Shown piece after piece: positions 1 through 64,000 of a DNA stretch of 64,000 bases. Below the pieces are notes generated by a model, which saw nothing but the letters and a program-made list of their open reading frames with translations, did no database searches and had not been told where the DNA came from. Made by a program: the position numbers and the translations under genes. The stretch is taken from contig JAAOMT010000046.1 of assembly GCA_016748015.1 (NCBI GenBank), positions 706,697 through 770,696 of the forward strand, read 5' to 3'. Source of the DNA: Geosiphon pyriformis uo1. Its lineage: Eukaryota; Fungi; Glomeromycota. Every line of letters begins with the position of its first letter. Positions within the stretch are counted from its first letter, which is position 1.

Positions 1-1353
1 TATCAATAACTACATCAGTACCTATTGACACTATGTTTCAAGGAGATATTATCTTAACAGGAACAAAGTATCATATAAAAACAAGCCTGAAATTATTTTA
101 TTCAAGACAACCAACTATATTGATAAGAATGCTGAAACCACTTCACCTCACAATAACTAATTAAGGATAGTGAAAAAAAAACTATACTATATAAAATGCA
201 CTCAGATCCGACATTAGGACACTTTAACAAAGATACTACCCTTAAAAGAACATTAAACTTATACTATTGGCCAATAATATACAAAAACATTTTCGAATAC
301 GTGCTCAATTGTAATGCATGCCAGCAAAGAGGAGAAGCAAGATCAACAGAACCACTTCGACCTATTCCAGTTGGAAATCTATTTGATAGAATTGGGATTG
401 ATTTGGTTAGTCCTCTCTCAATTACATCCAAAGGAAATCAGTATATCGCTATAGTCATTGATTATCTTACAAAATGGCCAGAAGCCAGAGCAATTCAAGT
501 GGCTGATGCCAAAACAGTAGCCGAGTTTGTACATCAAGACTTAATTTGCTGACATGAGTGTCCGAAAGAATTGTTATCTGATCAAGGAACACATTTTGTT
601 AATAATATGCTAACAGAATTAAGCCAATGGTTTGGTATAAAATGTCCTTTATCATCACTATACTACTCATAAACTAACAGACTGGTAAAACAGTTTAACC
701 GAACACTGTGTGAAGCACTAGCAAAAATAAGTTAAGAAAACGAACAAGAATGGAACCTATTCATATTTTCAGTACTCTTTGCATACTAAACACTAAAGCA
801 AAATATGACACACTTCACACCATTTAAACTAGTCTATAGAAGAAAAGCTATATTACCTATTAAACAAGAAATATTGTTCTACTCAACAGAAACAATTACT
901 AAAGAGAATTTTAAAGCTACCTTGTACCACAGAATGTATCAGCTAATAGAAACATTAGAAAACAATCGAAAAACAGCAGCTAATAACATTAGTAACACTC
1001 AAGAACAACAAAAAGAAAGACATGATAAACACCTACTAGAACAACCAATGGAATTCAAGATTGGAGACCAAGTACTGTTATATTGTATGAAAGCTGAAAA
1101 ACAGTGGAATGAAAAGTTTGACCCAAAGTGAGATGGTCTATTTCATATACACGAAGCATTAGGAAATGGAGCTTACAAATTACGATTAGAAGACAAGATT
1201 TTAAAGAAAGTAGTGCATAGAAATCAGTTAAAAATTTATCATGCAAAACAGAAATCATCATCATCAATACCTCAACTAGGAACACAAATTTCATTAATCA
1301 GACCAGAAGATATACCACGAGATCTAAAACCAATCATCATTATCGAAATGTAG
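1..1353 (+). pseudogene. Gypsy integrase (Zn finger, DDE core, GPY/F-like C-terminus), multiple stops
   Basis: MHSDPTLGHF...CNACQ; RIGIDLV; DYLTKWPEA; SDQGTHF; KFDPK*DGLFHI. No chromodomain seen. Confidence 0.9.
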
Positions 1354-1433
1354 ACAATAAGCAGCAAATTAAATTGGAGAATTCAAATATATATAGCATC
1401 CAAAAAGCAGCAAAAAATGATAGAAATTTTAAC

Positions 1434-2167
1434 ATGGATCTTTCAGATCAAATTTTAAATTATCTAAACAATTATTTGAAACAATTCAAAAGTTGACATC
1501 TCAAATAGAAATAACAATTGATAAAAAAGAGATATAATACAAAAATAAGAGCAGGAGAGAGGAGGACAAGAGTTCAATTAAAACTAAACGTTTTTTCCTT
1601 TACCTACCACCCAAAAGGCAATGTTGGAGAAAAAATTGCCTTCAGGCAGAAGATAGAAAAGAAGAAGACAAAGAATGAGAAAAATGTTACAAAAAAAGAT
1701 ATTTGGTCTCCGAGCTCAAAGAAATAAAACAAGCTTTAGTTCATGGAACCAAACTCTCCGAAACAGGGAAGTAGACACTTGACAATGCTCAGGAATGGAA
1801 AAAAAAACTTTCTCCAGCTTATTGGTTCTACAAAATTAGAGAACAGCTTGACTTGAAAACACCATATGAAGACCTCAACCAGAAAATGTTCAACAAAGAA
1901 GCAATACAACAAGTAAAAAAATTCATAGGAAAAAACAACCTGACCCTATATTACAAAGCAGCATACTAACTATATGCCGTTTTCTAACATTGCCCAAATA
2001 TACTACTGAATAGATCTATGAAAACCATAATGGTTAACAACATAGGATGAATAACCAATCAACAGTTCAAAGACCTACAAAAGGCAATACTTGAGGCAAC
2101 AATCAAATATTACACAAATGAAGCCACAATAACAAATACATATAGTTTTGCAGGAGCTTAATTTTAA
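1434..2167 (+). pseudogene. ORF3 of family A (unknown function, downstream of pol)
   Basis: Disrupted frame MDLSDQI...KKRYNTKIRA...KFIGKNNLTLYYKAAY...FAGA, homologous to 60993-61722 and 51503-52157. Confidence 0.7.
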
Positions 2168-2181
2168 AAAGAAAGAGATAA

Positions 2182-3263
2182 TGTTATCCAAGTAGAAAAA
2201 CCAATCCAAAGTTATAAAAAAACGTGACCAAAACATAACATAACACAGAATAGCATGCAATAACATTGGATAACACATTATAATGTAGGATAACATGTTA
2301 TAATGCAGAATAACACAGAATAGCACATAATAACATAGGATAACGTGTTATAACACAGAATAACACAGAATAACATATAATAATGTCAGATAATGTGTTA
2401 TAATATAGAATAACTAGTGATAATGTAGAAAAATGAAGCAATAACAGAAATAACAAAACAATAGCTAGTGATAGCAAGACAATTGAAAGCAATCCTGTAA
2501 AACCAAAAGAATGTATAAAAGCAAGTAGTTGTAGAAGTGAAAAAAGACAGACAGATAGATATAAATCTTTAGACAAAAATTAAATATTTATACCCTTTTA
2601 TCATTTATTATCTTCCTTATTTCATCTTCTAAAATAAACCAATTATTAAAGAAATCAGAATCACAAATTTATGTTCTTAAACTTCGTGGAATTTATGTGA
2701 ATTAACCCTTGTCTTATACCTTCATTCTAGGACAGATGCTCTTAACATAACCACTTCAAACTCTTAATAATTTGGACCAATTGCTCTTGATCACAGCAAT
2801 TGATGATACTAATTTATCTTTTCTTTCTTTTCTTTTCTTTTCTTTTCTTTTTCTTTCTTTTTCTTTCTTATTTTTTTTGTGGAGTGACAACATAGTAAAA
2901 TTGACTGTCTGGAAATAGACTTCGTGATAGCCTGGTAAAAAAAAGAAGCTCCTCCTAAGTTTTGGATATTAACATTATTTTGTTAGCTTACCAGAAGGGC
3001 AAAAAGACAACACCAGACCTTAACGATTGTGCTTGTTAGCTTGGAGAAGAAAGTTCACATTTACAGAAAATGTTGCAATTGACAAAAAACAAACTTTGTG
3101 CCTTATAACCAAAAAACTCAACAGGTAAATTTACATCCAGGAATAAACCTTCAGAGACTGATAATCAAGACTAAGCCAATAGAATTACACAGAAGATGCA
3201 TTATCAATAATTGAGAGTACCAAATATTACCAGTTCCATTACTCACCAAGTTTACTCATAATA
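2182..3263 (+). repeat. Family A LTR (3' LTR of A1), 1082 bp, with an ATAACACAGA-like tandem array at about 2236-2420
   Basis: TGTTATCCAAGTAG...TTTACTCATAATA; homologous to 12344-13313, 21424-22445 and 60107-60978. Confidence 0.9.
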
Positions 3264-6200
3264 CCACTTTTATGTTGAAAGTTTGTCAGTTGAGATCTTT
3301 ATATAGTGTTTTTAATCCTAGTTGCTTACCAATCTTATAGAACTAGTAGACTAATAAAAGTTTTTCTTTTCATATTTTGGAAGTTTTTGGTATCCAATCT
3401 TCTATTATTGGTTTTTCAATTAGTCTGCTTAAAGCTTTTTTAATTTTTTTAAGCTTTACTTAACACATATTTTTTTCTTTCTTTTTATTCTTAAATTATT
3501 TATAAGAATAGAAATATTCAGTTCTAATTGAACTTTCACCTACTTTTTTTCTGTTTTTGTTTCTGTATTGTATTTTTTTATTATTAATTGTGATTTCTAT
3601 TTGGGTTGTAGATTGTTGAATTGCCTCAAATAGTTGTTTTGAAAGTTTTAGGATTTGATTTGAGAGATTTATATTGAGAGTTTTATTATTTTTATTGCTG
3701 TTTTGGCTGTTATATATACTTAAATTTTCTAATTAAATAATTGTATGTCAATTATGTTTTAATAACAATGATTGGTTTCAGATCTTATAATATATTTTTT
3801 GGTTTAATTAATAGAATTTGTGTTTCTAATTGTGGTATAAATAATGATGTCTTTTGGTTTATATGATAAATTTTCAATCAATTTTTATACATTACTTTAT
3901 TAAAATTCTGTCTTTCAATTTTAATTTGTAAGCTCTATTGCTTAAAACTTTGTGTATGTAAAATAGACTATCTCACTTTGGGTTAAACTTTTTATTCTAT
4001 TGTTTTTTAGTTTTTGTATAATGTAATAATACTTGGTCTTCAATCTTGAATTTGATTGATTGGTTAGATAAGCAATTATTATGTCTTTTTTTTTGTTGTT
4101 CTTAAGCTTTACTAATATTGTTAACTGCTATTCTATAATTGTTTTCCAATGTTTCTATAAGCTGGTATGTTCTTTGATATAAGATAGTTTCAAAATTTTT
4201 CTTAGTGATTGTTTTTGTTGGAAAAGAAGGTATTTTTTGTTCAATAGGTAAGATAATTTTCTTTTTATAGACTAGTTTGAATGGTATAAACTGGGTAGTA
4301 TTTTGCTTTAATATTTAATATGCAAATAATATAGAAGATATAAATAAATTCTATTCTTGTGTATTTTCATAACTTATTTTTGCTAATGCTTTATACAGTG
4401 TTCAATTAAATTGTTCTACCAGTCTATTTGTTTATAAGTAATAAAGTAACAATAAGAGTTATTTTATTCCAAATTGTTGGCTTAGTTTAATTAGTATACT
4501 ATTAATGAAATATGTTTTTTAATCAGATAATAATTCTTTTGAATATCCATGATGGCAAATTAGATCTTGGTATATAAACTCAGTTATTGTTTTAATGTTA
4601 GCCACTTGGATTGCTCTGGCTTTTGGTCATTTGATAAGGTAGTTTACAACTACAGCAATATAATAATTTTTTTTTAATATAATTGAAAGAGAACCAACCA
4701 AATTAATTCTTATTTTATTAAATAAATTTTCAACTGAAATGAGTTGAAGTGATTTTATTGTTTTGGCTCTTTTTTTTTATTGGCATAAATTACAGTTGAG
4801 GACATATTTAAAGATATCTTTATATATTATTAGCCAATAATATAAATTTATAGTTCTTTTTAGAGTAGCATTTTTGTTAAAATGTCTTATGGTTGGGTTA
4901 AAGTACATACTATGCAAAACAGTTTTTTTTTTATTGTTTTTTATAACTTATTGTAAGATGGTACAGTTTTGGCATTTTTGATAATATAATTGATTGTTTT
5001 AAATAAAGTAATTACAAGCTTGTTTTTATATACTATTTTGTTTCTGTTAAGATAATAGCTTCTTAAATTAAAGTATTGATAAATACTGGTGTAATTATTG
5101 TTAAGTGGTTGTATCTATGGGTTCAAGATTAGATTTGCATTATTTTCAACAAACTGTTGGCATTGGTGTTCTTAGATCTTTTTTTATAATAAACTTTGTA
5201 TAGAAATTATTGTAGATAAGTACTCTATTATGTATATCTTTTTTTCAGTTGTGGTTTACTAAGTAATCAAATAAGTCTTTTATGATTGGTATATAGATTA
5301 AATGGTTGGCAAAGATAATGTTTCCAATTTTGTATCACCTAGTAGATAATAAAACATTCTAAATCTGTTGCATTATATATTTTTTTTTCTGTGTTAATGC
5401 TGCAACTAGTATAGACAATTAGATATTCTTTATTATTTGGTCTGATTTGTAACAAAATGGCTTCTAATGCATTTTTTAAGACATCTGTAATAATGATAAA
5501 ACATTTATTGAAGTCTGAACAATATTGGTGCTTCTATTAGGTGCTGTTTGAGATAATTGAATATCTTTTGCTGTTTTTTTTTCTATAAGTATGGAATATG
5601 TTTTAATAATAAGTAGTAAAAAAGTTTTGTAATATTAGAAAAGTTTTTAACAAACTGGTAATAATATTTTGCCAGTTTTAAAAATTTTTGTAATTCTTGT
5701 AGATTAATCAGAACTGGGAAATTTTTAACTTTCTGAACTTTATCTAAGTTAGATTGTATTTTATTTTTGCTTATTACATGTTCTAGAAATTTAAGTTTGG
5801 TCTTTTCAAAGAGACATTTATCAGATTGAATTTTAGTTTAGTGCTCTGAAGGCAGTTAAAAACTTGTTGGAGATAAAACAAATAATTATTAAATGTTTTA
5901 GAAAATACATTGGTATTATTCAAATATACTATAATTAATTTTTAAAGAATTTTTATATATATAACATCCATAAGATACTGAAAAATAGTAAAAGTATTAT
6001 AGAATTCAAAAAACATTAAATTGAATTTAAAATTTTTGTCTTATGTGATAAATGTCATTTTTTTTTTGTCTTTAGAATTTATTTTAACTTGTCAATATTT
6101 ACTGATTAGGTTTAATAACAAGAATCATTTCTTCTTTCTTAAATTATCCAGAATTTTTTAAATTAGAAGAGTAAGATAACTATTTCCTTGAGTAATACTG

Positions 6201-6386
6201 TTTAACTTTTGGTAGTCTATGCAAAACTATATTTTTTTATTTTTTTTGGTAACCAATATAACTGGAAAGAACCAAGAGCTTAATAATTTTTTGATTAATT
6301 CATTATTTAACATTTATTGTACTTTCTGTTTAATTAGGTTATTGTCTGCTAGAGTTATTTAATAGATCTATTATTTAATAAATTGT

Positions 6387-7205
6387 TGTTACAGTTTAAA
6401 AATTTAATAGGAATTATAAATAATATAAATTAGCCAATCATGAAATAACACAGCAACAATTTATAAAAAGAAATGATTTACAAATAACAGCAAGCACTAT
6501 TTTACAATAACAGCAAGCATTATCATACAAAAGCAGCAAGCACTATTTCACAATAACAGTAAGCATTATTTAGAAATAACAGAAATAGAGTATTACAAGA
6601 CATTATTTTGTAAAACAATAATTATATATATATACAATAGTTTTTAATGATGAAGAATAAAACAGCTTTAATTAGAAGCAACAAATATTTAAATAAAATC
6701 TTATTCAAAAAGAATTAATAAAAAAAATAATAAATTGAATGAACATTACAATTACAAGATTAACAATAGAATTTACATACCTTCTCTAGTGAATAAAACT
6801 ATTATTTCATTTCTGAACTCTTTGAAAGAATAATCTCTAATCAAGATTATTCACATGGTTACTAATTAAATTGAAAAAGCTTTATTATATACTTAGGGAA
6901 ATTGCGAAAAGGCCATTAACATTCTATATTTTTAGATTAGAGAAACACATTAGACAATTGCAAGGATAGTCTCATAGAAGACCCCAAACAGTGGATAGAT
7001 TTCAGATTAGCCTCTGGGAAGGAGTACACAACATACAAAGACAATTAAAATTAAAGAGAAGACTTACATCACAACATCAAGAGAAAACTTTCAGTACATT
7101 ATCATTAATATCCAACACATAAAATAGAAGAACTCATGAGAGATTGATTGCAATTAAAATGGGAAATCAACAATTAAAATATACCAAAAAAACACTCCCA
7201 TAACA
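6387..7205. mobile_element. Solo LTR (family D), 819 bp, inserted just upstream of the A2 RT core
   Basis: TGTTACAG...CCCATAACA flanked by TTGT on both sides; A2 pol sequence rejoins across it; internal AATAACAGCAAGCA tandem repeats at 6480-6590. Confidence 0.88.
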
Positions 7206-7769
7206 TTGTGTATCTTTCATGTCAATCTGGTGTTTTACAATATTAGTGCATCTGAATTTATTTCCACTGGCAAAAACATCAACATATTAATTTAAGAAAA
7301 CTTTGAGTTGTATTTGTTACAACATACTCAAGTTTTCTAAATTTAGTTTAGCAATTTTTTTAGATGTAAACAGATAACTTTCTTTTGGCAGATTTTATAC
7401 TTACAAAGTAATACTGCAGAATAAGAACAGTTGTGTAAAATCCAAAATAGGCTGTGGTTTTTTGGAATTTTAAATATTAAGAGAAATAAAACCAATAAAA
7501 GTTTCTTTGAGAATTTTGATAACATCTTTAATAAGATTGTAAATAAGAATTTTGAAATGTTTATAAGTCTTAACAGGAATATATAGATTAATAATATCAA
7601 CTAGATAACAGATTTTCAGATTAGCTTTGAATAATAAGACTTGATTTTAGATCTTTTAATTCATTTTAAGAATATACTGTTAATATAAGAGAATAAAAAT
7701 GATTGTGTTGGTGTAAATAAATTCTACCTTGTTATTGTTTTTCTTTATAAAATTAATTGGTATATTCTT

Positions 7770-8165
7770 TCTTCCACTTGATCCAAACCTATTAATATTT
7801 CTAGCCATAAGACTTAGTTTTTTGTATGTAGTAACTAATGTTAATCAGGTATTTTTACAAAAGATAAAAATATAGTTTGAGCAATTTTTTTTTGTGATTC
7901 AATTGTATAGAATTTATCTAAATTGTTTTGTAGCATTACAATAATGTTTTTTGTATATTCAGCATTAATAATTTTTCTTTTTACATCAATTTTTTTCTTT
8001 ACAAGGTTAGACTGTAAGACAACTTGAACTATTGTACTAACAAAAATTTTCAAAGCTATTCTGAAATCTATTTTTACAAAGGAATATAAAACTATAACTA
8101 TCAGAAATTGTTTGGAAGTATCTTAAATTAAATTCAACATTGTTTTTATGTGCTTTTTTAGAGCA
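7770..8165 (-). pseudogene. dUTPase domain within A2 pol
   Basis: Eroded motifs: KAHKNNVEFNLRY (motif 1), IINAEYTKNI (motif 3), KKIAQ (motif 4), RNINRFGSSG (motif 5). Confidence 0.75.
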
Positions 8166-11100
8166 GATTTTTTTATTGTTGTTACTATACTATTTTAATT
8201 CTAATTCTTTGAAGAGATTGGGATAGATAAGATATTATATTATTTTAATAACATTACTTGGCTCTTAAAATAACATGTTTTTAGTATTAAACTCATATTT
8301 TTCTTCTGATTCTGGTAGTTTGATAATAGAATATAATGTTCTTAAAAGTGGATTAAATATGAAATCACATTTGTTACAATACTAAAAATAACAAAAAATC
8401 AAGCAATAATTACACAGTTTTGTATTGAAATCTGCTAGTCTCTGTTTTTGTTCTTTTTGGGTCAAAACCAGTTTTTGGTACTGGTCTTAGAATACTTTGA
8501 AGTTATTTGTAAATATGTTATCTATTTTTTTAATTGTTATTGAGGCATTTTTTATGGTGCATATTTCCTCAATAGTGGCTCTTTTTTATTTAGCTGTGGC
8601 TATTTTCCAAATTTTTTTTTTATTATGTGGTCATAAATCTAGTCAGTTTATTGCTTAACTATATATCACAACAAATAAAGTGTTTTTTCTGGTCCAGTTA
8701 TTTATTAAGATAGTGTATTAACATAATTCATTGTATGTTCCTTCTTTGTTTAGAACATTATTCCATAATCTTTTATCTAGTAAAATTTTGTTATATGTAA
8801 AACATAGTGTGTTATTCTATTTGCCTTGTCATTTTAGTTATCTATATTGTTTTACTATATAAAGTCAGCAGTAATATTTGGTAGCTGTTGGCTATACTTT
8901 GTTGTTTCCAACACAAGCACTTATTGAAAACAACTTCTTTTTACAATTAACACAGATTAATTTAGAGGGTTAATAGGGTTGTTTATTTTGATTCATACTT
9001 AAGTAAATTGGTGATAATTTGAGAGATTTTTTATTAGTCTTTTCTTTACCTTTTTTTCTCAGATAGGAAGTGGTAATAGCTCTGTTCTGTAATTGTTAGC
9101 CCACAAAACTTGGTAAGTTTTTAATGTTAGTAATAGCACTATTTCTTCAAATTTGATTAATGGTTGGTCTGAGTTTTGGTTCTGAAATGTTCACACATGG
9201 TGAGTACTTGAGTATGTTGTCTATTAAAAGTGATTTGAAGTTCTTGTGTGTTCTAATTGAGAGTAGTATAAGTTTTTGATAGCCAATTGTTTCTTATAAG
9301 GGCTTGGTATTAAGTGGTTTTTATAATAAGTATCTTATTAAGAATTTGAATTTTGTTAATTTCAAAGAGGAAATTATTAGTTTTTTTTATTAGAGTTTTG
9401 ATATTTTTATTTGTGATAATTATTTGGGTGGTAACAGCACAGTTCACTCAATAACTTAGTTGGTTTATGAGTTGTTTTATGATAATGCTACTTGCAGATC
9501 TACTATTAAATATTAATTTAATGTTTATTTGTTTTATTTTAGCATTAGTATACATCTTTATAATTGGTCTATCCTGATTAATGACAGTTCTACTAAAAAG
9601 ATCAATAGTATTTAGATTATTAATATTAAACAGAAATATAGTGACAAGAGTATTATTCTCAATAATTATAGTAAGTAGAATTGTATTGGTAAACAGATTG
9701 CTGTTTTGAGTAGAAAAATTGTTAATTTTAATTACATTTTTTCTTTCTAAAAATATAGAATTACCAAAATTTGGGATTTCAGTAAGACCAAAATATGAGG
9801 CCTGATTAGAATATTCAGTTTGTGTTTTTCAAAGTGGTATGTTGCCTCAATTTACTAGTCAGAATAGTTTATTAATAGGTTGCATCTAATTTTTACTGGT
9901 GCTTTATTATCCTTGATTGTAGTTAATTGTTTGAAATTTGAGATGGTTATATAAAGGAGCTTGATATTAAGGTGTTATTTGCATTATTGTTTATGGTAAC
10001 TAATAATAATTTTGGAGTGGTTGATATAAGTACTATAATGGCTAATATTGAAATCCTATAACTTGAGGATATTTTTGTTGTAGATATTGGTTTCCTTGGT
10101 TTTGGTTTGCTACTTTCTTTTAGCAATTCCAGACAATATGTTTAAATTTCTAACAGTAGTAACAGTTGTAAAGATCTGATTTCCAAGATTGTTGTTGTTG
10201 TTATTAATTCTGTTAGTGCTGATATTAATTGTTGTTGTCTCTATATTGTGGTGACTAATAGGTTCTTGTAGTTTCAGCTAAAAATTTTTCAATTTTCTAA
10301 GTTAATTTCTTATTTAATTGGATAAACTTGGTGTCAATATCTGAAATTCTATTTATGGCCAAATTAATGACTTGAATATAATTGGCTTTTTTGTTTCACT
10401 GACTCAAAATCACAAACCAGAATGATGGTATCTAATAACATGATCAATTAGTAGGGTCTTATGGATTATAGGGTATTGTTTCTTAATTTTTTGATGAATT
10501 GGTTAACAATCTGCTTTGGAGTATAATAGTCTTTTTCAATTGTCTGTATCTGTTGAAAAATCTGATTAAACTATCCAAAATAAGTGATTACTGCTTTGTG
10601 GTCTTTTTATTTTATTATACTGAATTGATTTTGTAGCTAAATAAGCATATTGGAATCACAGAAGTACTATATAAAGACAAGTTTAAAAGCAGCAAAATCA
10701 GTTGGTTTCTCCTCAAAACTTTGGTACCAAAAGTCTGTGATTTCTGTTAAAAAGAAAGGCAGTACTTAAATAATTTTGATATTATTCTAATTGTTGACAA
10801 TAATTATTTTTTCAGCTTTTACTATCTAGGTGTATGTATTATCTTTTTTTCTGGAAAATTATTCCAGTCTGACAATATTTTGGTAAGCCATTATCTGAGT
10901 AATAAAAAATAGTTTACTTATTAATAATAAAAAGTTTAATAATAGTGTACTATTGTTATGGATTAAAATAAAAAGATAACAGATAATAAGAGAAAACAAA
11001 ATTATAGGATAATGAAAAAAATCAAAGAAAATTCAACTTCAAAGAGTGAATTGAATGAGTATGGATTCAATATGCAAAATTAGTCTCATAAAATATCTTA

Positions 11101-11377
11101 GTCGCTATACTTTTCAAAAAATAACCAGAAAATCTAAAGATAAAAGGATAGTTCATACTGTTAACAAATGATCACACACTGGTATAATTCTATGCCTTAC
11201 ATTAGTGCTCTTAAAATTCAATATCAAGTATTAGATATACTCTTTAATCACATTTTATTTAATAATCTTCAAATGCTGTAATTACACATTTTAGGAAAAG
11301 AGTAAGGAATAACCAATAAGTAATTTTTTATCCCAAGATGTTCAGATGCTTGAAGATAAGGAAAAGAAAATTAGCAA

Positions 11378-13322
11378 TATTACTAGTAGAATTTTAGCTA
11401 TTAATTAGCATGAAATTACTCTCATAATTCTTATTACTAATTAGCATATATTATTATTATTTCAATTATTACTTATTATTTAATCAAATTATCAAATATT
11501 ATTACTTAATCAATAATTCGATTTGTACTATAGAAATTAAGATGATCAAATTACACAATATCCTGAACTATTTAATATAGTCAAAATTCGCCAAAATTAA
11601 TAAAAATTGGCCGAAATAATTAATAGTTCAGTGAAATAACTTGTAGTTTACCAAAATGTATCTTTAATTTACCAAATTGTAACAAAGAAAAAAGTACAAG
11701 TTCAAAAACTAGTACTATAACAAATTGTATAAAAAAAAAGCTTCTTTTTTCAAGAAAATGTATTTTCTTATAGTATTTTACCATAGTATCTTACTTTAGA
11801 TATCTTAATTAAAACAAATTATCTTTTACACATTAAAAATAAAAATTAAATATTTGAAAACCAAATTCTTAAAATTATTATACTTGAAATTTTCTCAACA
11901 CAACTAATATTTTGAAATTAATTAGCTACCAATTTCAGTAATCTGTTAGTAACTCCAGGCCTAGATAGAAAACATTTTTCTTGACAATTTTATTTCTTTT
12001 ATATTTCTTTTATTTTTCTTTTATTTTCTTATTATAATTATTAGGGTAACCTACAAATGAGATTCCTGTAGAAAAGTTGACTTTTACAGCAAAGTAACTA
12101 CACAATTTTAGTGAGCTTTTAGATGAGCAATTTTTGAGAAAAAGTTGACATTTACTACAATGTAACTACATAAAGTAACTAGCACAGAATTGGTCATTCC
12201 ACTTGTAAGCCCAGCAGTTCAAATTATAGGAGATAATTTGAAGATAAATTCAGTTATTGAAGGTTCAACTGCTTCCAGAAAATGTAAAATTAGCAACAGA
12301 TAAGCATTAACAACATTCAAAAAAAGAGACCAAAAACTTTTGGTGTTATTCGAGTAAAAAAACCAATCCAAAATTATGAAAAAACATGACCAAAATGTGA
12401 CATAATACAGAATAGTATGCAATAACATTGAATAACATGTTATAACTTAGAATAACACAGGATAACGTGTTATAATGTAGGATAACACAGAATAACATAT
12501 AATAACACCAGAAAATGTTAACATAAGATAACTAGTAATAATATAGAAAAACAAAACAATTACAAAAATAGCAAAGCAATAATTAGCAATAACAAAACAA
12601 TTAAAAGCAATCCTATAAAACAAAAAAAATGTATAAAATAAATAGCTGTAGAAGTTAGAAAGACATTCAAAGAAATTTAGAAAGAAAATTAGACTTTTAA
12701 AAGTCAATTAGACTCATAAGTCATAATTATTAAATACTTTTCCTTTCAAAAATAGTTGCTATTAACTAAAATGGAATTATATTAATAAAATATCTCTTTA
12801 ATTCTTCAAATCTATGTTATTATCCACTATTTAACCTGCTGGCACAAAAGCTCTTGATTATGGCTATTAACAAAATACTTATTTCTTATTTTATTTTCTT
12901 TATTTTTTTATTTTTATTTTTTTTTATTTTATTTTTTTTGTAGAGCAGCAACATAAAAAAATTGATTGTCTGAAAATAGACTTCGTAATAATCTGGTAAA
13001 AGAGGGAGACTCTCCCTAAGTTTTGGATATTAACATTATCTTGTTAGCTTACCAAAAGAGCAAAAAGACAATGCCAGACCCTAATGACTGCACTTGTTAG
13101 TTCAGAGAAGATAGCTCACATTTATAAGAAATTGCAATCAGTGAAAGCCAAACCTTTGTGTCTTATAACCAAAGAACTTAATGAGTAAATTAACATCCAT
13201 AAAAGACCTTCAGAGACTAATAAACATCAACTCTGTAAAAAACATACAATCTTAGAACACTAAATTAAAGCACCAAACATTACTATCATACCTTATCAAG
13301 TTTACTCATAATACTGGTAACA
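11378..13322. mobile_element. Solo LTR (family C) inserted in the 3' LTR of B1, TSD GCAA
   Basis: Begins TATTACTAG (from TGTTACCAG) and ends CTGGTAACA; GCAA on both flanks; the B LTR sequence resumes exactly after it; a partial second copy lies at about 24500-24930. Confidence 0.82.
12344..13313 (+). mobile_element. Solo family A LTR inserted 9 bp from the end of solo LTR C
   Basis: TGTTATTCGAGT...TTTACTCATAATA; flanks TTGG/CTGG (4-bp TSD with one C>T change). Confidence 0.87.
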
Positions 13323-13586
13323 GCAATAAAAAAATGATTGAGATAAAAGTTATTATTTTATTTATTTTCTTTCTTTGATTCTTATATGCTTTTCTACAGC
13401 TAAGAAATTTATCACTTATATAGCTATTAAAAGTGATCAATGATCAGGTTATTGATCAGATCAATAATCAGATTAATAATCAGATCAATAATCAGATTAA
13501 CAGTCAGATTATTAATCAAGTCAATAATTACTTTCTAAAAATAGAATGGCTAATTATATGACATCAGTGGCTAATACATGTAATAA

Positions 13587-14243
13587 TTAATAAAAAGTAT
13601 AAGTTTCAACTATAATATCATCCTCTCTAAAGAGATTAAGCTTTGGTAAAATTAAGCTATTCATGGTGTAATCTATTTGAAGAGTTTTATCTAACTCAAA
13701 GCTAACTAATTTGTTGAAGTCTTTTGTGGATAAGATATATTATACTTGAGGTAAAATAAGTTCTGTATCCAAGAGACCAAATCTTTGTATTAGGGTTTTG
13801 GCTCTTCTAACAATAGTTAAAACTCTTGGGACATCTAACTATATAATGCCCAAAATTTCTGCCTGTATTTCTAAAATTGTTTTTTTTATAAGTTTCATAT
13901 TCTCTATGATTTTTTTAAGATGACCATAAAGTTCTAATTGCCTTTTATATAACAAATTTTTGTCTATGGGCAAGATTTCTTGGATTGTTTTTCCAATTGT
14001 GCTAAAAGATGAGAGTATAGCTGTTGTTATACTTTCTAACAGATATTTATCCATTTTGCTACCAATTTTTTTTCTTTTAATAGTAGTTTTCTTTGGTCTA
14101 ATAACAGTATGTATTCCACTGTTATTAATTATGATGGTTTGTTTTCCAATAGTTAAAGTAGCATTTGAATAGTTTTTGATTTAATATTCATAAAGAGTAT
14201 AGAAGACATTTTGAATGTTTTGATCCAGAAAATAATTGTTCAT
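13587..14243 (-). pseudogene. ORF3 of B1
   Basis: MDKYLLESITTAIL... (track ORF 13839-14054) colinear with B2 ORF3. Confidence 0.75.
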
Positions 14244-17200
14244 ATTAATTGAAAATACCTCTGTTTTGGGAATAATGCATTTATTTATACTTGATTTTTG
14301 CTAATCATTTGGATCAATATTATTACAACAGGCAACCAATCAGATCGTTTATGATATTTTTTGAGTCATGTATTATGAACAGAATAATTATTGAAAATTG
14401 TTTCAGATTGATCTTGAAGAATATAAGAACCATTGTTCAAAACTTTGTTGACTATAAAAAATTCTTTCTATTAGCTAGAGAATTTATCACTATAGACATT
14501 GTCTCTGTCTGAATAGTATTTTAATACAAAGTTACCAACACTTAAAGAAAGTGTTTTATAGGTTTTCTTTTTTTTAAGCTTTTTTTGGAACTGTTTTATC
14601 TTTTTAAAAGCAATTATTCATGCTTCTACTAAGAAGTCAAGAATGGTACTAAGTCTTCTTTGCAAAATGTTTTTGTAATTTTTTATTGTAATCTTTTCAA
14701 AAAGTATTGTTTCAATATCAGTTTCTATTGGTAGTATTGCTATACATCTATAGAGCAGATAAAAAAGTTTATAACTTGTTATGTTATAATTCACAATTCT
14801 ATAAACAAACAAGGCTGAAGGCAGTACTTTGTTCTATAAGTTTGTTTTTTTACTGGTTTTGGCTAAGGTTTCACATAATGTTCTATTAAAACATTTTACT
14901 AAGTTATTTGTTTAAGAGTAATAAAGAGAAGAAAGTTTATAACATATTTCCATTTTTTTACAAAGTTTTTCAACCAGTGTACTGAAAAAAGCTCTTCTTC
15001 TATTAGATAAAAGTTTTTTGGAACAGTCATAACAGCAGATGATATCTTCATAAATGAAATTGGCTATTGAGACTGCTGTTTGATTTGAAATGACTCTTGC
15101 TTCTACTCACTTTGTAAGATAGTCAGTAGCTGTAATAATACATCTGTTGTCATTAGAAGTTATTGTTAAAGGTCTAACAACATCTATATTAATTCTGTCA
15201 AATAGTTGACCAACAGAGATTGGATGAATATTTTTTTTGTGATTTGGTTTGTTTCTTCTTTGGCAAATGTCACAGGTTTTAATGTATTTAGCAATGTCTT
15301 TTTCCAAGATAGGCCAATAATAGTGAACTAAAGTTTTCTGAATTGTTTTTGTTTTTCCAAAGTGTCCAGCTAATAGGTTAGTATGTATGTTGTATATTAC
15401 AATTTCTCTTTCTTCAAATTTAATGATTCTTTGGGAATAATCAAAATCTTTTCTGTTTTTTTTATATAATTGGTTCTGGTGAATCAAATAGAAATTTGAT
15501 TGTTTGCACAAATGTTTTCTTTGCTGTCAAGTATATTCTGGTGGATATTGTTTTTTACCTAAAAATTTCATTAAGGTAGAATAATTGTTTAAGTTCATTA
15601 TTGTGTTTGTTTATAAAAGTATTACTAATAATTAAGTTGGTTTGATTGAAAGATTATATTATCACTAGATAGTAAGTCTAAAAAAAGCATCAGTGTTTTG
15701 ATGGTTTGCTCCTTTGCAGTATTGAATATTATAGTTGAATTCATCCAGATAAAGTATCCAGTAAGTTATTTGTTTGTGTTCTAGCTTTTTTTTATTATGC
15801 AGCCAAACCAAGACTTGATGATTTATTACCATTAAAAATTTTACACCAAGAAGATATTGATCTCAGTAACTAGTAGCCCAAACTACTGCTAAGCATTCTT
15901 GTTCAGTTACTGAATAGTTCTTTTCTGCTGGTATAAGAGATCTACTAGTATATGATATAGTATGTTCTTTGCTATCTTCATCTTTTTGTGAAAGAATAAT
16001 GCCAAGTCCATAGCCAGATATATTAGTGTGAAGGATAAAAGGTTGGTCCAGATCAGATTGCTTAAAAATTGGTTTAGTAACAAGTTTTTCTTTCAGAATT
16101 TCAAAAGCTTTTTGTTAATAAGTGTCCCAGTAATAATTGACATTTTTCTGAGTAGCTGATTAAAAGAAAAAGTGATTTTGGAGAAATCCTTAATAAATTT
16201 GTGATAATAAAAAGCCAAACCAAGAAAAGAGCTTAGTTTAGAAACATTCATTGATTGTTTAATGTTTTGAACTTTTTTAACTTTAGCTGGGTCAAAGAAG
16301 ATTCCATTTTTTGTAATAAGATAACCAAGAAACTGAGTGAATTGGTGTCCAAAGAAAGATTTAATTAGGTTGATCTTAAGACCAGTATTTCTGAGCAAGT
16401 CAAAAACCTTTTGTAAATGTTCAAGGTATTTATCTTAGGTTTTTGAGTATACTATTATGTTATTTAAGTAAACCAGAACAAAGTTTTTTTTTACTAATTC
16501 AAACACTTTGTCCATTAGGTGTTGAAAGGTAAAAGAAGGATTGATGAGATTAAAAAGCATGACTGTAAATTTATAAATGCCATACTTGATAATAAAAGCA
16601 GTTTTCTTTCTGCTTTTTGGATCCATTTTTACTTGCCAGAATTTAGCAGTTAAGTCAATAATTGAGAAGAAAGCAGCACTATTGAATTTATCTAGCATTG
16701 CATCAATTTTGAAGAGTGGGTATATGTCTCTTATAGTAATGGCATTTAATTGGCAGTAGTCAACACAGAAGTATAAGATTCCACTTTTCTTGAATACCAC
16801 TACAACTGAAAAAGCCCATTTATTCTTGGTTTCTTGTATGAAATCAAGATTTTTCATCTGGTTTATTTCTTTTTTGATGAACTCATTATTGTGTTAATTG
16901 GATTGATAAGGCTTTAAATGGATGGAACAAGTTTCTTTGGTGGTAATAGTGTGTTGTATTACATGAGTTCATCCAAAGGTATTACTTTTTTTTGAAATAA
17001 CTGGACTATTTCTAGCCAACAGATTTTCAATGTCCATTTTTTTTCTTTAGGAGAAGGTTCTCTTTGTTTTACAACTAGTAATTGAATTTTAGGTGGTTTA
17101 TTCTCAAAGAACTTCTGTACTTCTTTTAGTTTTTTTCTAAGTATCAAACTAATTGACTTCCAATCTTTGTAATAGATTAGATAAAATTTGTATTTGTTAT

Positions 17201-18343
17201 TAGGGAAATACAAAAGTTTATCACACCAGCACCTGGCATAAAAGCCATATCACCAATAACTGTATTTTGCTTTTTTGCCAGGTTTTTTATCAAAGATTCT
17301 TCTGAGAATATCATAGTAGAGCCAGCAAATCAGCTTGTCATTTATCATGATTTTTTCTTTGTCAGCTTTAATATTGTTTAGTGGCTTGTCATTGCTGGTA
17401 AAGATAGTATAAACAAGTTTAGTAGTTTTTTCTTGTTCTTCTTGATTTTCTTTTTCATTGTTCTCATTATCTGATTTATCTGATTGTTTTTCTTCTTGGT
17501 TTTGCTTAGATACTAAAGAGATTGTTTAATAATAGCATTTAATTACAATAGGCTTTTCATTATATCTGATGGTCAGTTCACAAAGTTTATAGTCAAGGAA
17601 GACTTTCACTTTCTTAAGCCATTTATTGCCAACAATTATTGTGTATTTTTTGGCTTCAGATACCTCCATGTCAGTTTTAATGCTAATATTATTAATACAA
17701 ACAGGAACAGCTTTGGCTATGCCCAGATTTTTCTTCTTGTTACCATGTACATTAGTTATTGGTTGAATAGAAGACTCATTAATCTTTCTGCCAATTGCTT
17801 TAAAAAAGTGTTTGGCAATTACATTAACAGATAATCTATTGTCTAAGATCAGATCAATAAAGTAACCAGCCACTTGGGCTTTACAAATCAGAAGAGTAAC
17901 ATTGCTGTTATCAGTAAGTCCAGCTTGGCAAGAGCATTTGTTGGTTTTTGGTGTTTTCTTTTTTTGTATCAATAATTTGTGAAGATCTTTTTTGAACTGT
18001 GAATGGGTTATTAGTTGGCCAAATGTAATATGTGCTGGGGTTTCTATAAGATCTTTAACAACAGAATAAGGGCCAGATTTTTGTACTATTTTTGGGGGTT
18101 CCAACTTTAGAAGATTTTTAAAAACTTTAGCCTTTGGTGGCTTATTGTTATCAACAGTTAAAGTTGAGGCTTTGTTGAGATCTAGAACAAAATCAATTTT
18201 GGTTTTTTTCTTTTTTCTTGTTGAATCAAAAGTGTTAATTGTCAATTCATCTATATCATGGTTATTATTAGTTAGGTTAAAGGTGTAAAAAGGGTTTTTT
18301 TCTGGTTGGCTTGCACTCTCATCTTTTGGAGGTGTGCTTACCA

Positions 18344-18350
18344 GTTTAAA
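18344..18350 (-). promoter_or_regulatory. -1 ribosomal frameshift heptamer TTTAAAC (B1 gag-pol)
   Basis: T TTA AAC in the gag frame just before TGG TAA; the -1 frame reads FKLVSTPPKDESASQPE into pol. Confidence 0.75.
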
Positions 18351-19905
18351 GGCTGATAAACAGTAGCTTCAACTAGAGAATTCTCTCCAAAGAAATTGAT
18401 GTTGGCATGATTGGGTCTTTGATTGGGAATATTGTTGTTGATAGTTTTTTTGTTTTGATTATTATTGTTTCTAAGAGCTGAAGATGGCAAAAAAAGATTG
18501 TTGCAATCTCTTAAAAAATGCTCAGTTAATTCACAGCAATAGTACACAAATGGGTCATAATTTCGCTATCTTTGGTAAGGAAACTGTTAAGGCTAATTAA
18601 AACATAGTTCAAATCTAGATCTTTGTGATTGCTGGTTGTTTCTGACTGCTTGGGCTAATGGTTCTAATAGCTGAGTAAGATTTGCTGTAAGTCTATCTAT
18701 CAACTGTTCATTTGGGTCTTGAGTTTAGATGGCAAAAAAGATAGTAGTCATTTGTGAAGCAGAAACCATAACAGAAACAGGAGCAAAAACTAGAAAGATA
18801 AATCTCAGATGCATTCTTTGGTTATCTTCTATTCTCTGAGCAAGTTCAATAGCCATATTTATTGTTGGATTATCTTTTAAAACCAGAAGGGGCCAAAGAG
18901 CATATGACAGATCTGTTCTCAATCCTTTTGTAAAAGAATAAATTTTTTGCTTTTCTGTCTAGTTTTTTTCAGAGTTTACTTTTTTAATTAACTTTCTAAT
19001 AGCTTTGGCATATTCAGTTACCACTTTACTGGAACCTTGGGTTTTTTTTTTAGTTCCATATATTATTTAGAGATTAGAATAAGAGTTCTAAATTTAGTTT
19101 CAAACTGGGTTGTAAAAGAGGTGTTTTCTTCTTCAGTATTTGTTAGTGCCCATCTAATGATTTTTTGATAAGCATTGGCATTAGTTTCTTGTAAGAACCA
19201 AGTAACAAAAGAGCCTTGGAGGTAGCCACCAACAATTTAAAACTTATATTTATTATCATATTGATTGGCTGTAGCAGCTCTTTTAAAGTCATCTAACTAT
19301 TTAATTGGATTTTGTATATCACCTCTGAATAAAGATAGTAAGATATTATTTCTTTGCCCTAAAGCAGTTTGTATGTCTTGGAGGGCAATCAGAATATTTT
19401 GTTACATGGGGTTATTAGTCATTGGTTTAGGAGTAGCTGTTTGTGTAGAATGTTCTGATTCACTTAAGAAATGGTCAAAAACAGAAGCAGTTTGATAGCT
19501 TTTTTTTTTGTTTCAAAAAGTGTTTTAGTTAGCTGATGAGCAGCAATTCAAATGTGAATTTGATAATTCAGGTATTCAGAGTTAAGAGACTGTTGTTTAA
19601 AGGTTGTGAAGTATAAAAGCTGATTGATGCTGTTATTTTTTTCTTCAAAGTTGTCTTCAAAATAAGCTTGGTCAAAGTAATAAATTGTATAGACTGTGCA
19701 GGTTTTAGCTGAATGCTTGTTCAAGAACCAGTTTCAAAAGTTTTGGAATTGTCTACTGAATTGTTTTTTAATAGGGAAGCAAATCAAGCAAAAGAGCAAA
19801 AGATTGAGTTCAATAAAGTCTTAATTGTTTTTGTTGTATTTTTCTGATTGTTATGGCAAGTATGAATAATTATCCATATAATAGAAAACAAAGTGAATTT
19901 TGACA

Positions 19906-19923
19906 ATCTCACAGAAAGCACCA
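19906..19923 (-). promoter_or_regulatory. Primer binding site of B1
   Basis: TGGTGCTTTCTGTGAGAT, 6 nt from the 5' LTR. Confidence 0.8.
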
Positions 19924-21423
19924 CTTTTATGTTATGAGTTGGAGTAACAAGTTAATGGATAGCAAAAAAGAACAGGATTGTAAAATGATGAAAGAAATCA
20001 AAAAGAATTTAACTTCAAAGAGTGAATTGAATGAATATGGATTCAATATATGAGATCAGTCTCATAAAATATCTCAGTTGCTATACTTTTCAAAAGATAA
20101 TCAGAGAATTTGAAGATAAAAAAATAGTTTATACTGTCAACAAATGATCACATACTGGTATAATTCTATGTTTTATATCAGCATTCTTAAAATTCAATAT
20201 TAGGTATTAAATGTATTCTTCAGTCATGTTTTATTCAATAATCCTCAAATGCTGTAATTACACATTTCAGAAAAAAAGGATAAAAAATAACCAACAAGTA
20301 ATCTTTTATTTTAAAATGTTCAGATACTTGAAGGTAAGAAAAGAGAAATTAGCAATAAGAGAAAAATTGAGATGAAAGTTGTTATTTTATTTTTATTTTT
20401 TTTTGATTCTTATATGCTTTTCTACAGCTAAGAAATTCATCACTTATATAACTATTAAAAAAGGTTAATAATCAGGTCAATAGTTAGATTATTAATCAAA
20501 TTAATAATTACTTTCTAAAAATAAAGTAGCTAATTATATAATATTAATGGCTAATATATGTGATAATTAATAAGAAATATAGGTTTCAACTATAACACTA
20601 TATTGTTCTCTAAGTGTTAATGTTGATTGTTTTTCTTTGTTGTTAAAACCAGTAAGTGACAAAATGGCTGTTTTTTCTGTAGAAGTGGTTGTTAACTCTG
20701 TTAGAGGGTTTGCTAGTAATAGTGCTCAAAAAAACATGCTTTTGCTGGATTTGCTGGCTGCTGAGGTAAGATTCCTAAATAACAATTTATATTCTCTTAG
20801 GAATTTTATTCAAAAATTATTATTATGGTTCCAAAAGTACAGAATTCTAGAAGTTCTTGGAGTTTTTGTTTGTACCTTCATGGATTAATTAAATAGAATT
20901 CTATTTTTTAGTGTCTGATAATATAATAGAGTAATTGGTAAGAGAAATCTTAATTTTTTGTTGACTATAGACTGCATTTATTTTTCTGCTATCATTGTAT
21001 TATTAGATTTAAATTCAGATTCTATGGAGTTAGGTTTTGCTGTTTGTTTTCCTCTCAATTAAGAATACTGTTTTGTTGTGTATTTTTTGATTTCTTTGTC
21101 AATTATATAAAAAGTCTTAACTATGACTCAGGTAATAATTTTTGTTGAGTATATTAATAACTTTTAATGAATTTATTATTTGAGTTTTTTTGTATTTGTT
21201 GTTTAGTCTAATAAACAGTCAATTTTGTCATGTACATATTGACAAAAGTCACTTTCTGCAATAATAATTTTTGATAATACTCCTAAGTTTTCTTTAAAGT
21301 ATTAAAATAAGATTTTTCTATATGGTAAATAATTTTTTTCTATGGTTTTAATAATTGTTACTTTTACAAATTTCTGAAGTGTTCTGTCTCTGTGGATTTT
21401 ATAATCTCACAAAAAGTATTAAA

Positions 21424-22445
21424 TATTATGAGTAAACTAAGTAATATATAATAATAATGTTTAGTGCTCAAAATTTAGGTTTTTAAAAGGTTTTTGAAAA
21501 TTTTTTTTTAGTAAGCTTGTTTAGTATGTTAGTATTATCAGTTTCTGAAAATTTTTTTATTGATATGAATTTACCTATGAAGTTTTTTAGTTATAAGACA
21601 TAGAGTAATGGTTTTGCAGTATTATAACTTTATATATGTAAGTTATTTTCTCCAAGCTAATCAAGCACAATTACTAGGATCTAGTAGTATCTTTTTATTC
21701 TTCTAATAAGCTAATAAAATAATGTTAATATTTAATTCTAAGAGAAGCTTTTTTTTTTTTACCAGACTATCATAAAGTCTATTCTCAGACAGTCAATTTT
21801 TTTATATTGCCACTTTACAAAAAAAATAAAAATAAAAAAAATAAAAATAAAAAAAATAAAAATAAAAGAAAAAAAATTAGTATTGTTAATTATTATAATC
21901 AAAAACAATTGGTTCAAGTCATAATGGTTTGAAACAGTTTTATGCTAAGAACATCTGACCAAAAACAAAAGTAAGAACAAAATTAATTCAGTTAAGATAT
22001 ATAAATATAAGAATTATATAGATGTAAATTTTGGTTTTCTTAATATTTTCTTTATTTTAGTAATATAAAATATAGGATGTAACAAAAAATATATAGCAAA
22101 TATAGATAGAAAAAAGTTAATTTTTGTCTATCTGCCTCTTTTCTATCTTTTACATCTACTTTTTTTTATATATATTTTTTAGTTCTGCAAAATTGCTTTT
22201 GATTATTTTGTTATTGCTAATTATTGTATGCTATTTTTTTTGCTTTGTTTTTCTATATTATTATTAGTTATTCTAAGTTTGACTAGTTTTTTTGTGCTAT
22301 ATTGTATTTTTGTATTTTATATTGTATTATTCTGAGTTATTATGCATTATTTTGTGTTCTTTTGTATTATCTTGTGTTATTTTATATTATTATGTTTTAA
22401 TTATGTTTCTTTATAACTTGGATTGGTTTTTCTACTTAGATAACA
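21424..22445 (-). repeat. Family A LTR (5' LTR of A2)
   Basis: Reverse complement of TGTTATCTAAGTAG...TTTACTCATAATA, followed by an eroded PBS TAATACTTTTTGTGAGAT. Confidence 0.85.
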
Positions 22446-22449
22446 CCAA

Positions 22450-24400
22450 ATAAACCATAAGCTTATTGATCTTTAAACTAAAAACACTACTAAAGATAAG
22501 ATTACTCTTAATAAAATATTCAAATACAGTAACCAATGTACCAACAGATTTAATAATTAATTCAACCAAAGCTAACAACTTAACCAAATCAGATTTCAAA
22601 AACACTAGCCAAAAAAAAACAGAGAATTACTAACAACCACAGAAGAAAAAACAGAAGTTGTCAAAGAAAAAAACTCAGAAAAATTTGAATAAGCAGAAGC
22701 TCTAGCATAAAAAACATTATTCACAAAACATAATTTGAATATTTTGGAAGTTATGGAAGGGAAAGGTAAAAAACTGTACAGCTTGCAGTCAGATAGCTCA
22801 TTACTTAACATCTAAAGCAGTGCCAACAACCAGAGGTTTCTCATTAAATATAGTATTTTTTTAATATATCAGTCTTAATAACTGCAGAGTTCAAATCAAT
22901 CTAAAAGCCAAATATAACCAAAGCAAACTGGAAACAATAACTAGAATTAAATGAACAAAGAATAAAACAAGTCTAATCACTAACTTAAAAAATCATATTA
23001 CTAATCTCAAAAGAAGTACAGCTAGAAAGAAGATTAACCAACTTGGTCTTAAATCTATTATGAAACAGAATGGTCTTTTTTTAATTTATAAGAGAAAAAA
23101 TCCAAACACTATTTTTGCCTACCAACACTAACCAATAATTAAAAACAGATATAGCAGTATTTAATTCATTAAAAGTTTTTTTTTAATTTATGAGAAAAAA
23201 AATCCAAACACTATCTTTGTTTACCAATACTAACCAATAATTAAAAACAGATATAACAGCATCTAATTTATTAAAGTAAACAATTATATATTGCCAAACA
23301 CCAGCAAACTTTAGTACAAAATTAGAAACTTCACCAAAAACATCAAAAGCTGACTTAATATTGGCAGCAGACATATCCAAAGACACATTACACAGTGCAA
23401 CAGCAGCAAAAAAGGAATCAAATTCAGAAATCACCAAAAACTTGACAATCTTAAAAGTGGCAAAACAGACAGAACTTGTAAACTTAACCAGAAATACAGC
23501 ATCCAAAGAACTTTAAGAAATAAACTCCATACAAAAAAGCTTTACATTGTTTTTTAACATTGACTTTGCATCCAAAAAACTATGTTTAGACTGAAAAACA
23601 GTCCTAACATAAGCGAATTTGATCTTGAAAGTATTACCAAATATTAGAGTAAAGACCACCTATTTAGTAAATCTTTAATAATTAGTAATAGTTTCCCAAG
23701 CAACACTAGTGACATTACTAAAAACCAGAGAAAATAATTCAGTTTCTATTTGATCAGCCCAGTTTTCAAGAACAGATGACTCAATAAAAAATGGTTGTTT
23801 TGTTTTTAAAACTGACAAAAATTTGCTGAAAGGCATTATATTTGGCAAGACAGCCAGTAGTTGATCTTGGCCCATTTTGGATAACATGTCAGATGATGCA
23901 GTGAAAATTTTACTTAAGATTTCAGTTGGAGTCACAAAGAGGTTTAGTGTAACAATATTAAAGACAAACAACTGCTTTCACTTTTTTAAAACTTTGGTTT
24001 TTTTGACCATTTTGTTTAAAGAGGTGATACTAGTAATACCAGATATAGAAGCTATAACAAAAAAGACTAGATTGTTAACAAATCTGTTATTAAAAATCTT
24101 TGGGCTCTTAAAAGAAGTAGAGACAACACTATAATTAATCTAATGTGTCTCTTTGAAAAAACTTTGATCAGTAAAAAACCAGCCAAAGATAAAAAAGATG
24201 CTTTAGTAGTCATTAAAAGCAGTTTATCACTATTAATAACTAAGAAAAATATAGCCAAAACATTATGTTTAACTGTTTCAATAATAGAAAAATCTTTTCA
24301 CATTGAAACTTTATTAGTTACTATAGGAAAAGTAACAGCTGTAGTCTTTTTACTTTTTGCTTTAGTTGTAATCATAATATTTATATTATATTTTTTTTTA
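22450..24400 (-). mobile_element. Decayed non-LTR (LINE) ORF1 region
   Basis: RRM-like segment NIKSAFDVFGEVSNFVLKFAGVWQYIIVYF...WLVLVNKDSV (23183-23506); related sequence in the opposite orientation at about 32700-33700. Confidence 0.6.
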
Positions 24401-24499
24401 ATTATTTTTTACTAAAAATATCTTTTTTAGTATTTATATAAATTATTTTAATAAAAACTACATTAAAAACAACAAAAATTATAAAATATTTCTTATGTA

Positions 24500-24930
24500 A
24501 AATTTTTTAAAGCCCAATTAATGTTTTAAAATTGATTAACTATTAATTTTAGTAATTTGTTAGTAATTTTAGACCTAAATAAAAGACAATTTTCCTAAAT
24601 GAATTTTTTTTTTTACATTTTTTATTATTATAATTATTAGAATAGCTTATAAACAAGATTTCTGTAAAAAAGTTGATTTTTACAACAAAATAATTATATA
24701 TTTTTAATAAGCTTCTAAATAAACATTTTTTGGAAAAAAGTTAACTTTTACTGTAAAATAACTATATAAATAACTGACATAAAATTGGCCATTTTACATA
24801 TAAGTTTAGCAGTTCAAATTATAAAAGATAATTTGAAGATAAATTCAGTTATTGAAAGTTTATTAGCTTTTAATAATTGGGAATTAACAGCAAAACAACA
24901 ATAATAACAATATTTAGAAAAAAAAACCAA
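24500..24930. repeat. Partial copy of the family C LTR
   Basis: Colinear with 11880-12335 (e.g. GCAGTTCAAATTATA...GATAATTTGAAGATAAATTCAGTTATTGAA). Confidence 0.75.
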
Positions 24931-24939
24931 TATTTTTTA

Positions 24940-27480
24940 TCTTAACCAAAAAGCTTACTTCTAATTTAACAATGTTTATAAAAAATGGAGAAATTTTTAC
25001 TGTTATAGTTTTGCTATTAGTAGCTGTATTTAAACTTTCACTTATTCCTATATTTATTTTTTAATTTTGTAATAAAAAAATTATTAATAGCTAATATTTA
25101 GAGCATAACTAGAAAACTATTAATTCAAATATATTTAATCTTTTTGCTAACTTATCAATTTTTTCTGTAAAACTAGTAAGACTGCATTTAAGAACTGTAA
25201 ACTTATTATTAATGTTCAATATAATCAGTAAAAATAATTTCATTTTTAAAGTAAAACTAATTTTTGATAAACTATTCTGTTTAAAAAAATAAAAAGCTAC
25301 TAATAACTTTTATCCAAAAAATATTACCAAAAGATACCAAATAAACAATAAGAACTGAATATTTAATATAAATAACTGCCAGCCTGCTTTTATTTGTCTT
25401 CAAAAAAATTTTTTAAAAAAAACTGCTTATAGAAACTTTTACATTAGCTGAGCATCCAATTGATGTATAATTTAATTCTCTATATCTAATGTATTTGGCC
25501 ATGTCTAAGTAAGACCAATACAAATTAACACTCTTTAATACAAACATAGTTTTTATAATAGCATTCAATAAAGTGCTAAAATTAAAACATATTATAGCAT
25601 ATTTGACTTAAACATATGTAATTAGATAATAATTAATAATACATGCTTTTTTACTAATTAATTTAATAAAGTTTTAGATATTATGAGTATTAGTTTTTAT
25701 TGGCAATATATAAAACAGTGCTCTATTATTATTTTTTACATTCCAAGATTTTTTGTTCAAATTTGCTTTAATAATACACATAGTATCTTTTTTATTAAGA
25801 TAGATTATTTTGTTACAACCAAATTAGCTTAATCAAATTGTCCAAATTCTATTATAGTCTTCTGTTACATCTCTACTAATTGTATCTTGATCAACTTAAT
25901 TATATGAAATTCGAAAAGTAGAGCATGTACAGCCTTTATAAATATTTTAATTGGTATTTTTTTAATAACTACAGTCCAATTTAAGCACTTAGCAGATTTT
26001 TTAAGATTAATATTTACCAAAATTTTTATATTTCTAGTCTTATTTGTTATTAATAATAAGTTTAATTTAGAAGTAAATGTTATTTTAATAATCTTAACAA
26101 AATTTAAAAAAGTAAACATCTTTTCAAAATTATTGATTTTTGAAAATAAATTTTTAATTATTTTGAGTTTTTTTTAAAGCAATTTTATTTCAACCATTTC
26201 TAAATTTAAATTCAAACAAATAACTTTTTAATAGGAATCTGAATTAAATACTTGAAAAAAAAAGACAAAACAATTAAATTATTTATATTATTTATTTTTT
26301 TTATGTTAAAAAAATTTATTTTGTTTAAAAACTTGTCTATTATTAACTTAGTAATTATTTTCTTGTTCTTAAAAATTATGTTAATATTTTTTTATTAGTT
26401 TCATCTTTATTATTATAGTTCATATTGGGTTTTTTTACAATATACTTTTTTTTTATAATTATATTCTTTAACTTAGTAGTATTACTTATTTCCAATCTTT
26501 CACTTTTATCATTTATAAAAATTTTTCAAAAAACAGTAGATTTAGAGCTGTTATTATTATTAGCCAAAACATTATTTCTATATTTTTTCTTGACAATATA
26601 CTACTTTTTTTCAGATTAATACCAACATTTTTAACTGTATTTTTTATAATCACAATACTACTGTTATTGGCAATTTTATTGTCAAACACAAATAATTTAG
26701 AAGTATTAAACTAAATAATTAAAGTAAATAACAAATAAAAAATAAAAATAAAAAATAAAAAAACTTTTCTTTAAAATATTGTTCTTTTAGAAATTTTGAA
26801 ATAATGAAAAAAAAAAGTTGAAGTTAAGTTTTTTAATAATTAATAATTATTTTTAAGTATTATTAAAAACAATATTATTAATAAACAAAAAAAATTCAAT
26901 TTTTATTTAATTAGCTTAATTTTTAAAATTAGATGATTTAATAAAATAAATAATTAAAAACATATATAAAAACATAACTTATTTTGCTTTTAAAATCAGT
27001 AAAAATTAACCAAAAACTAATATATTAAATAATATAGCCAAAAACTAATTTAAATTAAAATTAACACCAAAAATACCAAAAAAAATTTTTACCATTTTAA
27101 AAAAGTTGTTATTAAATATAACAAAATTTAAAAAAATTGGGTTTTAATTATTTTGGTTTTTTTAACTATTTAAATAACAATAAAATAAAAAACAATAAAA
27201 AAAAATTTTTATTATTAACTTTTTATTAAATATTTTAAAATTTTTAGCCAAACCAAAAATTACATTAAAATTATCTTAAATAAGTTTTTAAAAAAAGTGT
27301 TTTTAATTAACAAAAAACTAATTAACTATTATTTTATTTAAGAAAAATATATTAAGCAGTTTTTATAATTATAAATGCTTTATTAATAAAAATATTATTA
27401 ATTGCTTTAAAAAATAAAAAAATTACAATTTTTTTACTTTTTGTTTTAATTGTAATTATAAAAACATAAGAGAAAATAAT
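24940..27480 (-). mobile_element. Strongly eroded LINE 5' region/ORF1 (second subfamily)
   Basis: VVIKKIPIKIFIKAVHALLFEFHIIKLIKIQLV RRM-like segment (25865-26119), with ALFYILP and further ORF1-like remnants downstream. Confidence 0.55.
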
Positions 27481-27579
27481 TATTAATATTTTTTATAAAA
27501 TTAAATTATAATAATAATTCTGTAGAATAAAATTCTTTCTATAAGTATTGTTAATTTGTTTTTTGTTTTGTTTAGTAAT

Positions 27580-27790
27580 GTAATTAAGCTATTTGGAATT
27601 GTTAAAGTCTTTGGTATTAGTTTTAACATACATAAATTATGTTTGTTTTGTTCAAATATTAAAGACATAGTTTTTATATATTAATATATATATAATATTA
27701 TTTTGACTAATTTAAATAGTAGGTTATATATAATTAAACATATAATTTACACCTAATTTAGATTACTTAATTTAATGTATTGTACTAGGC
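27580..27790 (+). mobile_element. LINE 3'-end fragment
   Basis: VIKLFGIVKV...HKLCLF plus a 3' UTR resembling 32450-32650 and the reverse complement of 33800-33980. Confidence 0.5.
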
Positions 27791-28571
27791 AGTATTTGGA
27801 TCTCACTTATTAAACTTATAAAAATAATAATAATAATAATTAAAATAACAAATTTTTTTTATTTTTTAAATTATTTTAATATTATATTTTTAATATTATA
27901 ATTAAAGTTTTATTTAAATTATTTATAATTCTGTTATTATTAAATTTTTTGAACATTTTTGCTTTAAATAGTATAAATAATAAACAAAAAAAAACAATTA
28001 AATTTTTAATTACTTATTTTTGTAAAATTGTAAGTTTGTTTTTTAATGGCCAAACATTTTAAAAAGATCAACTTTGTAGGGTATCTTTATAACACCCTAC
28101 AATAAATAGAGGGTTCTCAAATAAAGCTAACTGAGCATTTCTCAATGCTTTAAGAACAAGAATATAAATTCAAAATTATCTACTTTGAGCTGTTTAGGCA
28201 CGCCCAACCAACGTATTTTGTCTCTTTGGTTCACCCTAGGAGACAAGTCAATCAAAAGATCAACAGTGAAAGTAGTTGTAGCTACAAGGAACACCTCCTC
28301 CTCATCGCAACCCTTTAAAATTCAGTAAATCTGCTTTGGTACCGTCCCTGTCCAACTTGCTTTCTTTCTCCTTTTTTGCTTCCTTTCAAAACAATAGTCT
28401 TTCTCAAATGACACATAAACGAGAAAGTTGCACTTTGGACAAAATGTCCCCTTTTGCAATGTATGTCGTATATATAGTCCAAAATGTAACGCTCACACCC
28501 CCAACACTCTTCCTTTTGCAGTTTGCCTTTGTATCACAACCCATTACCCTCCTCTTACTCCTCATAACGAA

Positions 28572-29967
28572 ATGTCTGACCGTGGTGAAGATGCTCTTCC
28601 ATCGCCCTCTGAAAGGAAACGGTCTCTTCCTTCAGACGACGAAGAAGACGACCTTAGTCTCGATGAGGGTAGAGGACGGTTTAAACGTCCAGCTTTGAAT
28701 ACATCTGGAGGAGAAGAAGACGAGAATTCAGATTTAGCTTTTCAAGAGGAAACTAATGGTGAAGATAGAGCTGTCGTTTCTCATTCAGCTTCTCCCGAAG
28801 CTATGGACGTAAATACGCCACCTTCTGAAAGGGGCAATGATGCCAAGGAAAAGACTAACCAGACTAATGAAACAGAAACTGCTTTACAAAATATTTCCCT
28901 CCGCGCCCTAGTTACTACTAAAGAAGCTGGAGTGATTATTGGCAAAGCTGGAAAAAATGTCAGCGAGATTCGTGATAGATCTGGTGCAAAAGTTACTATA
29001 TCTGAGATGGTCCAAGGTGCCTATGAGAGGATTCTCACAGTCACCGGACCCTTGGACACTGTTGCCAAGGTATATCAACCTATTTTTAACGTAGAATACC
29101 GATAACTCGATGCAATTCAATGATGTCGTAAATTTAATTTTGATGCCTATGCTGTAAAACAATGAGGAAAAAGTACATCGCATATATCCTAAACATGCTT
29201 TTAAACTTAGTTATAAATTTCATACCCATTCTATTTTCATTTTTCTTCGACTTTGTTTTTTCTAGGCTTTTGCTCTGGTAGCAAGAAAAATCCTTGACGA
29301 GAACTTGGACGCTCCATCCACTCCTACCTCCAAGTCCACCACAATCCGATTACTCGTACCCCATTCTCGAATGGGGCCGGTGATTGGCAAAGGCGGGAGC
29401 AAAATCAAAGAAATTCAAGAAAAATCAGGCGCTAGGTGTCTGGCTTCTGAAGAAATGTTACCTAGTTCGACAGAACGCACCATCTCGATTTCTGGTGTTC
29501 CGGATTCTATTCATATTGGAGTTTTTCACGTTGGTGAAGAATTATCGAGACATCTAAATGATCGTGGTGGTCAAATCACGCCATACCGACCTCAACCACG
29601 CATCGTCTATCATCAACCTGCTGTCACTAACAATCACCAATTTTATGTTGGTCTTCCTGCTCCTCCACCGCCTTACGGTCGTGACTTTATGCCTGGCCCC
29701 CCAGGACCTATCAATCAACCTCCACCAGGTTCCCAAGCGCAACAAATCTTCATTCCAAATGATATGGTTGGTTGCATCATTGGAAAAGGAGGGAGCAAAA
29801 TCAATGAGATTAGGCATCTTTCCGGTTCCCATATAAAAATCGCAGAACCACATGGTAACACAAACGAACGTTTGGTTACAATTACCGGAACTCCTGAATC
29901 AAATCAAATGGCACTTTATTTGTTATACAGTCGTCTTGAAGCTGAGAGAAGAAAACCAAGCGTCTAA
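28572..29967 (+). CDS. Three-KH-domain RNA-binding protein, Rnc1/Pbp2 (hnRNP K-like) family; exons 28572-29069 and 29266-29967, 399 aa
   Basis: ATG at 28572; phase-0 intron GTATAT...TTTTTTCTAG (29070-29265) joins DTVAK/AFALVARKILDE; three GxxG loops (IIGKAG, VIGKGG, IIGKGG); C-terminal NQMALYLLYSRLE typical of fungal Rnc1/Pbp2; normal GC and CpG content. Confidence 0.95.
29070..29265 (+). other. Spliceosomal intron, 196 nt
   Basis: GT...AG with a polypyrimidine tract; removal restores the last helix of KH1 in frame. Confidence 0.9.
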
Positions 29968-31036
29968 ATCAATATCGATACCTCTTTTCTTTGGATGCGT
30001 GAACAGTCTAAAATCGCCATGTTTTATATCCTCTTTCCCCTTACCCGGCGAAAAATAGATGCATTAACGCAAGAGAAAATATCGACATATTTTTTCTTTC
30101 AATCTTGGGTGACACAAGAAAATGATATTTTGCACCTAAGTTTCATATATTTATCAATCTGAACATTTTTTTTATTGTTTTATCAAGTAATGAACGTTTT
30201 CTGGCAAGATTACTATTCGTCATATCTTTTATTAGATATGCTATAAGGGAGGGAATGTCTTCAAATTTGACTTTGGAAAACATTAATATGGCAGGAATAT
30301 TATTGATTTTATTTATCCTCATTAGTAATGTTTTCAAAAATAAAGCAAGCTTAAATTACCAAAAGATAGCAGTTTTCAAATCAAAACCCGAGCTTATTTT
30401 TTAGTCTATCAAGAATTTCGAGTGATACTTTAATGGAAGAGCCAGGGTAATGTGTGAACTACTAATACCGGTTTGGGGTTTCATCTAATTTTAATATGAC
30501 CGATTTTGAATTCTTAATCGGGACTTGGAAAATATAATTATAAAAAACAAAGTATGTGGATTGCGACTGATCACGATGATTAAAAATAAAATGTCAGTTT
30601 TTGGAATTTCGCAATGATTGAATATTATAATTATTGTATGATTCTTTTAATTTTAAAAATTATATCGCAATAATAAAAATAATTTGATCAAGCGAAATTT
30701 TTATTCTTCCAATAATATAAATTTTATATATATGGGCGTGTCACAACAAAATCAGACAAAGGGAACGTTAGGATAATGCTGCCTTCGTCGTTATGTTATG
30801 TAGGTTTAATTTGTTTTTTCTTCCTTGGCGCCACAAAGACCATCGCTGTTATTCCTGCTGTTGCCAAGATTGCTGGAATTAATCACATAGGAGATATTTG
30901 ACTTGAATTGCTTTTTTTCTCTTTCTCTAATTGCTGCTTAGTTTGGGATAATTCCACTTTGTTTTTTTTTTACCTGGGATTTTACCCTAGCTTTAGTTTT
31001 TCGATTTTTAAATTTGTTAAAAAACATAAAATCAAT

Positions 31037-31310
31037 TAACTTGACATTAAATTTTTTAACAAATTGTGACTATTAAATTTTGAAAATTTTGAACTAGTTG
31101 CAACTTTCCAAAAATTTGGTTTTTGAATTAAAATCTGAGATGTTTTACTTTAAATTAGTTGTTGTAAAACATTTATTATTTATTATCTTTTTAAGCAGTT
31201 ACAACTATAAAATCTTTTTAATGTAATAACCAATATTTTGAAAAGTTGTAGCCAGTTCAAGATTCAATTCAAAATATTACAATTTGTTAAAAATTTCAAA
31301 CATTAAGTTA
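31037..31310. mobile_element. MITE-like element with imperfect inverted arms of about 90 bp
   Basis: Left TTTTTAACAAATTGTGA...TTGAACTAGTTGCAACTTTCCAAAA matches the reverse complement of right TTTTGAAAAGTTGTAGCCAGTTCAA...TTACAATTTGTTAAAAA; no TSD resolved. Confidence 0.65.
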
Positions 31311-31459
31311 TTTTTTGGTTGTTATAAAATATTGTGTAAAACCTAAATTAATATGGTTAAAGTTTTATTATTAATAGTTTAATTAAAAATTGTTTGGTAA
31401 TTGTATTTATTTCAAGTATTAAAAATATTTACATGTTGTAAAAAAAATATCTTAAAAAA

Positions 31460-32650
31460 TAAAAAACTCTTATTTTTATAATTACATTTAGAACAAAAAG
31501 TAAAAAAACAACCTTTTATTTTTTCTTGATTTTGAATAATAATACTATTTAAAAAAATTTTTTAACTATAAAACAACAAAACAATGTTTTGTTAAAATGT
31601 TTTTCTTAAGTATTAACAAATTAGAGCAGTGTTTAAGTATTAAAAAAGCATTTTTTTGTTTTAATTAAAAGTTTTTTTTCAAGTTCTTTTAAAGTTGTTT
31701 ATTAAATATAATTATAATATTATTATTACTATTATTAAAAACCCAAAGCCTTTTTATCAAAAATTAGGGCTCTTAACAAGTCGAATTAACTTAAATTTTG
31801 GTTTGATTTGAATTTAATTTGGAAAATTCTCATTTTTAAAAAATTAATTTATGACTTAATTTAATTTATTATTTGTTATATATAGAATAATATTAAACTT
31901 ATTTTATTTTATATTTTAGCTATTAAAAACTTATTAATAAATAAGCTAAAAAAATAATAATTAATTAATAAAAGCATATTTTTATAATTAAAAATACTTA
32001 TTTATAAAAGTTTTTTTATTGCTAAATTGTTTATAAAAATTCAAATTTTTTTTTTTTCAGTTATAATAATTATAGTATTTATTTTAATAATATTAATAAT
32101 AATTATAAAAAATTTTAAATTTTTTTTTCTAATTTTATAATTATAACTAAAGCAAATAATAAAAGAGTTTTAACAAAAAAAGATTTTATTATTATTAAAG
32201 CAATTAAACAAAATTTGTAAGAGTTTTATCTTCAAAGATTGGCTTTGGAAAACTGCTTCTGTTTTCAGAGATTCTAAGATCATGAAATTGAAGATTGTGA
32301 ATTTTGTGCATGACTTCTGTCTTGTTTTTAAGGATGAAGTTTAGTTGGTTTGTGTTAAGTATCATGCTTTTATGAAGAAGAATAGGTTAATACCAAGTGT
32401 TGTTTGACTCTGGTCTTGGTTTTTGGGTTGTTGTTGATGTTATCTGCTAGTGTGATTAAATTGCTTGGTATTGCTAAGGTGTTTAGAACTAATTTTGGAT
32501 TTCAAAAATTTTGTTTATTTTTTTTAGGTGTCAATGATCCAATTTTAGTTCATATAGATGCTTAGTGTTGTTCTGATCAGCTTAAATGACTGGTCACATG
32601 TAGAAAATGCATGATTCACATCTAGTTTAGATCAATTATTTGATGTATTA
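31460..32650 (+). mobile_element. LINE derivative: 5'-type sequence joined to the ORF2 C-terminus and 3' UTR
   Basis: 31460-32200 resembles the reverse complement of 26760-27480; 32215-32566 reads FIFKDWL...VIKLLGIAKVF...FCLFFLGVNDPILVHIDA*. Confidence 0.55.
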
Positions 32651-32699
32651 TATTAGGAAATATTTAGACTTTACTTGTTAATAACTAAATAAATAAAAA

Positions 32700-33750
32700 A
32701 ACAAAATATCTTGACAATATTTTTTTAAATATTAATAGTAAAAAGCTGTTTTCAACAGTTTTTAAAGCATTTTTTTATTTTTAATTAATGATTTTTTTTC
32801 AAATAAAGTTTTTTTCAAAAAACACATTAAAATTAAATTTAGTATTCTTTTTATTTTATCTAAAAGCCTTAAAGTTTTTAATAATAAACTAATTAATAAG
32901 CTGGTTTTTTTTGTTTTTATTACTATTACTATTTTGTAAATAATTAAAAAAACCAAAAACTTTAAAAAACAGCAGCAGTTATTTGTATGTATTATTATTA
33001 TACCAAACTCTTTTATAATTTAAATAAAATTTTTATAATAACAATTAGCTTTTATCTTAATATAAATAATAATAATAATAATAATATATTTTTTAAAATA
33101 AGTTAAAATTAATCATTAAATATATTGTTAAATATAATATTTTTTAACAAATTTTTGTTAATTTTTAAAACAAAACAATTTATTGAGTTGTTTAATTTTA
33201 AAGATTAAATTAATTAAATAAAAATAGTATAAATATTTTTTAGTATTGTTTTTAATAATATTTAAAAAACAATTTCCAGTTGTTAAAAATTTTCTAAGTA
33301 AATAATTTCTAATTTAATGTTTAGTATTATATTCAAGATTAAATTAATTTTAATTAATTTTTTGTTTAAGTTATTATTTGGCTTTATTAGATTTAAATTA
33401 ATTTTAAAGACAATACTAAATTGTTTTATGTAAATTTTCCTTTTAAGTTTTTTTTAGTTGTTGATAATTCTTTTTTTTTAATTATATTTAAAATTACAAA
33501 ATTTTTTGTAATGACTTTTGGTTTTTTTTTTATTTTTATTGTATTTTATAATATCTTTTTTAACTTATTTTTTAATAATATTAAAAATATTTTTGGTATT
33601 TTTAATATTATTATCTTAGTTAAATTAAAGTTTATTGATTTATAATAATATATTATTATTTATATTAAAAAGTTTTTTTTGTTGCTATTGTTTTTAATAA
33701 TTAATTTATATTAATTAAAAAAATAATATTAAAATTTTTTTTTATTTTTA
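32700..33750 (+). mobile_element. Very eroded LINE ORF1 5' fragment
   Basis: Minus-strand ORF 32762-32956 matches the plus-strand translations at 23980-24200, so it is an inverted copy of that relic. Confidence 0.5.
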
Positions 33751-36700
33751 TTATTATTAATAAGTACAGTCTAATTACTATCTAGTATACAAAATTAAAA
33801 CTAGAGATTTCAATTAGACATAATTCACATTTTTTCTACATATGACCAGTTATTTAAACCAATTAAGACAATACTAAACTCCTATATGAATTGTTGTAAT
33901 ACTATTTAGACCAAAAAAAAACAAACATAACTTATAAAAATCAAAGCTAATTCCAAAAAATTCATCAATACCAAGTAAATAAACCATTCCATCTAATAAA
34001 TTTAACACCAAACAATAAGCCAAAACCAGTATTACCACAAAATTACCAACCAAACCACTTTTTTCTATATCTACCCAGTATTTGGAACTGAATTTCCACA
34101 ACTTAGACTGATATTATTTACCCAAATCATACACAAAATTAACCAAAATCTGGGCAGCTCTTTTATGATTATCAAATACTTATACAGTTTTATTATACCA
34201 ACTTATGAACACAAAATTTTTACAAAAAAGAGCATATAGATCAATATTAGATATATATAAGAAAAAAGATTTCATGATTATTAAAGACAATAGAACACAA
34301 GATTTAATTAAAGATCTCCAAATTATAATTTGCTTGATCAAAATCTTTTTATAAGAATCAAACTTTTTGAAACATATAAACACATGATCAGAGAATTCAA
34401 TCTTCTTATACTATAAATACAAAACATTTAAATATTTTTTGTCATAAAGTTTTTTCTTAATAATAATAGATAGTCTCTTATGTACTGTTTTCATAAAGTA
34501 TATATACAAACCTGCCAAAGCCTTACTTATTAAGCCTGCTAACATATGTAAATCTGAATGCCAAGCTACAGCAGTCCAGATTTAATCAACTTCACAATTT
34601 GGTAAAATATTCAATACTTTAGAACCAGAACTATTTTTCTAACAGATATAATTCATTGACTTATATATATCTCTGACAAAATAATGAACATTATTAGACA
34701 TTGGCAACTCACTAATCTTAACAAAGCATTTATGGACATTGCTGGACAATAACAAGAAGAAATAAACAGCTTTACTTACTAAAGCATCTATACAAATATT
34801 ATTCAAAACATCTAAATGTCTCTTAATCTTTGACCAAAAAACTAATAGATTCTTGCTGCTAATCAAATTTACAATGTGTCTTTTTTACATTCAGCAACAG
34901 TTACAAAAATCAAAATCTAATATACCCAATTCTGAGACACATACATCTATGACTGTCTGGCTGTTTAAATATACAACCACAGTACAAAAAATAGTACATA
35001 TTCCAAAGCAAAAGCTATAGCCTACAACTTAATTATTGTCAATAATAGCAAACCATTAAATTTAACACCAAGACCCAAATCAACTTCCAAAAAATATGTA
35101 GTAGTTTTACCAATCACAGCAAAAGAATCCAGTCTTTTCAAGAAGTTATTTGTATAGACATTAAATTTATTTAACCAGACTTCAAAAAAATGATCTCTTA
35201 AGATCAAACTAAACTAAAAATAAAACACTATTATCTACCAAAATAAAACTCAAACCAAAAAAAGCAGACCTAGCATCATATAAAAACTTTGAAGCCAAAA
35301 AACACTAGTTTTCTAAGATTTAATTTTTTTTAGCAATAAAAAATTCTTTAATTTATAATTACACTCTGCTTATTTAGAAGTCTGTTACAAAAAGCCATAC
35401 CATATTGTTTTAAGAAACTAACTTTTTCATAATACAAAAAAGCCACCAAGATACTTAATATAAAAAATCTGTTAAAATTATAAAATGTATAATACAAAGT
35501 ATTTGCCAAAAAAAACCATTATCCAAAAAAATACAAACTATATTAACCAGAAAATTATTAGGAGAATTAACATACAATCTCACAAAGTGCTGTAAAAGGT
35601 TCAAAAGTGTCCAGTTTAGAATTTGCAAATTCAAAAATCTGTACTTAAAAAGCTGACTGAAAATTCCAGAAATATTAGCAAATATAACAACAAAGACAAC
35701 TTTCTTTTGGCCTGAATTTGTTTAAAAGTTTTTAGATTATACAATAAAAAATGATACAATGTTTTATTTGGAAAATCTTGAAGCAAACCACCCTTCAACT
35801 TAAGATTCTTTCTAATTAAAACATTTTATTAATAACAAACCACTAAAGAAATAAAACTGAACTGTAAATAATAGCTAACAATAAATTGCAAAATAGTTGA
35901 GACCAGATACAAGAACTGTTTATTTGTAATAGCTTTTCTCAAAACCATATTAGAAAAAAACTTAACATCAAATTAAGTCTTGGCCAAATTGGGCTTAAAC
36001 ATTTTAACAGTAAACAAAAAAATTTCCAAATATCTGTACAGCACTTCACTTTCAAAAATCGAAATAAGTAATCTACTAATGTTTAAAAAGGCATCCTTAA
36101 TCCTTTGATTGATAAGAATAGCCACTGTTTTATCATTATTAATTGAGATGTTATTGATTAAAAAAAATTTGCTAACAATATTCAATATATGCTAAGTGAC
36201 AGCTTGGCTATTCACAATTCAAATAATAATATTAACAAAAGCACCAACTGCAAAAAATGAAGTCATTTTTCTTATGTCTTCTACTTTTTCAGTTTTAATC
36301 ATGGATTAGGTATCAATCCAGTATTTACACAAATATTCATGTTTTTTAATTTTGAATTATAGAAAATTTTCCAAAAAAAAAAGAAGAACACCTCACTCTG
36401 ATCAAGTTTATTATGCATCTAATAATCATCTATAAGACCAAAGTTTGTCATAATTTTATTTAATTTATTTTCATGAATGTTACCAAAAAAATTAATGAAC
36501 CTCTTACATATTTTAATGTACTGTTACAGGTTGAAGTAACAAGCTAATAGATAGCAAGAGAGAACAGGATTGTAGAGTGATGAGAATAATCAAAGAGAAT
36601 TCAATTTCAAAGAGTGAATTGAATAAATATAGATTCAATATGTCAGATCAGTTTCATAAAATATTTCAGTTGCTATTTTTTTTAAAGATAACCGGAGAAT

Positions 36701-37193
36701 CTGAAGGTAGAGGGATAGTCTGTACTGTCAACAAATAATTACACTTGGTATAATTCTATGTCTCACATTGGTGCTTTTAGAATTTAATATCAAGTATTAG
36801 ATGTGTTTTTCAGTCATATTTTATTTAATAATCTCCAAATATTGTAATTACACGTTTTAGGAAAAGGGTAAGGAATAATCAACAAGTAATTTTTTATCTT
36901 TAAAATGTTCAGATACTTGAAAGTAGAGAAAATAAAATTAGCAATAAGAGAAGGATTGAGATGAAAATTGTTATTTTATTTATTTGATCTCCTTAAGTTC
37001 TTTATACTTTTCTACAATTAAGAGATTCATTGCTTATATAGTTATCAAAAGTGGTCAATAATCAGATCAACAACTAGGTCAATGATTAGGTCAATGATTA
37101 GATCAACGGTCAGGTTATTGATCAGATCAATAATCACTTACTAAAAATAGAATGGCTAATTTATATGACATCAGTGACTAATATATGTGATAA

Positions 37194-37850
37194 TTAATAA
37201 GAAGTATAAGTTTCAACCATAATATTATCCTCTCCAAAGAGATTGAGCTCTGATAAAATTAAGCAATTTATGGTGTAATCTATTGGAAGGGTTTTATCTA
37301 ACTCAAGGCTAACTAGTTTGTTAAAGTCTTTTGTGGATAAGGTATATAATACTTGAGGCAAAATAAGTTTTGTATCCAGAAGACCAAATCTTTGTATTAA
37401 AGTTTTGGCTCTTTTAGCAATAGTTAAAACTCTTGAGACATCTAACTGTATAATGCCCAAAATTTTTGTTTGTATCTCTGAAGTTGTTTTTTTCATGAGT
37501 TTTATATCCTCTATGATTTCACCAAAGCGACCATAGAGTTCTAATTGCCTTTTATATGACAAGATTTTGTCTATGAATAAGATTTTTTGAAGTGTTTTTC
37601 CAATTGTATTGAAAGATGGAAGTATAGCTGCTGTTATACTTTTCAACAGATATTTATCCATTTTACTACCAATTTTTTCTCTTCTGGTAGTGGTTTTCTT
37701 TGGTCTAATAACAGTATGTGTTCTACTGTTATCAGTTATGGTGGTTTGTTTTCCAATGGTCAGAGTAGCATTTGAATAGTTTTTGATCTAATACTTATAA
37801 AGAGTATAGAAGGCGTTTTGAATGTTTTGATCCAGAAAATAATTGTTCAT
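37194..37850 (-). pseudogene. ORF3 of B2 (219 codons, one internal TAG), overlapping the PPT and 3' LTR
   Basis: ATG at 37850 (MNNYFLDQNIQNAF) is in frame with track ORF 37194-37661; the same frame is present in B1. Confidence 0.8.
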
Positions 37851-37899
37851 GTCGATTAAAAATACCTCTGTTTTGGGAATGGTGCATTTATTTATACTT

Positions 37900-40800
37900 G
37901 ATTTTTGCTGATCATTTGAGTCAGTATTACCACAACAGACAGCCAATCAGGTCGTTTATGATATTTCTTGAGTCGTGTACCATGAACAGAATGATCATTG
38001 AAGATTGTTTTGAATTGATTTTGAAGAATATAAGAACCATTGTTCAAAACTTTGTTGACTATAAAGGGTCCTTTCTACCAGCTAGAGAATTTATCACCAT
38101 AAACATTGTTTTTATCTGAATGGTATTTCAATACCAAGTCACCAACACTTAAAAAAAGTGTTTTATAGGTTTTTTTTTCTTAAGCTTTTCTTGGAACTGT
38201 TTTATCTTTTCAAAAGCAATTATTCGTGCTTCTATCAAGGAGTCAAGAATAGTACCAAGTCTTTTTTGCAAAATGTCTTTGTAATTTCCTATTGTGATCT
38301 CTTCAAAGGGTATTGTTTCAATATCAGTTTCTATTGGTAGTGTTGCCATGCATCCATAGAGCAGATAAAAAAGTTTATAACTTGTTATGTCATGATTCAC
38401 AGTTCTATAAGCAAACAAAGCTGAAAGCAGTACTTTGTCCCATAAGTTTGTTTCTTTACTGGTTTTGGCTAAGGTTTCATATAATGTTCTATTAAAACAT
38501 TTTACTAAGCCATTTGTTTAGAGGTAATAAGGGGAGGAAAGTTTATGATGTATTTTCATTTTTTTACAAAGTTCTTCAACCAGTGTACTGAGAAAAGCTC
38601 TTCCTCTATCAGATAAAAGTTTTTTGGGACAGCCATGATGGCAGATGATATTTTCATAAATGAGATTGGCTATTAAGACTGCTGTTTGGTCTGGGGTGGC
38701 TCTTATTTCTACTCACTTTGTAAGATAATCAGTAACTGTAATAATATATCTGTTGCCATCAGGAGTAATTGTTAAAGATCCAACAACATCTATACCAATT
38801 CTGTCAAATGGTTAACCAACAGAGATTGGATGAATATCTTTTTTGTGATTGGGTTTGCTTTTTTTTTGACAAATGTCACAGGTTTTGATGTATTTAGCAA
38901 TGTCTTTTTCCAAGGTAGGCCAATAATAGCGAGTTAAAGTTTTCTGAATTGTCTTTGTTTTTTCAAAGTGTCCAGCTAATGGGTCAATGTGCATGTTGTA
39001 TATTACAATTTCTCTTTCTTCAAATCTGATGACTCTTTGGGGGCAGTCAGAATCTTTTCTGTTTCTTTTGTATAATTGGTTCTGGTGGATCAAATAAAAA
39101 TTTGATTGTTTGCACAAATGTTCTCTTTGCTGTCGAGTGTATTCAGGTGGGTATTGTTTTTTACCCAAAAATTTCATTAAGACAAAGTAGTTGTCCAAGT
39201 CCATTATCGTGTTTGTTTATAAAAGAGTTACTAATAATTAAGTTGGTTTGGTTTAAGAAGTTGTACTGTCACTAGATAATAAGTCTAGATAGAGCATCAG
39301 CATTTTGATGATTTGCTCTTTTGTGGTGTTAAATATCATAGTCGAATTTATCCAAGTGGAGTATCCAGCAAGTTATTTGTTTGTGTTCCAGCTTCTTTTT
39401 TTTGCACAGTCAAACCAAGGCTTGATGATCTGTTACCACTAAGAATTTTGCACCAAAAAGATATTAATTCCAGTAGTTGATAGTCCAAACTACTCCTAGA
39501 CATTTTTGTTTAGTAACTAAATAGTTCTTTTTTGCTGGTGTGAGGGATCTACTGACATATGCTATGGTATGTTCTCTGCTATTTTCATCTTTCTGTGAAA
39601 AGACAGTACCAAGTCCATAGCCAGATGTATCAGTGTGAAGGATAAAAAATTGGTCCAGATTAGGTTGTTTGAAAATTAGTAACAAGTTTTTCCTTCAAAA
39701 ATTCAAAAGCTTTTTGTTAATAAGTGCCCCAGTGATAATTGACATTTTTTTTGAGTAGCTGATTGAGAGGAAAGACAATTTTGGAGAAATTCTTGATAAA
39801 TTTGCAATAGTAAGAGGCCAAACCAAGGAAAGAGCATAGTTCAGGAACATTTATTGGTTGTCTAATGTTTTGAACTTTTTCAACTTTAGCTGGATCAGGA
39901 AAGATTCCATCTTTTGTAACAAGATAACCAAGAAATTGGGTAAATTGGCATCCAAAAAAAGATTTGATTGGGTTGATCTTAAGGCCAGCATTTCTGAGCA
40001 GGTCAAAAATCTTCTGTAAATGTTCAAAGTGTTCATCCCAGGTTTTTAAATATACCATTATGTCATCCAAGTAAACCAGAACAAAGTTTTTTTTTACTAA
40101 TTTAAACACTTTATCTATTAGACATTGAAAGGTAGGAGGAGCATTGGTGAGACCAAAAAGCATAACTGTGAATTCATAGGTGCCATACTTGGTAATAAAA
40201 ACAGTTTTTTTTTTGCTTTCTGGATCCAGCAATTAAATCAATGGTTAAGAAGAAAGCAGCACTATTGAATTTATCTAGCATTGTATCAATTTTGGGAAGT
40301 AGGTACATGTCTCTTATAATAATGACATTTAATTGGCAGTAGTCAACACAGAAGTATAGAGTTCCACCTTTTTTGGATACCACTACAACTGAGAAAGCCC
40401 ATTCACTCTTGGTTTCTTGTATGAATTCAAGATTTTTCATCCAGTTTATCTCTTTCTTAATAAACACATCATTATATTGATTGGATTAATATGGTTTCAA
40501 ATGGATGGGGCGAGTTTTTTGGGTGGTGATAGTGTGTTGTATCACATAAGTTTGTCCAGAAGTGTCACCTTCTTTTGAGATAACTGGACTATTTCTAGCC
40601 AACAGATTTTCAATGTCCACTTTTCTTTCTTCAGGAAAAGGTTTTCTTTGTTCTACAATTAGTGATTGGATTTCAGGTGGTTCATTCTCAAAAGACTTTT
40701 GTACTTCTTTAAGTTTTTTTCAAGATATCAAGCTAATTGGTTTCCAATCTTTGTAATAAATCAGGCAGGATTTGTATTCATTATTTGGTGAATACAAAGG

Positions 40801-41934
40801 TTTATTATACTAATACTGTACATAAAAACCATGTCACCAATAACTGTATTTTGCTTTCTTGTCAGGTTTTTTGTCAAAGGTTTTTCTGAAGATATCATAG
40901 TAGAGCCAGCAGATCAGCTTGCCATTTACCATAATTCTTTCTTTGTCAGCTTTAACATTATTTAGTGGCTTGCCATTGCTGATGAAAATGGTATAGGCGA
41001 GTTTAGCAGTTTCTTCTTGTTTTTCTTGATCTTTATCATCGCTCTCATCATCATCTGATTCATTTGATTGTTCTTTTTTTTGGTTTTGCTTGGGTACTGG
41101 AGGGGTTGTTTAATAATAGCACTTAACCACAATGGGCTTTTTACCACATCTGATGGTTAGTTTGCAAAGTTCATAGTCAAGTAATGCTTTGGTTTTCTTA
41201 AGCCATTCATTACCAACAATGATGGTGTACTCTTTTGCTTCAAATACTTCCATATCAGTTTCAATGCTGATACTATTGATGTGAACAGAAATAGCTTTAG
41301 TTATGCCCAGATCTTTTTTTTTGTCACCATGTACATTGGTCATTGGTTTTATGAAAGACTCATCAATCTTTCTGCCAATTGCTTTAAAAAAATGTTTAGC
41401 AATTATACTAACAGATGATCTACTGTCTAGAATTAAATCAATGAAGTAACCAGCCACTTGGGCTTTACAAATCAGAGGGGTAACATTGCTGTTATCAGCA
41501 AGTCCAGCTTGGCGAGAGTGTTTGTTGGTTTTTGGTGTTTTTTTCTTTAGTATCAATGATTTGCGAAGATCTTTTCTGAACTGTGGATAGGTCATTAGTT
41601 GGCCAAATGTAATATGTGCTGGGGTTTCTATAAAATTTTTAACAACAGAATAGGGTCCAGATTTTTGTACAATTTCTGGAGATTCCAACTTTGGAAAATT
41701 TTTAAAAATCTTAGCCTTTGGTGGCTTATTGTTATTAACAGATGGTTTGGATGCTTTGTTTGGGTCCAAAACAAAATCAATCTTGGCTTTCTTCTTCTTT
41801 CTGGTTGATTCAGAGGTGTTAATTGCTAGTTCATCCATATTATGATTATTATCAGTTAGGTTAAAAGCATAAAAGGAGTTTTTTTCTGGTTGGCTTGCAC
41901 TCTCACTCTTTGGAGGTGCACCTACTAGTTTAAA
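37900..41934 (-). pseudogene. B2 pol (PR-RT-RNase H-IN)
   Basis: Track ORFs 41110-41838, 40174-40467, 39717-40232, 39464-39685, 38812-39204 and 38149-38418 in Gypsy domain order. Confidence 0.93.
41896..41934 (-). promoter_or_regulatory. -1 frameshift signal: TTTAAAC, 7-nt spacer, stem-loop
   Basis: TTTAAAC tagtagg TGCAC-CTC-caaa-GAG-tgaga-GTGCA; the -1 frame stays open for 32 codons into ORF 41110-41838. Confidence 0.8.
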
Positions 41935-43480
41935 GGCTGGTAAACAGTAGCTTCAACTAAAGGATCTTTTCCAAAGAAATTGATGTTGGCATGATTGGGC
42001 CTTTGATTGAGAACATTATTATTGTTGGGTCTGTTATTCTGGGTGTTATTATTTTTGGGAGCTGGAGAAGGCAATAAAGAATTATTACAGTCTCTAGAAA
42101 AGTGTTCAGTTAGTTCACAGCAATAGCACACAGGTGAGCCATGATTTTGTTGTCTTTGATATGATAATTGCTGGGGCTGATTGAAGTGGAGTTCAAATCT
42201 GGGTCTTTGGGGTTGTTGGTTGTCTCTGACTGCTTGGGCTAATGGTTCTAATAGCCAAGCAAGATTAGCTGTAAGTCTATCTATTAACTGTTCATTTGGG
42301 TCTTGAGTTTGGACAGCAAAAGAGATAGCAGCCATTTAGGGAGCAGAAGCCATAACAGAAGCAGAAGCAAAAACTGGAAGTGTGGATTCTAGATGCATTC
42401 TTTGATTGTCTTCTATTCTCTGAGCAAGTTCAATGGCCATATCCATCATGGGATTATTTTTCAAGGCCAGGAGGGGCCAAAGAGCATATGATAAATCAGT
42501 TCTCAGTTCTTTTGTAAAGGAATGTATTTTCTGCTTTTCTGTTCAATTTCTTCCAGAGTCTACCTGTTTAATGAGTTTTCTTATTGCTTTGGCATATTTT
42601 GTTACAACCTCACCAGAGCCTTGAGTTCTTCTTTCTAATTTCATATACTATTTTGAGATTAAGATAAAAGTTCTAAATTTTGTTTCAAACTGGGTAGTGA
42701 AAGAGGTGTTGTCTTCTCCACCATTTGCTGGTGCCCATTTAATGATTCTTTGTTAAGCATTGGCATTGGTTTCTTGTGAGAACCAAGTAGCAGGAGAGTC
42801 TTGGAGATAGTCACCAACAATTTGGAACTTGTATTCATTATCATATTGGTTTGCTGTGGCAGCTCTCTCAAAATCATCCAGCCATTTGATTGGATCTTGA
42901 GCATTATCTCTGAATAATGATAATGGGGTGTTGTTTCTTCACCCTAAAGCAGTCTGTATATCTTGAAGAGCAATCAAAATGTTTTGTTGTAGAGGGTTTT
43001 GAGCCATTGGTTCAGGTGTAACTGTTTGTGTGGAGTGTTCTGATTCACTTGAAAAGAGATCAAAAACAGAAGCAGTTTGATAGCTTTCTTCTTCTGTTTT
43101 AAGAGGAGTTTTTGTTGATTGATGGACAGCAATTCAAATGTGGATTTGATAATTCAGATATTCGAAATCAGGGAGCTGTTGTTCAAATATTGCAGAATAT
43201 AAGAGCTGATTGATACTGTTATTTCTTTCTTCAAAGTTGTCTTCAAAATAAGCTTGGTCAAAGTAATAGGTTGTATAAGCTGTATAGGTTTTAGCTGAAT
43301 GCTCATTCAGGAACCAGTTCCAAAAGTCTTAGAATTGTTTGCTGGATTGTTTTTCAATAGAAAAGCAAATCAAGCAGAAGGACAAAGGATTGAGTTTAAT
43401 AAAGTCTAGATCATTTTTGTTGTGTGCTTTAAAGTATTCTTCTGATTGTTGTGGCAGGTATGAATAATTACCCATACAAT
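41925..43480 (-). pseudogene. B2 gag
   Basis: DAQDPIKWLDDFERAATANQYD capsid-like region; Q/N-rich tail with a CX2CX4HX4C knuckle. Confidence 0.85.
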
Positions 43481-43503
43481 AGGAAACAAAGTAGATTTTA
43501 ACA

Positions 43504-43521
43504 ACCTCATAGGGAGCACCA
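43504..43521 (-). promoter_or_regulatory. Primer binding site of B2
   Basis: TGGTGCTCCCTATGAGGT next to the 5' LTR. Confidence 0.85.
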
Positions 43522-44898
43522 CTTTTATGTTACAGGTTGGAGTAATAAGCTAACGGATAGCAAAAAAGAACAGGATTGTAGAGTGATGGGAATAATCAAA
43601 GAGAATTCAACTTCAAAGAGCGAATTAAATAAGTATGAATTCAATGTGTGAGATCAGTCTTATAAAATATCTCAGTTGCTATTCTTTTCAAAGATAACCA
43701 GGGAATCTGAAGGTAAAAAAATAGTCTATACTGTCAACAAATGATCACACTTGGTATAATTCTATGCCTCATGTTAGCACTCTTAAAATTCAATATCAAG
43801 TATCAGATGTGCTCTTTAGTTACATTTTATTCAATAATCTCCAAATGTTGTAATTACACGTTTCAGGAAAAGGGTAAGGAATAACCAACAAGTAATTTTT
43901 TATCTTTAAGATGTTCAAATACTTGAAAGTAAGGAAAGAGAAATTAATGATAAGAGAAGGATTGAGATGAAAGTTGTTATTTTATTTATTTAATTTCCTT
44001 GATTTCTTTATACTTTTCTATAGTTAAAAGATTCATCGCTTATATAGCTATCAAAAGTGATCAATGATCAGATCAACAACTAGGTCAATGATCAGATCAA
44101 TAATCAGATCAATGGTTAGGTTATTGATCAGGTCAATAATCACTTATTAAAAATAGAGTGGCTAATTTATATGACATCAGTGGCTAATACATGTGATAAT
44201 TAATAAGAAGTATAAGTTTCAACCATAATAGTACCACAAACTAGCTTTTAAATAATGTTATCTAACTGAGTTATATGTTTTGTACATGTCTTACAAAACC
44301 AACCAAACTTCTTTTTTCTTTCCCAAAGCATTTTCAATTACTAAGTTAACAGAAAAAATAGAAAACTATGTCAAAGTATTCTTTAAAACTAAAAAGTTAT
44401 CCTTATAAAGAATGTTAAATTTACTGCAAGCAAAAAAAATCCGATTTGAAAGAATTTTGGAGAGAATTTTTCAAGCTGTTTTAATAAGAGCAATAGGATA
44501 AGTATTTGTCAAAATTCTATCCTATTTATAAGGTTTAAGTATTATTAAAACTCATATTTTCTTCTATAAAACCAAAATTATACTCAAAGCCAAACATAAA
44601 TTCAAAAGAACTAAGAAATTTCTGAAAACATTATCATTACAATGCTTTTATAATTCATTAAAGATACTACTTAGACTAGCAGTTTTCTTATTAAGCAAAT
44701 TTTTAACCACTTGAACCAATTTTTAAGACTAATAATGTTTATTACATCTAAAAATACACTATCTTTTACATGGTTCAAAGAAACATACTAATTAGTTCAA
44801 AGCCCAAGAAAAAACCCAAAAACTATCTGTTTTTTGATTCAATCTTCTATGATAGTATTAATTTTAATCTTAACATCTTCAGGTTCAAGAACCAGCAG

Positions 44899-47800
44899 AC
44901 TAAGAAATTATAAAAAAAATCATTTAGAATTTGTAAAATCTTTATTTTAATATTACCAAACTTATCTTGGACTAATAAGTAACTATTGGTTAACAGAATT
45001 AACTTTTAACTTCTACATTAACAAAAAAATTAAATCCTACTTGGAAAACTAAAGATATCAAGAAGCCATTTTTAAGAATTTCTATAGTAAACTATTACAA
45101 AACATCATACTTTTACCAAACTATTTGTTTGTACCACTAATCACAGAAATAAACAGAAAAATTGAGCATTACACTCAACAGAAATTTTTTATTACTTTTG
45201 TAGACAAAAAAAAATTACAAACTTTAACAGAAACACCAAAAAAAATACAACTGCTTACTTAAAAAAAACCAAGAATTATTTCACCTATTTATTTATTATA
45301 CCATTATATATCAGAAAATACTATATACATATTATTAAGATCTGTATTACCATTATCTACAAAAATACTATTATTTAGAGTACTATTTTAAAATAATCAA
45401 GAAAAAGCCAAATTATTAAAAATCTATGACAATTTCTTTAAAAAATTTAAATTGTGACTAACAACACTATTAAAACTTCAATCATTGTCATTTCAACCAA
45501 ATTTCGGATCTACCAGTTATTGAAAAAATATTGAATCAAAAAAAAAAGAAAACAGAGATCAGAAAAATAATAATCAAAACCTAATTTTAATTAATTCAGA
45601 AATACAAACTCCAATTGTTTAAACTCCACAAAATTTGAACAATTTAAACTTTGTTCCTATTATTTAACAAAACTTATCTCCAGTTATTATGATCAATCCA
45701 CTAGTTGTACCAATTACTGCATAACAACAATTTCAACAACAACCACAACAACAATAACTTGCATCAATAGCATATGCACCTATTGCCAAACTAAAAAAAT
45801 TCACTAGCAAAAAAAACAACATTTAAACATAACTAAATAATGTAGAAAAAGCCATTGCAGTCAACAGATGAAATGATACTAAAGCAATTTAAGCAATTCT
45901 TTACTTTTTTCAGAACACTGCTAATTTACAGTACCAGAATCTTGTAAACAAATCTTAAGATTTTAATACATTCAAAACTGTATTTCTACAGTATTTTAGT
46001 AATAATAATAGACTAAATTACTTTTTAACTAATTTCACCACAATCAAACAAGATAATACTAAAGCAGTTACTATTTACTTAGAATACTTTCACAGAAATC
46101 TGTGCCAAATTCAGACAATTTAAGCTGATTACTTTACAGCAACACAGATTTTAAACCAGTTTATTTATGAATTATACAGTAGTTTACTATAATAAGTATG
46201 TCTAATATACTTAAATACTCTCTAAGATGTAGTTACATACACCAAAAATTTTGAATCTAAATTGAATACCAAATTGAAGCAATTTGGTAAAGCTATTAAT
46301 CAGAAAATCAAGAGATATTTAGCTAATAATCAAGCAATTTAATCTTTTCAATATTATAACAACCAAAAAAACCCTAATTGCTTCCAAAATCAGTTGTATT
46401 TAATACTATCATTATTATTAAATCAACTATAACAACAAAAAACACATAATTGTTATCATTGTGGTAAATAAGGTCATTTAAAAACAGATTGCTATTTTAG
46501 ATTTAATAATCAATAATCAAAAAATCAATATTGAAATCCCAATTGCTAGTTTTAAACTCTGAATTATATTCAGAATTAAGAACAATATTAATATTAATTT
46601 TATTACATCTCAATGATATAACAACTAATATACTTATCTTTAATATATTAGACTCTAATACTAGTTATATATTAGCCACAGCCACAAATTCAAGCACCAC
46701 CCCAAATTACTGTGTCTATATTAACCAGAAATTCAAGACTAAAAATTACATACATACAACAAAACTGGAAATTGGTAATGATTATGTATCAACTAATTCC
46801 TAGTTTCTCAAACCAGTTATCAGAATTATATTAGTGGAGTTTGAAAAGTAAGTATATTCAAAACCCAAATTTTCAGAACTATTTAAGTCTCTTGATTATT
46901 CCAGAAAACAACTTATTTAACAACTTAAAAACCAACCCAATACCACTTACCAACAATATTTTACCAACAACAATTACTAAAAACAAATTATTTGCAGTTA
47001 TTTTTTCTGTTGAATTAAAAAAATCCTTAACAATACTTCTTTTTAGTGAAGTTATCCTTAACATCAAACTGATTACTACCATATACACAGATATTAAAGT
47101 TGATGGCCAACTTATTAAACTGATTCTTGATAGTGAGTTAGCAAACAATATTATCACATGACAACTCATAGACTAATTAAATTGTCAAGTTAATTGTATT
47201 GCCAACATTAAAATTATTATAGCTAATAAAGTGATAAAAACTCCTATTAGCAAAATTGATAATTTTTCTTTCAAAATTAATGGTATTATTACACAAATTA
47301 AAATATTGGTAATAAAAATTACATAATATCAAGCTCTTATTAATAATAACTGGCTGTTTAAAATTAATATTATATTTGACTAAAATATTCAAGAGCTCTA
47401 GTTAATATTTAATGGTCAGCATACTTAAATGCCTATTATCTATGAACATTTTAAAGCTCCTTTAAAAAAGCAATTATTAATCAAGTTGGAGGAAAAAAAA
47501 AACTTATCTGAGAAGTCTATCAAGCTTTATAAGCTAAAGATAAACACAACAAATTATTACCAATACTTTTCTGGAACAATAAAAGAAAAAAAAAAAAGAA
47601 GACAAACCAGAAATCACTACAATTACCAAAAAAATAATCAATAAGTAAAATAGATTATACTTTATAAACACAAGAAAAAAACTGTCATATATTCTACTTA
47701 AATATATCAATTATAATAAAAAGCTTTTTTTTATAGAAGTTTAGATTTTATCTAAAGAAGACTACTAGACACATACTCACTACTGCTGCAAACTGTGTTA

Positions 47801-50664
47801 TCAAAAACATTTTAAACATTCAAAATAACAAAAAAAATGGAACAACAAATTATGTTTTGCTTGTAGAGAAACTTTACTTAACAAAAGAATGTAGAATAAC
47901 ATTTCTGGTCAAAGAAGAATATATAATGTATTATGTTAATACATAATTCTTATAAACAACTAAGTAAGCTAAAAAACACTTTTTAATACTGTATAGAATA
48001 GAGCACTCTTATACTTAAACAGTTATTCACATAATAAGAATAAAATTTGGTAAATAGCAAGTGCCAAAATCAAAAACACTTCACCCAGTAAAATACTTAT
48101 TATTAAAAACAACTCACCAAAATTTGTTGAAACTGTTTTTATTTCCAACTCAGACATATTTATTGACATCTTAAGCAATTCAAAACAATTTTACAAATAC
48201 TATTAGGATTTAACACTTACTAAAGAAGAACAAAAGCAGCATTTAAAATAATTAAACACTAAACTTTGTAAACATTGCCTAATTTTTAGTAACTTCGAAT
48301 ATTGTAATGATTGTAATTTCATCTACAATCTACTACCATGCATAATTTATTCAATTTTCAAAGAAAAAAAACTAATCATAAATGTGCATTAGAATTAAAA
48401 TTAAAATTTAATTATAATTATATTTTAATAATAACAACAATAATGGTTCTAATACTGTTTACTATGGTAACAATAAAAACAACAATTCAAACTTTAATTA
48501 CAACTTTAAACAATATATCATGCTTTCAAATTTTTTAAAGAAGCAGAAACTTAAATGGTTTAGCAATAATAATAAAAATATTATGCCAAAATACATATAT
48601 AATACTAATATAAAGTTTGATCTCAGATATTTAAAAAAAACTGCCATCTAATTAGAACTTTATTCATGTTCTAATATAGATCTGAAAATAACACTAAAAA
48701 TTCCAGCAATAACAATAGTCTAATTAGTCTTTAGATCTAGTTTAGCAAAAAAGAGATTAATATTAGAAAAGGAATAATTAATATAAGATATATAGAAAAT
48801 ATTATTGCAATACTAGAAAATAATTCAGAAAAAGAATATATTATTGAACCAAACAAAAAAATAGCACAGACAATATTTTTGTCTCTAGTTAAAATAGTTT
48901 AATTAATGTCAATAAGAACAAAGAAAGAGTTAAAGATTATAGCAAGAGAGATAAAGAGATTTAGATCTATAAATAGAGTAAAAATACCAGTTAATATAAC
49001 AAAAAAAAAATTTATTAATAAGAAAAAATTATTTCCACTTATTAATCAATTTCTATTTTATCATATGATCAGTATATATTAGTTATAAAAAGAAAGGTAA
49101 AGAATCAACTCCAGATTTTTGAAGCTAAAACAAATATTTATAAATCAGAAGAAATTGGTATTACTAATCTCTATATATTAGCCAAAAATCATAAACACAT
49201 TAAAATTTTAATATATAACACAATTGAAAACTTTATAGAAATACCAAGTAGAATCATTATCAAATACTTAAGTATTGAAGTTGAAAATTAAGCATCTACT
49301 ACTATTTCAAACCTTTCATAACTTTGTAGATATGTGAATATTATATTACAAATCATATATGAATAAAAAGAATATTATTTGTTACAATCAAAACAATTAA
49401 AACAAATAAACTTAAGAAATTTAAACCCATTTTAATATATACAACTCAAAATATTACTCAACAATTTTAATAACATTTCGTCTATAAAAACAAATTTGGC
49501 AAAACTGATATTATTTAATACCAGATCAAAACTGGAAATACAATACTAATTAAACAAAAAGCATACAAAATATTATTAACCAGTTATGAGATTATTTAAC
49601 AAAAAATCAACAAAATATTAAACAACAAATTAATTCAATTATTAATAAGCCCATAGTTATTACCAATAGTACTTGTCCAAAAAAAGAATAGAAAAATCCA
49701 CTTTTGTGTAGACTACTGAAAATTTAACAATGTTATTTGGAAAGACAACTATTTAATTTCACAAATTCAAGAGTTATTTAATGCTTTTAAAGAGAAAAAA
49801 TGGTTTTTAACATTAAAATTAGATAGTAATTACTGACAAGTAGTCATAAATTTAGTTAATAAAAAGAAAATAGCATTTACAATCAAAAAAAAATTTTTGA
49901 ATTTGACATTATGTCTTTTGGCTTAATCAATACTCTAGCTATTTTCTAATAGCTCATAGAAATTGTTTATACTGAATTATTATAAAAATCAGTAGTAGTT
50001 TACTTAAATAACACCAATGTGTTTTTCAAAACATTTGATAACTATCTATATCATCTTCAATAAATGTTTGAAAAGTTAAAAAAAGCTGAACTAAAGTTAA
50101 ATGTTACTAAATGTTTCTTTGAAAAACTGAACTCAAATTTTTAAGACATGTTATAAGCAAAAATAGCATAAAAACAGATTCAAACAAAATTGAGATAGCC
50201 AAAAACTTTCCAGTATCAACAAATTTTATAGAATTAAGAACATTCTTGGAATTTGCTAAATACTATTGCTGTTTCATCCAAAACTTCTCTAAAATAGCAC
50301 AACTACTTTATCAGTTTTTAAGCAAAGAACATTAAATATAAATAGATTGAAATTCAACAAAAAGTTTTTAACAGCTTGAAAAGAAAACTTATCTTAGTCT
50401 TAGTATTAATCTATTTAAATTATAACAAGTCATATATTATCACTACCAATACATTCAGTCAAGCATTAAAAGTTGTATTGTCACAAAAAAAAGCTAATAG
50501 ACAAGAATATTTAATGGCATATGTTAGCCAAAGTTTAAGTTCAGCTAAAAAAAACTATGAAATTCCAGCATCAAAACACTTAGCTATCTATTAGGCTGTT
50601 ATCAAATAAAAGGAATACTTAAGTCAAAAATTTGATGTATACACTAATTACAAAAGATTGACAT
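44899..50664 (+). mobile_element. Gypsy copy E1, very eroded, lacking its 5' LTR and cut in RNase H by E2
   Basis: gag 44900-46500 (CYHCGK*GH knuckle), protease ILDSELAN at about 47125, Cys-rich region, dUTPase 48583-48980, RT 49550-50330, RNase H 50376-50664. Confidence 0.85.
48583..48980 (+). pseudogene. dUTPase domain within E1 pol
   Basis: KFDLRY, FRSSLAKK, GIINIRYIENII, KIAQ, AREIKRFRSI. Confidence 0.75.
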
Positions 50665-51489
50665 TGTTACAGGTAATTATTTGGGATCTCAAAGCAAATA
50701 ACAAACCCATAACTTGGTGTTCAATTGATATAATAATGTTGGTCTTTGAAAGTTTTGGTGGAGTTTTTTGTATAATAAACAGAGATTTAATTAATAGTTT
50801 TATTCATAGCTTTCTAAAACCACAATTTTGTCAATTATTTCTCAATGTGATAATCAGTAATCCTCCTGATAAGATATTCTCAATTCCGAGTGTCTATTCT
50901 TATTCCTGGGTCTTTTACCAGTACTATATTCTGATGTTAGTACCTTTACATGTAAATCCTTTTAATCAAGTTAGCAAAATAACAACAAAAATAAAAAATA
51001 AAAAATAAAAATAAAAAAATAAGCCAAGACAATTTACACATTAGTATCCTGTTAATAGCTGTGATCAAAAGCTATTGTTCTAGTATGGTTAAGTATAAAT
51101 TGCTATCAACATCAAGTGTTGATAGTGAGAAATAGATAAAGATAGTGAATAATTATTTTATTTATATTTGTGTTTAAAGATTGCCTAGATGAAATCTAAA
51201 CTAAGAGATCTGTTTTTTCTACTTTTAATACTACTGCTATATATACATAATTAAGATTTCTCAATTCCTCAATTTTTCACACCAGGAATCTTGAAATTCT
51301 TGAAATTCTGTAATTCTTTTGAGAAAAATCCTGGAATTCTGGAATTCTGTGATTTCTCATACAAGAATCCTGAAATTTCTGGAATCCTGCAATTCCTCTA
51401 AAAGGAATCCTGGAATTCCACATTTACTATGTCTATCTCTGATTGGCTAATTTATATGCTAATATACTTCTTATATTTTATAAGTAACA
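50665..51489 (-). repeat. Family E LTR (3' LTR of E2) with a GGAATCCTG/GGAATTCTG 9-mer array at 51260-51420
   Basis: Its 3' half is homologous to 57960-58465. Confidence 0.88.
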
Positions 51490-51502
51490 TTATTTTCTCT
51501 TT

Positions 51503-52157
51503 TTAATATTGAGCTCCATTAAGATCTCCTAATTCTAATTCTCTGTCTTTGAGTATTTCTTGAACTTCTTTTTCAAGAATTACTTAAGTTATCTTGTTTT
51601 GTAGTTTTTTAAATTAGACATTGGTTATTTTTCTTATTTGATTAATGATAATCAAGTCTATTGCTGAGTTGAGTAAGATTTTTGAACAATCTTGAAATTT
51701 GATTTGTAATCAATATATGGCTCATGCTTGTGTAGTTAGATTGTTCTTTTCCACAAATTGTTCAAGTTGTTATAATATTGTTGTATCAAATAGTCATTTT
51801 GTTTTGTTTGTATATAAGTTTTGAATATTCAGATGTTGTTCCAAGTGAAAATAACAAAAGTTTCTTGGAAATTGTTGTGTTCACCACTTCCAAGTTTCTT
51901 TAGTCACTTTTTGATATGGAGTAACACTTGTTGGCTCTTCTATTGTCAATTTTACTTTTAGAATTATTCTGTTAACAGTGCTTTCTGGTTTCTTTTGTAC
52001 TTTGTATGGGCATATTTTTCTAATATCTTGGTATTAAATAGTTTGTTGGTTGATAGTAATTTTCATATTCTGTTGTTAAATCAGTTGGAAGAGTTGTTGT
52101 GCCAGTATGTGTATGTTGTTAGTAATTTCTATATTCTTTTTGTTGTCTTTGTTGCAT
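51503..52157 (-). pseudogene. ORF3 of E2
   Basis: IHILAQQLFQLI...QLEQFVEKNNL...FQDCSKILL...INQIRKITNV*FKKLQ...DLNGAQY*, homologous to family A ORF3. Confidence 0.75.
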
Positions 52158-55100
52158 ATATTATGTCTTTTTTTATACTCTTTTGGTTGTTCAATTTGAT
52201 GTGTTTGGTTCAATGATTATGATTGGTTCCAGATCTCATGAAATCTCATCTGGTTGGATTAGTATTCTCTGTACTCCTAATTGTGAAATATTATTGGTAG
52301 ATGGTGACACTATATGGTAATATGGTTTCAGTTAATTACCATGTGCTGCTTTGATTAAGATTTTGTTGTTCAATCTTAATTTATAAATTCTATTTTCAAG
52401 AATTTTTTTTATGTAAAATGGTTCATTCTATTTGGAGTCAAATTTTCCACTTCATTGTTTTTTTGCTTTGATACGATGTAAAAATACTTTGTTTTCAATC
52501 TTGAATTTAACTGGTTTATCTGGTAGTTGGTTATCGTGTCTTTTTTTTTGTTTTTCTTATGCCTTTTGGATGTTATCAGCTGCTTTTTGCTGTTTGTTCT
52601 CTAATGTCTCCATTAAGTCATATGTTCTTTTTAACAATGTTCTTTGAAAATTCTCTTCTGTTATTGGTTCTGTTGAATATGTTTTGATTTTTATTTCAAC
52701 TGGTAATGTTGTTGTTCTACTGTATACTAATTTAAATAGTATTGTTTGTGTAGTGTCTTGCTTCATTGTCCTGTAAGCAAATAATACTGATGATATAAAC
52801 AAATCTCATTCATCCTGGTTTTTTTGACTGATTTTGGCAATTGCTTCACACAATGTTCTATTAAATCTTTCTATTAGCCCATTGGTTTGTGGATAATATG
52901 GTGATGATAATGGTTTTTTTATCCCAAATTTTTGACTTAATTTTGTTAATGTTTTATTCACAAAATGAATTCTTTGGTTTGATAATAATTCTTTTGGACA
53001 TTTGTGTTGACAGATCAAATCTTGATAAATATATTTGGCAATAGATTCTGCATTTGCTCTTTAAATGGTTTTTGCTTCTGGCTATTTTGTAAGATAGTTC
53101 ATGACTACTGCAATATATCTGTTGCCTTTGCTGGTTATAGTTAATGGTCTGACTAAGTCAATTCTAATGTGATCAAATGATTGTTTCACTTTGATTGGTC
53201 TCAATGGCTCACTGGGTTTTGTTCTTCCTCTTTTCTAACAAGTATCACAATTTTGAACATATTAGATAATATTTGAATATATAGATGACCAATAGTATCT
53301 TTTCCTGGTTTTTTCTATGGTTGTTTCTTTATGAAAATGTCCTGCTGTTGGATCTGAGTGCATGTTAAACAATATTGTCTCTTTTTCTGGTTCTGTAATT
53401 ACCTTGGTTGGTTGATCTGGATTTCTTTTGTTTTTTTAATAAAGTATATTTTAATGGTTAATAAAATATTTTGATTGTTGTTTTATATTGTTTTGTTCTT
53501 TTTGAAATAATTTTTCCTTGAACAATTAGGTATTTATATAATGTTGAAGTTGTTGGTATTTTTGTATATTCATCTTTTGTTATATTTTTGGGTTGAATGT
53601 TTTTAGATTTGTCTCATTTATAACAAGCCATTAGCATTTCCATTTTTTTTTTTTTTGTAATGTACTGTATAATTAAATGGTAAAAGTTCTATTTTCTATC
53701 TGGCATAGCAATTGTCTCCAAATTCTTACTTCTGGATTAAAGTCAATCCTTTGTAATCAGTATATACATCAAACTTTTGACTCAAGTATTCTTTTCATTT
53801 GGTGACAACCTAATAAATAGCTAAGTGTTCTAGTGCTGGAGTTTTATAGTTCTTTTCAGCTGAACTTAAGCTTCTGCTGGCATAAGCTACTGGATGTTCT
53901 TGTCCATCTGGTTCTTTCTGAGATAGTACTACTCCTAATGCTTAACCAGATGCATTAGTGGTAATGATAAATAGTTTGTTGTGGTCTGAATAGATTAATA
54001 CTGGGGCTTGAATAAGTTTTTTTCTCAGTGTGCTAAAAGCTTTTTGTTAGATTTCAGTCTATTTGTATTTGGTGTTTTTTGTTTGTAGTTGGTATAGTGG
54101 TTGAGCTATTTTAGAAAAGTCTTTGATAAAGTGGTAGTAATATCCAGTAAATCCCAAGAATGCTCTTAATTCTGTGAGATTATTTGGTACTGAAAAGTTT
54201 TTAACAATCTCAATTTTATCTGGATTTGTTTTAATACTGTTTTTCCTTACAACATGTCCCAAAAACTTGAGTTCAGTTTTTCCAAAGAAACACTTAATTG
54301 CATTTAATTTTAATCTGGCTCTTTTTAGTCTTTAAATACTTGTTGAAAATGGTGTAGATGATCATCAAATATTTTGGAAAACACATTGGTGTTATCTAAA
54401 TATATGATTACTGATTTCCATAACAGTTTAGTATAGACAATTTTCATAAGTTGTTGAAATATGGCTGGAGCATTTATCAAGCCAAATAGCATAATCTCAA
54501 ATTCAAAATTTTTTTTCGAGTCATAAAAACCGTTTTCTTCTTGTCTTCTGGTTTCATGGCTATTTGCCAGTAACCACTGTCTAAGTCTAAAGTTGAGAAC
54601 CATTTTTTTTTTCCTAAAGTGTCAAACAGCTCTTGGATCTTTGGAGTTGGATAGCTATCTCCTTTTGTTACTCCATTCAGTTTCTGGTAATCTACACAAA
54701 AGTGGATTTTTCCATTTTTCTTACAGACTAATACCACTGGTGATAATTATGGGCTCATTAATGGCTGAATTAGTCCATTGTTAAGCATCTGATTAATTTT
54801 TTGATATGGCTGGCTGGTGGTATTTTGTATGCTCTTTGTTTAATTGGCATTGCATTTCTAGTCTTGATTTAATGCTGGATTATGTTAGTTCTACCAAATT
54901 CATTTTTGCTGACAAAAATGTCCTTAAAATTGTTAAGTAACATCTTAAGCTACATACATTGTAGTGAGTCTAGATTTTCTAAGTTTATCTGTTCCAATTG
55001 TTTTGGTTGGAGCAGATAACATTTTTCTCGCTTATATATTGTTTGTGATGTGATATCCACATATCTACACAGTTGTGAAAAATCTGGAATGGGGTTTGGT

Positions 55101-55414
55101 AGTTGGTTTTCAATTTTGGTGGTTAAATATCCAATAGTGGTCCCTTCTGATATTTCAATGATGTCTTCCATGTTGTTGTAAATAGGAATTTTAATGTGAC
55201 TGTGGTTTTTGGCTGGTATGTGTAGATTGATTAATCTAATCTCTTCTAATTTACAAAGTGTTGCTTCTGTCTCAAAAATCTGAATCTGATTCTTCACTTT
55301 TCTTTTTATAACTAATATGTACTGGTCATATGGTGGAATGGAAATTGATTAATGAATGGAGATAATTTCTTCCTTGTTAACAATTTCTTCCTCTGTCATA
55401 TTAACTAGTACATC

Positions 55415-55820
55415 TATTCTATCTGTTGATTCGAATTCCTGTATTCCTTTAGCTGTAATCCTTAATTCTTCTCTGTTTCTCACTAATACTAATTGAGCTA
55501 TTTTAACCAGAGGCAGGAATATTGCCTGCACTATCTTTTTATTTGGCTCTATAATATAGGTCTTTTCTGAATTATTTTGTAGTATTGCAATAATATTTCT
55601 CACATATCTTGCATTAATTATTCCTCCTCTGATATTGATTTCTTTTTTTGCTAAGCTATTCTTAGATGCTAGTTAAACTATTGTTGTTGCTAAAATTTCT
55701 AATGCTACTTTGGGATCAATACAGATGCACAAATGTGGTTTCAATTTAATAGCATCTTTTCTTGAATATCTCAGATCAAACCCTATATTAGTATTATGTG
55801 CACATTTTGGCATAATGTCT
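55415..55820 (-). pseudogene. dUTPase domain within E2 pol
   Basis: AHNTNIGFDLRY, LASKNSLAKK, GGIINARYVRNI, KKIVQ, AKGIQEFESTD correspond to the five trimeric dUTPase motifs after G>A erosion. Confidence 0.85.
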
Positions 55821-57583
55821 TTATTATTATTGCTAAACTATTTCAGTTCCTGCTCTTTGGTAAGATCAGAGAGTACAATGTATTGTTTGGAGTTTAAATC
55901 TGAGTTTGAATTGTTATTGTTGTTATTGCCAATTTGCATAGAGCTAGAACCATTGTTTTTGTTTTGTTGTTGTTAGAGTTTAAATCGGAATTAAAAATTG
56001 ATTCCAATTTTGATGTACAGTTGTTAATTGGTTCCTCTTTTTCTGGGATTGTGTAGATTATGTATGGTGGTAGATTGTAAATAAGATCATACTCATTACA
56101 ATATTAGAAGTTACAGAAAATCAAACAATGATTACATAGTTGTGTGTTTATTTCTTCCAACTATTGCTCTTGTTCTTCTTGAGTGAGTGCTAATTCTTGA
56201 TAGTACTTGTGGAATTGTTCTGAGTCCATAAACTCTAGGATAATATTTGGGTTTGGGCTCCAGTTAAGTTCTATGAATTCTAATGAGTTGTTTTTGATCA
56301 TTCTTATTTTTTCTAGTAACACTCCTTTGATTTTGGTGAGTGCTATTTGCTAAATTTTGTTGTCATCATGTGGATAGCCATCCAAACATTTTATTGCTCT
56401 TCTCCAATTGGCTTCTATGAAAGTCTTTTTTCTTATCCAGTCATTAATTAGAATCGTGTATTGACACAATTTGTCACAGGTTTCTCCTCATCCAGGAATG
56501 TTATTTCATATTCCTTCATCTAATAGGATTTCTCCACAAGTGAGACAAGATTTGTTGTTCTATTTTTTTTGCCATTTTGGTCATCTAAAGCATTCTAAGA
56601 TGCATAAACAGCAGTAAAATTTGGTTGCTGTAGAGTATTCTTCATTATTATCACAGCACATGTCTATTAACAACAATTTTTAGCCACAATTAATGCATAC
56701 CAGTTTTGGTCAGCAATAGTTAGACTGGTGTGGTGAAGAGTAAGTATATGGTGTATAAGTAGAGGTAGTAGCTAGCACTAATTCTTCTTCTTTCTTCTTT
56801 CCTTTTCCTTTTTTTTCCCAAGTCCAAATTGGTGGCCACTTGCTTTGGTCATTATTATTCCAATAACTTTGGTTGGTTTTTCAGGTAGGTTCTTTTTCTC
56901 TTTTTTTCTTTCTTTTGTTGTTCTATGATGGTATCAGCAGTAATTTGTTGTGGTCAGCATTGGCCCAGGAAACTTGGTATGCTTCCTAGGTAGGTTTTTC
57001 TTCTTTATCATTAAACTTGATAAGTAGTGCTGGCACATTGTTATTCAGTTTAAAATGACCACACATTGCTGATACTCATATGTGTTATCCGTTCTGACTA
57101 AGTTGCAATTCCTGGGTGGTCTAGTTAAGTATCATATTTGTTTTGGACAGCTAATTATTACCAATGAGTGCTTAGTATTAAGTAGCTTCTATGACTAATA
57201 TCTTGATTGTTATGATAATGCTGTTGATTTTGATGGATAAGTTATCTATTTCACCAATTGGGGTCTTGATGGCTCTATTAGCTGTAATTATTCTTGTGCT
57301 GGCAGCTCAATCAACTCAGCAACCTAATTGGTTTATGAATTGTCATGTAATGATGCTGTTTGCTGAACCACTATCTAGGATCAGTTTTATGGCCTAACTG
57401 TTGAATTTAGCATTAATGTACATGGCAGTGATGGGTTTCTCTTCAAACATGGCTCTACTGAACAATGGTGTTTGTAATGGTTCCTTGAATTCAAATGAGA
57501 AAATTGCTGCTAGTGATCCATTATTAGTTATGATGGCTGAAGATATGTTGCTGATAAGTGATTTGTTTTGGTTGAGTTCCTGG

Positions 57584-60106
57584 TGTTACTCATAAAAAAA
57601 ACAGATATAGAAAATAGTAGACCAATAAGGGAATAGTAGTTAGCACATGAGTATATTGCTCAGCAATATGGAGCAATATCAGAAATTATGACATATTGCT
57701 CAATAATATGGAGCAATATTAGAAATTAGAGCATATTGCTTAGCAATGTGAACATTGCTCAAGAAATCATAACACATTGCTTAAGAATATAAGCAATCTT
57801 ATAGAACATAAATTAGGTATATATAACAGTAGCATTAGAAGCAGAAAAGACAGATCTCTCAATTTAGATTTGATCTAAGCAACTTTTCACATCACAAATA
57901 TCAATAAATAATTATTCAATATCTCAAATCTACTCCTCAATATCAACACTTTATGTTAATAGTAATTGATACTTAAACCATACTGGAACAATAGCTCTTA
58001 ATCATGGCTATTGACAAGATACTAACATTTATTGTCTTGGCTTATTTCTTTATTTTCTTTTATTTTCTTTTATTTTGTTATTTTTTGTTGTATACTAATT
58101 GATTAAAGGATTAAAGCACTGAGTTACTGACGTCAGGATATAGCATTGGTAAAAGACCCAGGAATAAAAGTAGACACTCAGATTTGAGGATAGCTTACCA
58201 GGAGATTGCTGGCCACCATGTTGAGAAAAGAATTGATAGAATTGTGATTTCAGGAAGTGACAGATAACAACTATTTTAACTCATGAATTGACACTAGAAA
58301 CACTATTTAAAAAAAATTATATTGGAATCTCTGTTCATTATACAAAGAACTCAACCAAAATCTTCAGATACAGTTAACCTTCAGAAACCAACATCATTAG
58401 ATCAATTGAGCACCAAGTTACAGATTTGTTATTTGCTTTAAGACTCCAAATAATCACTTGTAATATTTAGTGCTTCCTGTAAAATATAATCTTACAGAAA
58501 ACCAGTACCAACAACAATCATCTAAAAGTGGCAGAATCAGAAATAATAAGGAAAAACCATTTAGGATTCACTAAATCTTTATTTCAACAGTACAGTCAAC
58601 AATTGGGCTTAATTAACAACTATTATCCAGTGGAATTAGCCTTCAACTTCTATGTTAACAAAAGAATCACAGATTTTCTGAGAAGACCAGTTAATATTAA
58701 GTTAGCAAGAAAAAATTTCTATACAAAATTAATCTAACACATTAGCTTACCACAAAATTACAGTTTTGCACCAATTATCAAAAAAATTAATCAAGAAATT
58801 GAAAGATATACTCAACAACAATTTCCTATTATCTATACAGATAAAAGTAAAAGAAAGTTACAAACACCAACAGCAATTCCAAAAGAAATACAATTACCAA
58901 TGTGGAAGAAACAAAGAATTAAATCTCCACTATATCCATTATACCATCATACATCTGGAAATACCATCAATATTATATCAGCAGGTGCATTCACATCAAA
59001 CATGACATCAATATTTGGATGACTTCTATTTCAAAGTAAACAAAAGAAAACAGAGTTATTAGAAACATACAGTAATTACTTTGAAGGATTTAAATTACAA
59101 TCCTCAACACTATCAGGATTCCAATTACCACCACCTCCACCAGATTTCGGAACTGCAAGTGCTTGGGAAATAATGACATCAGAAAAAAAGGAAGAAGAGA
59201 ATCAAGAATTTAATTATAAAAATTCAATTGCAGAAAATCCAGAAGTTGAAACTCTGAATATTCAAACCCAGCAAACTCAAAACAATCCAAACTTTGAGTT
59301 AATTAATCAGTAAAACTTATTTTCAGAAATTGTCATTAATCAACAACCAATTGATCCAATTGCTAAACAACTTCAATTACCACCAATACTACCTCAGCAA
59401 TTACCATTTCAACCACCACAACAACCAAACTTGGATCCAATGGCCTATGCTCCAATAGCAAAACTTAAAAAATTTATGGGCAAAGAAGATAACACCCAAA
59501 TATGGCTGAATGATGTGGAAAAAGCCATTGCAGCCAATAGATAGAATGATGTATGAGCTATGCAAGCCATTCCATACTTTTTCTAAAATACTACTGATTC
59601 ATAGTATCAGAGCTTGGTTAACAAACTTCAGAATTTCAACACATTTAAGCTTAAGTTCTTGAAATATTTTAGCAACAACAACAGTATTAATCACTTAGCC
59701 AATACCTTCACTACTATCAAGCAAGGAGAAACTAAAGCAGTCACTACTTACTTAGAATGCTTTCATAGAAACTTAAGCCAAATACAAGCAATTGATGTGA
59801 ATTATTTACAACACCACAGATTCTGAACCAGTTTATCTGTAAACTGCACAGTAGCATCCTCTAATGCATACACCCAATGCACCCACAAACTCTCTAAGAC
59901 ACAGTTACCAATGCACGGAATTTCGAATCTGCAGAACTCGAAGCTAACCATGCTTAAGCTGTTAATCTAGTAATAAACAGATTATCTGAATTGAATTCCA
60001 AATTGAAACAACTTAGTGATTCAATTAATCAGAAATTAGAAGGATACTTAGCTGACAATCACACAATTTATTAGCCACTCCAATAACACAATAATTCTGG
60101 AAACAT
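57584..60106 (+). mobile_element. Gypsy copy E3, 5' part (5' LTR 57584-58465, PBS 58468-58485, gag), cut by A3
   Basis: TGTTACTC...CTTGTAATA; PBS TAGTGCTTCCTGTAAAAT; gag MAYAPIAKLKKFMGKEDNTQIWLNDVEKAIAAN. Confidence 0.9.
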
Positions 60107-63100
60107 TGTTATAAGTAAACTGGGTAGGGTATGATGGTAACATTTAGTGCTCTAGTTTTGGGTTATCTTTCAAAGTTGTCTGCTTTTTCCTCTGTGTTAA
60201 TGTTATCAGTCTTTGAAAGTTTATTCTTGGGTGTAAATTTATCCATTGAGTTTTTTGGTTATAAGACACAGAGTTTGTCTTTTATTGATTGCAATATTTT
60301 CCATAATGTGAACTTTCTTCTCCACACTAATGAGCACAGTTGTTAGGGTCTGGCATTGTCTTTTCACTTTTTTAATAAGCTACCAAGATAATGTTAATAT
60401 CCAAAACTTAGGAGGAGCTTCCCTCTTTTACTAGGCTATTACAAAGTCTATTCTAAGACAGTCAATTTTCTTATGTTGCCATTCCAAAAAAAAAAAGAAA
60501 AAAAAAAAAGAATTAGTTCTTGTCAATCGCCATAATCAAGAGCAATTGGTCCAAATTATTAAGGGTTCGAGACATTTATGCCAATGGCATCTGTTCCAGA
60601 ACAAAAGTAGGAAATACTGATTTTAATTTTAATTAAAATCTATAAGATAGGAGAACATAAATTGGTGAATTGGATTTGGTTTTGATAATTTATTTTATTT
60701 TGGACTATAGATATATAATAAGTATAATACAAAGTAAAATTGATTCCTAACTAACTGTCTGCCTTTTCAACTTCTACAACTACTTGTTTTTATACATTTT
60801 TTTGGTTTTACAGGATTGCTTTCAATTGCTTTACTATTACTAGTTATTGCTCGTTATTACTAGCTATTGTTTGTATTTGCTAGCTATTGTTTGCGTTTGC
60901 TTTGTGTTACCTCGAGTTGTACCACGTTTTTTTTGTTATGTTTTTCCATAGCTTTTTGGTTTTTTTACTCGAGTAACATTATTTCTTCCTTTTTAAAATT
61001 AAGCTCCTGCAAAATCATCTATTTCAGCCAAGTTTGTGTTTTCCATAAAGAACTCAAATGTTGTCTTCAGTATTACTTTTTGTAGAACTTCAAATTGAGT
61101 ATTTGTCATCTGTTTTATGTTGTTAACTGTAATAGTTTTCAAAGTTTTATCTAGTAGTACTATTGGACAGTGTTTAAATGCTGAATATAGTCAGTATGTT
61201 GCTTTGTAGTATAGATTTAAGTTGTTTTTTCCCACAAATTTTTCTACTTGTCTGCAGGCTTCTTTGTTGATTGTTTGATGGTTAAAGTTTTTATATGGGC
61301 TATTTAATCATAATTGTAACCCAATTTTAAATAACCAATAGATGAGTGGAAGTTTCTTTTTCCATTTCTTTGCATTTTCAGATGTCCATTTTCTTGTTAC
61401 TGGCTCCAGTGTTTGCCTGTTCAGACTCTCTCTTATTTTCTCAATTTTCACCTGACACAGTTCTATTTCTGTCACCTTTTCCTTCTTTTTAGCTGTATCA
61501 GGTCCTATCTCCACCATATTTTTTTTTTCTTTTGTAAGGAAAGGTTTGCTTATAAGGATGGGACAGCTTAGTTCTAGTTGAACTCTTATCCATCCCTTTC
61601 TTGCTCTTATCTCTGTATCGTATCTCTTTTTTATCAATTGTGATTTCTATTTGAGTGGAAAATTGTTGAATTGTATCAAACAGTTGTTTCGAAAGTTGTA
61701 GAATTTAATCTGAAAAATCCATGTTGAAAAAAGTTCTATCATTTTCTTGTTGTTTTCTGGGTGGTATATATACTTAAATTTCCCAATTTAATTTGCTATG
61801 TGTTGTCTATGTTTTGATAACAATAATTGGTTTCAGATCTCATGGTATATCTTCTGGTCTGATTAATGAAATTTGTGTTCCTAGTTGATGTATTGATGAC
61901 AATGACTGTAGTTTCACATGATAAATTTTTAATTAATTCTCATGAGCTACTTTCTTTAAAATCATGTCTTCCAATCATAATTTGTAAGCTCTATTTTCTA
62001 ATGCTTTGTGTATGTGGAATAAACCATTTTACTTTGGGTCAAACTTTCTGCTCTATTGTTTTTCTGCTTTTGTATAATGTAACAATACTTGGTCTCCAAT
62101 CTTAAATTCCATTGGTTGTTCGAGTAGGCAATCATCATGTCTTTCTTTTTGTCATTCTTGAGTGTTACTAATATTGTCAACCACTATTTTATGATTGTTT
62201 TCTAATGTTTCCATTAGCTGGTATGTTTTTTGGCATAAGATATCTTCAAATTTTTTTTTGTTAATAGTTTCTGTTGGGTAAGACACTATTTTTCATTCAA
62301 TAAGTAACATTGCTTTTCTTCCATAGACTAATTCAAATGGTGTAAACTGTATCATATTTTGCTTTAATATTCAATATGCAAAGAGTACAGAAAATATAAA
62401 TAAGTTCTATTCTTGTTTGTTTTTATAACTTATTTTTGCTAATGCTTCACATAATGTTCTATTAAACTGTTCCACCAGTTCATTTGTTTGTGGGTAATAT
62501 GGTGACAATAACTGTCATTTTATACCAAAAAGTTGACTCAATTTAGTTAATGTAATATTGACAAAATGTGTTTTTTGGTCTGATAACAGTTCTTTTAGAC
62601 ATCCATGTTTGCATATTAGATCTTGGTGTACAAATTTGGCTACTGTTTTGGTGTCAGCTACTTGGATTGCTCTGGCTTCTGGCCATTTTGTAAGGTAGTC
62701 TATGACTACAGCGATGTAATGATTTCCTTTGGATGTAATCGACCAACCAAATCAATCTCAATTCTATCAAATAGATTTCCAACTGGAATGGGTTGAAGTG
62801 GTTTCATTATCTTGGCTCCTCTTCTTTGCTGACATGAGTCACAATTGTAAACATATTCAAAGATATCCTTATACATTGTAGACCAATAGTATAGATTTGT
62901 TGTTTTTTTCAAAGTCGCATCTTTGTTGAAGTGTCCTGCAGTTGAGTCAGAATGCATACTATATAATATAGCTTTTTTTTTACTGTTCTTAATCAATTAT
63001 TGTGGGGTGGTGTGGTTTCATTGTTCTTGATAATAGAGTTGGTCATTTTGAATAAAGTAATTTTGTGCTTGTTTCCATATGGTATTTTGTTCTTGTTGAG

Positions 63101-64000
63101 ATAAAATCTCCTTGAAACATAGTGTCAATAAGTACTGATGTAATTGCTGATAAGTAAGTGTGTCCATGGGTCTGAGATTAGGTTTGTAACATCCTTGACT
63201 AACTGTTGGCATTGGTGTTTTTGGATCCTTCTTTGTAATGAACTTTGATTGGGAATTGTTGCAGATAAGTACTCCATTTAGCATATTTTCCTTCTAGTTG
63301 TGAGTTATTGAGTAACCAAATGAGTCCTTTATGATCGGTATATAAGTTAAATAGTTGCCAGAGGTAGTGTTTCCATGTTTGTATGGCCCAATAAATGGCA
63401 AAGCATTCCAAATCCATTGTGCTATATATTTTTTCTACTGGGCTGGTACTGCAACTAGTGTAGACAATTGGATGTTCTCTTCTGTTCAGTTCTATTTGTG
63501 ATAATACAGCTTCTAGTGCATTTTTTGATGCATTTGTAGTGACAATGAATTGTTTGGTGAAGTTGAGATAGATCAGTATTGGAGATGTAATTAATCACTG
63601 TTTAAGATAATTGAAGGCTTTTTGTTGCTCTTCTTTTCACAAGTATGGCACATATTTGAACAACAAATGATGAAGGAGTTTTGTAATAGTTGAGAATTCT
63701 TTGATAAATTGGCAGTAGTATCCAGCCAATCCTAAAAATCTTTGTAGCTCTCATAAGTTGATTGGAACTGGAAAATCCTTGACCTTTTGAATTTTGTCTG
63801 GGTTGAGTTTTACTTTATTTTTGCCAATCACATGTCTTAAAAATTTCAGTTTGGTTTTCCCAAAGAAACATTTATCAGGGTTGAGTTTTAATCTGGCATC
63901 TCAAAAGCATTTAAAAACTTGTTGCAGGTGGAGCAAATGTTCATCAAATGTTTCCGAAAAGACATTGGTGTCATTCAAGTATACTATGACTGATTTCCAC
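60107..64000 (-). mobile_element. Gypsy copy A3, 3' part (3' LTR 60107-60978, ORF3, IN, RNase H, RT), running off the window
   Basis: LTR TGTTACTCGAGT...CTTATAACA; PPT AAAAAGGAAGAAATAA; integrase 61830-63170; RNase H 63199-63600; RT VYLNDT at about 63975. Confidence 0.92.
60993..61722 (-). pseudogene. ORF3 of A3
   Basis: MDFSD*ILQLSKQLFDTIQQ...KKRYDTEIRA...QVEKFVGKNNLNLYYKATY*LYSAFKHCP...ITVNNIKQMTNTQFEVLQ...DFAGA. Confidence 0.78.

Follow-up and report, generated by a model that had tools for sequence, protein, structure and literature searches.

Each of the six Ty3/Gypsy element ends in the window, by which we mean the whole 64,000-nucleotide stretch of Geosiphon pyriformis DNA that was analysed, carries a decayed sense-strand ORF, 215-245 codons long, that follows the integrase stop and precedes the polypurine tract (PPT) or 3' LTR. 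The accessory protein encoded by this ORF is under purifying selection in the A lineage. Our best explanation, held tentatively and with somewhat less than even confidence, is that the ORF represents a separate accessory gene, likely with its own promoter at the integrase end, and that its product is likely a soluble, helical DNA-binding regulator of the element promoters.

An accessory gene behind the integrase

Profiles built from open relatives matched all six accessory ORFs and, within the window, nothing else worth noting (Table 1). The initial annotation had listed six copies; every one was located, in position and in strand, and the peptides it quoted were present in the translations. 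That annotation had also raised an in-frame extension of the integrase as a point to check. The ORF lies in a separate frame, and a stop precedes its ATG in A1, A3, B2 and the metagenome locus L001. The distance from integrase stop to accessory ATG is 80 nt in A1, 84 nt in A3, 43 nt in B2 and 316 nt in L001, where the interval contains stops in all three frames.

The carrier elements have a Ty3/Gypsy layout. Pfam domains in B2 follow the order RVP_2, RVT_1, RT_RNaseH, Integrase_H2C2 and rve, L001 encodes RT-RH-IN and then an open accessory ORF in the same slot, a PPT is present, and the LTR starts with TG. The integrases of the three families differ, those of A1 and B2 being 43% identical. No integrase C-terminus among A1, B2 and L001 showed a chromodomain (Pfam, E up to 0.01); those of A1 and L001 matched SH3_Tf2-1 only, and the decayed B2 C-terminus, which matched no Pfam family, is uninformative taken alone. 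RNase H ends in a stop in both L001 (where a new ATG follows) and B2, and therefore the integrase is probably an ORF of its own. Thus the accessory gene, previously described as a third ORF after pol, does occupy the slot after the integrase and is probably the fourth ORF, not the third. In locus L002, a further 137-codon ORF lies directly upstream of the accessory gene.

Table 1. Accessory ORFs and flanking features in the window.
Feature	Position	Strand	Remarks
A3 accessory ORF	60993..61722	-	decayed; frameshift near 61,528 and internal stops; profile match 60996-61722
A3 pol region (RT/RH/integrase, SH3-like end)	61807..64000	-	extends beyond window; self-BLAST to A1/A2, A1 integrase Pfam
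A3 integrase stop	61807-61809	-	
A3 TATA consensus, putative internal promoter	61766..61772	-	50 nt upstream of ATG; predicted promoter function
A3 GGAGCTCAA-like motif, ORF stop and PPT	60979..61007	-	
A3 3' LTR	60107..60978	-	TGTTA at start; far end taken from sequence
A1 accessory ORF	1434..2167	+	decayed; profile match 1454-2164
A1 integrase stop	1351-1353	+	
A1 TATA consensus	1388-1394	+	
A1 LTR start	2182	+	
A2 accessory ORF	3253..3672	-	only 5' two thirds; start codon decayed; profile match 3253-3669, in two frames
B1 accessory ORF	13587..14243	-	218 codons, 3 internal stops; profile match 13590-14243
B1 TATA consensus	14283-14289	-	
B2 accessory ORF	37194..37850	-	218 codons, 1 internal stop; profile match 37197-37850
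B2 PPT	37225-37235	-	crossed by accessory ORF
B2 3' LTR start	37224	-	accessory ORF ends 31 nt inside LTR
B2 TATA consensus	37890-37896	-	overlaps integrase stop
Whole B2 element	36522..44230	-	LTR, gag, protease-RT-RH, integrase, accessory ORF, LTR
E2 accessory ORF	51503..52157	-	decayed, 9 internal stops; aligned start 52132; profile match 51506-52147
E2 TATA consensus	52171-52177	-	
E2 LTR start	51489	-	

Protein homology, decay and purifying selection

All named relatives recovered in protein searches with the accessory protein come from Geosiphon pyriformis. The A and E versions, which the initial annotation had aligned as proteins, indeed belong to one family, which also takes in three or four other subfamilies from Geosiphon and proteins encoded on metagenome contigs (P0254, P0262, P0303 and P0304), so that the family is shared beyond the Geosiphon genome. 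The A, A3, E, C, F and G types are 14-50% identical to one another, and homology spans the whole protein, with 20-37% identity between subfamilies and between genomes. One part of the proposed A-E match did not survive: the C-terminal pair DFAGA*F/DLNGAQY (GAQF/GAQY) corresponds to a GGAGCTCAA-like DNA motif before the PPT, which is read in the GAQ frame in A and E and in the ELN/ELS frame in B, the C subfamily and L001. The accessory ORFs of these last three continue through the PPT into the LTR.

The B type includes 20 open Met-to-stop proteins of 218 aa among the 120 matches listed, and had been called loosely similar to the A and E versions. Direct profile comparison of A/E with B (hhalign) was not significant (P 0.79, 0.026 and 0.62). 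When the 20 B proteins were compared with tails removed, P0262 and P0305 gave median z values of 3.6 and 4.1 and exceeded 3 in 11 of 20 and 14 of 20 cases, respectively, while P0254, P0126 and P0138 stayed near 0 and P0229 reached 1.3. A BLASTP match between P0262 and P0008 had an E value of 0.002, and the structural elements predicted for B and A/E occur in the same order, with a pLDDT of only 39.9 for the B model. B is thus only probably homologous to A/E, the two being linked only via intermediates (the C subfamily and L001).

In viral contigs, relatives of the accessory ORF were found in 0 of 404 pattern stretches and relatives of the L001 integrase in 0 of 9, and the best phage match by tblastn had an E value of only 8. 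The 44-row family alignment contained no stretch conserved enough to serve as a pattern for scanning loci. In the ESM Atlas, the first match of P0262 was a 98-member Mucoromycota cluster at 0.94, with a recognition value of 2186 that falls below the tool's 2300 and makes it a lead only; a B protein gave no useful lead. A possible resemblance to a motif in Rhizophagus hypothetical proteins was set aside, and Rhizophagus proteins were absent from the search matches.

The coding frame of the window copies has fewer stops than most of the other frames. In-frame stops number 6 in the true frame of A1 and 9-18 in the other frames, with corresponding values of 2 and 5-18 for the A3 core, 3 and 14-24 for B1, and 1 and 13-18 for B2; E2, with 9 against 10-19, is unconvincing by itself. 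Where an open relative aligns, internal stops nearly always lie opposite Q, R or W, the pattern expected from C>T/G>A decay. The CG observed/expected ratio of 0.16 is a signature of heavy repeat methylation in the host. The earlier description of a host that heavily mutates its repeats is borne out. Naturally open copies from the protein searches served in place of rebuilt family consensuses.

Selection was measured by transversions only. Between A1 and A3, transversions occupy 24 of 79 synonymous and 86 of 589 non-synonymous sites of the accessory ORF, a corrected N/S of 0.37 (Fisher p 0.0007); the core alone gave 0.28 (p 0.0016), the shifted-frame controls 1.18 and 0.92, and the integrase 0.14. 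In contrast, B1 and B2, dead copies of one family, gave an N/S of 0.79 (p 0.59) from no more than 6 transversions, and an absence of measurable selection is expected after insertion. Of the findings that the initial annotation had named as contrary to its proposal, this value was the only one to appear. The proposal that the protein is kept by selection therefore stands for the A lineage and finds no support in the B1-B2 pair. The synonymous transversion rate between A1 and A3 is 0.30 in the accessory ORF and 0.14 in the integrase, which indicates greater age or more exchange of the ORF region relative to the integrase. L001 is 23-31% identical to the Geosiphon types in the accessory ORF and 52% identical in the integrase, and such fast evolution fits a protein that faces the host or a changing cis site.

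Protein features and predicted fold

Fourteen accessory proteins of 210-245 aa were inspected for features of an envelope protein. A membrane helix was absent from all 14, the highest 19-residue hydropathy being 0.44-1.44 against the usual cut-off of 1.6, and the model from the family alignment has no membrane helix pattern. None has a signal peptide as judged from hydropathy rather than by a dedicated predictor (best 11-residue value in the first 35 residues, -0.05 to 1.46), none has a furin-type site (R-x-K/R-R), and each has at most 3 cysteines. These results agree with the initial annotation, which saw neither signal peptide nor transmembrane helix and proposed a soluble, helical, non-Env protein; the model is mainly helical. 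Three metagenome proteins are acidic (pI 5.2-5.9), whereas most Geosiphon copies have a pI of 8.8-9.7, a basic value that is probably inflated by G>A decay converting E to K. Given the acidic members, a simple nucleic-acid binder of basic charge is not favoured.

The model predicted from the family alignment has a pLDDT of 79.5 overall and about 90 over residues 80-200. In its predicted layout, an N-terminal helix and beta-hairpin are joined by a disordered linker to a compact helical core, and a long helix forms the C-terminus. Despite this confident model, a clear fold match is absent. Foldseek searches against the PDB and viral models returned no match at E 0.001, and the best VIA-align scores, Z 4.7 among 48,161 chains and 4.3 among 991, fell far below the trust level of the tool, with none at Z 5; both searches barely probed the N-terminal part, and the B model was too poor for a structure search. 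Sequence searches with the accessory proteins likewise gave nothing above noise in Pfam, in PHROGs (best E 0.0012, an unnamed family matched by one protein) or in PDB sequences (best E 0.39).

Among the weak structural rows, those for Spo0J/ParB (Z 4.0, rmsd 5.0, 93 residues aligned), the KorB DNA-binding domain (Z 3.4, rmsd 4.4, 92 aligned) and the Raf1 N-domain (Z 3.3, rmsd 5.6, 96 aligned) each span the core at residues 78-207. Rows of the ParB/KorB/DUF1016_N type, at Z 3.3-4.0 over 59-96 residues, are level with unrelated helical bundles. DUF1016_N was matched by 1 of 44 members (E 0.037, 14.6 bits against a cut-off of 32.8) and is one of 48 Pfam families that these members matched at E up to 1. 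In a control comparison the profiles of ParB and DUF1016_N matched each other (hhalign, probability 80%). Kinship of the accessory family to either was not supported by profile comparison, as the scores did not exceed those of block-shuffled nulls, among which 7 of 40 (ParB) and 3 of 40 (DUF1016_N) scored as high; this test covered 28 of 30 ParB and 22 of 30 DUF1016_N loci, with rows that had long insertions or partial matches omitted. None of 24 genomes yielded DUF3102. The likeness to ParB/Spo0J/KorB and DUF1016_N consists of weak whole-core structural rows and a sub-threshold Pfam match, with neither a match to the ParB N-terminal domain nor significant support in sequence or structure.

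A putative promoter-driven regulator and its alternatives

A TATA consensus lies 44-50 nt upstream of the aligned start codon in all six window copies. Measured from the start of TATAWAW, the distance is 46 nt in A1, 50 in A3, 46/44 in A2, 45 in E2, and 46 in both B1 and B2. The chance of TATAWAW in a given 3-nt slot is 0.0064, a value to be read in light of the pattern having been spotted in the sequence first and counted afterwards. In the B type the match overlaps the integrase stop codon, and in L001 the only TATAWAW lies 126 nt upstream rather than 45. TATATA is also a 3'-end signal in yeast. A search of sequencing runs listed no RNA source, a result that bears in neither direction on expression. 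A TATA consensus at a fixed distance suggests an unspliced short RNA. We propose that a subgenomic RNA would start behind the TATA consensus and end in the 3' LTR, and that the soluble helical protein made from it would bind nucleic acid through its core and act in trans, turning up the element's own promoters or keeping them unsilenced.

Other roles for the protein deserve consideration, and the initial annotation named anti-silencing, targeting and nucleic-acid binding as candidates. It is possible, if unlikely, that it is a helper at the RNA level, either binding genomic RNA and aiding its export or enabling ribosomes to reinitiate on a polycistronic message, a task carried out in cauliflower mosaic virus by the last gene. 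The elements may need such a helper, since in L001 and B2 a stop codon precedes the integrase; a last gene with its own promoter would fit this reading equally well, and CERV of Cer1 provides a precedent (PMC10309623). However, no RNA-binding family or fold was matched, and restart after a stop works in many systems with no element-encoded helper. We give less credence to a brake or counter-defence acting by protein binding, which would limit copy number, exclude related elements or inhibit host RNAi or methylation. Its rapid divergence under purifying selection, the acidic charge of unmutated members and the methylation signature of the host are consistent with such a role, as is the report that Gypsy elements of the related fungus Rhizophagus are under small RNAs and CG methylation (PMC8647823), whereas no likeness to known suppressors appeared in Pfam, PHROGs, the PDB or viral models. 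Less probable again is a cofactor of integration or of the particle that associates with integrase or Gag and directs insertion. A chromodomain is present in most fungal Gypsy elements (PMC3248453), and the protein could replace the one not detected in the A1, B2 and L001 integrases, since its predicted helical core could read chromatin; the older or more exchanged ORF region is awkward for a tight partner of the integrase.

Two further readings question whether there is an accessory gene of this kind at all. That the region is non-coding 3' sequence or integrase read-through, with an incidental open frame, would agree with the B1-B2 comparison and with the terminal motif being a DNA element. 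We regard it as very improbable, as the N/S of 0.37 is confined to the true frame, protein homology is full-length across subfamilies and genomes, the open copy in L001 has its own ATG well behind the integrase stop, and the family alignment yields a confident model. A degenerate Env or Env-like membrane protein is the least credible of all. The ORF does occupy the env slot, but its product is short, matches no viral model and, in all 14 proteins, lacks a membrane helix, a hydrophobic N-terminus, a furin site and more than 3 cysteines.

A promoter-driven regulator, our preferred reading, would bear on how these elements persist. LTRs make up 41% of the G. pyriformis genome (PMC11952901), yet C>T change has heavily decayed the copies in the window, and an element-encoded regulator common to expanded families would help to explain their spread under such silencing. 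More than 200 Geosiphon "hypothetical proteins" recovered in the protein searches are pieces of this transposon accessory gene and not host genes. The open natural copies P0262, P0254, P0126 and P0008 offer a concrete protein to test, along with a predicted RNA start, and the accessory protein is a reasonable structure target, as its model is confident yet has no clear match.

Extra ORFs are already known from this slot, and the present family appears undescribed: the literature searched holds no description of it, and Repbase, the Geosiphon genome paper or supplements may annotate it. The Env of errantiviruses, about twice as long, resembles the Geosiphon protein in genomic slot alone and differs in its signal-like segment, membrane helix and furin site. 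In plants, further sense ORFs located between pol and the 3' LTR are described as aORFs, those named being Env-like (PMC7264820), and bdelloid rotifer elements have an ORF3 in that place, of Env-like, GDSL esterase or DEDDy exonuclease type (PMC5408684). They share with the Geosiphon ORF its slot, its orientation, its presence in all copies of a family and its being superfluous to the gag-pol scheme; the Geosiphon protein matches none of the types described there and no Pfam family. An "add. ORF" of unknown function is drawn for some fungal Gypsy elements (PMC2864245), which resemble ours on that count. As far as descriptions can be compared, those elements are Tcn1-like and bear a chromodomain, and none was detected in the ones analysed here.

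Closer in function would be CERV, the regulatory accessory protein of the C. elegans Gypsy element Cer1, which is likewise an orphan and not an Env (PMC10309623). As described, CERV is encoded by a spliced RNA and acts in the export of genomic RNA, whereas the TATA spacing in Geosiphon suggests an unspliced short RNA. The layout proposed here would work most like that of foamy virus Tas/Bel1, the product of a last gene with an internal promoter, which binds and activates both the LTR and the internal promoter (PMC4929722, PMC8670036, PMC13220597). The two proteins are unrelated, with no sequence similarity in Pfam scans, and the parallel extends to a promoter and an activity that in Geosiphon are predicted. 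A wider hypothesis, which we consider doubtful, is that a clade of fungal Gypsy elements constitutes a "complex" retroelement with a split integrase and a promoter-driven, trans-acting regulator, which would have an undescribed fold or a helix-turn-helix core distantly derived from bacterial ParB/KorB-type domains and would activate the element or shield it from host repeat methylation. Tas would then have a counterpart in fungi, a regulator that families as far apart as A and B have in common and that is exchanged as a module along with the 3' end.

Reading frame and selection

All six copies of a separate ORF that the initial annotation had placed between integrase and the 3' LTR were recovered by profiles from open relatives, and the same profiles returned nothing else of note across the window. 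A single reading frame covers most of the length in A1, E2, B1 and B2. Except in E2, in-frame stops are few compared with the other frames, and Q, R or W stands opposite nearly all of them in the open relatives. Among the B-type matches listed, 20 of 120 proteins have an open 218-aa frame from Met to stop, and the A-type protein P0126 is open over 244 aa. The ORF starts 43–84 nt downstream of the integrase stop, which rules out an in-frame integrase extension. The earlier label of "third ORF" needs correction. B2 has the Ty3/Gypsy order (LTR, gag, protease, RT, RNase H, integrase, extra ORF, LTR), and in both B2 and the metagenome contig locus L001 a stop codon closes RNase H, with integrase following in its own frame (from a new ATG in L001). 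The accessory ORF is therefore probably the fourth.

Self-comparison revealed nested, decayed LTR retrotransposons stacked throughout the window, where no stop-free stretch exceeds 280 codons. Copies differ mostly by transitions (B1 and B2 by 1,015 transitions and 106 transversions over 7,232 columns), and CG observed/expected is 0.16 across the whole window, in agreement with the earlier statement that the host heavily mutates repeats. Between B1 and B2, 32–41% of non-CG cytosines differ, whatever the next base. Classic RIP is CpA-specific; the C>T decay here is heavy and context-free, unlike CpA-directed RIP. A GC-richer island (~40%) with several plus-strand open frames of 138–233 codons is probably a host gene amid the repeats.

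Because post-insertion decay consists almost entirely of transitions, transversions alone were counted when estimating selection. Between A1 and A3 these affected 24 of 79 synonymous and 86 of 589 non-synonymous sites, giving a corrected N/S of 0.37 (Fisher p 0.0007). The ratio was 0.28 in the core (p 0.0016) and 0.12 in the first 48 codons (p 0.012), compared with 1.18 and 0.92 in shifted-frame controls and 0.14 in integrase. A cruder codon-position count was borderline (p 0.06 whole, 0.047 core). Purifying selection on the accessory ORF, weaker than on integrase, is thus shown for the A lineage. The broader claim of maintenance by selection did not extend to B at the DNA level, where B1 and B2 gave no signal in the ORF (N/S 0.79, p 0.59; just 6 transversions) and did so in integrase (p 0.007, 4 transversions). 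Between A1 and A3, synonymous transversion divergence reaches 0.30 in the ORF, double the 0.14 of integrase, suggesting that recombination exchanged the 3' module between subfamilies.

Positions of features in the window and in two metagenome contig loci (L001, L002)
Feature	Position	Remark
A3 3' LTR	window 60103-60978	inside gag of another family (+, about 58,500-60,100); left flank ACAT, other flank beyond window
A3 accessory ORF	near 61,528	frameshift
A2 accessory ORF		cut short
Accessory ORF, A1 vs A3	1454-2158 vs 61002-61702	compared for divergence
Integrase, A1 vs A3	1-1350 vs 61810-63152	compared for divergence
RNase H stop, B2	window about 39,265-39,304 (-)
RNase H stop, L001	745-830
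GGAGCTCAA-like motif	window 2153, 13644, 37251, 51517, 61007; L001 about 3090-3120	just upstream of PPT
Extra ORF, L002	398-811	137 codons
TATA consensus, L002	314
GC-richer island	window 28282-29967

Range and membership of the family

In a B-type protein search 129 of 382 candidates reached E 0.001 or lower, and all 120 listed are named Geosiphon pyriformis, as are all 82 matches of an A/E alignment search (3,477 candidates); this glomeromycotan fungus is thus the likely host. Searching 1.84 billion representatives with a profile returned 114 matches, nearly all of Geosiphon-like types by BLAST; the source was looked up for 10, giving eight from Geosiphon and two metagenome proteins (P0254 and P0262), and some of the remaining 104, not looked up there, had already been named by the A/E search. 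With those two proteins as queries, 11 matches (3 metagenomic, 8 Geosiphon) were found among 2,004 candidates. Types A, A3, E, C, F and G and the two metagenome types share 14–50% identity in an alignment running from the first helix through the last.

Of 592 stretches scanned in metagenome contigs, 2 were confirmed. In L001, RT-RH and integrase are followed by a 316-nt spacer closed by stops in every frame and then by an open 230-aa accessory ORF that continues through the PPT into a TG start. This layout, from another genome, matches that of the window elements. L001 and A1 share 52% identity in integrase, and the L001 accessory ORF is 23–31% identical to the Geosiphon types. The known range is narrow, since the accessory ORF searches returned no Rhizophagus or other named fungus; the Atlas gave a weak pointer to a Mucoromycota cluster. 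In L002 an extra ORF without a Pfam match lies directly upstream of the accessory ORF; there may be a second accessory gene in some elements.

In the G. pyriformis annotation, many "hypothetical proteins" are fragments of the accessory ORF that predicted introns often link to integrase, gag or adjacent elements; the protein P0130, for instance, is a fusion of two ORF types. Such annotations inflate the host gene set.

We judge B to be a probable distant member of the A/E family. Direct profile comparisons of B with A/E were not significant, and with the family HMM the scores of B proteins did not exceed those of the top shuffled sequences. With the PPT-encoded tail removed, P0262 and the C-type P0305 scored above shuffled sequences for most of the B proteins (median z 3.6 and 4.1), while four other pairwise queries did not. 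The B alignment is collinear and its predicted elements keep the same order, although the B model is poor. The GAQF/GAQY ending, formerly taken as a protein likeness, is instead a DNA motif before the PPT, read in one frame in A/E and another in B, C and L001. The motif, GGAGCTCAA-like and palindromic at its core, occurs in all three families and L001 and probably serves in cis, for plus-strand priming or for RNA structure.

Protein structure and possible roles

An AlphaFold2 model of P0262 (44-row alignment, mean pLDDT 79.5) has a helix and beta-hairpin at 7–38, a disordered linker at 40–51, a helical core at 80–200 (pLDDT about 90) and a long C-terminal helix, bearing out the prediction of a mainly helical protein. 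Foldseek found no match to the model. The best VIA-align Z was 4.7, under the tool's trust level; rows spanning the whole core, also below that level, include Spo0J, KorB and the Raf1 N-domain. These rows and a single DUF1016_N match (E 0.037) suggested a ParB-type helix-turn-helix, at whose turn the conserved G-K-x-N would sit. In a profile test against fetched ParB and DUF1016_N sequences the family did not rise above shuffled nulls, while ParB HTH and bacterial DUF1016_N sequences (L050-L109) matched each other (hhalign probability 80%, E 1.4e-5, 42 columns). For the accessory protein, a ParB-type ancestry is so far unsupported.

The strongest clue to the expression of the gene is a TATA consensus, a putative promoter, 44–50 nt upstream of the aligned start codon in all six window copies (45–46 nt in A1, A2, E2, B1 and B2). 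The chance of a match in a given 3-nt slot is 0.0064, where the six copies represent three independent families and the pattern was spotted before counting. In the B family the match overlaps the integrase stop, and the spacing is absent in L001 and L002. An internal promoter would yield a short RNA across the ORF, ending in the 3' LTR, and the encoded regulator would act in trans, on promoters of the element itself. We tentatively favor such a trans-acting regulator, which in its mode of action would resemble foamy virus Tas.

The RNase H stop figures in a less probable reading, an RNA-level helper serving export or restart behind that stop. Somewhat less probable still is a factor that binds proteins and acts as a brake or against silencing; the acidity of the metagenome members speaks against plain binding of nucleic acids. 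Downstream of integrase, no chromodomain turned up in A1, B2 or L001, and a targeting cofactor standing in for one is unlikely. Given the selection in the A lineage, a non-coding region is nearly excluded. An Env product is the most remote reading, likewise nearly excluded: a hydrophobic N-terminus, membrane-length hydrophobic stretch or furin site occurred in none of 14 proteins, upholding the earlier view that signal peptide and transmembrane helix are lacking.

Comparison with known elements

The family is apparently undescribed so far, as our literature search, which did not extend to Repbase, the genome paper for Geosiphon or supplements, found no description. Passages of PMC11952901, PMC8647823 and PMC3248453 are silent on an ORF of this kind in glomeromycotan elements. 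Other reports do describe extra ORFs in the slot between pol and the 3' LTR in plants (PMC7264820) and rotifers (PMC5408684); certain fungal chromoviruses have an "add. ORF" (PMC2864245), and CERV is a further extra-ORF precedent (PMC10309623). While its function is something we only infer, the accessory gene family is real and selected, has a confident model with no clear fold match, and occupies a slot of a known kind.
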